Positions 1-64,000 of a stretch of 64,000 nucleotides of DNA are shown piece after piece (positions within the stretch are counted from its first letter, which is position 1; every line of letters starts with the position of its first letter). The DNA comes from Syntrophales bacterium. GTDB taxonomy: Bacteria; Desulfobacterota; Syntrophia; Syntrophales; UBA2185. The stretch is from assembly GCA_035685925.1 (NCBI GenBank), contig DASRZZ010000077.1, forward strand, positions 12,061-76,060, in the 5' to 3' direction. Made by a program: the position numbers and the translations under genes. The notes under the pieces were generated by a model. The model saw only the letters and a program-made list of their open reading frames with translations. It did not search any database and had not been told where the DNA came from.

Positions 1-931
1 CCGGATGATCGGAAACCGCGGTACCTAAGAGACCAATCTTCTTTTGCTTGCTGATTCCGCGGATAAAAGACGGTTCGAGAGTCTTCAGGCTTCTGAATCT
101 TCCAGGCCTGTAAAGGAATCCTGCCGCGCAGAAGCGGCATCCGCGCCGGCATCCGCGGCTTACTTCGGTTAAAAATAGTTCCTTTAATTCGTTGGAGGGA
201 CCGCTGATGCATTGATCGGTTGTGAAGGCGTTGATGTCGGAAACATGTCTTGTCTTTATTTTTACAGGAAAAGAGGCATTCACGGGTCGCATATCTTCTA
301 TTAGATTGTCTGTCCTGTAATATACTTTGTAGTATTTTGGAACATAAGCCCCTTCGACGTCTCTCTGTGTGCGAAAGAGTAGCTCGTTTCGGTTGTGACC
401 CAGGCGACAGGAATCTTCAAAGACATGGAGAAATTCAGGTAGCAGCTCTTCCGCCTCTCCCAGGAGAAATAGGTCGAAAAAATCCGCCAGCGGTTCAGGA
501 TTCAAGGTTACTGAGACACCGCCGCCAATAATTAAAGGCTCTGTTTCTTTTCTTTGTCCAGTTGAGAGCGCGATTCCCGCCATGCTTAGCATTTTCAGTA
601 CGCCGGGATAATCATTTTCGAAGGGGATCGAGAAGGCAATGATATCGAATTCAGGAAGAGCCTTCTGTGACTCCAGGCTGAACAGGGGTATTGATGAAGA
701 AATGAACGCTGTTTCGTCCTCAGGGTCAGGGAGAAAGACTCTTTCACAGAGAAATGATTCTTCACGGTTTATCAAAGAATAGACGGTCTGGAATCCAAGG
801 TTGGGCATTCCCGTCCGATAGTAATTCGGGTAGGCTAGGCAAACTTTGAGGATCCCTCCCCAGATCTTCTTCTGATATCCTTCCTCCTTGGCTAAGACAT
901 CATTACATTTTTTTTTGAGTTTCCAGGACAT
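1..931 (-). CDS. Radical SAM protein (TIGR03960/YgiQ-like), 3' end beyond the window edge
   Basis: Hand translation from ATG 931: MSWKLKKK...LAYPNYYRTGMPNLGFQTVY...EVSRGCRRGCRFCAAG (CxxxCxxC). Open to the window edge and absent from the ORF track. Confidence 0.85.
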   Translation of the reverse strand, partial: MSWKLKKKCNDVLAKEEGYQKKIWGGILKVCLAYPNYYRTGMPNLGFQTVYSLINREESFLCERVFLPDPEDETAFISSSIPLFSLESQKALPEFDIIAFSIPFENDYPGVLKMLSMAGIALSTGQRKETEPLIIGGGVSVTLNPEPLADFFDLFLLGEAEELLPEFLHVFEDSCRLGHNRNELLFRTQRDVEGAYVPKYYKVYYRTDNLIEDMRPVNASFPVKIKTRHVSDINAFTTDQCISGPSNELKELFLTEVSRGCRRGCRFCAAGFLYRPGRFRSLKTLEPSFIRGISKQKKIGLLGTAVSDHP

Positions 932-1048
932 AAAATCCAAAATCCTAATTTCTAAATCCTAAACAAATTCAAATATCGAAATTCTAAACGGGTTGGTCAT
1001 TCAGATTTTGATACTGTTTAGATTTTCGGATTTAGAATTTCGTATTTG
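932..1048. repeat. Imperfect inverted repeat built from degenerate 7-bp units
   Basis: Left arm aaaatcc-aaaatcc-taatttc-taaatcc-taaacaa. Right arm reverse complement aaatac-gaaattc-taaatcc-gaaaatc-taaacag. Confidence 0.7.
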
Positions 1049-1118
1049 CCCCTCACCAAAATGACAGAGCGAACCAATTCTTTAGGATTTTGCATTTACA
1101 GCTTGAAATTTTTCTTCT

Positions 1119-2270
1119 CTAATCTGCCTGTCTTCTTAAAAATGTAGGTATCTCAAGATCGACATGGTCGATGTCGTCCACCATTCCCATCTTCACGACA
1201 TTGACATTATCAATGGGCTTTTCATGCCTTAAATAGGCGGGCATAGAGAGATCCTCCCGCTTGTGAGCGCCCATACGTGAAATATTCTTTATGACCTGAT
1301 TGTCCTTCTGCGGTTCGTTAAAACCGGTTGCTATGACAGTGATGCGTATTTCGTCTGCCATATTTTCATCCACGACAGTACCGAAGATGATATTGGCATC
1401 CTCGTGGGCTTCCGACTGGATCAGAGACGATGCCTCATTGATTTCAAAGAGGGTCATATCGGGGCCGCCAGTTATATTCAACAGGATACCGTGTGCACCC
1501 TGGATGGTATTGTCTTCGAGAAGCGGGGAGGATATCGCCCTCTGCGCGGCTTCTATGGCCCTACAATCACCGCCTGCAACGCCGGTTCCCATCAGCGCCA
1601 TCCCCATCTCAGACATTATACTCTTGACGTCGGCAAAGTCGAGGTTGATCAGACCGGGCACCATTATCAAGTCGGAAATTCCCTTTACAGCATGATAAAG
1701 AATATCGTCGGCCTTCTTGAATGCATCGAGAAGCGAAAGTGTTTTCCCACCCAGCCCGAGGAGTCTCTGATTGGGAACAACAATGAGGGTGTCCACGATA
1801 TTTCTCAGCTCCGCAATGCCGTCTTCCGCCTGTTGATTCCTTTTCTTTCCTTCAAAGAGAAACGGTTTTGTGACGACAGCAACAGTCAGCATTCCCAGTT
1901 CCTTGGAAATTTCCGCAACAATGGGTGCGCCTCCGGTGCCGGTACCGCCACCGAGGCCCGCGGTGATGAAGACCATGTCCGCCCCTTCGATGCATTTCCC
2001 CAACGAATCTTTCGTCTCAATGGCTGCTCTTCTTCCCACGTCAGGATTTGAACCAGCTCCGAGTCCTTTAGTAATTTCAGCGCCCATCTGAACCTTGACA
2101 GGGGAAATGCATGCTCCCAGGGCCTGAGCGTCCGTATTTGCCGCGATGAAATCGACACCTTTGAGGGTGTATGAAATCATCGTATTTACGGCATTGCCCC
2201 CCGCTCCACCTATGCCGATTACCTTGATCTTTGCCGAGTTCCTGTTATTTGGTTCTATCAATTGAAACAT
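1119..2270 (-). CDS. ftsZ: Cell division protein FtsZ
   Basis: GGGTGTG tubulin signature, INLDFADV, C-terminal LEIPTFLRRQAD. Confidence 0.99.
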   Translation of the reverse strand: MFQLIEPNNRNSAKIKVIGIGGAGGNAVNTMISYTLKGVDFIAANTDAQALGACISPVKVQMGAEITKGLGAGSNPDVGRRAAIETKDSLGKCIEGADMVFITAGLGGGTGTGGAPIVAEISKELGMLTVAVVTKPFLFEGKKRNQQAEDGIAELRNIVDTLIVVPNQRLLGLGGKTLSLLDAFKKADDILYHAVKGISDLIMVPGLINLDFADVKSIMSEMGMALMGTGVAGGDCRAIEAAQRAISSPLLEDNTIQGAHGILLNITGGPDMTLFEINEASSLIQSEAHEDANIIFGTVVDENMADEIRITVIATGFNEPQKDNQVIKNISRMGAHKREDLSMPAYLRHEKPIDNVNVVKMGMVDDIDHVDLEIPTFLRRQAD

Positions 2271-2285
2271 AATCCTCCCTCCCCT

Positions 2286-3512
2286 CTAAAAAAAATCTAA
2301 GAACCATTTTTTCATGTTAGTTACAGTTTTGCCGAATATCTTTGTTTCGAACTTTCTCAGGGTGTCCTTCGATATGGATTTACTTCCATAAATAACGAGC
2401 CCGACTCCTGTTGCATACATAGGTGAGTTTACCACGTCTGTCAGTCCTCCCACGCCTATTGGACAGCCGCACCTGACGGGCATATTAAATACATGCTCGG
2501 CCAACTGCGTAATGCCCTCCATGATGGCGGTGCCTCCAGTTATAACAACGCCCGCGGCAAGTATGTCTTCGTAGCCGGATCTGATAATTTCCTTGTAAGC
2601 AAGACTCAGGATTTCCTCTGTCCGTGGTTCGATAATCCTGCCGAGAATTTCACGGGTCACTTCTCTTGGCTCTCGGCCGCCCACACTTGGGACCTCTATG
2701 ATTTCGTCTTTTGGTATCATGGCTGTAAAGGAGCAACCGTATTTCAGCTTAATCTTTTCTGCTTCCGCAAGGGGCGTCCGTAACCCGGTTGCTATATCGC
2801 TGGTGATGTAATTGCCACCAACGGGAAGTACAGCCGTGTGCTTTATGCTGCCGTCGGAGAAAACGGCGATGTCCGTCGTACCTCCACCGATATCTAGCAC
2901 GACCACCCCGAGGTCTTTTTCGTCGGGACTGAGAACTGCTTCACTTGATGCCAGCTGTTCGAGCACCACGTCGTCTATTTCCAATCCAACGCGGTTAACC
3001 GATTTCACTATGTTCTGCACGGATGTGACGGAACCTGTCACTATGTGAACCTTGGCCTCGAGGCGCACGCCGGACATGCCGACGGGGTCCCTGATGCCGT
3101 TTTGGTCGTCAACTACAAAGTTTTGAGGCAGGGTGTGCAAGATTTCTCTGTCAAGTGGGATGGCAATGGCCTTGGATGCCTCAATTGCCCTCTCTACATC
3201 GTCTTCATCAACCTCTCGGCCTTTAACGGCCACGATGCCGATGCTGTTCTGCCCTTTTATATGTCCGCCGGCAATACCCACGAGAACGGAACTTATTTCG
3301 CAGTCGGACGTATGCTCAGCCTCTTCAACGGCCTTTCCGATGGCATCAACTGTACTGTCAATGTTGACGACGACGCCTTTTCTCATGCCCTCGGATGGAT
3401 GAGAGCCTATGCCCAAGATGTTTATACCGGTATCGGTAACTTCAGCCACAATGGCACAGGTTTTAGTGGTGCCTAAATCTAGGCCGACAATTACATGTCC
3501 TTTCTTGGCCAT
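2286..3512 (-). CDS. ftsA: Cell division protein FtsA
   Basis: GLDLGTTKT and LDIGGGTTD actin-fold motifs. Start moved to ATG 3512 (MAKKGHV) after GGAG. Confidence 0.98.
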   Translation of the reverse strand: MAKKGHVIVGLDLGTTKTCAIVAEVTDTGINILGIGSHPSEGMRKGVVVNIDSTVDAIGKAVEEAEHTSDCEISSVLVGIAGGHIKGQNSIGIVAVKGREVDEDDVERAIEASKAIAIPLDREILHTLPQNFVVDDQNGIRDPVGMSGVRLEAKVHIVTGSVTSVQNIVKSVNRVGLEIDDVVLEQLASSEAVLSPDEKDLGVVVLDIGGGTTDIAVFSDGSIKHTAVLPVGGNYITSDIATGLRTPLAEAEKIKLKYGCSFTAMIPKDEIIEVPSVGGREPREVTREILGRIIEPRTEEILSLAYKEIIRSGYEDILAAGVVITGGTAIMEGITQLAEHVFNMPVRCGCPIGVGGLTDVVNSPMYATGVGLVIYGSKSISKDTLRKFETKIFGKTVTNMKKWFLDFF

Positions 3513-3609
3513 CCTTGCTCCGCCTTTCTGCATCTTTGCTGGGCCGTAACTGTTAAATAAATTAGTGATGAATTCCGCTTATTGCCCGCGGCCGGGCAAC
3601 AGCTGCCTC

Positions 3610-4452
3610 CTATGTCCTGTATCCCTTCTTTGACCCTATGGGAATAGTGCGGCTTAGCATATCCTTTTTCTGTACGGTGATTTTAGCCGGATCGTTGAGG
3701 TCGATCAGTAGAAATCCTAATTTCATGTTTCGCCTTTCCAGGTCAGCCATGACAGTGTTCAGTCGCTTTAATTTATTTTCGTAACTGTCAAAACCAAGCC
3801 TGAGGCACAAGCCGCTGTCAGTAAAAAGAGAAAGTCCGAACACATCGTGGCCATGAATTTCCGCAACATTCCTTATTGTGGGGAACTCATTGGAAGCTGA
3901 CAAGTACCTCAAGAGTTCAAGGGATTTTGTGAAAATCACAGAATCTTTATCATCAGAATAACATCCATTAAGCACTGGAATATCGACCTCGTCGTTTTTC
4001 TCAAGCTTCTTAAAGATGACGCCATCGCTATCCATCAGGCTAAAGCCGTTGCCTCGTTTAACCGACGCTATCGCGGTTCTTTCCTGGATATCAATAACCA
4101 ACCGGTTGGGAAATTCTCTTCCTACGGAAACTCTCTTCACCCATGGGTTTGATTCAATCCTGCGGGTGATCGTGCCGAGATTGATAGCCAGGAGATTCTG
4201 CGATGGCTTGATTGCGGCACTTGACAGGATTTCTTTTTCCGTGAGCTCCTTGCAGCCATGGACAATGATCTCTTTGATCTGAAAAAAAGGAGAACTTATG
4301 GCAAAGTTATATCCGTAGATTATGGCGGCACCGACTATCGAAATGGCAACCAACAGAAAGGCCGTCCTCAACAATTCGTCAAGAATGTGTTTTGATCGTC
4401 TTTTCAGTCTGTATTTTTTGGCTTCCAGCCTTGATTTAACGGGATTTTTCAT
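3610..4452 (-). CDS. ftsQ: Cell division protein FtsQ/DivIB
   Basis: Single TM helix plus POTRA (PWVKRVSVGREFPNRLVIDIQER), in its dcw position before ftsA. Confidence 0.93.
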   Translation of the reverse strand: MKNPVKSRLEAKKYRLKRRSKHILDELLRTAFLLVAISIVGAAIIYGYNFAISSPFFQIKEIIVHGCKELTEKEILSSAAIKPSQNLLAINLGTITRRIESNPWVKRVSVGREFPNRLVIDIQERTAIASVKRGNGFSLMDSDGVIFKKLEKNDEVDIPVLNGCYSDDKDSVIFTKSLELLRYLSASNEFPTIRNVAEIHGHDVFGLSLFTDSGLCLRLGFDSYENKLKRLNTVMADLERRNMKLGFLLIDLNDPAKITVQKKDMLSRTIPIGSKKGYRT

Positions 4453-5378
4453 CCATCTTCCCCGATGATCTTCACCTCTGTCTGCAACTTGATACCGCGC
4501 TCCTCGTTGACCTTGGTTGTGATCACGTCAATCAGAGCGATGATGTCACGCGCTTTTGCGTTTCCTAGGTTCACAATGAAGTTTCCATGCTTTTCTGATA
4601 TTTTTGCATTGCCTATCTGCATGCCTTTAAGCCCTAATTCGTCAATTATCTGTCCTGCAGGGGCGCCTCCATTGGGATTCTTGAATATGGAGCCTGCATT
4701 ACGATATTCAAGAGGGTGCTTATTTTTTCGTTTTTCGAGGATCTCACTAACGCGGGCATGGATCTGTTTCCCAATCCCCCTTGTCAGGAGAAATGATCCG
4801 CCGATGATAATCGCGCCTTCCGAAATATCGAGATTCCTGTATCCAAATTTGAGGTCATCCTTCTTGGATGACAGGATCTCTCCGCTGATAATCATCAATT
4901 CCACGGTTTCAACGACATCCTTGATCTCGCTGCCGTAGGCGCCGGCATTCATTTTTACTGCCCCTCCTATACTTCCGGGTATACCGGCACAGAACTCCAT
5001 ACCTGAAAGAGATCTCTTTTCAGACAGTAAAACTATTTCGGAGAGGGCAACACCTGCGCCCGCATGGATAAGCACCTGCGAACCACCTCTTTCTGTCAAA
5101 CGGACAGCATTTAGACCTTGCATCGAGATTACAGCACCTCGATAACCGCCGTCCTTCACGATCAGATTCGTTCCGTTGCCGACAGGAATAAACGGTATCC
5201 GAGAATACCATAAGAAATGGACGATCCTGCTCAGTTCTTCACCACGCTCCGGCCAAAGTACTGCATCGGCAATCCCGCCGACACCGATCGAAGTATGACG
5301 GGACATGGGCTCATCGAACAGGAGTTTGCCGGAAACCATGTCCCTCAGCTTTTGGCGGATTGCCGTGTCCTTCAGCAT
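4449..5378 (-). CDS. murB: UDP-N-acetylmuramate dehydrogenase
   Basis: GIPGSIGGAVKMNAGAYG, GSIFKNP, KHGNFIVN. Confidence 0.97.
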   Translation of the reverse strand: MLKDTAIRQKLRDMVSGKLLFDEPMSRHTSIGVGGIADAVLWPERGEELSRIVHFLWYSRIPFIPVGNGTNLIVKDGGYRGAVISMQGLNAVRLTERGGSQVLIHAGAGVALSEIVLLSEKRSLSGMEFCAGIPGSIGGAVKMNAGAYGSEIKDVVETVELMIISGEILSSKKDDLKFGYRNLDISEGAIIIGGSFLLTRGIGKQIHARVSEILEKRKNKHPLEYRNAGSIFKNPNGGAPAGQIIDELGLKGMQIGNAKISEKHGNFIVNLGNAKARDIIALIDVITTKVNEERGIKLQTEVKIIGEDG

Positions 5379-5403
5379 AATGTCTTTCCCGGGTAGGTCA
5401 TTT

Positions 5404-6798
5404 CTAAGAGACCTTCTTTAAGTATTCCTCGCCGATCTTCCAAACATTTCCGGCTCCCTGCGTGATTATGACGTCTGAAGGTTTTGCAATAGAAAGCAGA
5501 TGTTTCACGATGTCGTCAAAGTCGCGCATGTAGACCACGTCCGGATGACCGTGGCTGCGGAGGCCTTCACAGAGGTTCGCTGCATTCACGCCCTCTATGG
5601 GGATCTCGCTTGCCGCATAGATATCTGTCACAATGAGGGTGTCTGCGTCCGGGAAGGCCGCCAGAAACTCATTGAAAAGAGCCCTCGTCCTCGTATAACG
5701 ATGAGGCTGGAAAACTACAATGATTTTATTCTTCCATACCTGCTTTGCAGCCCTTAAGGTCTCCCTGATTTCCGTCGGGTGGTGGCCGTAATCATCGACG
5801 ACGGTGATCCCGTTTACCTTTCCTTTGACTTCAAGCCGGCGCTGGACACCCGTAAAAGTTTTCAGTCCTTCCTTGATGGCTCCGTAGTCCATATCCAGCT
5901 CGCGGGCCACTGCAATGGCAGCCAGGGAATTATAAACATTGAAAAGGCCGGGAACCGGGAGGTTCACTGTTCCGTAAGTGCCTTCTTTGTAGCGGAGGGT
6001 GTAGGTGGAAGAGGACCCGGAAAATGATATGGAGCTTGCCCGGAAGTCAGCAGGAGGCGCAAGTCCATAGGTCACGGTCTTTCTCTTTATTTTGGGAAGG
6101 ATGTCCTTTGCGTTGTCATCGTCCATGCAGAGGATCGTGGAGCCATAGAAGGGAACGATGTTGGCGAACTGCAGGAAGGCATCTTTGATGTCTTCAATGT
6201 CTCTATAGTGATCGAGATGTTCTAGGTCGATGTTAGTTATCACAGCCAAAGACGGGGCAAGTTTCAGGAAGGATCCGTCACTTTCATCGGCTTCAGCTAC
6301 GATAACCTCCCCATCCCCCAGCTTTGCGTTACTGTCGATGCTGGCCAGTTTGCCCCCGATCACCATCGTGGGATCAAGACCCCCGGATGCAAGGACTGTC
6401 GCGACCATTGATGTCGTTGTTGTTTTTCCGTGGCTTCCCGATACGGCAATGGAAAACTTCATCTTGAGCAGTTCTGCGAGCATCTCGGCACGAGGTATGA
6501 CGGGAATATTTCTTCTGTGTGCTTCCAGGACCTCCGGATTATCGGGCTTAACGGCCGTTGAGGTAACGACAACGTCCGCCTCTCCAAGCTGAGAGGTATC
6601 ATGACCTATGCTAATTTTGGCACCCAGGGACGCCAGTTTGTTCGTTAGATCCGTTTGGCTGAGATCCGATCCGCTGACTGCGTAACCCAAGTTGAGGAGT
6701 ACTTCGGCGATACCACTCATGCCGATGCCGCCTATGCCAACAAAGTGAATGCGCTTCACTTTTCTGCGCATGGTGTCTGTTCTGTTGCCGTTATTCAT
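5404..6798 (-). CDS. murC: UDP-N-acetylmuramate--L-alanine ligase
   Basis: IHFVGIGGIGMSG, GSHGKTTTT, EADESDGSF, DDYGHHPTE. Confidence 0.98.
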   Translation of the reverse strand: MNNGNRTDTMRRKVKRIHFVGIGGIGMSGIAEVLLNLGYAVSGSDLSQTDLTNKLASLGAKISIGHDTSQLGEADVVVTSTAVKPDNPEVLEAHRRNIPVIPRAEMLAELLKMKFSIAVSGSHGKTTTTSMVATVLASGGLDPTMVIGGKLASIDSNAKLGDGEVIVAEADESDGSFLKLAPSLAVITNIDLEHLDHYRDIEDIKDAFLQFANIVPFYGSTILCMDDDNAKDILPKIKRKTVTYGLAPPADFRASSISFSGSSSTYTLRYKEGTYGTVNLPVPGLFNVYNSLAAIAVARELDMDYGAIKEGLKTFTGVQRRLEVKGKVNGITVVDDYGHHPTEIRETLRAAKQVWKNKIIVVFQPHRYTRTRALFNEFLAAFPDADTLIVTDIYAASEIPIEGVNAANLCEGLRSHGHPDVVYMRDFDDIVKHLLSIAKPSDVIITQGAGNVWKIGEEYLKKVS

Positions 6799-6904
6799 TA
6801 ATTGTCCGCTAGCCTGCTTGATCAGGCCGAAACGTAGATTTTTTACTGTATATTGTATATTCTTCGTTTCTATATACTATATCTTGTACTAAATCTACAA
6901 AAAT

Positions 6905-7993
6905 TTACAAATTTTTTAAATTTACCAGCCCCATGCAAGTATCTACGATATCGGCTGCCGCCCTGACGTTACCGAGGCTGGCCGATCTGGCTTCCATCTC
7001 CCTTATCAGGTCGGGATTGTAATAAAATTTTAGGATGGTTTCAGCCAGTGTTTTGCCGGTGATGCCCTTTTCGCTTATCATCACGGCTGCCCCCGCCTTG
7101 ACCAATGCCTCAGCGTTCTTTGTCTGGTGATCATTTATGGCATGCGGAAAAGGTATCAATACAGATGCCTTTCCGCTGGCTGTGATCTCGGCGATAGATG
7201 TCGCACCAGCCCTGCAGATAAGTAGATCAGCGGATCTAAAAGCCTGGGCCATATCCATAATGAAAGGGAGGACCTCTGCATCCATCTTAAACGACTGGTA
7301 ATGACGCTCGATAGAAGCCATGTCCGCACTGCCCGTCTGGTGGATGACTCTCAGCTCGTCCTTGATATTCTCCAGGTGAGGAAGAGAATCAAGGGCTGCC
7401 AGATTTATGCTGTGGGCGCCCTGGCTTCCGCCAAAAATAAGAAGTGTGAACTTGCCGGCTCTTTTTTTCGCTTCCCCTATCCCTGTCAGGAAGGCGGCCC
7501 TTACAGGGTTTCCGTAGGCTATGGTCTTTCCTTCTGGAAACCATCTCTTTGTTTCGGGAAAGGTGATGAATATCCTGTCAGCAATTCTTCCGAGTATCCT
7601 ATTGGTGATGCCCGGGATGGCGTTCTGCTCGGCAATGGCTGTTTTGATACGCATGAGACGGGCAGTCATTACGGCGGGGCCGGAGGCATAGCCACCAACC
7701 CCGATGACGATGTCCGGGTGAAATGCCCTGATCAGCCTGTATGACTCGACTAAACTTTTAGGAATCTTCAGGATAGCGCCGAGAGCCTTTGCGATTCCCC
7801 TTCCTTTAATTCCTTCCACATCAAGGGCGCAGAGATTAAATCCCATGTTGCCAAGCACCCTCTTTTCCAGTCCCCGTTTTGTTCCAATGAAAAGAATACT
7901 GTTCGTTTGATCCCTTCTCAAAAATTCCTCTGCTATGGCGATTCCCGGGAAAAGGTGTCCTCCCGTTCCACCGCCAGCTATGATAACTTTCAT
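6905..7993 (-). CDS. murG: Lipid I GlcNAc transferase MurG
   Basis: GGGTGGHLFPG, GGSQGA, CRAGATS. Confidence 0.98.
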   Translation of the reverse strand: MKVIIAGGGTGGHLFPGIAIAEEFLRRDQTNSILFIGTKRGLEKRVLGNMGFNLCALDVEGIKGRGIAKALGAILKIPKSLVESYRLIRAFHPDIVIGVGGYASGPAVMTARLMRIKTAIAEQNAIPGITNRILGRIADRIFITFPETKRWFPEGKTIAYGNPVRAAFLTGIGEAKKRAGKFTLLIFGGSQGAHSINLAALDSLPHLENIKDELRVIHQTGSADMASIERHYQSFKMDAEVLPFIMDMAQAFRSADLLICRAGATSIAEITASGKASVLIPFPHAINDHQTKNAEALVKAGAAVMISEKGITGKTLAETILKFYYNPDLIREMEARSASLGNVRAAADIVDTCMGLVNLKNL

Positions 7994-8011
7994 ATCCGGT
8001 CCTTTATCTGT

Positions 8012-9109
8012 TCATCTTTGATAGGAGGAGATATTCAGCAGTATCCCTACCGTCGCCAGAGACATGATCAGTGACGTGCCGCCATAACTGACGAGTGGAA
8101 GTGCCAGTCCCTTGAGGGGGATCAAGCCCATGACACCGGCGATATTGATAAATGCTTCAAGGGCAATAACAAAGGTCAACCCAGCGGCAAGAAGGGTGCT
8201 GAAAAGGTCCGGTGCCCTGAAGGATATCAGAAGCCCCCTTACAATTAGGATGACGAAGAGGAATATGACAATCAGGACGCCGAGAAACCCACTTTCCTCG
8301 GCAATGATGGACAGGATAAAATCCGTATGCGGTTCGGGAAGATAAAAAAGTTTTTGCATCCCGTCTCCTATCCCTACGCCGAAGGCGCCCCCTGAGCCGA
8401 AGGAAAGAAGAGATTGGATGATTTGAAAGCCCGATCGCTGTGGGTCTCTCCAAGGATCAAGGAAGCTCATCAACCTTACCAACCGGTAGCTTTTGTGAAC
8501 AAGGAGCCAGATGACAACAGGGGCAAAAAGCGCCACTATACCTGCGAGATGAAGCATCCTGCATCCCGCAAGGTAGAACAACAGCATCATGATCAAGGTT
8601 ATGATGACCGCTGTACCAAAGTCTGGCTCCAGAAGGACTAGTCCCAACATGAATAGTGTGACAAACAGGGGCAGTAGGACGGCGCGTTTAAAATCTTTTA
8701 TCTGGCTGGTTTTTTTCGTTAGGAAATGTGCGAAAAAGAGAACCATGGATACCTTTACAATTTCCGTGACCTGAAAAGAAAAAAAGCCCAGCTTAAGCCA
8801 CCTGGTAGCGCCCCCGGCACGGATTCCGATACCGGGTATAAGGAGGAGGGACAGCAGGACCGCGGACAGAAGGACGCCGGGGTAGGCGAATTTTCTCAGT
8901 TGGTCGTAAGGAATCTTCGTCATCAGAACCATGATGCCTAAGCCGAGGAGCACAAAGAATATCTGCTTCTTCAGAAAATACTGCCCGTCGTTAAACTTCC
9001 TCATGGCAATTATCGAGCTTGAACTGTAGATCATTACAGTACCTATGGTGACCAGGATCAGTGTCACCAGGAGCAGGATAATATCCAAGGCCTTTTCCTG
9101 CGGCGGCAT
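8012..9109 (-). CDS. ftsW: SEDS peptidoglycan polymerase FtsW
   Basis: LPEPHTDFI, KGLALPLVSYGGTS, multiple TM helices. Start set at ATG 9109 to avoid a long overlap with murD. Confidence 0.95.
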   Translation of the reverse strand: MPPQEKALDIILLLVTLILVTIGTVMIYSSSSIIAMRKFNDGQYFLKKQIFFVLLGLGIMVLMTKIPYDQLRKFAYPGVLLSAVLLSLLLIPGIGIRAGGATRWLKLGFFSFQVTEIVKVSMVLFFAHFLTKKTSQIKDFKRAVLLPLFVTLFMLGLVLLEPDFGTAVIITLIMMLLFYLAGCRMLHLAGIVALFAPVVIWLLVHKSYRLVRLMSFLDPWRDPQRSGFQIIQSLLSFGSGGAFGVGIGDGMQKLFYLPEPHTDFILSIIAEESGFLGVLIVIFLFVILIVRGLLISFRAPDLFSTLLAAGLTFVIALEAFINIAGVMGLIPLKGLALPLVSYGGTSLIMSLATVGILLNISSYQR

Positions 9110-9119
9110 CTTGAGTGAT

Positions 9120-10466
9120 TTAGAGATTCTTGACCACATCTTTAAAAAACCTTCCCCGCTCTTTATAATTGGAGAACTCGTCAAAGCTCGCGCAACCGGG
9201 AGAGAGTAAGACAACATCCCCGGGAGAAGAATGTAGATAAGCCAGCTGGATCGCCTCTCTAAGTGTTGTGCATTTTGAGGTTTCGACGACACTGCCGATC
9301 AGGTCATATATCTTGTTTCTCGCCTCCCCGAAAAGAACCAGCTCTTTGACCCTTGATTTTATAAGGGGAGAAAGAGTTCCGAAATCGCCTTCTTTATCCC
9401 TTCCTCCCATCAGCAGAATGATGGGCTTAGAAAATGATTCAAGTGCACGCGCCACTGCCCCCACGTTAGTACCCTTTGAATCGTCATAAAATGCGACACC
9501 ATTTTTTTCTTCCGTGAATTCTATCCTGTGCGGCATGCCCTTGAAATCCGCGACGGCCCTAATGATGCTCCCAGGCGAACTGCCGCAGTACCTGCCGGCG
9601 ATTATGGCGGCCATCACGTTTTCTATGTTGTGAAGGCCCGGTATCTTTATCATGTCGAGAGGATACTCTTCGCAATCACCGTGAGCCGCATTATGAACAA
9701 TCGTTCTGCCCTTAAGGAAGATGCCCCTTGCCACCTCTGCTTTGCTGCTGAAAAACTGGACATTTGCGGCAATTTTTTTTGCCAGAATAAAGGACCTCGA
9801 TTCATCGGCATTCAGAATAGCAAGATCGGAGCTCCCCTGGTTCTCAAATATTCTTTCTTTGGCTTCCCGGTATGCCTCAAAGGAACCGTGATAATCGACA
9901 TGGTCGCAGGTTGTATTTAGAAGGATAGATACAAAGGGGTGGAAAGACTGAATCCACTGCAGCTGGAAACTGCTCACCTCAACGACGGCATAATCGTCGT
10001 CCTGTTTTCCGTCAACGTAGCTGATCAAAGGGTTTCCGATGTTTCCTCCCACAAAGACCCTTTTCCCATCCTTCGCCAGGATATGCCCTATCAGAGTGGT
10101 CGTGGTTGTCTTGCCGTTCGTGCCGGTGATTGCGATCAGCGGCGGCTTTAAGAACCTGTACGCGAGTTCGATTTCACTTATGACCGGTATCTTCCTCCTC
10201 TGCGCTTCGGAAAGAATAATATTGGAAGGCGGTACACCGGGGGAGGGCACTATCATATCTACTCGAGACAAGACGCCTATGTCGTACTTACAAAATTCCA
10301 GATTCATAGTCAGGCGGCCAAGTTCACGGAAGGCATCCAGCATCTCTGATTGGGGCTTCTCATCGGTCGCCGTTACTTTAGCGCCTTGCCCCATAAGAAA
10401 CCGAACTGAAGCGATTCCTGTCTTTCCCAGTCCTATGACCAATATCCTTTGCTCTTTAAGGTTCAT
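9120..10466 (-). CDS. murD: UDP-MurNAc-L-Ala--D-glutamate ligase
   Basis: ITGTNGKTTTT, EVSSFQL, DDSKGTN, LLSPGCASFD. Confidence 0.98.
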   Translation of the reverse strand: MNLKEQRILVIGLGKTGIASVRFLMGQGAKVTATDEKPQSEMLDAFRELGRLTMNLEFCKYDIGVLSRVDMIVPSPGVPPSNIILSEAQRRKIPVISEIELAYRFLKPPLIAITGTNGKTTTTTLIGHILAKDGKRVFVGGNIGNPLISYVDGKQDDDYAVVEVSSFQLQWIQSFHPFVSILLNTTCDHVDYHGSFEAYREAKERIFENQGSSDLAILNADESRSFILAKKIAANVQFFSSKAEVARGIFLKGRTIVHNAAHGDCEEYPLDMIKIPGLHNIENVMAAIIAGRYCGSSPGSIIRAVADFKGMPHRIEFTEEKNGVAFYDDSKGTNVGAVARALESFSKPIILLMGGRDKEGDFGTLSPLIKSRVKELVLFGEARNKIYDLIGSVVETSKCTTLREAIQLAYLHSSPGDVVLLSPGCASFDEFSNYKERGRFFKDVVKNL

Positions 10467-10476
10467 AATATTTGTC

Positions 10477-11556
10477 TCATCTCAATTTCAAGGTACTGAT
10501 TGCCAAGAGGGCCAGAAGAATGGAAATAATCCAGAAACGGACGATGACTTTCGGTTCAGCCCAGCCTTTGAGCTCGAAGTGATGGTGCAGCGGCGCCATT
10601 TTGAAGATGCGCTTGCCGTTAGAAACCTTGAACCAGCCAACCTGAAAGATAACGGAAAAGGTTTCCAGGACAAATATTCCACCTACGATGGCAAGAAGAA
10701 TTTCCTGTTTTGTAAGTATCGCGAGTGTGCCCAGGGTGCCGCCCAGGGCGAGAGAACCCACGTCTCCCATGAATACCTGGGCGGGATAAGAGTTGTACCA
10801 GAGAAAGCCAAGGCCGGCGCCCACTGTGGCGCCGCATACTATGGCAAGTTCCCCCGTTCCCGCGACGTGGGGGATTTGCAGGTAGCCTGCAATTCTTACG
10901 TTGCCGGCAAAGTAGGCAAACAGAAGATACGTCATGAAACATGTAATTGTAGGACCAATGGCAAGACCGTCAAGGCCGTCCGTCAGGTTCACGGCGTTCG
11001 CGGCGCCCACGATGATGAATGTCGACAGTACAACATACCCCCATCCAAGGTCGGGGAGAGCCGTTTTAAAAAATGGGATCGTCACATTAGAAGTAAATCC
11101 CGGTTTGATATATAGAATAACGCTGACAAACAGCGCTACGGCGATTTCTCCCGCAAGTCTTACCTTTCCTGAGATTCCGCGGCTGTTTTGGTGCGTGAGT
11201 TTTCTATAGTCATCCATGAACCCTATGAGACCATAGCCGACGATGACCATGATAACAAGCCAGACGTAGTCGACCGTCAGGTTGGCCCATAGGAGGGTGG
11301 AAATGACGACAGAGAAAATGATAAGGATGCCTCCCATGGTGGGAGTGCCCTTTTTGGAAAGATGTGTGTCCGGGCCGTCATCCCTTATGGGCTGGCCGAT
11401 TTGGAGGGCATGGAGTTTCCTGATCAGCCAGGGGCCGATGACAAAACAGATCAACAACGCCGTAACGGTAGCATAAATCGTTCTAAACGTGATATACCGA
11501 AAGACATTGAAATAGGAGAATTTATCATGAAGAGGATATAAGAGATGATAGATCAT
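10477..11556 (-). CDS. mraY: Phospho-MurNAc-pentapeptide transferase
   Basis: [29 protein letters not shown]. Start ATG 11556 with GAGGAG RBS. Confidence 0.98.
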
Positions 11557-11569
11557 TTTGCAGCTCCTC

Positions 11570-13012
11570 TCATTTCTTTCCTCCGCTTTCTTCGATGCCA
11601 AAGGCTTCAATAATCTTCTCTACGGCCTGTTCCATTCTTGTCTGCCTTGATCCTTTAACGAGGATCCAGTCGCCTCTCTTCATATGAGAAGCAAGACGGT
11701 CCATGATTTCATCAGGCGTTTCAAAAAAAATTATCCGGCCCTTAGGCATATTTCTTTTCAATGCCCCTGCTGCCGTCGCCGGGGAGAGCCTTCCTCTGAG
11801 GTAAATCGTGTGCACCCCAGTGTCTGCCATAAGACTCCCGATACCTTCATGCATCACTTCCGCCTGGTCGCCTAGCTCAAGCATGTCACCCATAATTACT
11901 GTGCTCTTGTGATTTCCCTTCAAGTCTTTCAGAGTCTTGAGGGCCTCTCCAAACGATGCAGGGTTGGCATTGTACGTATCATTGATAATGAACGCGCCAT
12001 TTTTCAACCGATGTATCTCCATTCGTCCGGAGATAGGTTGAAATGCCGTTAATCCTTGACAGATCGTATGGAAGTCAATCCCCAGGGCCCAAGAAGATGC
12101 AGCGGCAGCAAGGGCATTATAGACATTGTGGTTTCCTGCAATCGGCAGGGTTATTTCCTGCCTGAAACTATCCATTTTAATGGTAAAAACTACCCCCTCC
12201 ATTCCCTTCATCTCGATGCCTTCTGCCGAAACGTCGGCATTTTTTCTGAAGCCGAATGTTACTCTTTTCCCTCGCCAGTCTTTGTCAGTTACGAGCAGTT
12301 TCTCGTCATCGAGATTTATGATGGCAACCCCGGCATCCGGCATCCTGCGAAAAAGATCCAGTTTTTCTTCACGCACCGTCTCTATTGATTCGAAACCTTC
12401 GAGATGTGCCGGGCCTATATTGGTGATGAGTCCGATGTCAGGTTCCGCGATATCGGTCAACCTGCCGATTTCTCCCCTTATGTTTGCACCCATCTCGAGG
12501 ATGGCCAATTCATGTTGGGCATTGATCTGAAGAACGGTCATGGGAAGGCCGACAAGGTTGTTGTAATTTCCCTGCGCTTTGATAATTTTTTTTTTCAGGC
12601 CGGAAATGCCCGCGAACATTTCCTTTGTTGTTGTTTTCCCGGAACTGCCCGTGATAGCCACAACGGCGACTCTGAATTTCTTTCGCCAGAAGTGGGCTAT
12701 ATCCCCGAGAGCATTCAGAGTATCGTCAACACTAATGGCGGTTGCATCCGCGAATTTCTCTCTTATCTTATTTTCATATCCCTTCTGTATCAGGAAACCC
12801 GAAGCCCCTTCTTTCACTGCAGCAGCGATAAAATCATGGCCATCAAATCTTTCTCCTATGAGGGGGATAAACAAACTTCCCTGAGATATCTGCCTTGAAT
12901 CGGTGGATACTCCCGTAAATAGCGCCTCTGCCGTGCCGCCGGCCAAAATTCCCCCTGTGGCATTTAAGACATCATAGCCGTGCAGTTCGGGAATCGATAG
13001 TTCAGCTTTCAA
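11570..13012 (-). CDS. murF: UDP-MurNAc-tripeptide--D-Ala-D-Ala ligase
   Basis: [33 protein letters not shown]. Confidence 0.97.
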
Positions 13013-14547
13013 TGTTCTGTCCTGCGCCGTTTATTCAAGGCTTCCCTGGCAACATGCCTGTCGTCAAAGGGGATCCTCTTTTCCCCGATGATCTGATAAT
13101 CCTCATGTCCCTTACCGGCGATCAGGATAATATCTGAACTGTCGGCAAGGGCGATTGCCTTTTTGATCGCCTCCCTGCGATCGGGAATCACTACGTAACC
13201 TTTTTCATTTCCATTTTTTTTCAGCTTTCCGGGAAGAAGTTTCCTGGTCGAGTTTCCGCCCATCCCCTTTTCTATTTGCTCAATAATTGAGAGGGGTTCT
13301 TCCGTTCTTGGATTGTCCGATGTCAATATGGCCAGATCACTCCATGTAACGGCGGCCTTTCCCATGAGTGGCCTTTTCCCACGGTCCCTGTCGCCGCCGC
13401 AGCCGAATACGGTGATGATGCGCCCTTTTTTGAACGGGGCCAGATTCTGCAACACCCGTTTCAGCGCATCTTCAGTGTGCGCATAATCGACAAAGACTTC
13501 GGGTTCGCCGGTAACGCTCACTTTTTCAAGCCGGCCGGGCACGTTTCTTAGATTTTCCAAACCACTGCGGATGAATCTTTCAGGTACGCCAACTAATGAA
13601 GCTGCTGTTACAGAAGCGAGTATATTATACAGATTGAACTTCCCGATGAGAGGGGAAAATATGGCAAAACGGCTGCCGCCTGTATTTATATCAGCTCTCG
13701 TCCCTTCCAGGGAAAATGCATATCTCTCGGCAGTCATATCACATCTCTTTTCAATGCAGAATGTGCGGTAAGGGACTACAGGACCTACCTCATCAGCAAT
13801 TCTCCGCCCCCAAGGGTCGTCACCGTTAAGGATCATCCTGTGTGCATAAGTCTTTTTACCTGCCGGAAGGATCTCCGCAAAGAAGCGTTTCTTCGCCTGG
13901 AAATAACTCTCCAAAGTCTTATGATAATCCAGATGGTCCTGCGAGAGGTTAGTAAAGATGCCCATATCGAAAGAGCATTCATCGACCCTTCTCAAATCAA
14001 CTGCGTGCGAAGAAACCTCCATAACAACATGGGTGACTCCTTGATCGACCATAATTCTCATTATATTTTGCAGTTCATATGACTCTGGTGTCGTATGCGG
14101 GGCAGTCATTTCCCTATTATTAAATCGGTAGTTTACCGTTCCCAATACGCCGACAGAGAAGCCTGCGGCCTTAAGCATGGCTTCCAGTAAGTAGGTCACT
14201 GTTGTTTTTCCATTCGTCCCCGTGACACCTATAAGACAGAGGCGGGAAGATGGGTCGTCATAAAAGTTCTTTCCAAGGACGCCGAGGATTGCGCGGCTAT
14301 TGAGGACCATGATAGAGGTTACTCCGGGTGGCGGGGAATAATTCTTTTCGTGAACCACAAATTTTGCGCCCCGGTCAACTGCTTCCTCTATGTATAAATG
14401 ACCGTCGAGCTTTAGCCCGCTTACAGCTACAAACAGGCTGTCTTTCTCACATTTTCTAGAATCATAGCAAATGGCTGAGACTTCTCCCGAAAGGACTCCA
14501 GATACCTCGATGATATCGATATCCTTTATCACAGCCTGTATTTGCAC
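13009..14547 (-). CDS. murE: UDP-MurNAc-dipeptide--meso-DAP ligase
   Basis: GVTGTNGKTT, VDYAHT, FGCGGDRD, DNPR (meso-DAP specificity motif), AGKGHE. Confidence 0.98.
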   Translation of the reverse strand: MQIQAVIKDIDIIEVSGVLSGEVSAICYDSRKCEKDSLFVAVSGLKLDGHLYIEEAVDRGAKFVVHEKNYSPPPGVTSIMVLNSRAILGVLGKNFYDDPSSRLCLIGVTGTNGKTTVTYLLEAMLKAAGFSVGVLGTVNYRFNNREMTAPHTTPESYELQNIMRIMVDQGVTHVVMEVSSHAVDLRRVDECSFDMGIFTNLSQDHLDYHKTLESYFQAKKRFFAEILPAGKKTYAHRMILNGDDPWGRRIADEVGPVVPYRTFCIEKRCDMTAERYAFSLEGTRADINTGGSRFAIFSPLIGKFNLYNILASVTAASLVGVPERFIRSGLENLRNVPGRLEKVSVTGEPEVFVDYAHTEDALKRVLQNLAPFKKGRIITVFGCGGDRDRGKRPLMGKAAVTWSDLAILTSDNPRTEEPLSIIEQIEKGMGGNSTRKLLPGKLKKNGNEKGYVVIPDRREAIKKAIALADSSDIILIAGKGHEDYQIIGEKRIPFDDRHVAREALNKRRRTEH

Positions 14548-14556
14548 ATTGGTTCC

Positions 14557-16551
14557 TCAATAGCCCGTGCTAAAAGAAACAGCGCAGGATTGATTATTAC
14601 GTATGGGCATGCCGGGCATAGGATTCTGACTCACTGCCCAGCCCGTTCCTGCCACTTTTATTTCGAGGCCTTTTTCCCTTGCCTTCTTCAGTACATCTCT
14701 CATGGTCATGCCGGTGAAGTCCGGCATGAACGGTTCATCCATGTCACTTTCCCTATCATCTTGCCGATTTATTATTTGAGGTGCGGATACGAGCTTTAAT
14801 TTAACATCGTTCGTTTTCTCCTCCTCAAGAACAGGGAAAGGGATTTCTTTAATATCTGTTTTGAAACATGTCAAGATCTGTTCGCCAATATTCTTGAAAA
14901 CGGGAGCTGCAGCCACGCCGCCCCACTTATCCTTCTGCGGCTCGTCGAGTGTCACCAGAATGGCGACCTGCGGATCTTCAGCGGGGAAGAATCCCATAAA
15001 CGAGGTGCGGACCCTTTCAGAAGAATACACGTGCCGAGAAAAATCGAACTTTTGGGAAGTTCCTGTCTTACCTGCCACGGAGACGTTTGGAATCTGAGCT
15101 TTCCTGCCGGTTCCGTCGTCAGCCCCCACCACATCCTTCAGAATGGCCGTGAGTCTTTTTGCCGTTTTTGATGATATGACCTGCCTCACAGGTGTGGGCG
15201 ATACTTTCTTGATAATTTGTCCCTGCTTGTCGACAACCGCACGCACTATATGAGGTTGCATCAGCATGCCGTCATTTGCTATGGCGGAAAGGGCAGTTAT
15301 AAGCTGAATGGCTGTGACGGAGACGCCCTGGCCGAAGGCAATGGTTGATGTATCGACCCTTGTCCAGTTTTGGTGGGGCCTCAGGAGTCCGCTGACCTCG
15401 CCGGGAAGATCGATCCCCGTCCTTGAGCCGAAGCCAAATTGTTTAATATAGTGGTAGAATTTTTCTTTTGTCAGCTTTTCAGATATTTTCACGCAACCGA
15501 TATTGCTCGAATATTTCAGCACATCGTGAAATGTGAGAATCCCGTACCTTTTCTTCTTTGCCTCATGGATTTTTCTGTCTGATACAACATATGTTCCATT
15601 TTCACAGTTAAATTTGTCCGATTCCTTGACTATGCCTTCCTCGAGGGCACCCGCTGCGAGAAACGGCTTGAAGGTTGAGCCTGGATCGAAGCAGTCGGTA
15701 ATAACCTTGTTTTTTCCTTTGCCGAGATTGTAGCTGGAAAATTTGTTCGGATCGAAGCCCGGTTGATCGGCAAGAGCTAGTATTTCGCCGGTCCTGGGGT
15801 CCATGACGACAACGAAGCCCCCTTTTGCGCCTTTCGCTGCAATCGCTTCCTGCAGATTCGATTCGACGATATGCTGGATGCGGCTGTCAATCGTCAAAAT
15901 GAGATTATATCCTTCTTCCTGTTGCACGACGGGTTTTTCAATCCGAGGATACAGTCGGTTTCCCCTTGCATCCCGCGCCCAGATTAGTTTTTCCGGCGTT
16001 GCCTTCAGGTAGCTATCATATTTGAGTTCTAGTCCCTCGAGGCCTGTATAGTCTAAACCTACGAAGCCGATAAGGCGGCCGGCCAATTCCCCGTTTGGGT
16101 AGAAACGTTTCGGTTCCTTGATCAAAAAGACATTTTCGATGTTCAAGGCTTCTACCCTGCGCGTCTGGTCAGGAGGGATTTTTCTCGCTAGCCAGCAGAA
16201 ATTTTTTGAGCCGGACAGTTTTTTTGTAATAGTTTCCCTATCTATATTGAGAATAGGGGCCAGCAATTCTGCGACTTCAGAAGAATTGCTTATCTTTGCC
16301 GGATCAGCAAACACGGAGCTCACCATAGTGCTTGCGGCGAGTTTCTCGCCGTTGCGATCAAATATAATGCCCCTCTCCGGCTCAATCTGCAGCGTCTTAA
16401 TGTGTTGTCTTTCTGCAAGGTTTTTCAATAGTTGTCCGGAAAGCACCTGAATCTGGAACGCCCTCGAAATGAGAGCAATAAAAAGTACCAAGAAAAAAAA
16501 CAGTACCGTAACAATCCTGAATCTCAGCCATTTTTTTGATTCACATGTCAT
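14557..16551 (-). CDS. ftsI: Divisome transpeptidase FtsI (PBP3) with C-terminal PASTA domain
   Basis: STFK (SxxK), SSN (SxN) and KTGT motifs; PASTA-like tail MPDFTGMTMRD. Confidence 0.96.
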   Translation of the reverse strand: MTCESKKWLRFRIVTVLFFFLVLFIALISRAFQIQVLSGQLLKNLAERQHIKTLQIEPERGIIFDRNGEKLAASTMVSSVFADPAKISNSSEVAELLAPILNIDRETITKKLSGSKNFCWLARKIPPDQTRRVEALNIENVFLIKEPKRFYPNGELAGRLIGFVGLDYTGLEGLELKYDSYLKATPEKLIWARDARGNRLYPRIEKPVVQQEEGYNLILTIDSRIQHIVESNLQEAIAAKGAKGGFVVVMDPRTGEILALADQPGFDPNKFSSYNLGKGKNKVITDCFDPGSTFKPFLAAGALEEGIVKESDKFNCENGTYVVSDRKIHEAKKKRYGILTFHDVLKYSSNIGCVKISEKLTKEKFYHYIKQFGFGSRTGIDLPGEVSGLLRPHQNWTRVDTSTIAFGQGVSVTAIQLITALSAIANDGMLMQPHIVRAVVDKQGQIIKKVSPTPVRQVISSKTAKRLTAILKDVVGADDGTGRKAQIPNVSVAGKTGTSQKFDFSRHVYSSERVRTSFMGFFPAEDPQVAILVTLDEPQKDKWGGVAAAPVFKNIGEQILTCFKTDIKEIPFPVLEEEKTNDVKLKLVSAPQIINRQDDRESDMDEPFMPDFTGMTMRDVLKKAREKGLEIKVAGTGWAVSQNPMPGMPIRNNQSCAVSFSTGY

Positions 16552-16928
16552 TGCTGCACTTCCCGATTATCAGGCGCTGTTTTATTCGCGCTTGCCGTAT
16601 TGTCATCGTTATTGAGGATGATGACCTGATCTCTTGTAGGATACGTCATCTGCAATTGTTCTTTCGCTATTGTCTCAAGTCTCTGCGGTGATTTCAGGGT
16701 TGCGATCTCAACCTTCAACTTCGTTTGTTCCTCGACAAGTTTTTCCTTTATACTCATTTCTGCTGCAACCATATACTCTAGCTCTGTCATATGGATATGT
16801 GACCATACGTAGATAAGGGCGACTGCCATGAGCACTAAAGTGACAACGATGAAGTTCGAATATTTTATTCGAGTGGAAACCTTCTCTACATCAGGGATAG
16901 TTCCATGGATGACTTGTTCCGACTGCAT
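16548..16928 (-). CDS. ftsL: Cell division protein FtsL
   Basis: TM plus coiled coil, LKSPQRLETIA, located between rsmH and ftsI. Confidence 0.9.
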   Translation of the reverse strand: MQSEQVIHGTIPDVEKVSTRIKYSNFIVVTLVLMAVALIYVWSHIHMTELEYMVAAEMSIKEKLVEEQTKLKVEIATLKSPQRLETIAKEQLQMTYPTRDQVIILNNDDNTASANKTAPDNREVQQ

Positions 16929-16931
16929 TTT

Positions 16932-17867
16932 CTAAATCCTCTCGGCCGTTCTTAGCTTGGCACTTCTTGCCTGCGGATTGGATTCGATTTCAGAAGCCGC
17001 TGGTTTTACCGGTTTTCTGGTCACCACTTTCAACTTTGCCTTTGTATGACAGGCGCATACGGGCAAGGATGGCGGGCAGATACATTCCCTCTCCCATGAG
17101 CGAAAGCCGTCTTTCACGATCCTGTCTTCCAGGGAGTGAAACGATATGATAGAAAAGCGTCCTGACTTCCTGATTACGTCCACTCCGCGATTTATCGCAT
17201 TATGAAGATTTAGAAGTTCGTTATTGACGTATATCCTGATTGCCTGGAAAGTTCGTGTGGCGGGATGAATTTTTCCTGTCTTGAATGGGGAGGGTAATGC
17301 CCTCAGGATTACATCGGCAAGCTCTGCCGTTGTCTTAATAGGAGATGACTTTCTTCGCATGGAGATCATCTTTGCAATCCTTTCCGCCATTATCTCCTCG
17401 CCAAAATCCTTAATGATCCTCTCCAATTCTCTTGCAGAAAATGTGTTTATAACATCGTAAGCAGAGGGACCCCTGCTTTGATCCATGCGCATGTCGAGAG
17501 CGGCATTTAAAGAAAAGCTAAAGCCCCTGCGGGCTGTTTTCAGTTGATGGGCGGATACCCCCAAGTCGAGCAGGATGCCATCAACTTGTCCGATATTCAA
17601 AGATCCTAAAATTGCGTCTATATCTGCGAAGTTGCCCTTTACGAGGATTTTTCTAGGGCCAAAGGTACTTAATCGCTCCTCCGACTCCCGAAGAGCGTCA
17701 TCATCGACATCTATGCCTATCAACAAGCCGTCCGGTGCGGTGTGTCGGAGAATCTCGCCGGCATGTCCTCCTCCTCCCACGGTTCCATCAACATAGATGC
17801 CTCCCGGATGGCACCCGAGGGACTCAACAACTTCTCTCTGCATGACGGGTATATGAAAGGAGCACAT
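16932..17867 (-). CDS. rsmH: 16S rRNA m4C1402 methyltransferase
   Basis: VDGTVGGGGHA, LDLGVS, HPATRTFQAIRI, SFHSLEDR. Confidence 0.98.
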   Translation of the reverse strand: MCSFHIPVMQREVVESLGCHPGGIYVDGTVGGGGHAGEILRHTAPDGLLIGIDVDDDALRESEERLSTFGPRKILVKGNFADIDAILGSLNIGQVDGILLDLGVSAHQLKTARRGFSFSLNAALDMRMDQSRGPSAYDVINTFSARELERIIKDFGEEIMAERIAKMISMRRKSSPIKTTAELADVILRALPSPFKTGKIHPATRTFQAIRIYVNNELLNLHNAINRGVDVIRKSGRFSIISFHSLEDRIVKDGFRSWERECICPPSLPVCACHTKAKLKVVTRKPVKPAASEIESNPQARSAKLRTAERI

Positions 17868-17882
17868 TCCATGGACCTTTCT

Positions 17883-18329
17883 CTATATTCCCAGGTCCGC
17901 CATATATTTGCTGAAACTGTCGATATCGATGGCGCTTTTCTTCACCTCATCGTCGAAACGTTCTTTGCTCCAGATCTCTATGACCTTAATCATTCCTGCA
18001 AGGACTATATCTTTCTCAAGACCCGCATATTCTCTGAGGTTGGGAGGAATGAGAACCCTGCCCTGACTGTCGAAGTAGCAATCAACGGCGCCGGACATGA
18101 AGAAGCGCTGAAAGGCCCTGACTTCTTTTCTGAATAGAGATTGATGGCTGACCTTTTCCTCGAGAATCCGCCATTCATCATAGGGAAAGACCATTAGGTA
18201 GGTGTCCCAGTTTGTAACAACCAGCCTGTTGTCATATTTTTCGGCGAAGACTTCCCGCAGTTTTGCGGGGAAAATGATCCGGCCTTTGGCATCTATGGAA
18301 TGATGATACTGACCCCTGAAGACGGACAC
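17883..18329 (-). CDS. mraZ: Transcriptional repressor MraZ
   Basis: Two DxxGR motifs (DAKGR, DSQGR). GTG start 18329 with GGAGG RBS. Confidence 0.96.
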
Positions 18330-18341
18330 GGTAGGTTCCCT

Positions 18342-18365
18342 CCACAATAAGCCACTTTACTCCAC
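18342..18365 (-). promoter_or_regulatory. MraZ operator: three GTGG repeats at 10-bp spacing
   Basis: Minus strand reads gtggagtaaa-gtggcttatt-gtgg between the promoter and mraZ, matching known MraZ-binding repeats. Confidence 0.8.
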
Positions 18366-18373
18366 TTGGCTTG

Positions 18374-18402
18374 ACTATAGGGAAGGAAAATTTGTTTGTC
18401 AA
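18374..18402 (-). promoter_or_regulatory. Sigma70 promoter of the dcw cluster
   Basis: TTGACA-17 bp-TATAGT immediately upstream of the MraZ repeats. Confidence 0.8.
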
Positions 18403-18410
18403 GAAAAAAA

Positions 18411-19457
18411 TCAATCTTTTTTTCTGTTTATTTGTAATTTTGTGACTGCTCTATTGTGAGCGGATAGGCTGGGTGAGAAGTTGTGGGTGCCGTCATTATT
18501 GGAAACAAAGTACAGGTAATTTACAGAGGCAGGATAGAGGGCTGCCTGCAATGAATCAATGGCCGGATTTGCGATCGGGCCGGGAGGCAATCCGTCGATT
18601 ATATACGTATTATACGGCGTTCTTCTGATAAGGTCCCTTTTCTTTATAACTTTTGTAATGGACTTCAGATCATAAACAGCGGTAGGATCGCTTTGCAGTC
18701 TCATCCCTTTTTTGAGTCTATTGTGAAAAACAGCTGATATTAAGGGTTTTTCATCTTTAAACCCCGATTCTTTGCCGACCATGGAGGCAAGCGTTACAAC
18801 CTGGGGTATCGTCATACCAAGTTCTTCTGCCCTTTCTTGCATCGCATGGGTGAATATTTTCCAGAATTGATTAACCATGGCCCTGATTATGTCTTTCGCC
18901 CCCATGGATTTGTCAAAGATGTATGTATCGGGATACAGATAGCCTTCGGCGCTTGTCCCCTCTATGCCTAAAGAGGATATGAACTTTTGATCTTCGGAGA
19001 GGGACAGGAATGCTTTTTCGTCGACCAATTTGTAAGAGGCCAGACGGGCCGCAATCTCCAGGGCTGTGAAGTCTTCGGGGATGGTAACCCTATATGAAAT
19101 AATATCGCCTTTGACCAGCTTACTGATGATATCCAGCGGTGACATAGATGTTGACAGCTCATATTCGCCTGCCCTGATGTTGCCCTGTGCGTTTCGTGCT
19201 ACCACTAACGCATAAAACAGATATTTGTTCTTTATAAGCCCCGCGTCTTCAAGCAGGTCAACCGATCGGAGGAAGCTCGTGCCTCTCGGAATATCAACTA
19301 CGATGATCCTATTGCTGGCATCTATGGGATACAAGGCATAGTAAAGACCCGCCAACAGAACAAAGGAGATTATAACAATGAAGAAGATGGCGGGGATTTT
19401 TATGCGTTTATGCATTGTAGTTCTGATTCTCATACAATTGGCCCGCCTGATACTCAC
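18411..19457 (-). CDS. mltG: Endolytic transglycosylase MltG
   Basis: EGYLYPDTY, LASMVGKES, LQSDPT, GLPPGPIANP. Start could be 19433 or 19415 instead. Confidence 0.95.
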   Translation of the reverse strand: MSIRRANCMRIRTTMHKRIKIPAIFFIVIISFVLLAGLYYALYPIDASNRIIVVDIPRGTSFLRSVDLLEDAGLIKNKYLFYALVVARNAQGNIRAGEYELSTSMSPLDIISKLVKGDIISYRVTIPEDFTALEIAARLASYKLVDEKAFLSLSEDQKFISSLGIEGTSAEGYLYPDTYIFDKSMGAKDIIRAMVNQFWKIFTHAMQERAEELGMTIPQVVTLASMVGKESGFKDEKPLISAVFHNRLKKGMRLQSDPTAVYDLKSITKVIKKRDLIRRTPYNTYIIDGLPPGPIANPAIDSLQAALYPASVNYLYFVSNNDGTHNFSPSLSAHNRAVTKLQINRKKD

Positions 19458-19882
19458 TAAGATCTGTTGCGGTTTCGCTGGGCATCCAGATATCCCTGGA
19501 GAATGAAACTGGCAGCTAACTTATCTACTATATTTTTTCTCTTCTTTCTAGCTATGTTAGCCAGAACAAGCACTTCTTCTGCCGCCTTTGTTGAAAGCGT
19601 TTCATCCCACTTGATGACAGGCAGAGAAAACGTGGATTCCAAGATAGAAGCGAATTTGCTGACTTTTTCGCACTGTATGCCTTCAGTGCCATCAAGTCTT
19701 ATGGGATAGCCGATCACGATCCTCTCCACATGATAGGTCCTGACGAATCTGTCAATCTCTTCTAGATCGCTTCTTCGATTTTTTCGCGCAATGGTGGCGA
19801 GTCCTTGAGCCGTCATGCCGAGTTCATCACAAACGGCGACGCCTATTCTTTTACTGCCGTAATCGAGACCAAGTATCCTCAT
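19457..19882 (-). CDS. ruvX: Pre-16S rRNA nuclease YqgF/RuvX
   Basis: LGLDYGSKRIGVA, WDETLST, VDKLAASFILQ. Confidence 0.95.
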   Translation of the reverse strand: MRILGLDYGSKRIGVAVCDELGMTAQGLATIARKNRRSDLEEIDRFVRTYHVERIVIGYPIRLDGTEGIQCEKVSKFASILESTFSLPVIKWDETLSTKAAEEVLVLANIARKKRKNIVDKLAASFILQGYLDAQRNRNRS

Positions 19883-20302
19883 AATAGAATCCGGGAGACC
19901 TCTTATGAAAAAATGAATGCTAACAAATCTAATCTGATCATTTCAAGTAGAGAATTATCGCCTCACGTTTCAGTGGTAGGGTCGGACTTTGAAACCTGAA
20001 GGATGAATGATTATGGGGAAAGCATGCTTTCTCCGTAGATGTGATTGAAAAGTCGACAAGGTAACTGTACCGGTATGGCGACGCAGATAGTAAAGCTGTT
20101 TTCCTCGTGACACATGGTGTCGCATTGTTTGTTGTTGTCAAATGTTCGGCGATTTGTTACTCAATACTTAATAGTATCTCATCATAGGGCTTGCGAGACA
20201 AGTCAGTATGGTAATTTGAAGCGGTCTTCGTCTTTTCTGCGAGCTCATGGAAAGAGGTCTTATTGCATTCCTACGAAAGCAGGAATTGCAAAAGGGCAAG
20301 TT

Positions 20303-20584
20303 ATGGAAAGATATTGGCAAAAAAGGGCACTTGGACTTACAGGGGCCTTTATCATGCTCTGGTGTGGAGTATCCGCCTGTTCGCCGGACAAGCTCTACTA
20401 CGCGGACAACTTGGACCCGGTCAAGGCTGTAACGGACACCTTCGGCTTTCCCCAATGGGTTGAAGTGCAGCCGGATGGCGCGGAAAAGCTTGTCTACCGC
20501 GTCCGCGACCCCATGGGTGGGAACGATTACCACCGTTACTTCATCGTCAAGAACGGAAAGGTGATGGGCGGCGGTATAGAGTGA
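20303..20584 (+). CDS. Small putative lipoprotein
   Basis: ATG 20303, signal peptide with lipobox VSA-C, 93 aa, followed by a GC hairpin and T run. Confidence 0.6.
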   Translation: MERYWQKRALGLTGAFIMLWCGVSACSPDKLYYADNLDPVKAVTDTFGFPQWVEVQPDGAEKLVYRVRDPMGGNDYHRYFIVKNGKVMGGGIE

Positions 20585-20766
20585 CATATAAACCTCTCTC
20601 GCATTTCACGATGCGCGCTGCCTGGGCAGGCGCCTTTTCCACTTAAACGGTTCCACAATAAAAGTCCTAGCTGGGCATTCTGGTTCGCCTTGTTTGTGCT
20701 TTTCCAGCCAAACGAAGGGGATTATTTGATATTGTTAATCCCCACGTAGTCTGTTATTTAAGTGTC

Positions 20767-22677
20767 ATGAAGCATTTCATTTTAGGCACAGCCGGACATG
20801 TCGATCATGGCAAGACAGCCCTCATCAAGGCCATCACCGGAATCGATACGGACAGGCTAAAGGAGGAGAAGGAGAGGGGTATAAGCATCGAGTTGGGGTT
20901 TGCTTGTCTAACTCTTCCAAACGGTCAGACCTTCGGTATTGTGGATGTTCCGGGGCATGAAAGATTCATAAGAAATATGGTGTCCGGAGCCTCGGGTATC
21001 GATGTGGTGATTATGGTAATCGCGGCAGACGAAGGTGTCATGCCACAGACGAGGGAGCATCTTCACATCTGCTCACTTCTCGGCATCAAAAAAGGTCTTG
21101 TCGCCCTTACCAAAATCGATATGGTAACGGACGAATGGCTCGATCTTGTGGAAGACGATGTCCATGAATTCTTGAAAGGCACTTTCCTGGAGTCATCTCC
21201 TGTTATCCCTGTTTCTTCCATTACAGGTGCAGGACTTGAGGCCTTACTGGAAGCGCTTGTCAAGGTAGCGTCAGAGATAGAAGGAGGATCAGACGCAGGC
21301 ATTTTCCGGTTACCTGTTGATAGGGCGTTTACCATGAAGGGATTCGGGACAGTCGTAACAGGAACTTTGATTTCCGGAGATATAAGGTTGGGCGAGGAGG
21401 TGGAAATACTGCCGGCTGGAATCACTGCCAAGGTGCGTGGCATACAGATTCACAACCAGAGTGCAACCATGGCTCAGGCAGGCCAGCGGACGGCCATAAA
21501 TCTTCAAGGGGTTGAAAAGGATACCATTGTCAGAGGACATGTCTTGGCCAGACCACAGACTCTTAAGCCGTCGAGCCGCCTCGATGTGTACGTGCAGTAT
21601 TTATCAAACAACAATAGGAGGTTGAAGAACAGGAATCTCGTGCGGTTTCATGTGGGGACCAATGAAGTCATAGGCAGGATGATACTACTGGACCGCGAAG
21701 ACATGGAACCTGGAGCTAAGGCTCCTGCACAGGTTGTTCTTGAATCTCCCATCGTCTCAATGGCAAAAGATAGGTTTGTCATCAGGAGCTACTCGCCTGT
21801 TACGACAATCGGAGGAGGGGACATTGTCGATCCTCTCCCCAAAAAACATAAGAGGAATTCTGGAAAGATAAATCGTGAAATTGAGCTTTTGCATAATGGT
21901 CGTGACGCGGAGCAGGTGGCGGTTATTGTTGAACGGTCGGGAATTGAGGGTATCGATATATCGGAGCTTAGAATGAGGACAGGAATGCATCAGAATATCC
22001 TTAAGGACATTCTCAAATCCCTCTCTTCAAAGCAGCAGGTTGTAGTTCTGGATGTTGATGAATCCAGGGTCATATCTTCCTCCGTTTATGAGAATCTCCA
22101 GGGGAAGATTCTCATGGAAATGAGGGCCTATCATGGGAGATATCCGCTGAAGGAAGGTATTTCAAAGGAGGAATTGCGGAGTACGGCAGGGCAGTTCATA
22201 AGGCCAAGGCTCTTTAACATGGCTGTCCGGGACATGGAAAAGAGAGGAGACATAGTCGCGGAGAGAGAGAACATTCGCCTGTCGGGGCACCATGTGGATC
22301 TGAAGGGAGAACTGGAGGACCTGCGAAGCAAGATTGCTCAGGCTTATATTGACGCAGGACTTGCCCCTCCTTCTATCAAAGGGCTTATGGAAAGATATGC
22401 GGGCCAAAAGGGCTTGGCAGAAAGCGTCATCAATGTGATGCTCAAGGAAGGATCCCTGGTAAAGATAAATGAGGAGCTTTACTTTCATAAAGACGTTTTA
22501 GCCATGCTCCGGGAAGATTATAAAAACCTTCTGGTGAGGGATGGGAAGGCTACACCGGCGAGTTTGAAGGAGTTGACCGGCCTATCAAGAAAATTCATCA
22601 TACCGTTAATGGAGTACTTTGATATAACAAAGCTGACTATCAGGGCAGGTGATCATCGCATTTTGAGGGAGAAGTGA
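20767..22677 (+). CDS. selB: Selenocysteine-specific elongation factor SelB
   Basis: [29 protein letters not shown]-terminal winged helix [13 protein letters not shown]. Confidence 0.97.
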
Positions 22678-22707
22678 ACAATAACGACTAACGATGGCAG
22701 GTGATGC

Positions 22708-23661
22708 ATGAATATGAAGAGCAAGAATGTTTATATCAAAGATATAAAACCCGGTGAGAGAGTCAACGAGTTATTTCTTGTGACTGAGAAGAATCTCGCC
22801 TTTTCCCAGAAGGGGGCTCCTTATCTGAATCTTCGTCTCAAGGATAAGACAGGGGAGGTTGACGGAAAGATTTGGGAGAACGCAATAGAGTGGGACAAAC
22901 TCTTCAGTAAGGGGGATGTAATTAAGGCGCAGGGCGGGGCAGTCAGCTTCAGAAGCGCCGTCCAACTTTCCATAACAGGTGTCAGGAAGGTTGATGAATC
23001 TGCAGTCGATATAGCCGAATATTTGCCTGCTGCAAAAGGGGACATCGATGTCATGTTTGCCGATCTCATGACCTTTGTCGAGCAAATAGATACACCTTGC
23101 TTAAGGGAGCTGTTACACTTGTTTTTCGACGATGGCGAGGTGGCAACATTATTCAAAAAGGCTCCCGCTGCGAAAAGTTTTCATCATGTTTACATAGGGG
23201 GCCTTCTTGAACACACCCTCTCAGTCATACGCATTCTCGATCAGATAACTAAGCATTACCAGGGAATTAACAGGGACCTCCTCATAACCGGAGGTATACT
23301 CCATGACATAGGCAAGATTTATGAATACAGGTATGAGACAATGTTTGACTACAGTGATGAGGGCAGGCTGATTGGGCATATCGTCATCGGTCTGGAGATG
23401 CTGGATGCCAGGATTTGCGCCGTGGAAGGCTTTCCCGCACAGCTCGCCATGCAGCTCCGCCATCTAATATTGAGTCATCACGGCGCTCAGGAATTCGGTT
23501 CGCCAAAGCGTCCAAAGACGCCGGAAGCATTGATAGTGCATTTCATTGATGATCTTGACGCCAAAGTTAATGCCTTCCAGGAATTCATCCAGGAATCTGA
23601 TGACGATTCACACTGGACACCTTTCCACAAACTGTTCGAGCGGTTTATATACAAGGGTTGA
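22708..23661 (+). CDS. yhaM: YhaM-family 3'-5' exoribonuclease (OB fold + HD domain)
   Basis: N-terminal OB fold, PAAKSFHH, GGLLEHT, LHDIGK, ILSHHG, DDLDAK. Confidence 0.85.
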   Translation: MNMKSKNVYIKDIKPGERVNELFLVTEKNLAFSQKGAPYLNLRLKDKTGEVDGKIWENAIEWDKLFSKGDVIKAQGGAVSFRSAVQLSITGVRKVDESAVDIAEYLPAAKGDIDVMFADLMTFVEQIDTPCLRELLHLFFDDGEVATLFKKAPAAKSFHHVYIGGLLEHTLSVIRILDQITKHYQGINRDLLITGGILHDIGKIYEYRYETMFDYSDEGRLIGHIVIGLEMLDARICAVEGFPAQLAMQLRHLILSHHGAQEFGSPKRPKTPEALIVHFIDDLDAKVNAFQEFIQESDDDSHWTPFHKLFERFIYKG

Positions 23662-23667
23662 TTATAT

Positions 23668-24663
23668 CTATGAAAGAGTGTGTCTAGTCCTGTTAAACTG
23701 GCGGCTCTTCTGTGTCACAGCCTTCCGTTCATTTTCAGGTAGCAGGCATCCGGATAGACAATCATCATCACATCTGCCGTCGCAGGGTTCGATGTGAACC
23801 GTGACGCTGGTATGGGGGAAGTGAGCTTCTATGCTTCTGGATAATTCATCGGTGATGCGGTGAGAATCCTTGACAGACATGGCAGGATCAACTTTAATAT
23901 GGCAGTCAACGAAACGGTAGTCTCCCGCCTTGCGGGTGCGTAATCGATGAAAGCCATGAATGACAGGCCGGTGTGCCATTATCAACTGGCGGATCCAAGC
24001 CTCCTCTTCTGCGGGAAGTTTAACATCCATAAGATCCTGCGCCGACTGTACGGTCAGTCTGTAAGCAGCGCTCATGATCAATAGCGCGACCGCGATCGCT
24101 GCAACTGGGTCCAGCCAATAAAGATTGGTGGCAGGGGAAGCAAGGTGGCCCGTCCAGATCATGGCAAGACTTGTCATCACACCCGCTGACGTGTACACAT
24201 CGGTGCGCAAATGCCAGCCGTCGGCCTCGAGAGCAATGGACCCAGTCTCTCTTGCGACCTTGAAAAGCTTTTTCGATACTGCTATATTAACCAGAGCCGA
24301 AATTAACATTACCCCAACGCCCCAACTGACGTATTCAATAGGCTGCGGATTCAGAAGTTTCTTGATCGCCTCGTAGATGATCCAGACGGCCGCCAGAAGA
24401 ATCAGCAGTGCCTCAATAGTTCCGGATATGTTTTCAAATTTTCCATGGCCGAATGGATGCTTGGCATCGGCAGGCATGCTGGATTTGCCAACGGAGAACA
24501 TCGTGATGAGGGAAGCCAGAAGATCTACCCCGGAATGGATCGCTTCAGACATGATAGACACCGATCCAATCACGAGTCCGACAGCGATCTTCATGGCCAC
24601 AAGCGCCGTATTTGACAACACGGAAAGCCGTGCAATACTTACCTTGCGATCCTGCAAACCCAT
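23668..24663 (-). CDS. Cation diffusion facilitator transporter
   Basis: SEAIHSGVD, HPFGHGKFE, DGWHLRTD, C-terminal VHIEP. Confidence 0.92.
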   Translation of the reverse strand: MGLQDRKVSIARLSVLSNTALVAMKIAVGLVIGSVSIMSEAIHSGVDLLASLITMFSVGKSSMPADAKHPFGHGKFENISGTIEALLILLAAVWIIYEAIKKLLNPQPIEYVSWGVGVMLISALVNIAVSKKLFKVARETGSIALEADGWHLRTDVYTSAGVMTSLAMIWTGHLASPATNLYWLDPVAAIAVALLIMSAAYRLTVQSAQDLMDVKLPAEEEAWIRQLIMAHRPVIHGFHRLRTRKAGDYRFVDCHIKVDPAMSVKDSHRITDELSRSIEAHFPHTSVTVHIEPCDGRCDDDCLSGCLLPENERKAVTQKSRQFNRTRHTLS

Positions 24664-24711
24664 ATGAGAAATGCGTTCATGATAATAGTGGAGGCGTTTG
24701 TATTATTCGTT

Positions 24712-25860
24712 TCAATAACGAAATACAGCCGCGATTGGTTTGTCATCTGGCATCTTCTCCCGAGGAAGCGAGTAAACAGTGCCGCCATTCAACAGGGTCT
24801 GTATCGCAGAAAAATCTAATAGGTCCTCACTGCCGGTTTCGATCTTTTCGTGCAATTGCACATCCTTGGAATCCATGTCGAAAATGCCCCATTGACGGTG
24901 CCCCATGGCGATAAACAGTAAACCAACGCGCCCGTCGCAGGCGGCATGGATAATTTCCTTAATGTCGCTGGAAGTCAATCCCGTACCGGAAGATTGTCGA
25001 TATTGGGCGATTGCGTCATTTTCAGCTTTTTGAAAATAAGGCCCTACGATCTCAAGTGCCAACCTGTGCAATTGTTCCGTACTTATTCCTTTGGGATTTC
25101 CAGGAATCCCATCTTCCATGAGATGAGGGTATGTGTTTACTTCCCTGTAGATCGGGAATAGATATTCGACGCCAGCGAGCACAAGAGGCACACGCTCACC
25201 TTTCAACAGGTCATGTAATCCCTTGTCGATCTGGCGGAAGTATTTTGAAATGTTTTCCTTCGCATCATCCAGTTCAGCTCCCCCACCTGACATCATGGAT
25301 CCGCGCTCTCCTCCCCGTGGCGTCCCCCTATGGAAGCGGATTTGCCTTTCCAACTCGTCATACTGAAGGGCCTCTGCCAGATTTTTTGGTATCGTTTCAA
25401 TCTGGATTTCTCCGATGTTCTGTTTTGTTCCCTCATAGAGTCTGCTCCCTTTTTGACTAAGCGTCAAAATGTAGTAGCGCCCATCGCCGGTGAGCGCCGG
25501 CAGGAGAGGTTTGACGCGGAAACGGTCAGCGACAACGATTAATTCATCAAAATTTATCGGCAGGCAATAGTGACGAAATGTATCTGTGGATATGAAGATG
25601 GCGAGACCGCAGTTCTGTTGTCGCCAGAAAGGCACATTGCCTGAAAGCACCTGTGCAGGTTCGAGTAGTGCCTTCGCCTCCGTGGCTCGGCAGCCGGCAG
25701 CTGTCAATTTTTCCTCGGCTTCACGAAGCAAATTTCTGAATCTGATTTGATTTTGCTGGATCTCAGCGCCAGCACGATAGGCGGGCATGAACATTGAGAT
25801 GCACGGACCTTTCTGTTTTCTCATCAAGATTTTCAGTTCATCCTTCGATAACGATTTCAT
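24712..25860 (-). CDS. Bacterial archaeo-eukaryotic release factor-like (baeRF) protein
   Basis: PCISMFMP...NQIRFRNLL, YFRQIDKGL, PLVLAG, C-terminal L7Ae-like TLLNGGTVY...AAVFRY. Confidence 0.75.
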   Translation of the reverse strand: MKSLSKDELKILMRKQKGPCISMFMPAYRAGAEIQQNQIRFRNLLREAEEKLTAAGCRATEAKALLEPAQVLSGNVPFWRQQNCGLAIFISTDTFRHYCLPINFDELIVVADRFRVKPLLPALTGDGRYYILTLSQKGSRLYEGTKQNIGEIQIETIPKNLAEALQYDELERQIRFHRGTPRGGERGSMMSGGGAELDDAKENISKYFRQIDKGLHDLLKGERVPLVLAGVEYLFPIYREVNTYPHLMEDGIPGNPKGISTEQLHRLALEIVGPYFQKAENDAIAQYRQSSGTGLTSSDIKEIIHAACDGRVGLLFIAMGHRQWGIFDMDSKDVQLHEKIETGSEDLLDFSAIQTLLNGGTVYSLPREKMPDDKPIAAVFRY

Positions 25861-26643
25861 AGATTGATCTCCTTTAAGAAATATTTCCTGTCATGCTGGA
25901 TCAAAGGAATCTCGGAAGACAGACAACATGAATTTTCCCATTAACCTACCGCTCCTCGGCGCCTACGCGCCGTTCAAGGTCTTGAACAAAGAAACCAAGG
26001 CCAGTACCCAGGTAGATGTATCGGGCTGACAGAGGCGCATCTTTTGATTATTTCCCTTTTGATTTTTTCTTGCTCATAGAAATGGCATTACTGGCCGGTT
26101 TAGTGAATTCGTCCGTATGCTTCGGATAATCATATTGAACAGCGTCTGCATATGCAGTTATATTCTTTTTTTCACCTTCTGCGGCCTCTTGCGAGCGCTT
26201 TGGACAATACCATTCGCCTTGCGATCTCCTCCTTTTCATCGGCTTCTATACATCCCATATTGCTTCCGAATGGCCCGTGCTATATATAGCCGCAATCAAT
26301 ATTATTATTACCTATTTCTGACTAATATGCAATGCCAATAAAATCGTCCTTCCATGATGCCCGAGGGGCCGTTGATCGTCCCGTCAGATATAATCTCTGA
26401 CGACGTATTTTTGAGGCAGCCGCACATAATTAAATTCCGGATCATTGCCCTTTCAAACTGAACCGTAATTCGGTTTCAGCGGCCGGGGCACTCTCCGACA
26501 ATCCATGTTCTGATGCATTGCCTCAAGATATAATGCAAGAATAAGAAATATTTTTCAGGGACTGATTCTCAAGAATGTATCTCCGGATGAGAGCTGTCGG
26601 GAATCCAATTTGTAATAATCAATTTTTGATGCTATAAAATCGA

Positions 26644-27786
26644 ATGAAAAGCTACTTATCAATTGAAGCATTGTTATACATGGAAATTAAAAACCGCACC
26701 ATCTCCACAAGCCCCTGGCGAGGAGTCTCACCGAAGGACTGGCATAACTGGGAGTGGCAATACAGAAATCGTGTACGTACTATCCGTCAGTTGGCTGTAG
26801 TCCTGAAGAAGACACCGGCGGCACTCAAGAAATATGGAGCCGTGGCCAAGGTTTACCCATTTGGCATCACTCCGTATTATCTTTCTCTGATGGATATGGC
26901 GGATGAAAATGACCCTCTTCGTCGCCAGAGTTTGCCCGATGAAAGGGAAACCGATTTTTCACTGGGTGGTGTGGCAGATCCTCTCGAAGAAGAACGGGAC
27001 ATGCCTGTTTCAGGTCTCGTGCATCGTTATAGCGACCGCTGCGTGGCAATCGTCACAAATACGTGTGCAACATATTGTCGACATTGCAACCGGAAGCGAA
27101 GATGGAGGAAAGGAGGAATCGCGGACAATACGGGGTACCTGGAGCGCATGGTTGACTATGTAGCTAAGACAAAACAAATTAGAGAGGTCATTGTTTCGGG
27201 GGGTGACCCCCTTACTATGAAAGACGGCATCCTGGATTGGTTTCTTGGATCATTACGTTCCATTTCCCATGTGGATGTACTGCGCATAGGGAGCCGTATG
27301 CCCGTAGTTATGCCCATGAAGATCACGCATGAACTGTGTAAAATGTTGCGCAAGCACCGCCCAATCTGGTTCAATACCCAATTCAATCATCCGAATGAAA
27401 TAACGCCGGAGGCTGCGCATGCCTGCGAAATGATACTTGAGGCGGGAATCCCCGTATCAAATCAAACTGTCCTGCTTCGGGGCATCAACGACAACTACGA
27501 AATCTTGCGAGAACTCTTCTACGGCCTTCAAAGGATATCTGTCAGGCCTTATTATCTGTTTCAATGTGATCCAGTAAAAGGTGCGGATCATTTTCGCACT
27601 GACGTGCGGAGAGGTATAAAGATCATGAAGAGAATGTGGGGGAATATATCGGGACTTTGTGTGCCGCAATATATATTTGATTTACCGGGTGGCAAAGGGA
27701 AATGTCCTCTTTATCCTGGCTCTCCTTTTCGCGCCATAGCCACAGGACAGAAAGATATTTTTGACAGTGAAGGAAAAGTGAATTAG
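26644..27786 (+). CDS. epmB: KamA-family lysine 2,3-aminomutase (EpmB)
   Basis: CATYCRHC, SGGDPL, QFNHPNE, PYYLFQCD; directly upstream of efp and epmA. Confidence 0.88.
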   Translation: MKSYLSIEALLYMEIKNRTISTSPWRGVSPKDWHNWEWQYRNRVRTIRQLAVVLKKTPAALKKYGAVAKVYPFGITPYYLSLMDMADENDPLRRQSLPDERETDFSLGGVADPLEEERDMPVSGLVHRYSDRCVAIVTNTCATYCRHCNRKRRWRKGGIADNTGYLERMVDYVAKTKQIREVIVSGGDPLTMKDGILDWFLGSLRSISHVDVLRIGSRMPVVMPMKITHELCKMLRKHRPIWFNTQFNHPNEITPEAAHACEMILEAGIPVSNQTVLLRGINDNYEILRELFYGLQRISVRPYYLFQCDPVKGADHFRTDVRRGIKIMKRMWGNISGLCVPQYIFDLPGGKGKCPLYPGSPFRAIATGQKDIFDSEGKVN

Positions 27787-27825
27787 TAAGTGCCTTATTT
27801 CGGATGAAAGGAGAAGGACTGCTAC

Positions 27826-28389
27826 ATGTATAGTGCGAGCGATTTGAAAAAAGGTCTACGGATCAAGATTGACGATGAACCTTATATCGTCACGGAGTTC
27901 AACTTCGTAAAACCTGGAAAAGGCCAGGCTCTTTATAGGTGCAGATTACGCAACATGATCACGGGTGCGCAGTTTGAGCGGACCTTCCGTTCCGTAGATG
28001 CATTCGAATCAGCGGATCTTCAGCAGAAAAAAATGCAGTACCTGTATCAAGAACATGAAAAATACTGCTTCATGGATAACGAAAGTTACGAGCAGGTTTT
28101 CCTCACCGGCGACCAAGTTGGAGAGGCGAAAAAATTCCTTATTGATAACCTGGAGGTAGAGATCCTCTTTTTTGAAGACAAGCCTCTCGAAGTGAGCCTG
28201 CAGAATTTCGTTGATCTCGTCGTCATACACGCTGACCCATGGGCCAAGGGTGATTCGGTATCAGGCAAGACCAAGCCGGTGACCCTGCAAACGGGTTATC
28301 AGATTCAGGTCCCCCCTTTCATCGAAGAAGGTGAGAAGATCAGAGTTGATACACGGAGTGGCGAATATCTAACCAGGGTCAAGGATTGA
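27826..28389 (+). CDS. efp: Elongation factor P
   Basis: KPGKG loop (Lys34 type), VPPFIEEGEKIRVDTRSGEY. Confidence 0.98.
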   Translation: MYSASDLKKGLRIKIDDEPYIVTEFNFVKPGKGQALYRCRLRNMITGAQFERTFRSVDAFESADLQQKKMQYLYQEHEKYCFMDNESYEQVFLTGDQVGEAKKFLIDNLEVEILFFEDKPLEVSLQNFVDLVVIHADPWAKGDSVSGKTKPVTLQTGYQIQVPPFIEEGEKIRVDTRSGEYLTRVKD

Positions 28390-29342
28390 TGTCTATGGGA
28401 GACGATGGGAGATTAGCAAAGAAACGGGAAGCTTTATGCAAGCGCGCCAGGATGATCCACGCGATCCGAGATTTTCTTGCAGGTAGAAGCTATTTGGAGG
28501 TGGAAACCCCTCACTTGATTCCAGCCGTTATTCCTGAAGCCCATATTGATGCCGTCTCCTGTGGAAGCAGGTTTTTACACACATCTCCTGAGCTTCATAT
28601 GAAGCGACTTCTTGCAACGGGTTATCCGAAGATATTTCAAATCTGCAAGTGTTTCCGTGATGGTGAACTAGGTCAATGTCATCTCCCCGAGTTTACGATG
28701 CTGGAATGGTACTGCCAAGGCATGGACTATCGCGAGCTAATGAAAGAATGTGAGGAACTGATTGTTTCTGTCGCCCGTAATCTCGGTTGCGGCGACGTTA
28801 TTGATTATCAGGGCAATGCAATAGGTTTAGAAAGACCATGGGAGAGTATATCTGTAAGAGAGGCTTTTGCATGCTACGCGCCAATGTCGATGGATAAATC
28901 TTTGAAGGAAAATCGCTTCGATGAAATTATGGTATCCCATATCGAACCTCGCTTGGGTCTCGGGCGGCCCGCCTTCATCTATGATTATCCTATGTCAGGA
29001 TCGGCCCTGGCGAAGGAAAAGAAGGAGGACTTCGCATTGGCTGAACGTTTTGAGTTGTATATAGGAGGGAAAGAAATCGCCAATGCATGTTCTGAGCTTA
29101 CAGATCCCGAGGAAAATCGGCGACGAGTTCTGAGCATGAACAGATATCGTTATTCTACAGGTAAATCGATTTACCCTGTGCCGCACCGGTTTCTTGATGA
29201 CATGGCTTCCATGCCACAGGCAGCGGGGATTGCCCTGGGCGTGGACAGGTTGGCAATGATTTTTTGCGATTCGTCTACCATCGATGAAGTTGTATCTTTT
29301 GCACCGGAATTTTATAATGATTCTACTGGCGGGCTTTTGTGA
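28386..29342 (+). CDS. epmA: EF-P beta-lysine ligase EpmA
   Basis: LHTSPELHMKRLL, HLPEFTMLEWY, ERFELYIGG; LysRS catalytic domain only. Confidence 0.95.
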   Translation: MMSMGDDGRLAKKREALCKRARMIHAIRDFLAGRSYLEVETPHLIPAVIPEAHIDAVSCGSRFLHTSPELHMKRLLATGYPKIFQICKCFRDGELGQCHLPEFTMLEWYCQGMDYRELMKECEELIVSVARNLGCGDVIDYQGNAIGLERPWESISVREAFACYAPMSMDKSLKENRFDEIMVSHIEPRLGLGRPAFIYDYPMSGSALAKEKKEDFALAERFELYIGGKEIANACSELTDPEENRRRVLSMNRYRYSTGKSIYPVPHRFLDDMASMPQAAGIALGVDRLAMIFCDSSTIDEVVSFAPEFYNDSTGGLL

Positions 29343-29482
29343 ATTTTTATAAATTTATTCTGTTTTTGAATACCCGCTATTCTAAATCTGTTGACAAGGC
29401 CTTTTTTTTCCATTACACGTTATGGCCCGTAGCAAGTCGCAGACTCAAGTACTGCTCAAATAAGTAATTCAGGAGTAAAAAA

Positions 29483-30235
29483 GTGAAAGAGATATCTTCT
29501 GCCGCAGCCGTTGGTTTTGGAGGACATTTTCACGGCAGTGTTCTCAACATGATTCTTGATGCAGGACTGTTGGTTCAATTTATCCTGCTGTTGCTCCTTT
29601 TATTTTCTGTCGTGTCCTGGGCCATCATTTTGGTGAAATACAGGACCATTAAGAAGGTAAAAAAGGAAAACATCATGTTCATGGACGCCTATATGAACAG
29701 TAATAAGCTCTCCGATATTTTTCCCCAGGCGAAAAAATACAAATATTCAACAATGGCTGCGGTATTTCAGGCGGGCTACACGGAACTGGTGAAGATCACG
29801 AAGGTTATAAGAGGGTCCTCATCTCCCAGGGAGTCCGACGAATCGACTCTGCCTCAACTGGAGCTGAAGGGCATAGACAACGTTGAAAGGTCCCTGAACA
29901 AAGCATGCAGTTCTGAAGCAACGAGGCTCGAAAGCACACTGGGCTTCCTCGCCACAACAGGGAGTGCATCACCTTTTATTGGGTTGTTCGGGACGGTTTG
30001 GGGCATTATGGATACATTCAGAGGTATAGGCACAAGAGGCTCAGCAACCCTTGCTGTGGTGGCGCCAGGTATTTCAGAGGCACTTATTGCTACTGCAGCC
30101 GGCCTTGCTGCAGCCATACCTGCCGTCATTTTCTATAACTATTATCTCAATGTAGTAAAAAACATATCCGTGGAAATGGACAACTTCGCTTCTGAAATAC
30201 TAAATATCGTCGAAAGAAATTATGTGAGAAAATAA
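29483..30235 (+). CDS. tolQ: TolQ
   Basis: SPFIGLFGTVWGIM, VAPGISEALIATAAGL. Confidence 0.96.
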   Translation: MKEISSAAAVGFGGHFHGSVLNMILDAGLLVQFILLLLLLFSVVSWAIILVKYRTIKKVKKENIMFMDAYMNSNKLSDIFPQAKKYKYSTMAAVFQAGYTELVKITKVIRGSSSPRESDESTLPQLELKGIDNVERSLNKACSSEATRLESTLGFLATTGSASPFIGLFGTVWGIMDTFRGIGTRGSATLAVVAPGISEALIATAAGLAAAIPAVIFYNYYLNVVKNISVEMDNFASEILNIVERNYVRK

Positions 30236-30243
30236 AGTTTCTT

Positions 30244-30666
30244 ATGAAATCCGGGAGAAAAAGAAATAGCGGCGGGAAGCTTCTGGCGGAAATAAACGTG
30301 ACACCGCTGGTTGACGTCGTGCTTGTCTTGCTGATAATTTTCATGGTTACGGCCCCCATGCTGCAGATGGGCATAGACGTTAATCTGCCGCAGGTTAAGT
30401 CGAAGAGCATAGATGTGACAGAGGAAAAACTTGTGCTGACAATTAACAGTGCCAAAGAAATATTTATAAACAGGAATAAGGTCCCCGTTACCGGTCTGAG
30501 TGTGAAGCTGCAAAGCATCTTTGCCAACAGGATCGATAGGGAAGTCTTTCTGAGGGCTGACAAGAACGTTCCTTATGGGTTTGTAGTGGAAGTGATGTCC
30601 GAGGTCAGAAAAGCTGGTATCGATAGACTGGGGATGATCACGGAGGCGCCCGCGGAATCAAGGTGA
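30244..30666 (+). CDS. tolR: TolR
   Basis: EINVTPLVDVVLVLLIIFMVTAP, LRADKNVPYG. Confidence 0.96.
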   Translation: MKSGRKRNSGGKLLAEINVTPLVDVVLVLLIIFMVTAPMLQMGIDVNLPQVKSKSIDVTEEKLVLTINSAKEIFINRNKVPVTGLSVKLQSIFANRIDREVFLRADKNVPYGFVVEVMSEVRKAGIDRLGMITEAPAESR

Positions 30667-30687
30667 CGTCCCGCAGGATGATGCAGA

Positions 30688-31392
30688 ATGCAAAAGGAAC
30701 GAGGTGACAATGATTTAAGCTTCAACAGTATGATTTTTATATCTCTATTAATTCATACTGTAGTGCTGTCTGTCATTTTCTTTGTACCATCCCTTCCCTC
30801 TCCAAGATGGACTTTCGGCCCCGTTTATTCCGTTAATCTCGTCAGTTCATCTGAAGTGCTCCAGGACAAGAAGGAGCGAACGGCAATTTCGAAGGAGGTC
30901 GGTCGGACTATTCCCAGTGAGTACTCTACTGTCCTAAAAAAGCGGCCCGATACAGTCCCGGCTGTTCCCATCAAGAGGTTGGACTCCCAGAGAAAGCAGG
31001 TTAGCGGTGTTGACAGGGCGATTGAAGATATTAGAAAAAAAGTGAATACTGGAATAAATCAACCGAACCTTGCCGGCCAGACAAATAGTACGGAATCCAA
31101 TGCAAAGATGAACGCCTATTACAGCCTGATCTGGTCCAGGATAAGGGGAAAATGGACGCTCCCTCAGGGAATATTACCAAGGGAGAACATCGAGGCCATT
31201 ATACAGGCGAAGATATTAAAGAACGGTGCCGTAGTAAATTTGAGTTTTGAGAAACGCTCGGGCAATCCATATTTCGATGAGTCGGCTATGAAGGCCATCA
31301 AAAAGGCAAGCCCCTTTCCACCCCTGCCTGATTCTATAAGGGATAACAATATCGCCATCGGCATAAGGTTTCATTCAATGGAGTTCAGATAG
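30688..31392 (+). CDS. tolA: TolA/TonB C-terminal domain protein
   Basis: TM with SxxxH, C-terminal SGNPYFDESAMKAIKKASPFPPLP, located between tolR and tolB. Confidence 0.85.
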   Translation: MQKERGDNDLSFNSMIFISLLIHTVVLSVIFFVPSLPSPRWTFGPVYSVNLVSSSEVLQDKKERTAISKEVGRTIPSEYSTVLKKRPDTVPAVPIKRLDSQRKQVSGVDRAIEDIRKKVNTGINQPNLAGQTNSTESNAKMNAYYSLIWSRIRGKWTLPQGILPRENIEAIIQAKILKNGAVVNLSFEKRSGNPYFDESAMKAIKKASPFPPLPDSIRDNNIAIGIRFHSMEFR

Positions 31393-31432
31393 AATAGGTT
31401 AATCCTTTGATGAAGGGTCTACGGTCTTTGTC

Positions 31433-32779
31433 ATGAACTACTGCAATGTTATGAGACGTCTTATAAAATTCGTTGCGCCCATGCTGGTCATGCTATCCGT
31501 CTTGTGTATGCCTGATCGCGCCTCGGGCATGGTCTACATTGACATCGATTCTCCCGCCTTCCAAAAATTTCCCATCGCCATTGTTGATTTCAGGAAGATA
31601 AGTCAACAGAGCTATCCGGCAGAGCTGTCAGGTTGGTTTTCAGATACGCTGGCGAAATATTTGCAGATGACAGGATTTTTTAACATCATCAACAAAAAGG
31701 CTTTTCTCGAAGATCAAAAACAAGCTGGCTTAACGGTGGATAGTATCAGGTTTGAGGACTGGGCTGTAATTGGCGCTGAATATTTGGTGAAGGGGGCTTT
31801 TCAGTCTAATGGTAAGGATGTCACTGCCCGATTTTATCTTTTCGATGTCATGAAGGGAGAAGTTATCGTCGGAAAACAGTACAGCGGAAAAATAGAAGAT
31901 AAGATCGAAATGGTTCGACGCTTTGCGGGAGAAATTCTTCTTGCCCTGACAGGAGACGACGGCGTATTTAGGACAGAGATAGCTTTTGTGCTGAAGAAGA
32001 AGCAAATTTCGGATATTTACACAATCAAATTCGATGGAACTGAGTTGCTCCAAGTTACTAACTTCCAGTCACTGACTCTAGCGCCGCGCTGGTCTCTAGA
32101 CGGAAAATTTATATCCTTTACATCTTACAGAAGCGGGAATCCCGATCTCTATATCAAGCCCGTAAACGGTACGAAGGTGGAAAAAATTGCGAGTTTTGAT
32201 GGTATCAATCTGGGTGGATCGTGGTCGAGGGACGGCAGGAAGCTCTTGGTGACCCTGAGCAAGGACGGCAATGAGGAAATATATAAGATGGATCTGGAGA
32301 GCAGAAATCTTGAACGCCTCACCAATAATTTTGCCATTGATGTATCGCCCTCTTGGTCGCCGGATAACAAAAGCATTGCTTTTGTTTCAAACCGCTCCGG
32401 CACACCGCAAATATTCACGATGGACGCTGATGGGAGTAATGTGAAAAGACTAACCTTCGACGGAAACTACAATACATCCCCATCCTGGTCGCCACGGGGC
32501 AACAGGATAGCGTATGAAGGACGGGTGAATGGACGTTTCCAGATATTCTACATAAATGAGGATGGCAGCAATCCTTCACAGCTTACCTTTGATAATGTTG
32601 ACCATGAATCGCCGTCCTGGTCCCCAGATGGCAGGTACTTGGCCTTCAGCACAAGGAGTAATGGCAAATACAGAGTTTGCGTGATGAATGCTAACGGGTC
32701 AAATGTGCGTGTCCTCTATGAAAATGTGAGCGGCTGCATGAGCCCATCTTGGTCGCCAAAAATAAAGTCCCCACAATAA
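31433..32779 (+). CDS. tolB: TolB beta-propeller protein
   Basis: TolB N-domain plus PD40 repeats (PSWSPD). Confidence 0.95.
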   Translation: MNYCNVMRRLIKFVAPMLVMLSVLCMPDRASGMVYIDIDSPAFQKFPIAIVDFRKISQQSYPAELSGWFSDTLAKYLQMTGFFNIINKKAFLEDQKQAGLTVDSIRFEDWAVIGAEYLVKGAFQSNGKDVTARFYLFDVMKGEVIVGKQYSGKIEDKIEMVRRFAGEILLALTGDDGVFRTEIAFVLKKKQISDIYTIKFDGTELLQVTNFQSLTLAPRWSLDGKFISFTSYRSGNPDLYIKPVNGTKVEKIASFDGINLGGSWSRDGRKLLVTLSKDGNEEIYKMDLESRNLERLTNNFAIDVSPSWSPDNKSIAFVSNRSGTPQIFTMDADGSNVKRLTFDGNYNTSPSWSPRGNRIAYEGRVNGRFQIFYINEDGSNPSQLTFDNVDHESPSWSPDGRYLAFSTRSNGKYRVCVMNANGSNVRVLYENVSGCMSPSWSPKIKSPQ

Positions 32780-32937
32780 GTTATTAGAGGACATGTCAAT
32801 AAGGTGTGCGTACCTGCTGGTTCCCCACTTGAAATTTTTGTGGTTGACCTTTAGGGTGGATTGTGGTTTAGAGATTCCGAATCGGGAGATGACCAATTAT
32901 CTTAAGAGTGGCGAAGAGGAGAGAAGATGAGGGCACT

Positions 32938-33057
32938 ATGAAGAGAAGCCTTTGTAATACTTGGGATAATTGGCAAAGAAAGACCCCTGGTTCCGTGGCA
33001 TGATGAAAAAGCTTGGCAAAGAACAGGAGAGACCACTTTGTCGTTATGGTCAAATAG
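32938..33057 (+). pseudogene. pal: Remnant of pal (peptidoglycan-associated lipoprotein)
   Basis: With two frameshifts reads MKRSL/VILGIIGKERPLVPWHDEKAW/AKNRRDHFVVMVK*. This is a signal-peptide start joined to the Pal C-terminus, in the canonical slot between tolB and cpoB. Confidence 0.8.
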
Positions 33058-33084
33058 TAACGTCGTAATAGGGAGATCCATCAA

Positions 33085-33876
33085 TTGAAGAGTTTTATTT
33101 TTTCGCTCCTGCTCGCATCCCTGATCTGCACCGTAGGTTGCGCATCGACCAAAGATTTGCAGCGCGTTCATGGGGATATTGATAGGCAAGTCTTGGCTTT
33201 AAAAGAGGAAAATGCGGGCATCCGAAAAGATATTGTCAAGATCCAAGAAACGCAAGCGTCTTTACAAAAGAGCCAAGCAGAAATGCGTGTGGATATTACG
33301 GATATGAGGGATGGCATCCAAGGTCTGAGGGTTGCAATTGAAGGATTAAGAAAGGACATGGCGTCAATAAGGGAGAGAATAGATAATTTATCTCTGAAGA
33401 TAAACTTTATGGAAGACTTCCTGGAAATTGGAAGGAGAGAAAACCATTCGGAGGCCGATAAAACGGGGAAGGCCGCTTTAAAGAATGCCGCAAAAGGGAA
33501 AACGGGTAAGGAATCGGTATATGCATTGGCCTATGAAACTTTTAAGGAGGGAAAGTATGAAAAGGCCAGAGGGGAGTTTCAGTATTTCCTGAAGCAGCAC
33601 CCTGACTCGGAATATTCTGACAGCGCCCAATTCTTGATAGGGGAAAGTTTTTATTTCGAGAAGAACTATGAAAAAGCCATACCCGAATACGAAAAGGTGG
33701 TCAAGAACTATCCCAAAGGAAGCAAGGTTCCGTATGCTTTGTTGAAGCAGGGTTTCTCTTTTTTGAATCTAGGCGACAAATCAAGTGCCAGGCCGATTCT
33801 TCAGCAGATCATAAAGGAATATCCCGACACCAACCAGGCAACAATAGCAAGGGCAAAACTGATAGAAATTAAGTAG
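33085..33876 (+). CDS. cpoB: Tol-Pal system protein CpoB/YbgF
   Basis: Lipobox VGC, coiled coil, TPRs ending KVPYALLKQG...YPDTNQA. Confidence 0.9.
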   Translation: MKSFIFSLLLASLICTVGCASTKDLQRVHGDIDRQVLALKEENAGIRKDIVKIQETQASLQKSQAEMRVDITDMRDGIQGLRVAIEGLRKDMASIRERIDNLSLKINFMEDFLEIGRRENHSEADKTGKAALKNAAKGKTGKESVYALAYETFKEGKYEKARGEFQYFLKQHPDSEYSDSAQFLIGESFYFEKNYEKAIPEYEKVVKNYPKGSKVPYALLKQGFSFLNLGDKSSARPILQQIIKEYPDTNQATIARAKLIEIK

Positions 33877-33916
33877 AGACAAAGTAAAAGAAAGATCCCT
33901 TACCGTCATATTCGTT

Positions 33917-34735
33917 TCATTGATCAAGAGGAATAGGTATGATTCCGGGAGGGGGTTCGAGATCAAAGGTCATCGCATCAATTCCCTTTGCGGGCTCGAT
34001 ATAGACATAACGGATGATGATATCGGGCTTGTCATTGTCTCCATAAACAATTGTAACATTCTCAGGCAGAATCACATTTTCGATGCAAGTGCAACCGGTG
34101 AATTTGGCGCTGTATAACCGGGAGTCGTCGCCTGCAAATAAATCGACCCTGACGAGTCTTTTTTCCGAATCCACCCAGAGAGATTGAATTTTTCTGTTTT
34201 CAGAAAGTATATCAAGCCTGTAGAGGATGCCGTCGGGTGAACCTTCTAGAGTAATCGACTTTCCTCTTATTTCGGGATGAGTACCTATCAGGATGGACGT
34301 TATGCCTTCGATATCCGGCCCTGATGCAGCAATCGGAAGAAAATGTGCCAAGTTCCTTTTAGTTGCCTCTCCTATATAGAATTTTCCTTTATTTGGAACG
34401 AAGACTTTCAGGACATTTTCATGGACGGTCAAGAAAAAATCTGCAGGCCCTATGAGTGGTACCGATTCCAATCTCAGTGAGGACGGTCTCTGCAGAGCTA
34501 ACGCCACTTTCAGAGGAAACCGGCCCTCAGGAGTATTAACATCAATGCGCGCGATGGCTTTAATACCACCAGGGGAGTGACTGGTTGAGTCGATCTCCTC
34601 CAGAATAGCGAGGGGAGAGGAAAAACCCTCTCTTGAGCCTTCACCGACGTTTAGTGTTTTCTTGAAGGCGCATGCAGGAAAAATGAGAATGAGCGAAAGG
34701 ATGAGGGAAATGGAGAGTGATCTTTTCCGCATCAA
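33917..34735 (-). CDS. LolB-like/DUF4292 lipoprotein
   Basis: Lipobox FPAC, RPSSLRLE motif, beta-rich LolA/LolB-like pattern, coupled to a TPR gene. Confidence 0.65.
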   Translation of the reverse strand: MMRKRSLSISLILSLILIFPACAFKKTLNVGEGSREGFSSPLAILEEIDSTSHSPGGIKAIARIDVNTPEGRFPLKVALALQRPSSLRLESVPLIGPADFFLTVHENVLKVFVPNKGKFYIGEATKRNLAHFLPIAASGPDIEGITSILIGTHPEIRGKSITLEGSPDGILYRLDILSENRKIQSLWVDSEKRLVRVDLFAGDDSRLYSAKFTGCTCIENVILPENVTIVYGDNDKPDIIIRYVYIEPAKGIDAMTFDLEPPPGIIPIPLDQ

Positions 34736-36459
34736 GGCATCTTTCTTTTAATGAGTTCATCGAGCTTTTTTTGCAGATCGCCATTGGCGGGGTTTAATTT
34801 CAGCGCCTGTTTGTATATTTCGATGGCCTCGCTCATCCTTCCTGCCTTTGTGTAGGCGTCACCCAGATGTTCAGCGATCATTGGATCATTAGGCAGGCCA
34901 TCCGATGCCTCTTTAAGATATTTTATGGCCAGATCCATTCTGTTTTTCCTGAAATATACCCAGCCGAGGCTGTCAATCATGTAGGCGTTCCCGGGCTTCA
35001 AGGTTAGAGCCTTTTTGATCATATCCTCGGCTTCGTCAAGACGGATACCCCTGTCCGCATATGTATAACCTATAAAGTTGAGTGCGTCTGCATTCGTCGG
35101 ATCAATTTTTAGGACTAACTCCATTTCATTTATGCTTTCGTTGAAACGGTTTATCTTTTCATAAAGGACACCGAGACTAAAATGAAGGTCGATGCTGTCT
35201 GGCAATGCACGAAGACCTTCTTTTAAAATTCCTTCCGCGGATGGAAGTTTCTTATCTTCCTCGTAAAGCGAGGAGAGGTAAACGTAAAGACCCGGCATAT
35301 CTCGATTATTGAGAATGGCTTTTTTCATTACGTCTATGGCCTGGGCAATCTTGCCCTCCTTCTTGAGGATGATTCCGATATTAATCTGGGCATTTCCGTA
35401 AAGCGCTGAATCCAGGGGGATCTTTTTAAATTCTTCAAGCGCCTTGCCGTGCATCTTTTTCTCTTCATACGCGGACGCGAGCAAATATCTAACCCTCTGG
35501 TCATTTGGATTTCCTTCCAGCAAAATGGTGAACTCGCCAATGGCATCGTCAGGCTTCCCCTTTTCGAGGTAAAGGAGGCCGAGATCCAGGCGCGCTTCCC
35601 TTTTGCCATTATCGAAATCCAGGACTCGCTTGAATTCCCTTTCTGCATCGTCTAATTTTTGTTCTCTGAGCAAGATTTCCCCCAACTTTATCCTCACGTT
35701 TGTGCTGGTTGGATGGAGCTCGATGAAACTCCTGTACAATTTTATCGCTTGATCGCTCTTATTTTCTTTTTCATAGAGGAGGCCCAAATCGATCAATGCC
35801 GGTTCAAAAGTAGGTTTTATGGATAGTGTCTTCTTGAAACCTTGTTCGGCTTCTTCATAGCGATTCATGTCCGTCAATATTTTTGCCAGGTAATAGTTGG
35901 CAGTGAGATGGTCGGGACTGGTTTTTATGAGATCTTGGAAAGTTTTCAAGGCCTTTTTGTAGTTCTTGTTCTCCGCATAGATGGTGCCGAGATACAAACG
36001 GGAAAATGTATTTGTCGGGTCGATCTCAATTACCCTTTCATATTCACCTATGGCGTCGTCATAATCTTTCATGTTCAGGTACAGTCCGCCCAAGAGGAGG
36101 CGGGCGTTGACATTATCCGGATATTCTGCGAGATATTCCTTGCTGAGGGTGATAGCCTTTTGCATCTCCCCATGTTCTATATATAATGATATGAGTTCCG
36201 TCTTGAGATAAGAGGATTGAGGGTCTAAGCCCATGGCCTTTTCATATTCTTTTATCGCGCCCTCTAAATTATCGTTAAGAATGTCCAACACGCCGAGGGA
36301 GTAATGATATGTCGAACAGAATGACGGTTGTTCAATCCCCTCTGAGATGTGCAAAACCTTGCCTGTCGCCGGTGAAGACGCGCAGCCAGCAAAACAGCAT
36401 AAAATTAAGACGAGGAGAAATCTGTTGCTCAAATATTTTTGCATTTTAATCCATTTCAA
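34732..36459 (-). CDS. TPR-repeat lipoprotein
   Basis: Lipobox FAGC, many TPRs, C-terminal ALNFIGYTYAD...DSLGWVYF. Confidence 0.9.
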   Translation of the reverse strand: MKWIKMQKYLSNRFLLVLILCCFAGCASSPATGKVLHISEGIEQPSFCSTYHYSLGVLDILNDNLEGAIKEYEKAMGLDPQSSYLKTELISLYIEHGEMQKAITLSKEYLAEYPDNVNARLLLGGLYLNMKDYDDAIGEYERVIEIDPTNTFSRLYLGTIYAENKNYKKALKTFQDLIKTSPDHLTANYYLAKILTDMNRYEEAEQGFKKTLSIKPTFEPALIDLGLLYEKENKSDQAIKLYRSFIELHPTSTNVRIKLGEILLREQKLDDAEREFKRVLDFDNGKREARLDLGLLYLEKGKPDDAIGEFTILLEGNPNDQRVRYLLASAYEEKKMHGKALEEFKKIPLDSALYGNAQINIGIILKKEGKIAQAIDVMKKAILNNRDMPGLYVYLSSLYEEDKKLPSAEGILKEGLRALPDSIDLHFSLGVLYEKINRFNESINEMELVLKIDPTNADALNFIGYTYADRGIRLDEAEDMIKKALTLKPGNAYMIDSLGWVYFRKNRMDLAIKYLKEASDGLPNDPMIAEHLGDAYTKAGRMSEAIEIYKQALKLNPANGDLQKKLDELIKRKMP

Positions 36460-36513
36460 AAGGCTCTGGAAAATTCAGGTCACTGTAAAGGAGCGAGTCG
36501 CCGGCTCTATGAT

Positions 36514-37392
36514 TTACCGGACAAGTGTGGATACAGGAACAATATCAATGCCGCGAGATTGTAAAACGGGTATTGCCTCTCTCAGGGCCTGAATCGTTTT
36601 CTGGTGGGGATGCCCTATCATTACCACCGATTCAGATTTAAGGTCGAACTCCCTGTCGATCCGGTTTGTCAAATTTCGAAAAATTGTGATGTAATCGTTA
36701 TCATTGTCGATAAATATGTTTCTTGAGATAAATCGAAGTCCTAACTTCCTCGCAATTGCCGGACCCTGAGACAGCGGCGTCGTCCGGCTGTCGACAAAGA
36801 AAAGATTCCGTTCCTTAATTTGTCTGAATACGACGGCGAGTTTTGCTTCATTCTCCATGAACTTCGATCCCATATGATTGTTTACGCCCGATAGATGGGG
36901 AATTGCACTGAGATCCTTGTCAACTTCATCCTTGATTTGCTGATCATTCATGCCCACAAAGAGGGCGCCCACACCGGGGTTTTCATCCGGGAAAGTATGA
37001 GGTTCCATCGGGAGATGGAGCAGGATTTCCCTCTTTGCACTGTACAAAATATTCGCCGCATCGACCGAATGTGCACAGTGAGGGAGAATGGCAAAGGTTA
37101 GGGAGGCATCAATCTCGAGAAGTTCATTCAGTGGTGAAAGATCATAGCCAATGTCATCTATGATTATGGCGATTTTTTTTCTCGATTGGCCAATTCTATC
37201 TTTAGGGATTGTGCTATCCGCCTCATACTTCCCCTGAATACTGGGTGCGGGCTTTTCCCTTAGAACATCCTTTTGGGCAGGTTCCTCATTCTTCACGCCC
37301 TGGTTCACGGCACGATACAGGTATAGCGTCATAACCGAGAGTATGACTGCTAAAGATATGACAAGTAACGTCCGTCCGCCTTTTTGCCTCAT
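36514..37392 (-). CDS. Divergent polysaccharide deacetylase (YibQ family)
   Basis: IAIIIDDIG, LHLPMEP, GVNNHMGS, FVDSRT, IGHP. Confidence 0.92.
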   Translation of the reverse strand: MRQKGGRTLLVISLAVILSVMTLYLYRAVNQGVKNEEPAQKDVLREKPAPSIQGKYEADSTIPKDRIGQSRKKIAIIIDDIGYDLSPLNELLEIDASLTFAILPHCAHSVDAANILYSAKREILLHLPMEPHTFPDENPGVGALFVGMNDQQIKDEVDKDLSAIPHLSGVNNHMGSKFMENEAKLAVVFRQIKERNLFFVDSRTTPLSQGPAIARKLGLRFISRNIFIDNDNDYITIFRNLTNRIDREFDLKSESVVMIGHPHQKTIQALREAIPVLQSRGIDIVPVSTLVR

Positions 37393-37425
37393 GGTCCATG
37401 AACTTCCTCCGGGCTTAGCTACACA

Positions 37426-38733
37426 TCAGCCCTTGAGATTCTTTTTCATTATATCCCAGCTTTTAATGATATCCAGTGCGCTCTTTAGTTGGTTATCCCG
37501 CATTAAAATGTCCTGCACCTCCTTCGCACTGTTATCCTTGCTTGTATCATTTTCTTTCTTCGGCTCTATGTGACCCTTGAGGTCTCGTTCCCTGATGAAA
37601 TCATCCGTCATTTCTTTATCCTCGGAAGGTCTCGCATATTTTACGGTGATATCTGGTTTTATTCCTTCGGCTTGTATAGATCTCCCACTTGGAGTGTAGT
37701 ATTTCGCAGTGGTGAGCTTCAGGGCAGACCCGTCTTCGAGGGGGATGACAGTCTGCACTGATCCTTTTCCAAAGGTCTGCGTGCCGAGTATCAAAGCCCT
37801 GCCATTATCTTGTAGCGCCCCCGCTACTATCTCGGCAGCGCTGGCAGTACCCTCATTGACTATGGCAACAATAGGACACGTGGGCTCATCGCCGTCCTCT
37901 TTCGCTACCGATTTCGTTTCCATGTTTTCGGTTCTTCCCCTGGTTGTGACAATGACCCCGGATTTGAGGAAAACATCGGATACCGCCACTGCCTGATTCA
38001 GCAAACCGCCAGGGTTATTTCTGAGATCCAATACGATGCCTTCAAGAACACCACTTTTTGCTCGAATATCCCTGAGTTCTTTTTTTAGGTCATCGGCTGT
38101 TCTTTCCTGAAATGAAGATAATCTAATATAAGCGATATGATCATCGTAGATCTTGGATTTGACGCTTTTTATCTTTATGATGCTACGGGTAATCACAAAA
38201 TCTTTCGGCTTGGTCATGTCCTCTCGCATAATGGTGACAGTTACCTTGGAATCCTTTGGCCCACGAAGTTTCTGGACTGCCTCCATTATAGTAATGTCCT
38301 TCGTCGATTTCCCGTCAATCTGTATAATATGGTCGCCCGCTTTAATGCCTGCATTGTAGGCCGGAGTATCTTCAATGGGCGAAACAACCGTCAGGACATC
38401 TTTCTTTATAGTGATTTCAATACCGATGCCTCCGAAACTCCCTCGTGTTTCCACCTCAAGATCTTTGTACATTTCGGCGGTCATATAGGCACTGTGGGGA
38501 TCCAGGGACTTCATCATCCCATTAATGGCCCCCTCCAAAAGCTTTTTTGAATCTACTTCCTCGACATAGTTCTTCTGCACAATGTCGAGTACTTCATTGA
38601 AAGTTTTGAGATTCTTGTAAATGCTCCGCTCCAGTGCCGCCGATACTTGGGAATCTCGCTGAAGGCCGAACAGAAGCAGGCAGGCAACCAAGCACAGAGA
38701 CAAGAACATTTTGTCATGCAAGAAGTTTTTCAT
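37426..38733 (-). CDS. ctpA: Carboxyl-terminal processing protease (S41)
   Basis: PDZ domain, LDLRNNPGGLL, TASAAEIVAGAL, TFGKGSVQ. Confidence 0.93.
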   Translation of the reverse strand: MKNFLHDKMFLSLCLVACLLLFGLQRDSQVSAALERSIYKNLKTFNEVLDIVQKNYVEEVDSKKLLEGAINGMMKSLDPHSAYMTAEMYKDLEVETRGSFGGIGIEITIKKDVLTVVSPIEDTPAYNAGIKAGDHIIQIDGKSTKDITIMEAVQKLRGPKDSKVTVTIMREDMTKPKDFVITRSIIKIKSVKSKIYDDHIAYIRLSSFQERTADDLKKELRDIRAKSGVLEGIVLDLRNNPGGLLNQAVAVSDVFLKSGVIVTTRGRTENMETKSVAKEDGDEPTCPIVAIVNEGTASAAEIVAGALQDNGRALILGTQTFGKGSVQTVIPLEDGSALKLTTAKYYTPSGRSIQAEGIKPDITVKYARPSEDKEMTDDFIRERDLKGHIEPKKENDTSKDNSAKEVQDILMRDNQLKSALDIIKSWDIMKKNLKG

Positions 38734-39022
38734 TCAATCCTCCGCTGCTGATATTGATACAGTTCGCATGTGATAACTATTAAATCTAGGATAACACTAT
38801 TTTCATTTAATTTTCCATAAATTTTATGTTGCAGGGCAGGCACAGTTCATAGGGAACCGGTGCACTGCCCGTCTTCTGCTCCGTGCCTGAGTTCATCTTA
38901 TCCCCAGGAAAATGAGCATGCGCTGCCGCGGGAGTATTACGGGTGATACTGCCGGACGCGCAACTCTTTCGGGATGGGGGACACATTGAGGTTGCAAGGA
39001 TAGGCCGCCGTTTACAGACGAG

Positions 39023-40531
39023 CTAGACAAACCGCCCCATATCAGGCGGAGTACCATGGGGTGCAACGGCGGGTCGTTGATGAATAATGTCTATAAAGCA
39101 GTCCACGATTTGTTCATCGAATTGACGATTAACGTTTCTTCTCAACTCGGCAACAGCCACATCTATCTCCATCGCCTTTCGGTATGGCCGGTTGTTCGTC
39201 ATGGCATCGAAGGTATCCGCAACTGCCAGCATCCTGGAAAGCAAGGGAATATCTGAACCCTGCAGGCCATCGGGATAACCATCGCCATCCCACCGTTCGT
39301 GGTGATGGCGGATTATTGATCTTTCCGCGTCCAAGATGGGGAGGGGCTTTAAGATATTTTCTCCTATCAATGGGTGCTTTTTTATAATATCAAATTCGTC
39401 GGCGGTTAGTCTACCTGGTTTCAGCAGGATGTTGTCAGGTATGGAGATTTTTCCTATGTCATGTAGAGTAGCCGCTATCTTTAGCGATTCTATTTCACTG
39501 GGGGAACAATTCATTGCTCCGGCGGTTGTTGTTACAGTATTCATCACCCTTATGGAGTGCTCTTCCGTGTAGTAATCACGGGCCTGGATTGAAGCGACAA
39601 GAGATTGAAAGGTGCTCAAGAGATTTGTATAAAGACTTTCATAGAGGAGTCTGTTCTCAATGTTGAGGGAGGCTCTGTTGGCAATACTCTGTATATAGTA
39701 GAGATCTCTTTCCGTATAGACATGTTCGTTGCTTTTCCCTGAAAGAGCTATGATACCGAAGGCCTGTTCTCTGATTTTCAAAGGTGAACAGATAACAGAT
39801 GAGTATACAGTATCCTTGATGATGTTACGCAGCAAAGGCTCATTCCTGTGCGCGGCATCTTTGAGTATGGAATATAGTGATGGCATTATAACGCTGTTAA
39901 AAAAAGTTCGTGAAACCCCCTTGACGGCAACAGCGTCAAAATCTTGATAATCTTTGTCGTACAAAAGTATAGAACAGGCCTGGCCGCCGACAACCTTCAG
40001 CGCGAGATCAACCATTCCCTGGAAGATTTCGTCGTTGTTCTTTGTGAGTTCAATTTTGTCATATATGTAGCTGCGTGTAGATAAGTCGCTTATCCTGGTA
40101 GTCAAAGAAGGGGACGTTATTTGCTCTTCACATTGAGATAGAATGGTTTTTGCCCTTAAATAGACATCAACCTTATAGAGGAGGTCATCAATATTGAACG
40201 GTTTTGTCAGAAAGTCTACTGCACCGGTCTTCATTGCAGAGACTGACAGCCCGATTGAGGGGTAGGCTGTAACGATAATCACGTGTGTTGTCGGCTTGAT
40301 TTCCCTAATTTTGTCTAAGAGAACCATGCCGTTCATGCCGGGCATCATGACATCACATATGACCAAATCGAAATGATTTTGCCTCAGCTTTTCCAGCCCT
40401 TCAATGCCGTCGGACGCCTCTGCCACTGCGTAATTACCAGCTTGGCATATGGCGTCAACAACGAGCGATCTCGTGGCGGTGTCGTCATCCACGACCAGTA
40501 TGGATTTCTTTTCTGAACTTACATCATTCAT
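39023..40531 (-). CDS. REC-GAF-HD-GYP response regulator (c-di-GMP phosphodiesterase)
   Basis: REC domain (VVDDD...CDVMMP...TKPF), GAF, LHDIGK, HHERWDGDGYP. Confidence 0.92.
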   Translation of the reverse strand: MNDVSSEKKSILVVDDDTATRSLVVDAICQAGNYAVAEASDGIEGLEKLRQNHFDLVICDVMMPGMNGMVLLDKIREIKPTTHVIIVTAYPSIGLSVSAMKTGAVDFLTKPFNIDDLLYKVDVYLRAKTILSQCEEQITSPSLTTRISDLSTRSYIYDKIELTKNNDEIFQGMVDLALKVVGGQACSILLYDKDYQDFDAVAVKGVSRTFFNSVIMPSLYSILKDAAHRNEPLLRNIIKDTVYSSVICSPLKIREQAFGIIALSGKSNEHVYTERDLYYIQSIANRASLNIENRLLYESLYTNLLSTFQSLVASIQARDYYTEEHSIRVMNTVTTTAGAMNCSPSEIESLKIAATLHDIGKISIPDNILLKPGRLTADEFDIIKKHPLIGENILKPLPILDAERSIIRHHHERWDGDGYPDGLQGSDIPLLSRMLAVADTFDAMTNNRPYRKAMEIDVAVAELRRNVNRQFDEQIVDCFIDIIHQRPAVAPHGTPPDMGRFV

Positions 40532-40590
40532 ACTGAAAAAGGCATGATCAATCTTAAGTGATTTCTGTGGATAAGGGCGCCTGATCTGGC

Positions 40591-40803
40591 TTAGTCATTG
40601 TTATTCTTGGATTTCAGAAGAGAATCCATCAGGCTACTTGAAATCTTATCGTAAGCCGTCTTATGCGAGGAGTCCGGGGTGACCGTGTCGGTATCCGTTG
40701 CATCCTGTGTAGGATCGGGTTGCCCGGGTGTTTCCCGCTTGCCCTTGTTCTGTTTTCTATAAGCCTTCAGAACATTTTCAGTCTGATAAGACGAAATTGC
40801 CAT
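40591..40803 (-). CDS. Small protein, DVU0524-like
   Basis: MAISSYQTENVLKAYRKQ...DTVT... with a GGGGTGG RBS. Family call is from memory of the pattern. Confidence 0.55.
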   Translation of the reverse strand: MAISSYQTENVLKAYRKQNKGKRETPGQPDPTQDATDTDTVTPDSSHKTAYDKISSSLMDSLLKSKNNND

Positions 40804-41372
40804 CGTTCCACCCCTGTCCACTATGTATTACAATTCTTTCCTCTGACGTACACGATGATTTTCATGAAGTTTCTAACATATGAAAATCTCTATTGCAAGA
40901 GAAAAAGTGATCCTATATCCGTATGGTTTTCTTTCTATCTTTAAACCTTTTGTTGAGTCGTCGCTCGGTAACGCTTGCCTTTCTCTGCAAAAAGCCTTTT
41001 TTTCGGCTTGGAAGCCGAGGAAGGTCAGGCTATTTTCGATGGATCATCGAAGGATGCTTAAAACCGCGGAATTACTTGCAGATTTCCAATGGGATCGCTC
41101 AAAAAACCGGAGAGGGTATTGTTTGGAGCCAGCATAGAAGATGGCCCCTCGGCTTTATCGTTGATAGCCTGTTGGAACTTCCTCGATACCTTGGCGAAAA
41201 AGTTACGTGCCAAGCCGCTGATGTGTCTTCATGAGGCTGCTTTTTTTACTTTGGATCTCTTGCAAATTTGCACACAATATCTTGCTACAAAATCTCAATT
41301 ATAAATGGATATCATACTAGTAACATTCTATTTGACTATTGGTCAATTTTTGTTTACAGGGACATATTCGAA

Positions 41373-41399
41373 CTAACTTAGCTGATTTTATATCGATAT
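41373..41399 (+). promoter_or_regulatory. Possible sigma28-type promoter
   Basis: CTAA-15 bp-ATCGATAT upstream of 41439, compared with consensus TAAA-N15-GCCGATAA. Confidence 0.35.
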
Positions 41400-41438
41400 A
41401 ATTATAATTGAGGAAGGTAGACTCAAGGAGCAAGGAAA

Positions 41439-42239
41439 ATGACAATTGCTGATCGGGAAGATAATAATGATATGTATTATCAAGGGATTCACGGTGTCTT
41501 GGAGAAGGCGTTTCAGAACACATTTGTCGAAGAGCTTGTGCCCGGCATCGTTCACAATTTTGCTAATCCGTTAAACGGCGTCATGGGGCGCTCCAGGCTG
41601 TTGCAGAGAAAATTAACAGATATCATGGATAGTGCGGATGCGGAAAAAGGTACATTTTATCAGGAAAATCATAAAAAACTGGTTCGTGACGTTGACTCCA
41701 TAGCGCACGAGGCTGATAGACTTTCTGACATTCTTCAAACCGTGGCGGGGAAGTTTTGTGCGCTCGGTGATCGGACTGCAAATAAACTGAATCTATCCGA
41801 GCTTATAGACATGGAGATGAAGTTCTTCGATTTTTATCTGGATTTCAAGCATAGCGTCAAAAAAACTTTGCGACTTGATAGAGAACTGCCGAAAACCAAA
41901 GGAGCCCCTACTGACTATTCCTTGGCCTTTTCTACAATTATCAAATATGCGGCAGTCGCTATGAAAGACAGTATCCCAAAGGAACTCTATATTTCAACAC
42001 AACTTGAAAAGGGACAGATATGTGTGAAGATTCAGAATCGAGGGCTGCCCATTTCCGCCGATCTGAAAAGACTATTGCTTGATGAAGCGCAAGTGGATGC
42101 CTCTTCTCTGGCAGGAACCGGAGAAGGGGGACTTCTATGCGCCTTTTCACTGTTAAGGAAATGGGGCGCCTGCTTCGACATAAGCAGTGAGAATGGTTTG
42201 AATACAATCAGTGTCCTGATCCCTCCTTGTCACGCGTAG
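41439..42239 (+). CDS. Sensor-less histidine kinase-like protein (HisKA + degenerate HATPase)
   Basis: H-box GIVHNFANPL. The G1-box position reads QNRGLP instead of DxGxG; G2-like GTGEGGL. Confidence 0.7.
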   Translation: MTIADREDNNDMYYQGIHGVLEKAFQNTFVEELVPGIVHNFANPLNGVMGRSRLLQRKLTDIMDSADAEKGTFYQENHKKLVRDVDSIAHEADRLSDILQTVAGKFCALGDRTANKLNLSELIDMEMKFFDFYLDFKHSVKKTLRLDRELPKTKGAPTDYSLAFSTIIKYAAVAMKDSIPKELYISTQLEKGQICVKIQNRGLPISADLKRLLLDEAQVDASSLAGTGEGGLLCAFSLLRKWGACFDISSENGLNTISVLIPPCHA

Positions 42240-42295
42240 AATCAGGTCGAAGACTGAAGATTAAAGACACTTCCGAAATCATCAATAGGCAGATC

Positions 42296-43048
42296 TTACA
42301 ATAAGTCTATTTCCATGTCGTCGGCAGTCATAAAGGCATTATCGAATATTTTTCGGGCCACACCTTCTGATTCTTTTCTTTCTCTTAATGTCTGATATAT
42401 TTCGGCGTCGAAATGAACGAGGGCCAAGCTTTTTACGCCGGCGCCCCTGGCAATTTTTGCAGCGGTTTCCGGGTTCAGATGCGGCCAGCTTTCGCACGAC
42501 TGGCCGCTTTTATACGCACATTCAGCAATGAGGAGATCTGATGATCTGGCTAGGTGGATGGCATTCTCACAGAAACCCGTGTCTGGGCAATAGCTTATTA
42601 CCTTTCCTTCTAACTCAAACCTGTATCCCAAGGTCAGTGACTGGTGATTGAGCTCTTTGGCTTCAACTGTGAAAGGAAGTTTGCCGGCCTCTTTTGGTAA
42701 TTCATAAATATTGACAGAATATGGAAGTTGCGAGACGGGTGCCGTGAAAGGGTCATTGACAAATATTCTTATAGTCTCCCTCGTTCCAGCGGGTCCGCAG
42801 ATATTAAGACCATGTTGAAAATTAAATTTGTTCAGTGTATGCAATCCTATAATGTGATCAAGATGAAAATGACTTAGGAAAAGGCAGACGGGTTTCCCAT
42901 TCCCTTCATTTATATATCGGTCCAGTTTATAAAGGCCGTTTCCGGCATCGAGGATAATTTCATAATCTGTTGTTCTTATAAGAATGCAGATGGTATTTCC
43001 AGTTTGCGTGTCATACCATCCGTTTGTTCCTAAAAATACCACTTTCAA
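42296..43048 (-). CDS. MBL-fold hydrolase, RNase Z-like
   Basis: FLGTNG, LDAGNG, SHFHLDH, PDTG, AEC, LVHFD. Confidence 0.85.
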   Translation of the reverse strand: MKVVFLGTNGWYDTQTGNTICILIRTTDYEIILDAGNGLYKLDRYINEGNGKPVCLFLSHFHLDHIIGLHTLNKFNFQHGLNICGPAGTRETIRIFVNDPFTAPVSQLPYSVNIYELPKEAGKLPFTVEAKELNHQSLTLGYRFELEGKVISYCPDTGFCENAIHLARSSDLLIAECAYKSGQSCESWPHLNPETAAKIARGAGVKSLALVHFDAEIYQTLRERKESEGVARKIFDNAFMTADDMEIDLL

Positions 43049-43142
43049 ATTTGTCTTCCTCTTTATTAGAATTGCAACTCAAAAAAATACCCCAGAGACC
43101 TTACCGTCCGGGGTTTCGCGGTTGCTTAGGTTTTAAATCGCT

Positions 43143-43310
43143 TTATCCCTTTTCACCATCGCAATGAGGTTGTTCTATATCAATAAAGATACCTTCCGTA
43201 CCGGCCGGCGATACATCAACCCTCTCTTCACGTGCTAAGGGATCATCCGTATCATATCCGTGTCGATCTATCCTGAAATTTCCGTCTCCATGAATTTTCC
43301 GGCGTTCCAT
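43143..43310 (-). CDS. Small acidic hypothetical protein (55 aa)
   Basis: ATG 43310 with AGGAG RBS, followed by a hairpin and T run around 43081-43115. Confidence 0.4.
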   Translation of the reverse strand: MERRKIHGDGNFRIDRHGYDTDDPLAREERVDVSPAGTEGIFIDIEQPHCDGEKG

Positions 43311-43693
43311 GTGTGCAAGACTCCTGCAAACCGTTAGACTATAGAAGAACGACAGGGCATTGTCAATGACAAACCTGCTCACTGCTTACTTAAGTAAATT
43401 GCGCTGGGGAAAATTGCAAGTAACGGATAAGAATCTATGTTTTTCCGTAAGCGGGGAAGGTATATCGTATCGTAATGTTATTCTCGCAGTTGTCATGCCG
43501 ATAGACACATTGTTTTTCGTTCTGCTTCGTGATATAAGGGCGCGAGATTGAGTATTCGTTCGCAATGTTCTCTTATGAGTTGATAGTCCATGCTCGATCC
43601 CGCAAGCACCTCTTTTATCCTTGTGACAAGGAGTTGCGTTATAGATATCTTCTTTTCAAGGCGTCGCGGAAACCAGAAAATGGAGAACCATGA

Positions 43694-45814
43694 ATGTCTA
43701 AAAAGATAATCAATAATGATCCGATACTTGATGTATCAAGGGCGGACGGAAAACTTTCAGGGCACTGGGAACCAGGTGAAACAGTACTCGAGGCTGAGCA
43801 GCTCTTCAGGAGCCTTACTGAAAAGTCCTTTGCCGCCGCCTTTATAGTGCAGGAGGGAAAATTCCGTTACATCAATACGAGCGCTATTGCTTATGCCGGA
43901 TATACGGCTGAAGAGCTCATAGGCAAAGATTCGGGTATCATCGTACATCCGGACGATAGAGAAATGGCAAAGAAGAAGGCCCGCGAGATGCTTCAGGGCA
44001 AAGAATCGGCACCCTATGAATTCAGAACTGTAACCAAACAGGGTGCAATAAGATGCGTAATTCAGATAGTCGCCCCTATCCAGCATAATGGCAAGCCGGC
44101 AATCCTGGGAAATGCCATAGATGTCACTGAGCGCAAATGGGCGGAGGATGCTCTAAGAGAATCGGAGAGAAGGTTAGCTGATATTATTGATTTTCTGCCG
44201 GATGCAACACTCGCAATTGACTTAGAAGGGAAGATCATTGCGTGGAATCGTGCCATAGAGGAAATGACAGATGTCAAAGCCGCCGACATATTAGGGAAAG
44301 GTGACTATGAGTATGCATTGCCGTTTTACGGCATCCGCAGGCCCATCTTGGTTGATTTGGTCCTCAAGCCGGACAAGAAAATTGAACGGAGCTACTATTC
44401 CATTCTCGAAAAAAATAAAGATCTCCTGATCGTGGAGACATGGGTCCCCTTCTTGAAGTGGAAAAAGGCCTTCCTCTGGGCAAAGGCCAGTCCCCTTTAT
44501 GATAGCAAAGGTGACATCGTAGGTGCCATTGAATCGATCAGGGACATTACGGCGCGCAAAGAGGCCGAAAGAATGCTTCAGGAATCGGAGGAAAAGTACC
44601 GATCCCTCGCATCCAGCATTGACGTGATGTATCTCGTTGACAAAGATTGCAGGTATCAGTTCATGAATGAGGGATTCCTGTCGAGGCGCGGCCTCACCTT
44701 GGGCGATGTGGAAGGAAGATCATATGACGACTTCCATTCTGCAGAGGATGCCAGAGAATTCAGGGAAATCATCAACGGCATCTTCAAGACGGGCCAATCG
44801 GTCCAGCATGAACATAGAAGTCAAAGAGATGACAAATACTTTCTCAGGTCATTGAGCCCCGTCAAAGATTCTGACGGGAGCACAATAGCTGTAACGGTAG
44901 TTTCCAAGGACATTACCAAACGCAAACGGGCGGAAGAGGCCCTGCGAGAATCGGAAAGGCGATTGTCGGACATTATTGATTTCTTGCCGGACGCCACACT
45001 TGCGATTAACCGGAAAGGGAAAGTAATCGCATGGAATCGTGCCATAGAGGAAATGACAGGGGTTAAAGCTGTTGACATGGTGGGGAAGGGTGATTTTGAG
45101 TATGCCTTGCCGTTCTATGGAGTTCGAAGGCCTATATTGATTGATCTTGTCTTGATGAAACCGGACAAAAAAGTTGAGAGTAGTTATTATTCTGTCTTCA
45201 AGAAAGAGGAGAATAACCTGATAGTGGAGACGTGGGTCCCTGCCTTAAAAGACAAGAAGGCCTTCCTTTGGGCAAAGGCAAGTCCTCTTTACGACAGTAA
45301 GGGGCGGATAGTAGGCGCCATCGAATCCATTCGGGATATCACGGAGCGCAAGCAGGCGGAAGAAATGCTGGAAAAGAGAGAGATTGAGCTTGAGGCAAAG
45401 ACAAACGAACTTGAGGACCTAAATGCGGCCCTAAGGGTTTTGCTTAAGCAGAGAGAAGAGGATAAGAATGAGCTCGAACAAAAAGTGCTGTCAAATGTGA
45501 AGCTTCTTATACTGCCATATATAGAGAAATTGAAAAGCCGGATAGACTCGAAAGAATCTTCTTACGTCAAAGTGCTCGAATCAAATCTGAAAGAAATAGT
45601 GTCCCCCTTTGCGCAAAAATTGTCAGTCAAATATTTGAATCTTACCAATAGAGAGGTCCAGATTGCCAATCTTATAAAAGAAGACAAAACAACCAAAGAG
45701 ATAGCAGCACTTCTTAATGTATCTGAAAGTGCAGTCAATGTTTATCGTTATCACATCCGACGCAAACTCAGTCTCACCAAAAAACACAATCTTCGTTCCT
45801 ATTTATCGACATAA
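43694..45814 (+). CDS. Multi-PAS LuxR-family transcriptional regulator
   Basis: Four PAS/PAC units (D[IV]T.RK junctions) and a C-terminal LTNREVQIA...TTKEIA HTH. Confidence 0.9.
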   Translation: MSKKIINNDPILDVSRADGKLSGHWEPGETVLEAEQLFRSLTEKSFAAAFIVQEGKFRYINTSAIAYAGYTAEELIGKDSGIIVHPDDREMAKKKAREMLQGKESAPYEFRTVTKQGAIRCVIQIVAPIQHNGKPAILGNAIDVTERKWAEDALRESERRLADIIDFLPDATLAIDLEGKIIAWNRAIEEMTDVKAADILGKGDYEYALPFYGIRRPILVDLVLKPDKKIERSYYSILEKNKDLLIVETWVPFLKWKKAFLWAKASPLYDSKGDIVGAIESIRDITARKEAERMLQESEEKYRSLASSIDVMYLVDKDCRYQFMNEGFLSRRGLTLGDVEGRSYDDFHSAEDAREFREIINGIFKTGQSVQHEHRSQRDDKYFLRSLSPVKDSDGSTIAVTVVSKDITKRKRAEEALRESERRLSDIIDFLPDATLAINRKGKVIAWNRAIEEMTGVKAVDMVGKGDFEYALPFYGVRRPILIDLVLMKPDKKVESSYYSVFKKEENNLIVETWVPALKDKKAFLWAKASPLYDSKGRIVGAIESIRDITERKQAEEMLEKREIELEAKTNELEDLNAALRVLLKQREEDKNELEQKVLSNVKLLILPYIEKLKSRIDSKESSYVKVLESNLKEIVSPFAQKLSVKYLNLTNREVQIANLIKEDKTTKEIAALLNVSESAVNVYRYHIRRKLSLTKKHNLRSYLST

Positions 45815-45819
45815 TTTTA

Positions 45820-46673
45820 GGTAATACACCATCAGAGTTGCACTAAATTTTTTCTTTGACAACTCGCTGAGACAAGAGTTTACGGAGTAAAGTCACTAAA
45901 TTTTCACTCCGGTGGTTAAACCGCCATTCTATCTCTTTCAAATAGAGATTAAAGTTTTTCTTTGGCACTCCACGGTAATGGTAAAGCCAATGTTTGGCAT
46001 AAGACCAAAATCCTTCAATGCCATCGAGGTAGTCTCTACCTTTGGGTTTCCCTTTGTCCTTCTTGATGACCACATGATTGCCACGAATGTCCAGGAACGT
46101 ATAAGCATGCCAGTCATCAGTATAATGAAGGCTCCCTGCCTTTGTATGACCGGTCATCAAAGGGATGAGTTCTCTTTTTCCTCTGCTGGTGATGGGAAAG
46201 GCTAAAACCTTGCCATTCCTTTGATAGAGACCGAAAACCATCCGTTTGCCGGCGGCACCCCAGCCGCGCTTGCCAGGAACTTTGCCGCCAAACATGGTTT
46301 CATCCATCTCGATCTCGCCGGAAAGCTCAGAAAGCTCTTTCATCGCTTAATCGTATAGGGCCTCTCTTAAAATTCTGAACCATCTCTGAACTGTCTTAGG
46401 ATCTAAAGGCACCTGGAAACGAAGACGATAGGCTGGAACACCTAAACAGAAAAAATTTAGAAGCCTTCCTTTCCAATACGGAGAAATCTTCATTGAATAC
46501 CATAACGTCTTATCAAATTTCCGGGTCAGACCATACTGACTGCAGCGCTTCTGACCTGTTGACAAATTCCAAAATTTCTTGCCGCCGCAGCGAGAACAAC
46601 TTTTCATAGCTGATCTCTACATTATTTCAGCTATTTATCAAAGAACTAAGTGCAATCTAACTGGGGAATTGCC
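45820..46673 (-). mobile_element. IS1595-family insertion sequence (about 854 bp)
   Basis: Imperfect 25-bp terminal inverted repeats ggtaatacaccatcagagttgcact / ggcaattccccagttagattgcact (16/25). Flanks taatttta / tcattttt may be a decayed 8-bp target duplication. Confidence 0.8.
45843..46607 (-). pseudogene. IS1595 (ISXO2-like) transposase with an in-frame TAA
   Basis: Zn-ribbon/HTH ORF 46347-46607 and catalytic ORF (EMDET, YTDDW, IEGFWS, YLKEIEWRFN) are in the same frame, separated by TAA at 46347-46349. Confidence 0.85.
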
Positions 46674-47095
46674 TCATTTTTGTAAAAGTTAAATATTTTT
46701 TAATATTAATTATGAATCTTTTAATATTGTCTTTTAACCTTTATGACTATATAAGCACTAAATCTGATCGCAGCGTAAAGTTCTCAAATTCTCCTTTTAA
46801 GTTTTAGATACTTATATCAATAGCAGATTCCAATAGTACGGCATACCCCTTATGACCTGCATTAAAGGGCTCCAGAGAATGAAACCGATAGAAAAATGGC
46901 GAGGCGGTTCATGCTTAAAAGAAGCAGAGGAATAATTATAATGTGGAGATTTGGCAGTCGTCGTGGGGAGATTATAATTGATTCTTTAATAACGGAAGGA
47001 GGTGGTCGTCGGTTTAGATTAGAGTTATGATCCGGTGAATGAATTCTGGAAGACTTTAACAACTTTAATTGGAATCAAAAAAGGAGGATGACATT

Positions 47096-48388
47096 ATGGC
47101 AGGAGAATTAAAGCCTCGTTGGGGTCAACCCATAACTGGCATAGTTTCTACCATAGCATTTTTTTTGATCGCATGGATTACCTGGTATCTATTCAGCGAT
47201 CCCCGTGGGCCCATGGGTCTATTTCCTTATCCGTTCGTTCTTATACTCGCCTGGATGATTCTGGTGGGTTTGTGGCAGCACATGTTCTTGGGAGACTGGC
47301 CGTTCCAGAAGTTATCGCCACCCGTCAGAGGGGTTGTGATGACCATTGTTAACCTGATCGGTGTGTGGTTTCTTATCGAAGTCATTTTTAATCGGGTTTT
47401 TGGTCTGGGATTCAATTTCTTAAGTCAAACCAATCTTAATGCACTGGCGGCGGCTGGGGCTACGGTAATGCCCGAAGGGTGCGGGAAATCTCTTACCTAT
47501 GAAGCGATGAAAGGTGCACATTTTGCGCAGAGTGCAGGAGTGGGATTCGTTCTGATCGGATTCTACGCGTATCCCTTCGTGACAATCCTTTTTGGGAAGT
47601 GGCCAATCCGTCCCAGCAATCTGGAGCAGCCCGCAGCCGGTATTGCTGAAATAGGTTATTGCAGCTTGCTCGTCCTTTTCTTCTACGTCGTTCTTATCGT
47701 TCCCTTCTTCGGTTTGGTCTTCGAGAAGATGTTCGGTAATGCATATGGCATGAACACTCCCTGGTGGGGCGCTATAGGCGGCACCCCCCACCTGCACTGG
47801 GTCTTCGGCTGGTGGGAATGGGCGGTCATCGTCCTGTTCATGACTGCCAATGTCTGGCGCATGAAACCCTGGTCGCTCATCACGCTTCCCCAGCCCTGGA
47901 AAGGTCTCATATCTTTCGTGGGTACCATAGTGCTTGCATACATTTGCGCTTTGATTTGTCTGAAAATCATTCCACTATGGGCGAACATGGATGATATTAT
48001 TCACCATCTGCCGGCCGGAGATAAGGGGAATCCGATACGGTTCCTTTGGTACCACTCGGCTGAGATCGCAGGCATGACCCTGATTCCTTTCCTGCAGTGG
48101 CACCACTATTTTGATGATATGTCCCCGGCGAAGAATGTGGATTCCTGGGGCGGATTCTGGTTCAGAACGTTTGGGGTGGTTGTTTTAGCCGCAGTTCTGT
48201 ATATCTGCTACTATTACATCAACTTCGGTTACTGGGGACTCGGCAATCACCACATGGAGCATGATGTTGCTGAAAGATTATTAAATGGCGAATCCCTTAT
48301 CTGGAATTTCTGGTGGATCATTCCCCTCCTATGGAACGAATGGTTCTTCCACAAGTGGCCTTTCTATGTTCATGATGAACATCACTAA
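47096..48388 (+). CDS. Uncharacterised polytopic membrane protein (putative permease)
   Basis: About 10 hydrophobic segments, Trp/Pro-rich, AAGGAGG RBS before ATG 47096, first gene of the acyl-CoA cluster. Confidence 0.8.
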   Translation: MAGELKPRWGQPITGIVSTIAFFLIAWITWYLFSDPRGPMGLFPYPFVLILAWMILVGLWQHMFLGDWPFQKLSPPVRGVVMTIVNLIGVWFLIEVIFNRVFGLGFNFLSQTNLNALAAAGATVMPEGCGKSLTYEAMKGAHFAQSAGVGFVLIGFYAYPFVTILFGKWPIRPSNLEQPAAGIAEIGYCSLLVLFFYVVLIVPFFGLVFEKMFGNAYGMNTPWWGAIGGTPHLHWVFGWWEWAVIVLFMTANVWRMKPWSLITLPQPWKGLISFVGTIVLAYICALICLKIIPLWANMDDIIHHLPAGDKGNPIRFLWYHSAEIAGMTLIPFLQWHHYFDDMSPAKNVDSWGGFWFRTFGVVVLAAVLYICYYYINFGYWGLGNHHMEHDVAERLLNGESLIWNFWWIIPLLWNEWFFHKWPFYVHDEHH

Positions 48389-48400
48389 TTGATCAAAGTC

Positions 48401-48431
48401 GAGGTAAAGGGGCGAGATGCCCCTTTACCTC
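48401..48431 (+). terminator. 13-bp perfect stem-loop after the permease (terminator or stabiliser)
   Basis: gaggtaaaggggc-gagat-gcccctttacctc, with no U tract. Confidence 0.55.
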
Positions 48432-48512
48432 AGTCAACTATGTTGCCCGTGCACAGGGGTTTGTTTTGGTAAATGCTGTGCAAATTAGTTATGGTTTTGA
48501 AAGGAGGAAGTT

Positions 48513-49568
48513 ATGGCGAGAATTCGCGGGAAAGCTAAGAAAGCTGAAATTATGACGCTTGAAGAAGCGGTTAAGAAATATATGCACAACGGCATCCAGA
48601 TTGCCTTCAGCGGGTTTACGGGATTTAACAGAAACCCCATGGCCTTTGCCTGGGAAGTCGTAAGACAAAAATACAAGGACCTGCATGTCATAGACAGGCA
48701 TGGCAGTTGCTGCACCTGGCTCCTTAATACCGTCGGTGCCATTAAGGTTTATGAAACTGACTGGATGGGCTGGGGTGAGATGGCGGGAAAACTCGACATC
48801 AATATGGAACGGATTTACAAGGCAGGAAAAATAATTCTTGAGGACTATTCTCACGGCGCAATGGCCATGAGATTCCTTGCCGGCGCCATCGGCGCGCCCT
48901 TCATTCCCTATTATGCGCCGCTGGGATCGGACCTCTACAATGCGGACTTTGATGCATTGGGAAAAGCCGGCCAGAGAGGCGGTAAAAATTCCAGGATTCC
49001 GAAGAAGAAATTCATCCAGATTGAAGAACCCTTCTTTGGCGATGGAGAGGTTGTTCTCCTGCCCGCTGCAAGGCCGGAACTCGCAGTCATTCACGTATCC
49101 AAGGTAGGCGACAAGGGGACGGCAAGATGGCGGGGCGTTGGGACGATTGACAAAGAAATCGCCTTTGCCTGCGACAAGGTCGTAATCACTGCAGAAGAGG
49201 TAGTTCCTGAGGGAGAGATGAGGAAGGATCCGGAATCCAATCAGATTCCCTTCTTTACTGTTGACGCCATTGTGGAAGTGCCTTGGGGAGCCTTCCCGAG
49301 TGGTGTCCCGTTCTATTATGATTATGACGCGCCCTTTATGCGGGAGATGGATAAGGCATCAAGAAACGTCGAGGACCTGAAAAAATGGCTCGATGACTGG
49401 GTATTTGGTCCGAAGAACTGGGAAGATTTCGTCGTGAAGCTCGGTGCACAGAAACTGTTGTCTCTCAGGGCGGACAGCACTACCGGATACAGCACCAAGA
49501 TGATGCGAGGAAAGAACCCGGCACCGAGGATGAAGATGCCTTTATCTGTTGCTCGCAGTGGCTATTAA
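48513..49568 (+). CDS. Family I CoA-transferase subunit A (GctA-like)
   Basis: MTLEEAV, EDYSHGAMAMRFLAGAIGAPFIP, ITAEEVV, EVPWGAFP. Confidence 0.88.
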   Translation: MARIRGKAKKAEIMTLEEAVKKYMHNGIQIAFSGFTGFNRNPMAFAWEVVRQKYKDLHVIDRHGSCCTWLLNTVGAIKVYETDWMGWGEMAGKLDINMERIYKAGKIILEDYSHGAMAMRFLAGAIGAPFIPYYAPLGSDLYNADFDALGKAGQRGGKNSRIPKKKFIQIEEPFFGDGEVVLLPAARPELAVIHVSKVGDKGTARWRGVGTIDKEIAFACDKVVITAEEVVPEGEMRKDPESNQIPFFTVDAIVEVPWGAFPSGVPFYYDYDAPFMREMDKASRNVEDLKKWLDDWVFGPKNWEDFVVKLGAQKLLSLRADSTTGYSTKMMRGKNPAPRMKMPLSVARSGY

Positions 49569-49587
49569 AGGAAAGGGGGGAATTAAA

Positions 49588-50484
49588 ATGGCTAAAACAA
49601 TGGAAGAATTGATGGAGTTGATCGACAAGATACCCGAGGAGAAAGCCAAAGCGGGTGAATTTATCCTGCCCGAATTGATGGCGATCGCCATTGCTCACGA
49701 AGTTTTGAATGATGACGTTGTCTTTGCCGGTACAGGGCTTCCCATGGTTGGGATTATGGCCGCCAACATGCTGAACGCGCCCAACGCCGTGTTGATTTAT
49801 GAATCAGGGGTATGCGACGGGAAAACCATGCATGTGCCCATGTCTGTGGCTGACCAGAGGGCCGCCAATCTAGCCTCCACCCTTGGTGGACTGGTGGATA
49901 CCTTTGGATATTATCTGCAGCAGGGTTTTGTGACCTTAGGGTTCCTCGGTGGAGCCGCTATTGATAAATACGGCGGCGTAAATGTAACATCCATCGGTGA
50001 TTACTATGCCCCTGCGCACCGCTTCACAGGGTCTGGGGGGAATTCCGACATAGGAACCATGTCGAAAAGGGTTGCCTACATCATCCTCCAGGAAAAAAGA
50101 AGATTCCTGGAGAGAAATGATTATACCACAACGCCCGGCTGGTGGTGCTGGGACTTCAAGACACGGGAGTGGAAACCTAAGAAGGAGGTCTGGAAAGGCA
50201 CGCCTTATGCTGATTCCGGGCCCTGTGGCGTGGTAACGAATATGGGCGTGTACAGGTTTGATGAGAAGGGAATCATCTACCTGGAAACATGCCACCCTGG
50301 TATTACCGTGGAGAAGATCAAAGAGAATTGCGGTTTTGATCTGAATGTTTCAAAGATTAAGGGTGAGACGCCAAACCCGACTTACAGGGAACTCTTTGTG
50401 TTGAGAGAGTTCGTTGACCCGGAATTGATCTTCCTGCCTGCGAAAACGGAATATCCGCCTGCGATCAAGTCAATTATTGGTTAG
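49588..50484 (+). CDS. Family I CoA-transferase subunit B (GctB-like)
   Basis: FAGTGLP, catalytic LIYESG, GFLGGAAIDKYG, GSGG. Confidence 0.88.
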   Translation: MAKTMEELMELIDKIPEEKAKAGEFILPELMAIAIAHEVLNDDVVFAGTGLPMVGIMAANMLNAPNAVLIYESGVCDGKTMHVPMSVADQRAANLASTLGGLVDTFGYYLQQGFVTLGFLGGAAIDKYGGVNVTSIGDYYAPAHRFTGSGGNSDIGTMSKRVAYIILQEKRRFLERNDYTTTPGWWCWDFKTREWKPKKEVWKGTPYADSGPCGVVTNMGVYRFDEKGIIYLETCHPGITVEKIKENCGFDLNVSKIKGETPNPTYRELFVLREFVDPELIFLPAKTEYPPAIKSIIG

Positions 50485-50561
50485 AAAACAACTTTAATAA
50501 CTGGATCCTGTCAACCTGCCGCCTAGGCAGGCTGGCAGGATAATTAGAAGGAGGACGGCAT

Positions 50562-51728
50562 ACGAATTTAGATCTGATAGAAGAGCAAACAATCATTCAG
50601 GATACAGCCCGTCGCTTTGCGAGAACAGAACTCGAACCGGTAGCGGCGCGGCTCGACCAGGAGGGCGACAGAGACACCTTCATTAGGAATTTGAAGAAAC
50701 TTGCCGAACTCGGTCTGATGGGCATCAACGTGAAGAGCGAATATGGAGGCTCTGAGGCAGGTGTGGTCGCTTTCAGTCTTGCGATCACAGAAATCGCCAG
50801 GGCTTGCGCCTCTACGGCGGTGACCATGTCGGTCAATAACATGGTCTGCGAGGTAATCCAAGCGATTGGCTCGGAAGAGCAGAAGATGGTTTATATTCCG
50901 AAGATCTGTTCGGGCGAATACCCTGCCGGTGGGTTTGCATTGACTGAGACCATGGCGGGCTCCGATGCAGCAGGGCTTCAGGCGTCTGCTGTTCTGGACG
51001 GCGATCACTGGGTTCTCAATGGGTCGAAGATATTTATTACCAGCGCCGAATACGCCGGCGTGTTCGTTGTTTGGGCGGTTACCGATAAAAAGGCGAAGAA
51101 GGGCAGCGGTATAAGCACATTTCTCGTTGAAAACGGCGCTCCCGGTTTTAAGATTGGCCGTCTAGAGCACAAAATGGGTCAGCATGCATCTTCAACGAAT
51201 GAACTGATCTTTGAAGATTGCCGGATACCGAAATCAGCCCTCATGGGGAAGTTGAATGGCGGCTTCAAGACAGCCACGGGAGAACTTGCTGGTGGGCGCA
51301 TAGGCATCGGATCCCTTGCTTTAGGTATCGGACTTGCAGCGATGGATTATGCCACGCGATATGCAATGGAGAGAAAGCAGTTCGATCAGTCCATCACGAA
51401 TTTCCAAGCTATCCAGTGGATGATTGCGGAGTCCTATACGGAGCTCGAGGCGGCAAGACTCCTCCTTATGAACGCAGCGTTCAAGAAGGAGCAGGGCAAG
51501 CCCTTTGCTAGAGAGGCATCTATGGCAAAGTATTTTGCGACCGAAGCCGCAGACAGGGCATGCTTCAACGCCATTCAAATGCTCGGGGGTTATGGATACA
51601 CCAATGAATTCCCTGTTGAACGTTATGCGAGAGACGTCCGGATTACGTTGATCTATGAAGGGACCAACCAGATACAACGGATGATAGTTGCCAGGGATAT
51701 TATGAACAGCCTCAAAGAATCGGCGTGA
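50562..51728 (+). CDS. Acyl-CoA dehydrogenase (apparent ACG start)
   Basis: FALTE..AGSD, GSKIFIT, RKQFDQ, GGYGY, IYEGT. The in-frame N-terminus (T)NLDLIEEQTIIQDTARRFA follows GGAGG. Confidence 0.9.
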   Translation, partial: TNLDLIEEQTIIQDTARRFARTELEPVAARLDQEGDRDTFIRNLKKLAELGLMGINVKSEYGGSEAGVVAFSLAITEIARACASTAVTMSVNNMVCEVIQAIGSEEQKMVYIPKICSGEYPAGGFALTETMAGSDAAGLQASAVLDGDHWVLNGSKIFITSAEYAGVFVVWAVTDKKAKKGSGISTFLVENGAPGFKIGRLEHKMGQHASSTNELIFEDCRIPKSALMGKLNGGFKTATGELAGGRIGIGSLALGIGLAAMDYATRYAMERKQFDQSITNFQAIQWMIAESYTELEAARLLLMNAAFKKEQGKPFAREASMAKYFATEAADRACFNAIQMLGGYGYTNEFPVERYARDVRITLIYEGTNQIQRMIVARDIMNSLKESA

Positions 51729-51986
51729 ACCATCCGAGGCTGAAGTGCATTTGGCGGTCAGGGTCGGAAACAGCAGCAAAATAAAGCTTGCACAGCAGGG
51801 AGCGAATTGCGCCAAAATAGGCGGCCACCGCGAAGTTGCGTCACCGGCAAAGCAGGATCGTACAGGTGACCTTCGGTCATCAAGTTTCATAAATTGCTTT
51901 GAAAATTGCCTTCGGAAACTGGGTCTCGTATTGCCGCTTTCCAGGGGCAGAATAATTTTACATATTTCTAAACAATGGGGGTAGTA

Positions 51987-53342
51987 ATGGAAAAGGTACC
52001 ACAAAAGCTGGAGAAGACCAGGGCAGAGATGTATGCCAATGCACCGATCTCGAAGTTCGGAGAGAGAAAGCCTGATTTCTCAACGATGGGGCGGAAAATA
52101 AAGAATCAGTTCAAGAGTTTCAGAGAGGTTGTCGTTGTTGAGGCATGCCGGACGCCATATGGCAGATTCGGGGGAGCACTGAAGGGTTTCTCAGCAGCCG
52201 AACTTGGGGCCTTGGCGATCAAGGAAGTAATCAAGCGGACAAATGGAAAGGTCAAACCGTCCGATGTGGATTACGTTTTCATGGGGCAGGTGGTTCCTGC
52301 AGGGTGTGGACAGGTACCCAGCAGGCAGGCAACCATCCTGGCAGGTCTACCTGAATCCATTCCCTCCATTACAATCAATAAAGTATGTTCTTCAGGTATT
52401 AAGCCGGTCGATCTCGCTGCCCAGATGATCCAGCTGGGAAGAGCGGAGATCTGCATAGCCGGGGGCCAGGAGAGCATGAGCAATGGCCCGTATGCCCTGC
52501 CTGAGATGAGGTGGGGGACAAGGATGGGACTCCCGACGCGACCGGCCGTCGATTTGGTGGTCTTCGACGGGCTTTGGGACGCCTTCTATAACCGGCACAT
52601 GGCTATTCACGGCTCTGAGGTCGGTGATGAATTCGGCGTTACGCGACAGGATCAGGATGAATGGGCCCTTCACTCCCAGCTGGCGGCGGTTGAGGCCATG
52701 AAAACCGGGAAACTGGATGATGAAATATTCCCCGTGGAAATCAAGCAGGGGAAGAAGGCAGTCATATTCGATAAAGACGAAGGGCCGAGGCCGGAAACGA
52801 CGATGGACGGGCTGGCTAAGTTGCCGCCCGTATTCAACCACAAGAGCCCGGTCACGGGAGGCCCCGGAAGCGTTACGGCGGGCAATGCACCGGGAGTCAA
52901 CGACGGGGGGGATGTCTGCTTGTTGATGAGCAGACAGATGGCCGACAAGCTTGGCATGAAACCCCTGTTTACGATACTTGATTACGCCGAGGTTTCCCAG
53001 CCGCCGAAGGATATTGCGACGGTGCCGGGCCTGGCAATCAAAAAACTCCTCGCACAAAATGACATGACCCTAGATCAGGTAGATCTTCTGGAGATCAATG
53101 AAGCATTTGCTGCCGTTGTCTTGGTCAGTGCCCGTTACATCCTGGGCATGAGCAAGGAAGATATGTTTAAGAGAGTCAATGTTAATGGAAGCGCAATTGC
53201 ATATGGCCACCCTATAGGTGCAACAGGCGCGAGAATCGTCATGACTCTTGCCTATGAACTGCGGCGAAGAGGCGGCGGGATCGGGATATGCGGTATATGC
53301 TCGGGCCATGCCCAGGGCGACGCGATGCTGATCAAAGTATAA
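51987..53342 (+). CDS. Acetyl-CoA C-acyltransferase (thiolase)
   Basis: NKVCSSG, NEAF, GHPIGATG, CSGHAQG. Confidence 0.95.
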   Translation: MEKVPQKLEKTRAEMYANAPISKFGERKPDFSTMGRKIKNQFKSFREVVVVEACRTPYGRFGGALKGFSAAELGALAIKEVIKRTNGKVKPSDVDYVFMGQVVPAGCGQVPSRQATILAGLPESIPSITINKVCSSGIKPVDLAAQMIQLGRAEICIAGGQESMSNGPYALPEMRWGTRMGLPTRPAVDLVVFDGLWDAFYNRHMAIHGSEVGDEFGVTRQDQDEWALHSQLAAVEAMKTGKLDDEIFPVEIKQGKKAVIFDKDEGPRPETTMDGLAKLPPVFNHKSPVTGGPGSVTAGNAPGVNDGGDVCLLMSRQMADKLGMKPLFTILDYAEVSQPPKDIATVPGLAIKKLLAQNDMTLDQVDLLEINEAFAAVVLVSARYILGMSKEDMFKRVNVNGSAIAYGHPIGATGARIVMTLAYELRRRGGGIGICGICSGHAQGDAMLIKV

Positions 53343-53449
53343 GAAATTTACGTTCCTTAAGGCTCAAGTTCTTTTCTTCGGTGTTTGAAAGAATTTTACT
53401 TTTGGGAAGATAGGTTCTGAGAATAAAAAATGACGGGAGGAAGGTAGTC

Positions 53450-54307
53450 ATGGCAGTCAAGACATTTGGTGTAGTGGGCGCCGGTCAGATGGGAAACGGT
53501 ATTGCCCAGGTTGCTGCAAGCCCGGGAGGGCTCAATGTAATCATGAATGACATTGCGGACCAGTTCGTTGATAAAGGATACGATGCGATTTCAAAGAACC
53601 TGGACAGGCTCATCGCCAAGGAGAAGCTCACCGCTGACCAGAAGAAAGAAATCATGGGCCGCATCAAGAAGAGCACGAAGCTGGAAGACATGAAGGATGC
53701 CGACTTCGTTGTAGAGGCGGCTGTGGAGAGGGAAGATTTGAAACTGGGGATATTCAGGAAGCTTGATGAAGTCTGCAAGCCGGGCGTAATTCTCGCTACG
53801 AATACATCTTCGATTCCCATCACGAGGATAGCGGGGGCGACAAAGAGACCTGCCCTGGTCATCGGGATGCATTTCATGAATCCCGTCCCGGTGATGAGGC
53901 TCGTGGAGATTATCAGAGGCCTTGCTACCTCTCAGGAAACTTACAATATGACGGAGGCCTTGTCCAAGCAATTTGGGAAAGTTCCTGTCGAATGCAACGA
54001 CTTCCCCGGATTTATATCGAACAGGATCCTTATGCCTATGATCAATGAGGCCGTTTATGCCCTGATGGAAGGGGTAGGAACGCCCAAGGCCATTGACGAC
54101 ATTATGGTGCTGGGCATGAATCACCCTATGGGTCCTCTGGCACTGGCTGACCTGATTGGTCTCGACACGTGCTGGGCCATAATGGACGTTCTATACAAGG
54201 GATTTGGTGATTCCAAGTACCGCCCCTGTCCGCTTCTCAAAAAATATGTGGATGCAGGTTATATGGGGAGAAAAACGGGAAAAGGATTCTACGATTATAG
54301 CAAGTAA
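53450..54307 (+). CDS. hbd: 3-hydroxybutyryl-CoA dehydrogenase
   Basis: [34 protein letters not shown]. Confidence 0.93.
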
Positions 54308-54496
54308 AAATTGCGAATTTCGCTTCGGAAGGGAACGCAACCCGGGATGGCGGCAAGATAAAGTGGTTGCAGGGAAGCGAATTTCTTCATTGCGGGAAAA
54401 TAAGATTTGGGCTGAGAAGCCCGAAGTTTAGTTGAAAAAATAGGCTCTCGGAAACCTGTCCGAGAGCGAGAAGAAATGGAAAAGGGGGTATATCTG

Positions 54497-55279
54497 ATGG
54501 AATTCAAGAACCTCTTGTTTGCAGTTGAGGACGATGTCGCTACAATAACGTTTAACAGACCCAAGGCCTTAAATGCGATGAATACGGAAACCATGAAGGA
54601 GCTTATGGATGCAGTTACACTCTGTAAAAATGATGACACCGTAAAGGTTCTCATCCTCACCGGGTCGGGAGACAAGGCCTTTGTAGCGGGCGCCGATATA
54701 TCAGGGATGCAGAACCTGCGTCCTAAAGAGGCCCTTGCCTTTATGGAGCTTGGTAATGAGACCCTGCGATTGATTGAAACGCTGCCAAAGCCTTCCATAG
54801 CCGCTGTGAATGGTTTTGCCCTGGGCGGCGGCACGGAGATCGCCATGTCCTGCGATATGAGATTTGCAGCGGAGACAGCCCGTTTCGGCCAGCCGGAAAT
54901 ACTGATCGGATTGATACCTGGATGGGGAGGAACTCAGAGGCTTTCGCGTTTAATAGGAATGGGAAGGGCCAAGGAGCTCATCATGGGTGGTGAACAGATT
55001 GATGCGAAAAGGGCCTTCGAAATTGGCCTGGTTAACAGGGTGTTTCCCCTGGATCAGCTTCTTGCGGAAACAAAGAAATTCGCGCTGAAACTTGTACGCA
55101 TGCCCGGATTTGCCCTGAAGATGGCCAAACATTCGATCAATTATGGTTATGATCTTGCGCTTGATAACGGAATCAGACTTGAAATGGAATGCTGCGCCCA
55201 GTGCTTCAGCACGGATGATCAGAAAGAAGGAATGAAGGCATTCCTTGAAAAGAGAAAACCTGTTTACACTGGTAAGTGA
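54497..55279 (+). CDS. crt: Enoyl-CoA hydratase (crotonase)
   Basis: AFVAGADI, GFALGGGTE, FGQPE, PGWGGTQRL. Confidence 0.92.
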   Translation: MEFKNLLFAVEDDVATITFNRPKALNAMNTETMKELMDAVTLCKNDDTVKVLILTGSGDKAFVAGADISGMQNLRPKEALAFMELGNETLRLIETLPKPSIAAVNGFALGGGTEIAMSCDMRFAAETARFGQPEILIGLIPGWGGTQRLSRLIGMGRAKELIMGGEQIDAKRAFEIGLVNRVFPLDQLLAETKKFALKLVRMPGFALKMAKHSINYGYDLALDNGIRLEMECCAQCFSTDDQKEGMKAFLEKRKPVYTGK

Positions 55280-55333
55280 TTAGTCGTTTTATACTGCTTT
55301 AATTAAACATTATTGTAAGGGGGGTTATGAGCC

Positions 55334-56482
55334 ATGAATTTTGGTTTAACAGAAGATCAACGTGACGTAAAAGAGATGGTAACAAAATTTGCAGAGCAGG
55401 AGATTAAACCTATTGCCGCAGAGTTGGACAAGACTCACAGGCATCCGGAAGAGATCTGCCGCAAGCTTGGCGAAATGGGCATCATGGGCATTGCCGTGCC
55501 TCAGGAATACGGCGGTGCGGGCATGGATACGGTGACGTACGTCCACAGCCTGATCGCGATTTCCAAGGCCTGTGCAAGTTGCGGTGTTATTGTGTCGGTC
55601 AACAATTCCCTGTACGGGTACCCGGTACTGGCCTTCGGGTCGGAAGAGCAGAAGAAAAAGTATTTACCACCCGTGGCCGGCGGGAAGGTCGAAGGCTGCT
55701 ATGGGTTAACAGAGCCAAGCGCCGGGTCGGATGCGGCAGCACTGAAGTGCCGGGCCGTATTGAAAGGCGACAAATATATCGTTAACGGGACCAAAATCTT
55801 CATAACAAACGGTAATGTGGCGCATTACTGCGTTCTAGCTGTCACGACCGATCCCGCGTTAGGATACAAGGGTGTCATCAATCTCATCGTTGACATGAAG
55901 AACACCCCTGGTTTTAAAGTAGGGAAGATCGAGGAAAAGATGGGAATCCTCGCGTCAGGCACGGCTGAGCTTGTCTTCGAGGACGCCGAGGTACCGGCGG
56001 CAAACCTCCTGGGTAAGCCGGGACAGGGTTTTAAGCAGATGATGATGGGGCTGGACGCGGGGAGAATCGGCATTGGTTCCCAGGCTTGCGGTATAGGCAA
56101 GGCCGCTCTGGAAGACGCCTTGGCTTATGCAAAAGAGAGGGTGCAGTTCGGTAAGCCGATCGCGACATTCCAGGCGATCCAGTTCAAGCTCGCCGATATG
56201 GCAATGGAGCTTGATGCAGCGGAATTGATGCTCCTTCGCGCCGCCTGGATGGAAGACAACCATCTTGATTTTGAGAAGGAATCGGCCATGGCCAAGTGTT
56301 ATGCGTCCGATGTGGCAATGAAGGCTGCCGTTGAATGCGTTCAGATATTCGGCGGTTACGGCTACACGAAAGAGTATCCGGCCGAAAGGCACATGCGGGA
56401 TGCGAAGATCTGCCAGATCTATGAAGGGACGAACGAGATTCAGAGGGTGGTTATCTCAAGAAAACTTTTGAGCATGAGATAA
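55334..56482 (+). CDS. Short-chain (butyryl-CoA-type) acyl-CoA dehydrogenase
   Basis: GLTEPSAGSD, NGTKIFITN, RVQFGKPI, GGYGY, IYEGTNEIQR. Confidence 0.93.
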   Translation: MNFGLTEDQRDVKEMVTKFAEQEIKPIAAELDKTHRHPEEICRKLGEMGIMGIAVPQEYGGAGMDTVTYVHSLIAISKACASCGVIVSVNNSLYGYPVLAFGSEEQKKKYLPPVAGGKVEGCYGLTEPSAGSDAAALKCRAVLKGDKYIVNGTKIFITNGNVAHYCVLAVTTDPALGYKGVINLIVDMKNTPGFKVGKIEEKMGILASGTAELVFEDAEVPAANLLGKPGQGFKQMMMGLDAGRIGIGSQACGIGKAALEDALAYAKERVQFGKPIATFQAIQFKLADMAMELDAAELMLLRAAWMEDNHLDFEKESAMAKCYASDVAMKAAVECVQIFGGYGYTKEYPAERHMRDAKICQIYEGTNEIQRVVISRKLLSMR

Positions 56483-56574
56483 AGCTGTCCATCACACAAA
56501 GCTCGTCTCATTTAAGAGGGAAAATAGAGATTCGTAAGAAGGCTTTCTTCTTTTAGTAGAAGAGTGGATGAAAG

Positions 56575-56874
56575 TTACTTTTCGATTCTGAAGGGTGAGA
56601 ACTCATACTCTTTTTCCTCGACGGCGAAAGCCACCCTGTCATCTTCGTTTACTGTGAGTTTGCCTTCTATAATGCGGCGGCATCCGAAATCGAAAAAGTT
56701 TACCTGGTGGGTAGGCACATCCTTCTCATCCATTTGTTTGTAGTATTGCTCTTTTTCAGCTGGTGTAAGTTCTCTGATGATGAGTTTTTGGCATCGTTCG
56801 CGGGCTTCCCATGTACCCTGGCGTATGGTGACCCGGTAATTGCCGTGAAATTTTATAGGCATTCTTATTTCCAT
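56575..56874 (-). CDS. Small hypothetical protein (99 aa)
   Basis: GGAGG RBS before ATG 56874; protein-like composition. Confidence 0.65.
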   Translation of the reverse strand: MEIRMPIKFHGNYRVTIRQGTWEARERCQKLIIRELTPAEKEQYYKQMDEKDVPTHQVNFFDFGCRRIIEGKLTVNEDDRVAFAVEEKEYEFSPFRIEK

Positions 56875-56982
56875 CACTGTACCTCCAGATTTCGCACTGT
56901 TTCGTAGCCGGAGACTGCATAGCACAACTTGGGATTATTGTCCATTTATTGATAGCGGTGCATTGCGGGCAGCCTTTTGTCT

Positions 56983-57011
56983 TTGACAAACCTGCATGAA
57001 GGGGAGATAAT
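56983..57011 (+). promoter_or_regulatory. Sigma70 promoter for the mutase-meaB genes
   Basis: TTGACA-17 bp-GATAAT upstream of the mutase RBS. Confidence 0.6.
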
Positions 57012-57084
57012 TCATGGATTCGACAGGCGGGTCCTGATTAATAATCAGCAATTATACCAGATTTATTTGGAAGGAGGCGGTAAT

Positions 57085-58767
57085 ATGTATTTTGCAAAAG
57101 AGGTGCTGAGTCAATCCAGCGAACTCAGAAAAAAATGGGAAGATGAGGTCCGGAAGGTGGTCAATAAGGTTCCTGACCAGAGGGAACGATGGTCCACCGT
57201 TTCAGACCTCGAAATCAGGAGACTCTACGGTCCTGAGGACATAAAGGATATGGACTTTGTCCGGGACATTGGATACCCGGGCCAGTTCCCATTCTTACGT
57301 GGCAATCAGGTGACGGGTTATCGCGGGCGATACTGGACGTTCAGGATGTTTTCCGGCATGGGAAGCGCCAAGGACACTAACCAGCGTTGGCACATGCTTC
57401 TCAAGGAGGGACAGACCGGACTCAGCACAGCCTTCGATTTCCCGACTCTTATGGGCTATGATACGGATGCGCCCAAGGCTCGCGGCGAGTGCGGGAAGTG
57501 CGGGGTCGCCATAGACACCCTAGAGGATTTTCTGCAATTGGTGGACGGGATTCCCATGGACGAGGTAACAACTTCCATGACCATCAATCCGCCGGCAACG
57601 GTCCTATGGGCCATGTACTGTGCGGCGGCGCAGATCAAGGGTATACCGCTTTCCAAGATAGGCGGCACGATCCAGAATGACATGCTGAAGGAATTCATCG
57701 CACAGAAGACCTTCATGTGTCCCCCGGAGCCGTCGGTCCGGCTCATCAGCGACACCGTCGAGTTCGGAACGAAGCATGTTCCCCGATGGAATACCATCAG
57801 CATCAGCGGGTACCATATCAGGGAAGCCGGTTCCACAGCGGTTCAAGAGCTTGCCTTTACCCTTCGTGACGGCATGGAGTATGTAGAGGATGTCGTAAAC
57901 AGGAAGGGGTTAAATGTCGATGAATTTGCTCCCAGGTTTTCGTTTTTCTTTAATTCCCACATCGATTTCTTTGAGGAGATATGTAAGATGCGTGCTGCCA
58001 GGCGGATCTGGGCAAAAGTGATGCGGGATCGTTATAAGGCAAAGGATCCGAGATCATGGTGGATGCGCTTCCATACTCAGACAGCCGGGTGTTCGCTTAC
58101 GGCTCAGCAGCCCTACAACAACGTAGTGCGGACAGCCACCGAAGCCCTTGCCGCTGTCCTTGGCGGTACCCAGTCCCTGCATACCAATTCACTCGACGAG
58201 GTTATGTGTCTTCCTTCGGATAACGCCGTGCAGATCGCCCTCAGAACGCAGCAGATCATTGCTGAGGAGACGGGCGCAGCCAGCACGATCGATCCACTGG
58301 CAGGTTCATACTTCGTGGAAACGCTGACGAATGAAATGGAAGAGCAGGCATGGGACTATATCAATAAGATTGATGAGATGGGCGGTATGGTTGCCGCAAT
58401 AGATAAGGGGTTTCCGCAGTTGGAGATAGCCGATGCTGCCTACAAGTACCAGAGGCAGATAGACTCTCACGAAAAGATTATGGTCGGCGTCAACAAATAT
58501 GTTACCGATGAAGAGATACCCATCCCTCTTTTGGAGATTGATGATAAAGTTGAAGAGGATCAGATCGCGCGGTTGAATGCAGTTCGCAGGAAAAGAGACA
58601 ATAAGGCAGTGAAGAAGAGTCTCGAAGATATTAAGAACGCGTGCAAGAAGGGAGAGAATGTCATGCCCCACTGCATCGAGGCCGTGAAGAATTTTGCCAG
58701 TATTCAGGAAATATGCGACGTCTATCGTGAGCTCTATGGCGAGTACCGTGATCCGGGACTCTATTAG
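57085..58767 (+). CDS. icmA: B12-dependent acyl-CoA mutase, large subunit (isobutyryl-CoA mutase type)
   Basis: GLSTAFDFPT, SMTIN, GTIQND, ISGYHIREAG, GGTQSLHTN. Specificity residues Phe (RMFSG) and Gln (EFIAQK). ATG 57085 with GGAGG. Confidence 0.85.
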   Translation: MYFAKEVLSQSSELRKKWEDEVRKVVNKVPDQRERWSTVSDLEIRRLYGPEDIKDMDFVRDIGYPGQFPFLRGNQVTGYRGRYWTFRMFSGMGSAKDTNQRWHMLLKEGQTGLSTAFDFPTLMGYDTDAPKARGECGKCGVAIDTLEDFLQLVDGIPMDEVTTSMTINPPATVLWAMYCAAAQIKGIPLSKIGGTIQNDMLKEFIAQKTFMCPPEPSVRLISDTVEFGTKHVPRWNTISISGYHIREAGSTAVQELAFTLRDGMEYVEDVVNRKGLNVDEFAPRFSFFFNSHIDFFEEICKMRAARRIWAKVMRDRYKAKDPRSWWMRFHTQTAGCSLTAQQPYNNVVRTATEALAAVLGGTQSLHTNSLDEVMCLPSDNAVQIALRTQQIIAEETGAASTIDPLAGSYFVETLTNEMEEQAWDYINKIDEMGGMVAAIDKGFPQLEIADAAYKYQRQIDSHEKIMVGVNKYVTDEEIPIPLLEIDDKVEEDQIARLNAVRRKRDNKAVKKSLEDIKNACKKGENVMPHCIEAVKNFASIQEICDVYRELYGEYRDPGLY

Positions 58768-58791
58768 GACTGATTGAAGGAGGAGATGGTA

Positions 58792-59202
58792 ATGGCTAAG
58801 AGAAAGATTCGAGTTATGGTAGCAAAACCAGGTCTTGACGGTCATGACCGGGGCGCCAGGGTTTTAGCGAGGTGTTTCCGGGATGCTGGTTTTGAAGTAA
58901 TATATACTGGGTGTCATCAGACACCAGCGCAAATCGCCGCCTCGGCGATCCAGGAAGACGTGGATCTCGTAGGCTTGAGCTGTCTATCGGGAGCGCACAG
59001 GTATTTATTCCCCCAGGTAGTTAATCTTTTACAGGAGAAAGGTGCAGGCGATATCACGGTTATCGGCGGGGGGATCATCCCCGAGCAGGATTTTCAGAAA
59101 CTCTATGACGCAGGCATCAAGGCGATTTTCGTCCCGGGAACGACCCTTGATACAATCGTGACGTGGGTTAATAATAATGTGATGCCAGTGGAAAGGAAAT
59201 AA
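58792..59202 (+). CDS. icmB: Acyl-CoA mutase cobalamin-binding small subunit
   Basis: KPGLDGHDRGA (DxHxxG), GLSCLSG, GGGIIP. Confidence 0.88.
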   Translation: MAKRKIRVMVAKPGLDGHDRGARVLARCFRDAGFEVIYTGCHQTPAQIAASAIQEDVDLVGLSCLSGAHRYLFPQVVNLLQEKGAGDITVIGGGIIPEQDFQKLYDAGIKAIFVPGTTLDTIVTWVNNNVMPVERK

Positions 59203-60167
59203 TGGAGAGAGGTAATAGGATTAAGGCGGGTGACATACGGACTGCCTCCCGCCTTATAAGAGACATAGAGGATAGTATCCCCGAAGCAAGACTGACCATA
59301 AAACATATCTTCCCATATACGGGTAAGGCCCAGGTCGTCGGGATTACCGGTTCGCCGGGAGCGGGGAAGAGCACCATTGTTGACGGTCTCATTGAGACAA
59401 GCCGTAAGATGGAAAAAACGGTAGGGGTTCTCGCCGTTGATCCGACGAGTCCCTTTACGGGAGGAGCAACCCTCGGTGACAGGATCCGTATGCAGCGACA
59501 CGCGGAGGATACAGGGGTCTTCATACGGAGCCTCGCCACTCGTGGTTCCCTGGGCGGGCTCTCAAAGGCAGTTGGTGATGCCATCCATGTTATGGATGCG
59601 ATGGGGAAAGATGTAATATTTGTAGAAACCGTAGGTACGGGTCAACAGGAGGTGGAAATTATCCACTATGCCCATACGGTAGTCGTTGTTCTTGTGCCTG
59701 GTATGGGTGATGAAATCCAGGCGATCAAGGCGGGCATCATGGAGATCGCCGACATATTCGTTGTCAATAAGGCCGATCGCGACGGAGCGGCGAAACTGCA
59801 GCGGGAACTGATGACCATGATCGAAATGTCGCCTATTACGCCCGGGGGTTGGAAGCCGCCTGTCGTTACAATCAGGAATTCCTTTAAGCCGGAAGAGTTT
59901 GAAGAGGACCTTAGAACATTATCGGTCAAGGTTCTCGAACACTATGACTTTCTCGTAACAAGTAACCTTATCGGTGACAGGCAGAGGCGCAAGCGGCTGC
60001 ATGAACTGAACGAGGCCCTGCGGTCCAGCATCCTCGAACCTGTATTAGGGATGCTCGTCAAGACGGGTGAACTCGACCTTATGGTCGATAAGATTATGAA
60101 GAAAGAATCGGATCCTTCTACCCTTGCCGAAGAGATAGCCAAAAAATATTTACAGGGATGTTTTTAA
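59202..60167 (+). CDS. meaB: Mutase-associated GTPase MeaB
   Basis: GITGSPGAGKST, AVDPTSPFTGG, GDRIRM, ETVG, NKAD. Confidence 0.95.
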   Translation: MERGNRIKAGDIRTASRLIRDIEDSIPEARLTIKHIFPYTGKAQVVGITGSPGAGKSTIVDGLIETSRKMEKTVGVLAVDPTSPFTGGATLGDRIRMQRHAEDTGVFIRSLATRGSLGGLSKAVGDAIHVMDAMGKDVIFVETVGTGQQEVEIIHYAHTVVVVLVPGMGDEIQAIKAGIMEIADIFVVNKADRDGAAKLQRELMTMIEMSPITPGGWKPPVVTIRNSFKPEEFEEDLRTLSVKVLEHYDFLVTSNLIGDRQRRKRLHELNEALRSSILEPVLGMLVKTGELDLMVDKIMKKESDPSTLAEEIAKKYLQGCF

Positions 60168-60236
60168 TTTTTTATCTGTTTGTCTGGGGCACAATACGAT
60201 TTTCTGGTGAAATTGGGTCATGTCCCGGACATTGAG

Positions 60237-60707
60237 TCATGGACTGCTTTCCAGTTCGTCAAGTTTCTTCTGCTTTTCTTCAATTACTTTTAGTTGTTCG
60301 TCTACCAGCGTGCGCCAGTGGTATCTCTGCGAATAACCGGAAGCCTGGTTCATATTGGACCTGTAGTTTTGTTCGTCCATTTTTGCCTTCTCCAATTCTT
60401 CTCTGGCGACTCTGATATTCTCTTCCCTTTCTTTCCTTTTTTTCTCGGCCTCGCGATAATCCTGCGATTTTTCATTGGCTTCTTTGTCCGCGGCCGCTTT
60501 TTGCGCTTCTGTCGGTTCAGGTAACGATTCTAATTTCCTGGCATTGACTCCGGGCGGTGGGCTATCGGTAATGATGATAGAGCCGTCTTTGTCGGTGTAC
60601 TCGTAAAGTGTTTGCCCCTGAGCTTCGCCTGCGGCTGCAATCCATATAAAGACTACCAGTATTAAGGATGCCGCCGGTATCAATCCGCGCAATTTATAAG
60701 CAGCCAT
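60237..60707 (-). CDS. DUF4124-type exported protein
   Basis: Signal peptide, YEYTDKDGSIIITDSPP, coiled coil. Confidence 0.8.
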   Translation of the reverse strand: MAAYKLRGLIPAASLILVVFIWIAAAGEAQGQTLYEYTDKDGSIIITDSPPPGVNARKLESLPEPTEAQKAAADKEANEKSQDYREAEKKRKEREENIRVAREELEKAKMDEQNYRSNMNQASGYSQRYHWRTLVDEQLKVIEEKQKKLDELESSP

Positions 60708-60840
60708 CCTTCGACCTCCTGAGTTTGCTAATCTTTACCATAAAAAATATTCCAAATTATCGGTGATGTCAATCGTATTCATAAATATCGCCCATATGCA
60801 ACACTTGCTGACTCGTCCTCCTCGCCTGGGATGAAGATCA

Positions 60841-62061
60841 CTATGCCATTGTAGAAATCAATGAGGCGTAGTTTACGGCGCTTTCCGTCTCGTGTTCGTG
60901 GTACGTATCAAAGCAAAGGACTTCTGCGCGGTTTTCTGCAAGCAGGCTGGCGAAAAGTAGGATGGCAGGGAGACCGCAAACATGATATCTGTCCTTGGTC
61001 TCAAGGGCTGCCCGGAAAATTTTATCCGGCTCTCCCCGGCTAAGGAAAGAAAGCATTTTCTTATCATGGGCTATGGCCTGGGGAAGAACGGCATCCGCAG
61101 GCACCTGATCGCCGAATTTCCGTCCCACGTGTGAAAGGTCGACGCCCGCCACAAGCAGCATGCGCCCCTTTCCGCTCACCAGTAGCTCTTTCATTACGGA
61201 CACCATTCCCCGGAACCTCTCATCGGTCAGTATATCCGTGCCATGCTGGATGAACTCGTGGACGCCCCCGCACAGAATGGGCACGATGGTAAAGGGGCCC
61301 GCGAGATAGTGGTGCAAGAAGACCGTTTGAAACTCAACGGAATGTTCTGTCATGTGGCCGAAATCATCCGGTGCGAATGTTCCTTCAGGAACCCTCTCCT
61401 TTAATTTTACGATAAAGTTTTTGTCGGATTTGATTTCACCGAAAGGAGTCAAAAAAGTTTTTTCGGAGATGCAATAAAGCCCGTCCTGCACGTGATGGTT
61501 GATCCCCAAGATTACCACGGTATCGTAGTTTCTCCCCTTTAAAGAGCGGTAAGTATTTACATAGATGTCTCTGCCTATATTGATGTCAATATGTGGAGCG
61601 AGGATACCTGTAATATTCTCCGGGATACTCTTCACATATTCCTGGCCGGCATTATTTTCCATATTCTCTATAAACTTAGTGAGCTGATCCGGTTCTGACG
61701 CATAGGATTTTCCCGCATGGACGGGCATCCTTGTCTGCCGTTTGCTGAATTCGCTGCGGAGGCCACACATCTTCTGGTCGAAGGATGGACTTTCTAAGAG
61801 ACATTCCCTGTCGAGGGACTCAATAAAAGATTCTATCTGTGAGACATAAACTATGCGACCGCCGTGCCTTCTCATAAGCATGGCCTGAATGTCCCTCAGG
61901 TCATGAAATCCATCGAGTAGCTGCAGAATGGGAAGTGTGTTGATATCAAGGGCAATACCATCACCGGTCAAGCGGTAGGGATCATGAAAGGCGATCATGC
62001 GCTTGCCTTTAATGATTGTGGTAATGAGTTGTATGTCCCTTCTTAAAACGGGTTTATCCAT
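60841..62061 (-). CDS. MEMO1-family protein (AmmeMemoRadiSam system protein B) with N-terminal extension
   Basis: HAGKSY, APHID, LGINH, TPFG, EHSVE, VDLSHVG, VCG. Confidence 0.85.
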   Translation of the reverse strand: MDKPVLRRDIQLITTIIKGKRMIAFHDPYRLTGDGIALDINTLPILQLLDGFHDLRDIQAMLMRRHGGRIVYVSQIESFIESLDRECLLESPSFDQKMCGLRSEFSKRQTRMPVHAGKSYASEPDQLTKFIENMENNAGQEYVKSIPENITGILAPHIDINIGRDIYVNTYRSLKGRNYDTVVILGINHHVQDGLYCISEKTFLTPFGEIKSDKNFIVKLKERVPEGTFAPDDFGHMTEHSVEFQTVFLHHYLAGPFTIVPILCGGVHEFIQHGTDILTDERFRGMVSVMKELLVSGKGRMLLVAGVDLSHVGRKFGDQVPADAVLPQAIAHDKKMLSFLSRGEPDKIFRAALETKDRYHVCGLPAILLFASLLAENRAEVLCFDTYHEHETESAVNYASLISTMA

Positions 62062-62446
62062 ATGTCCATAGTTGAATAATTTATAAGCTCAGGGTTAGCT
62101 CTGAAAGAATATTCTCGCGCCTCCTCTCTTTGAGTATGCAAACACCTTCTGTTATAGGCCTCAACGCCGTCCGTAATCATTGCACTATTGCTCATATCAG
62201 CATTCTCGCCATTGCATTGACCGCAGTCAAAACTGATCAATGTGATAAAATCCGATTCGTTAAAACCCTCTTTCCAAACCTCTAATTTTGTGAAGCCCTA
62301 TAAAATATAAGTCTAAATTGTCGCGTCAAGAATCTCTGATAAAAGATGTAGTGCGTACCTTCAGGTGCGCTGCATTGGCAGGATCAAATTCCTGCTGACT
62401 CTCAAAATATACGGAAAATTGTATTGTCTCTCCAAGTATAAATGTT

Positions 62447-63406
62447 TCAGGACGAAAACGTCAGTGCTGTTCCTGCCATGTTCAGGATGAATTGCTCCGG
62501 CATTGCCTTCTCAATTTCCATAATCGATTTCCTTCCCGTACAATGCGTAGGCACGACATAGGTAGGGTTTATTTTTTTTAGCTCCTCGATCGTCTTTCCC
62601 ACGATGGGCTCGAAGGCCGGGCCGGCAAGGTGAAACCCGCCCATGATGACATGGACGGGATTAATGCCCGTTACAGTCCTCGCATAGTTGACTGTATTGA
62701 CGACGCCGGAGTGCGCACATCCCGTAATAACAACCAAACCTTTTCCCTTAAGATTCATGGCGATGCCCGTATCTTCCTCGATGGCATCCCGGGTCTCGAC
62801 GCCCTTATCCATGAAGAAGGCATTGGGCATCCCCTTCTCAAACCCGGTCTTGCGAGGAATCTCGCCGAGATACAGGACGGATCCATCCAGGAGCAGTAAT
62901 GGTTCCGTTGACTCCCTTAACCGGACACCGGTTTTTTCTATTTTATTTCTTGTCCATTTGGGAAACCGGGTCTTGAAGTCACGGCCAAACTTTAGGTACC
63001 GTTCCTGTTTAAAAGCCGCGGGATGGAGAAACAATTCGAGTCCGTGTCGGCCGATCATCTTGACTAATTTGTTAAAGCCTCCGAAATGGTCGCTATGGCC
63101 GTGAGAGAGGACCATCACTTCAACCTTGCCCATATCAACGCCCACTGCCTTGGCATTTGCGGCTGCACCGTCCCTGGAAAATCCGAAATCAAACAGTAGC
63201 GTTCTGGTTCGACCGGCCGTTGTAGTTGTTACTACGGCAGAAAAGCCATGTTCCGCCCGTATGGAAATCTTCATCTCCCCATGCATGAGATAGCGGGCTC
63301 GCGAAATGATCGCACTATTGTCGGTCGCTGTGATCTCGATGAAATTATCCTGAAGCGTCAGGATCTCGACTCTTTCCACTTCTTTGAGGATTGATGTTTC
63401 TTTCAT
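62447..63406 (-). CDS. MBL-fold metallohydrolase (COG1237-like)
   Basis: AEHGFS, LFDFG, LSHGHSDH, GCAHSG, GGFHL, PTHCTG. Confidence 0.88.
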   Translation of the reverse strand: MKETSILKEVERVEILTLQDNFIEITATDNSAIISRARYLMHGEMKISIRAEHGFSAVVTTTTAGRTRTLLFDFGFSRDGAAANAKAVGVDMGKVEVMVLSHGHSDHFGGFNKLVKMIGRHGLELFLHPAAFKQERYLKFGRDFKTRFPKWTRNKIEKTGVRLRESTEPLLLLDGSVLYLGEIPRKTGFEKGMPNAFFMDKGVETRDAIEEDTGIAMNLKGKGLVVITGCAHSGVVNTVNYARTVTGINPVHVIMGGFHLAGPAFEPIVGKTIEELKKINPTYVVPTHCTGRKSIMEIEKAMPEQFILNMAGTALTFSS

Positions 63407-63443
63407 TATTCTATCTGATCCTTGCCCGCCTTCAGTCTTCCAT

Positions 63444-64000
63444 TTAGCCTTTCAGGATGCGCGCTCCTATTCTCATCCTGTCGAAGCAGTATGTCTCAAG
63501 TCCGGGAACGATCATGCGGACAGTTGGAATGCCCGTGTCCGGTCTTGTCAGATTTACTGCTATCACCCGTGCCAAACCCCGTGCCTGCAGCTTCCCGATT
63601 ATGGTCCTGACATCCTGGAGGATATCATTACCGTAACTCGCTTCAATATCCCGAAGGCCCTTCTTGTTATATGCATAAATGCGTGGATCACCGGCACTTT
63701 CCTGCTCACCAAGATAGGCCGTTACGGGTTCGCACATTCCTTCGATTCCAAACTTCTGAATGAACAGAGCTCTGGTCGTCACAATCTCGAGAAGGGACCG
63801 AATCATAGCGACACGGGGGTCGAGATGGGCGCCAAAACCGTCTACAGGTTTCATGGTGGGATAAACCATGTCGCGGGAAAAGGCGGCAATCACGGGAACC
63901 CCGATATCTGAAGTAATGTCTTTGGCGACAACCTCTATATTGGCGTCTTCGAATTTGCTAAAAATATTGACAATGAACTGGTTGGCGGGTTCATCCTCGA
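63444..64000 (-). CDS. YcaO-family protein, 5' end beyond the window edge
   Basis: Open frame from the edge: KDITSDIGVPV...GFGAHLDPRVAMIRSLLE...VRMIVPGLE. Confidence 0.8.
   Translation of the reverse strand, partial: EDEPANQFIVNIFSKFEDANIEVVAKDITSDIGVPVIAAFSRDMVYPTMKPVDGFGAHLDPRVAMIRSLLEIVTTRALFIQKFGIEGMCEPVTAYLGEQESAGDPRIYAYNKKGLRDIEASYGNDILQDVRTIIGKLQARGLARVIAVNLTRPDTGIPTVRMIVPGLETYCFDRMRIGARILKG

Follow-up and report, generated by a model that had tools for sequence, protein, structure and literature searches.

A gene cluster joining an ICM-type acyl-CoA mutase to C4 beta-oxidation genes in a Syntrophales genome, and its probable role in isobutyrate and butyrate degradation

Isobutyrate is a product of valine fermentation, and anaerobes must isomerise it before oxidising it. 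A pathway of isobutyrate isomerisation and oxidation has already been predicted for syntrophic bacteria of the kind described here. According to the accessible part of the source, the Slip_0757-0760 ICM cluster of Syntrophothermus lipocalidus TGB-C1, a syntrophic fatty-acid oxidiser isomerising isobutyrate to butyrate, is assigned to this isomerisation, and encodes a split mutase (separate N-terminal and C-terminal domain proteins) and a MeaB-like protein (PMC5017805). The cluster analysed here lies in a window (the whole stretch of DNA under analysis) of 64,000 nt from an uncultured Syntrophales bacterium. Compared by the description just cited, the window cluster and the predicted ICM of S. 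lipocalidus are alike in having a split mutase and a MeaB-like protein. They differ because the window cluster lacks an adenosyltransferase, and because its mutase cassette is linked to genes for a complete C4 beta-oxidation set, a CoA-transferase and a candidate transporter. Streptomyces cinnamonensis IcmA/IcmB and the fused IcmF (4XC6) are members of the same superfamily as the window mutase, and like it require B12 and the help of a G-protein chaperone, but the window proteins are unfused and their similarity to IcmF is low. HcmAB (4R3U) features the same split architecture, and is the best match among solved structures. In HcmA, however, the Phe and Ala of the window protein are replaced by Ile and Asp, and a hydroxyacyl substrate is therefore not expected for the window protein. 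The CoA-transferase resembles GctAB (1POI) in its two subunits and E-S-G motif, but its alpha and beta subunits are longer than the 1POI chains by about 30 and 40 aa, respectively, and the gene context would point to monocarboxylic short-chain acids rather than to glutaconate. The four enzyme families of clostridial and syntrophic thl-hbd-crt-bcd are all represented; in contrast to those sets, the window cluster has no etfAB and hosts two dehydrogenases, and its thiolase is extended at the N terminus, a conserved feature.

The original prediction had listed for this region a membrane protein, a CoA-transferase, two acyl-CoA dehydrogenases, a thiolase, Hbd, a crotonase, a mutase and MeaB. ORF translations and Pfam and NCBIfam profile searches identified each of them on the plus strand between 47096 and 60167 (Table 1), and epimerase, decarboxylase and ETF genes are all missing inside the cluster, as had been stated. 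The view that these genes form a single co-oriented cluster stands as far as their common strand is concerned. The region is not one co-oriented operon, because between the beta-oxidation genes and mutA-mutB-meaB there are a minus-strand ORF and a promoter-like site, both conserved. The genes are probably organized in two adjacent plus-strand transcription units, under the upstream PAS-LuxR regulator.

Table 1. Features of the mutase and beta-oxidation region and of its upstream flank, numbered from the first nucleotide of the window
Feature	Position	Strand	Evidence
Regulator, several PAS domains and C-terminal LuxR/GerE helix-turn-helix	43694..45814	+	Pfam PAS_4 1.9e-47, GerE 4.6e-12
Promoter-like site TTGGCA-16-TATAAT, before the membrane-protein gene	46951..46978	+	11/12 consensus matches; pattern match only
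Membrane protein, about 10 helices, putative short-chain carboxylate importer	47096..48388	+	no Pfam/NCBIfam match; gene context
Family I CoA-transferase alpha subunit (GctA-like)	48513..49568	+	PF01144 9.9e-21; PDB 1POI chain A E 2.4e-52
Family I CoA-transferase beta subunit (GctB-like)	49588..50484	+	PF01144 1.2e-20; PDB 1POI chain B E 8e-46
Short-chain acyl-CoA dehydrogenase 1	50562..51728	+	three ACAD domains; best PDB 4L1F (1.7e-101), 5OL2, butyryl-CoA dehydrogenases
Thiolase (acetyl-CoA C-acyltransferase)	51975..53342	+	Thiolase_N 1.7e-83; TIGR01930 406.2 bits, cut-off 240.55
Hbd (3-hydroxybutyryl-CoA dehydrogenase)	53450..54307	+	NF004474 451.8 bits, cut-off 408
Crotonase (short-chain enoyl-CoA hydratase)	54476..55279	+	ECH_1 1.3e-71; NF004475 333.7 bits, below cut-off 394
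Short-chain (butyryl-) acyl-CoA dehydrogenase 2	55334..56482	+	PDB 4L1F 5.1e-124, 5OL2 6.1e-118, 1BUC 4.8e-102
Conserved 99-aa ORF, antisense to the cluster	56575..56874	-	codon-like conservation in 7 aligned relatives
Promoter-like site TTGACA-17-GATAAT, before mutA-mutB-meaB	56983..57011	+	11/12 consensus matches
B12-dependent acyl-CoA mutase large subunit (mutA), predicted ICM type	57085..58767	+	PF01642 1.5e-217; TIGR00641 751.1 bits
B12-binding small subunit (mutB)	58774..59202	+	PF02310 3.2e-25; TIGR00640 170.1 bits; D-x-H-x-x-G motif
MeaB-type G-protein chaperone	59202..60167	+	PF03308 4.8e-81; TIGR00750 307.2 bits, cut-off 240.75

The regulator likely controls the cluster. In family members, the same cluster is preceded by homologues of 68-91% identity, and in 9 of 80 loci more distant homologues (25-35% identity) precede the mutase cassette by a few kb. 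Promoter-like patterns are not enriched over the region (15 observed, 14.7 expected); the TTGACA of the site preceding mutA is invariant in all 7 aligned relatives. The antisense ORF lies within the apparent gap of about 600 nt between dehydrogenase 2 and mutA. In tblastn searches, it is conserved at 83-92% identity in family members, and at 58-65% near the cassette in loci L020, L038, L039, L043, L044, L046 and L047. Pfam and atlas searches assigned it to no credible family, matches to DGF-1_5 (Pfam, 26.5 bits) and to phage-like clusters (atlas, at most 0.85) being judged uninformative. Scanning positions 40000-64000 against Rfam, at E-values up to 0.1, revealed neither a B12 riboswitch nor any other known RNA in the gaps.

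The open frame of mutA begins at 56977; its true start was set at 57085, because homologues measure 559-562 aa, and residues are numbered from the Met at this position. Alignment to 4R3U, 2XIJ and 5REQ places Phe89, Ala116 and Gln207 at the columns occupied by Tyr/Ala/Arg in methylmalonyl-CoA mutases and by Ile/Asp/Gln in HcmA. The same Phe/Ala/Gln triple is present in all the 87 hits of this type. Phe and Gln at the Tyr89 and Arg207 positions of methylmalonyl-CoA mutase are taken here as the ICM signature, and the Phe/Gln pair claimed by the original prediction is confirmed by the alignment to 2XIJ and 5REQ. Judging from this pair and from the Ala, the mutase is predicted to be of the ICM type, rather than a methylmalonyl-CoA or a 2-hydroxyisobutyryl-CoA mutase. 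Other comparisons point the same way. The PF01642 barrel and the PF02310 B12 domain are encoded by adjoining genes, as in two-subunit enzymes. The methylmalonyl-CoA mutase equivalog NF006944 scores 631.1 bits, below its cut-off of 876; the pocket differs from that of HcmAB at the two residues mentioned above; and three separate genes, with NF045497 at 331.7 bits (cut-off 1500), set the cassette apart from fused IcmF. The nearest solved structure is HcmA (539.1 bits, E 1.2e-160), and not IcmF (4XC6, 257.2 bits, in an alignment limited to query residues 218-591), so the mutase may prefer C4, C5 or C6 substrates. Literature searches retrieved no member of this mutase clade with measured activity, and no usable passage on the specificity residues of such mutases.

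The membrane protein at the front of the cluster is the only new piece of the pathway. Profile searches assigned it to no Pfam or NCBIfam family, and none of its 21 remote relatives carries a Pfam domain. The AlphaFold model obtained from a diverse alignment (pLDDT 87.2, pTM 0.88) superseded an earlier one, based on a shallow alignment (pLDDT 70.8), that had given no fold match. Foldseek comparison of the model to the PDB yielded a best E-value of 0.059 and TM-scores of at most 0.25, and the best natural chain found by VIA-align had a Z of 3.8. A de novo designed helical barrel was the sole VIA-align match with Z of at least 5 (Z 9.1, rmsd 6.3, 234 residues); as this falls below the level meaningful for helical bundles, no known fold is claimed. 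The protein contains an internal repeat (hhalign probability 88%, controls at most 0.9%). The original prediction had called the protein a novel permease; a role in transport is suggested by gene context. Of 13 homologues in other genomes, 10 have as neighbours either an ICM cassette or enzymes of acid activation, and in locus L134 a sodium:solute symporter occupies the slot of the membrane protein. Both context and symporter swap make a short-chain carboxylate importer the likely, still putative, function. The family is small and strongly conserved, and is a candidate new family of short-chain-acid transporters. In JGI records, homologues are labelled 'AAT family amino acid transporter'.

Assignment of the CoA-transferase to the glutaconate CoA-transferase type is supported by PF01144 on both genes, by the 1POI chains as best PDB matches, and by the E-S-G of the beta subunit, which aligns with that of 1POI chain B, and whose Glu is presumably the catalytic residue of family I enzymes. 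Both dehydrogenases have three ACAD domains, butyryl-/short-chain PDB neighbours and the Y-E-G-T motif, which we take to be that of the catalytic base, and are plausibly short-chain enzymes. The open frame of dehydrogenase 1 begins at 50544, but its first ATG, GTG or TTG is not reached until 50691; the gene probably starts at a non-canonical ACG, located 6 nt downstream from a Shine-Dalgarno sequence. The thiolase extension, about 47 aa long, is conserved in loci L010, L015 and L035, and a start near 52122 was for this reason rejected. The genome hosts about 21 ACAD, 7 thiolase and 9 Hbd homologues in total, and the cluster set is therefore one of many. Several ETFs and two adenosyltransferases are also encoded elsewhere in the genome; no adenosyltransferase is found in the cluster.

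In the family to which the genome belongs, the order dehydrogenase 2, small ORF, mutA, mutB is found in all 10 further genomes, and also in the complete genome G399. The block from CoA-transferase to crotonase is present in all 7 family loci reaching that far, and gene order is kept across six genera. Overall, only 4 of 46 informative loci (those with at least 8 kb upstream of the cassette) feature the full linkage, and elsewhere the mutase cassette stands alone. A module conserved in relatives, as originally envisaged, is therefore found within the family but not outside it. The cassette itself is compact, as mutB and meaB are located downstream of mutA in all 67 loci with enough downstream DNA, and widespread: of 150 other genomes sampled within the order, 100 carry it. 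Most mutase relatives are encoded by stand-alone cassettes accompanied by an adenosyltransferase. Partial linkages have been identified in the Desulfohalobiaceae, where thiolase, Hbd and mutase are associated (L019, L035), and in other families, where membrane protein and CoA-transferase are found with ICM-type mutases of a 61-62% clade (L115 and others). We regard these as independent repeats.

Starting from the observed gene identities, specificity residues and conservation of linkage, we infer a substrate, a direction, a CoA donor and a transport role for the cluster, by which isobutyrate and n-butyrate are, more probably than otherwise, taken up, activated by CoA transfer, isomerised and beta-oxidised to acetyl-CoA. 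The acid would be taken up by the membrane protein and activated by the GctAB-like CoA-transferase, at the expense of acetyl-CoA supplied by the pathway itself. The two-subunit, adenosylcobalamin-dependent mutase, loaded by MeaB, would turn isobutyryl-CoA into butyryl-CoA, from which a butyryl-CoA-type dehydrogenase, crotonase, Hbd and thiolase would form two acetyl-CoA, electrons leaving through the ETFs encoded elsewhere. This reading is the best supported because genes for an ICM-type mutase with its chaperone, for all the C4 enzymes, for a CoA-transferase and for a likely importer are linked family-wide; among the C4 enzymes, Hbd exceeds the cut-off of its equivalog, and both dehydrogenases are nearest to solved butyryl-/short-chain enzymes. 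The original prediction had proposed oxidation of isobutyrate or 2-methylbutyrate by isomerisation. The isobutyrate form is favoured; the other half needs no mutase, because 2-methylbutyrate is beta-oxidised directly. Several points weigh against the isobutyrate reading: each unit has a promoter-like site of its own, with an antisense ORF in between, and the two may not be co-expressed; isobutyrate alone would not require the second dehydrogenase; outside the family the full set is rare; within its genome the set is one of many; and the direction could be reductive. These peat and fen Syntrophales appear to hold the complete route at one locus, in a compact gene set.

The two dehydrogenases are accommodated by assuming that valeryl-CoA and 2-methylbutyryl-CoA are the main pair interconverted by the mutase, with one dehydrogenase acting on straight and the other on branched chains; acids with odd or branched chains, valerate and 2-methylbutyrate among them, would then be handled by the cluster. 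The paralogous short-chain enzymes are just 44% identical to each other, score 298.4 (dehydrogenase 1) and 297.2 bits (dehydrogenase 2) against the short/branched-chain enzyme 2JIF, and dehydrogenase 1 is the weaker of the two against butyryl-CoA dehydrogenases. The 1,2-shift is established chemistry, the same for C5 substrates, and characterised ICMs accept them. Hbd and thiolase, however, score as C4 enzymes, and no propionyl-CoA-handling gene is found in the cluster, so a C5 pathway, which could coexist with a C4 role, is unlikely. We regard as quite unlikely that the cluster works reductively, from acetyl-CoA to butyryl-CoA and isobutyryl-CoA, with (iso)butyrate as electron sink and the membrane protein as exporter. 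Every step is reversible, thiolase, Hbd, crotonase and dehydrogenase equal the established clostridial set for butyrate synthesis, and an ICM is proposed in isobutyrate production by Clostridium luticellarii, in the portions of the reports available (PMC10832561, PMC11880719). On the other hand, RpoB places the lineage in an order of syntrophic fatty-acid oxidisers, and homologues of the membrane protein adjoin AMP-forming acyl-CoA synthetases, which are enzymes of the uptake direction. It may also be that a general short-chain beta-oxidation operon merely neighbours an independent mutase cassette, with no pathway in common. The distinct promoter-like sites, the interposed antisense ORF and the autonomy of the cassette in most lineages fit such an arrangement, made very unlikely by the order kept across six genera and by the independent recurrence of partial linkage in unrelated lineages.

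The least probable reading is the second one of the original prediction, in which two propionyl-CoA would be condensed by the thiolase, and the product reduced to 2-methylvaleryl-CoA, converted by the mutase to hexanoyl-CoA and then beta-oxidised to butyryl-CoA and acetyl-CoA. The chemistry is self-consistent, and no enzymes have yet been identified for the dismutating step, according to the accessible part of PMC13685792. In the family holding Smithella, mutA orthologues (at least 74% identity) are found in 71 of 81 sampled genomes, versus 18 of 81 for a Tyr/Arg-type-like hit (53-57% identity). Yet the host is not a Smithella propionate dismutator, as RpoB is 75% identical to a Smithella sp. 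record and 77% to a Smithellaceae record, against 95% within its own genus, and two Tyr/Arg mutases (C86, C99) and a methylmalonyl-CoA epimerase, encoded elsewhere in the genome, are available together with MeaB for the ordinary methylmalonyl-CoA route. Further families of the order carry the cassette equally often (e.g. 11/11, 10/10, 9/10), and it occurs in 20 of 61 Syntrophomonadaceae, in Desulfosporosinus and in Desulfobotulus; to our knowledge, none of these groups is known for dismutation. In Smithella loci, moreover, the cassette does not adjoin beta-oxidation genes. The C6 route is chemically coherent, but lacks specific support. It is highly improbable that the rearrangement enzyme so far missing from dismutation is encoded by the ICM-type cassette, with 2-methylvaleryl-CoA and hexanoyl-CoA as its substrates, and that the cluster spells out the whole route. 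Were it so, the cassette, the thiolase, a reductive/oxidative C4-C6 set, the CoA-transferase and an importer of undescribed fold would make up the entire C6 route. The cluster provides a defined enzyme set for testing, and probably dismissing, this idea.

Members of the mutase clade are routinely labelled as methylmalonyl-CoA or 2-hydroxyisobutyryl-CoA mutases. The automatic 'hcmAB' labels found on relatives of the window mutase are probably mislabels, and mislabelling of this kind distorts pathway reconstructions in Syntrophales and Smithella, including the presence of the methylmalonyl-CoA route.

The gene set that the original prediction listed for 47096-60167, running from a permease and a CoA-transferase through beta-oxidation genes to a B12 mutase with its MeaB chaperone, was found in full on the plus strand, with profile support for all but the membrane protein. 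The nearest solved relatives of the CoA-transferase and of the dehydrogenases agree with the listed functions, and the observation is thus confirmed. Glutaconate CoA-transferase 1POI is the nearest solved relative of either CoA-transferase subunit (E 2.4e-52 and 8e-46), and for the beta subunit this comparison also aligns the E-S-G motif. The two acyl-CoA dehydrogenases, 44% identical to each other, are closest to butyryl- or short-chain enzymes (4L1F, 5OL2, 1JQI). The features of the region are listed in the table. The cluster is flanked by housekeeping genes (upstream SelB, EF-P modification and Tol-Pal, downstream a Memo-like gene). The IS1595 remnants are missing in G399, a complete genome from the same genus, where regulator and cluster are about 400 nt apart. 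The assembly (3.09 Mb in 194 contigs, the window being part of contig C77) is 93.6% complete, with 5.7% contamination.

Features of the acyl-CoA cluster and of the region upstream (window coordinates)
Feature	Position	Strand	Remarks
PAS-LuxR regulator	43694-45814		upstream of cluster
IS1595 transposase remnants, two adjacent ORFs (166 and 86 aa)	45843-46607	-	between PAS-LuxR regulator and cluster
Promoter-like site, 11/12 consensus matches	46951-46978		upstream of membrane protein gene; pattern match
Membrane protein, 430 aa	47096-48388	+	first cluster gene; no Pfam or NCBIfam match
Two CoA_trans subunits		+	directly after membrane protein
Acyl-CoA dehydrogenase 1		+	after CoA_trans pair
Thiolase		+	after dehydrogenase 1
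3-Hydroxybutyryl-CoA dehydrogenase (Hbd)		+	after thiolase; NF004474, 451.8 bits vs cut-off 408
Crotonase		+	after Hbd
Acyl-CoA dehydrogenase 2		+	after crotonase
Conserved 99-aa ORF	56575-56874	-	between dehydrogenase 2 and mutA; third-position-like variation
Promoter-like site TTGACA-17-GATAAT	56983-57011		downstream of 99-aa ORF, before mutA; 11/12 consensus matches; pattern match
Mutase barrel subunit (mutA)	predicted start 57085	+	PF01642, 1.5e-217
B12-binding subunit (mutB)		+	after mutA
MeaB	cluster end 60167	+	last cluster gene; TIGR00750, 307.2 bits vs cut-off 240.75

The type of the mutase was read from pairwise alignments to solved mutases, with residues numbered from the Met at 57085. 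Human and Propionibacterium methylmalonyl-CoA mutases have Tyr at the first pocket position, Ala where HcmA has its Asp, and Arg at the second pocket position. The window protein features Phe89, Ala116 and Gln207, a combination common to 87/87 matches of this type, and differs from HcmA (4R3U), in which Ile, Asp and Gln occupy the three positions. The Phe/Gln pair is what we take to be the marker of isobutyryl-CoA mutases (ICM). The protein scores under the NCBIfam cut-offs for both methylmalonyl-CoA mutase (631.1 vs 876) and IcmF (331.7 vs 1500).

Four more mutase large subunits are encoded in the same genome. Two, on contigs C86 and C99, are of the Tyr/Ala/Arg type; the one on C86 is accompanied by a MeaB of its own as well as by a CoA-transferase and a Gpr1/YaaH-type channel. 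The 3.3-kb contig C99 duplicates, with small differences, the TerC / ABM / Tyr-Arg-mutase stretch of C86, reflecting either strain heterogeneity or a share of the 5.7% contamination. Split mutases at C158:4036-5622 and C8:63676-65298 have Leu/Val/Ile or Leu/Val/Thr at the specificity positions, a set that fits neither methylmalonyl- nor isobutyryl-CoA mutases. A sigma-54 two-component system and a CoA-transferase pair (61% and 71% identity to that of the window) lie next to the C158 gene, and Hdr-like and aldehyde-oxidoreductase-like genes next to the one on C8. A methylmalonyl-CoA epimerase (160.6 bits, above cut-off), nine ETF-domain matches and two corrinoid adenosyltransferases are all encoded outside the cluster.

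Linkage was surveyed at 80 public loci hosting a mutase 76-95% identical to that of the window. mutA is followed by mutB and meaB in 67/67 loci with at least 1.6 kb of downstream sequence. Among the 46 loci with 8 kb or more of upstream sequence, only 4, all from the closest relatives, have the seven CoA-transferase and beta-oxidation genes on that side, and 6/46 have any beta-oxidation homologue (50% identity or higher) no farther than 4 kb away. Beyond the four closest relatives, two Desulfohalobiaceae loci feature thiolase and Hbd directly upstream of the mutA-mutB-meaB cassette. In Smithella, Smithellaceae, Syntrophomonadaceae, Desulfosporosinus and Desulfobotulus loci the cassette is found alone, often with an adenosyltransferase, and the same stand-alone layout is described for Syntrophothermus lipocalidus in PMC5017805. 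Eleven further genomes of the organism's own family, from six genera, all host the mutase. In the ten fetched anew (the eleventh being G399, where the entire cluster is present) the order dehydrogenase 2, small ORF, mutA, mutB is found in 10/10, and meaB in 9/10. The block from CoA-transferase to crotonase is present in 7/7 family loci extending that far, three loci stopping at contig edges, and the membrane protein in 5 of the 6 reaching its position. Four other families were each represented by one genome with an 87% identical mutase, and the cluster set was found in none of them (0/4); one has a dehydrogenase 1 homologue (80% identity) about 4 kb downstream of the mutase. The conserved linkage expected of a self-contained module thus holds within the family, but not outside it. 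On a 4146-base contig binned as a Methanoregulaceae archaeon, dehydrogenase 2, mutA and mutB are 92-94% identical to their counterparts in the window, probably owing to a binning error in a syntroph-methanogen community.

The cassette itself is far more widespread. At E ≤1e-220, a sample of 150 other genomes of the order gave 100 with the cassette (17/24 families), near saturation in many Syntrophales families (11/11, 10/10 and 9/10, for example), and it was detected in 20/61 Syntrophomonadaceae. Within the family to which the Smithella records belong (E ≤1e-150), matches of at least 74% identity occur in 71/81 genomes, 53-57% identical ones, in the range of the Tyr/Arg copies described here, in 18/81, and 43-45% identical ones with 711-796-aa fused-type frames in 20/81. 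Reconstructions that name the Smithella-family genes hcmAB, or that report no mutase, may need another look.

The original prediction also considered that the cluster could serve propionate dismutation, with 2-methylvaleryl-CoA rearranged to hexanoyl-CoA. According to a 2026 comparative study (PMC13685792), the enzymes of the dismutating step were never identified and Smithella genomes are largely without epimerase; dismutation is established only in Smithella, as stated in a 2021 review (PMC8892533). That the cassette is nearly ubiquitous in the Smithella-holding family is compatible with this route, but the cassette is equally frequent in other Syntrophales families and is found also in butyrate oxidisers and sulfate reducers. 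The organism, moreover, is not a Smithella, and has genes of the methylmalonyl-CoA route. RpoB identity is 95% to a fen 'Syntrophaceae bacterium' MAG, also the holder of the most similar cluster, 81% to a Syntrophales chromosome, 79% to a Syntrophus sp. MAG, 77% to a Smithellaceae chromosome and 75% to a Smithella sp. MAG; by this marker the organism is assigned to a Syntrophales lineage not within Smithella. On balance, a dismutating role for the cluster is very improbable.

The analysis shows which genes are present, their synteny and the specificity residues of the mutase. The most economical scheme for the cluster is import, isomerisation and beta-oxidation of isobutyrate, for which we infer substrate, direction, CoA donor and co-regulation. 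The acid would be imported and receive CoA from acetyl-CoA; the mutase would convert isobutyryl-CoA to butyryl-CoA, and dehydrogenase, crotonase, Hbd and thiolase would yield two acetyl-CoA, electrons passing to the ETFs encoded elsewhere. The same genes without the mutase would handle n-butyrate, and the second dehydrogenase could widen the range to C5 acids. The cluster is real and conserved in the family, and the predicted pathway is sound, but largely expected.

The cluster had been described as co-oriented. This is correct for the listed genes, but the 99-aa minus-strand ORF intervenes before mutA. The ORF and the two promoter-like sites argue that the cluster most likely comprises two transcription units rather than one operon. 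The TTGACA hexamer of the site before mutA is unchanged in 7/7 aligned sequences; promoter-like sites are not enriched over the region (15 found vs 14.7 expected). The stretch before mutA is about 600 nt long in the window and 580-605 nt in six relatives. By tblastn the ORF is 83-92% identical in family members, and 58-65% identical at seven loci of other lineages (L020, L038, L039, L043, L044, L046, L047), no more than a few kb from the cassette. No credible family was found for it in Pfam and atlas searches. The longest mutA frame begins at 56977; since 119 of 120 homologues among the matches listed are 547-563 aa long, the start is placed at the Met at 57085. The dehydrogenase 1 frame is open from 50544, with no ATG, GTG or TTG until 50691. 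A strong Shine-Dalgarno sequence, AAGGAGGA, lies 6 nt upstream of an ACG. Of the 7 aligned sequences, 6 have ACG at this codon and one (L010) has CTG, so that a non-canonical start seems to be conserved. About 47 aa (51975-52121) extend the thiolase at its N-terminus, and this extension is shared between the Syntrophales family of the organism and a Desulfohalobiaceae thiolase (L035:7728-7870) that also adjoins an ICM cassette.

What is new here is mainly the family of the membrane protein, and less so the small antisense ORF. The membrane protein has 368 homologues at E ≤0.001. The best 120 of these (65-100% identity), from Syntrophales, Syntrophobacterales, Desulfobaccales and Thermodesulforhabdus, are unnamed or, from one source, called 'AAT family amino acid transporter', a label that is unsupported. 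A profile searched against 1.84 billion representatives matches only 103 clusters, and no Pfam domain was found in any of 21 remote members of full length. The protein was detected in 14/401 sampled genomes of the phylum, and within the order only in its own genus. The AlphaFold model obtained from a diverse alignment is confident (pLDDT 87.2, pTM 0.88), with about ten long helices. With this model Foldseek gave no match at E ≤0.001 (TM-scores ≤0.25), and the top natural chain in VIA-align reached only Z 3.8. Profile comparison by hhalign shows its halves, about residues 51-200 and 240-372, to be homologous: the probability is 88% (E 2.9e-6 over 130 columns), against ≤0.9% for eight shuffled controls and one reversed control. 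The protein has a His-rich tail at its end and many invariant Trp residues.

Good circumstantial evidence from gene context makes it fairly likely that the protein is a carboxylate importer. The surroundings of 13 homologues in other genomes were surveyed. Six belong to or adjoin an ICM-type cassette, in five cases with a mutase of a different clade, 61-62% identical and also Phe/Ala/Gln; three adjoin Gct-type CoA-transferase genes; an AMP-forming acyl-CoA synthetase is the next gene in three and lies 1.5 kb off in a fourth. An ICM cassette or an acid-activating gene is thus beside 10/13, the other three, one of which is on a 3.3-kb contig, being uninformative. L035 offers another example, with the order synthetase, thiolase, Hbd, mutase trio, synthetase, membrane protein. 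One family member, L134, has in place of the membrane protein, directly upstream of the CoA-transferase, a gene for a 541-aa sodium:solute symporter family protein (15331-16956, minus strand).
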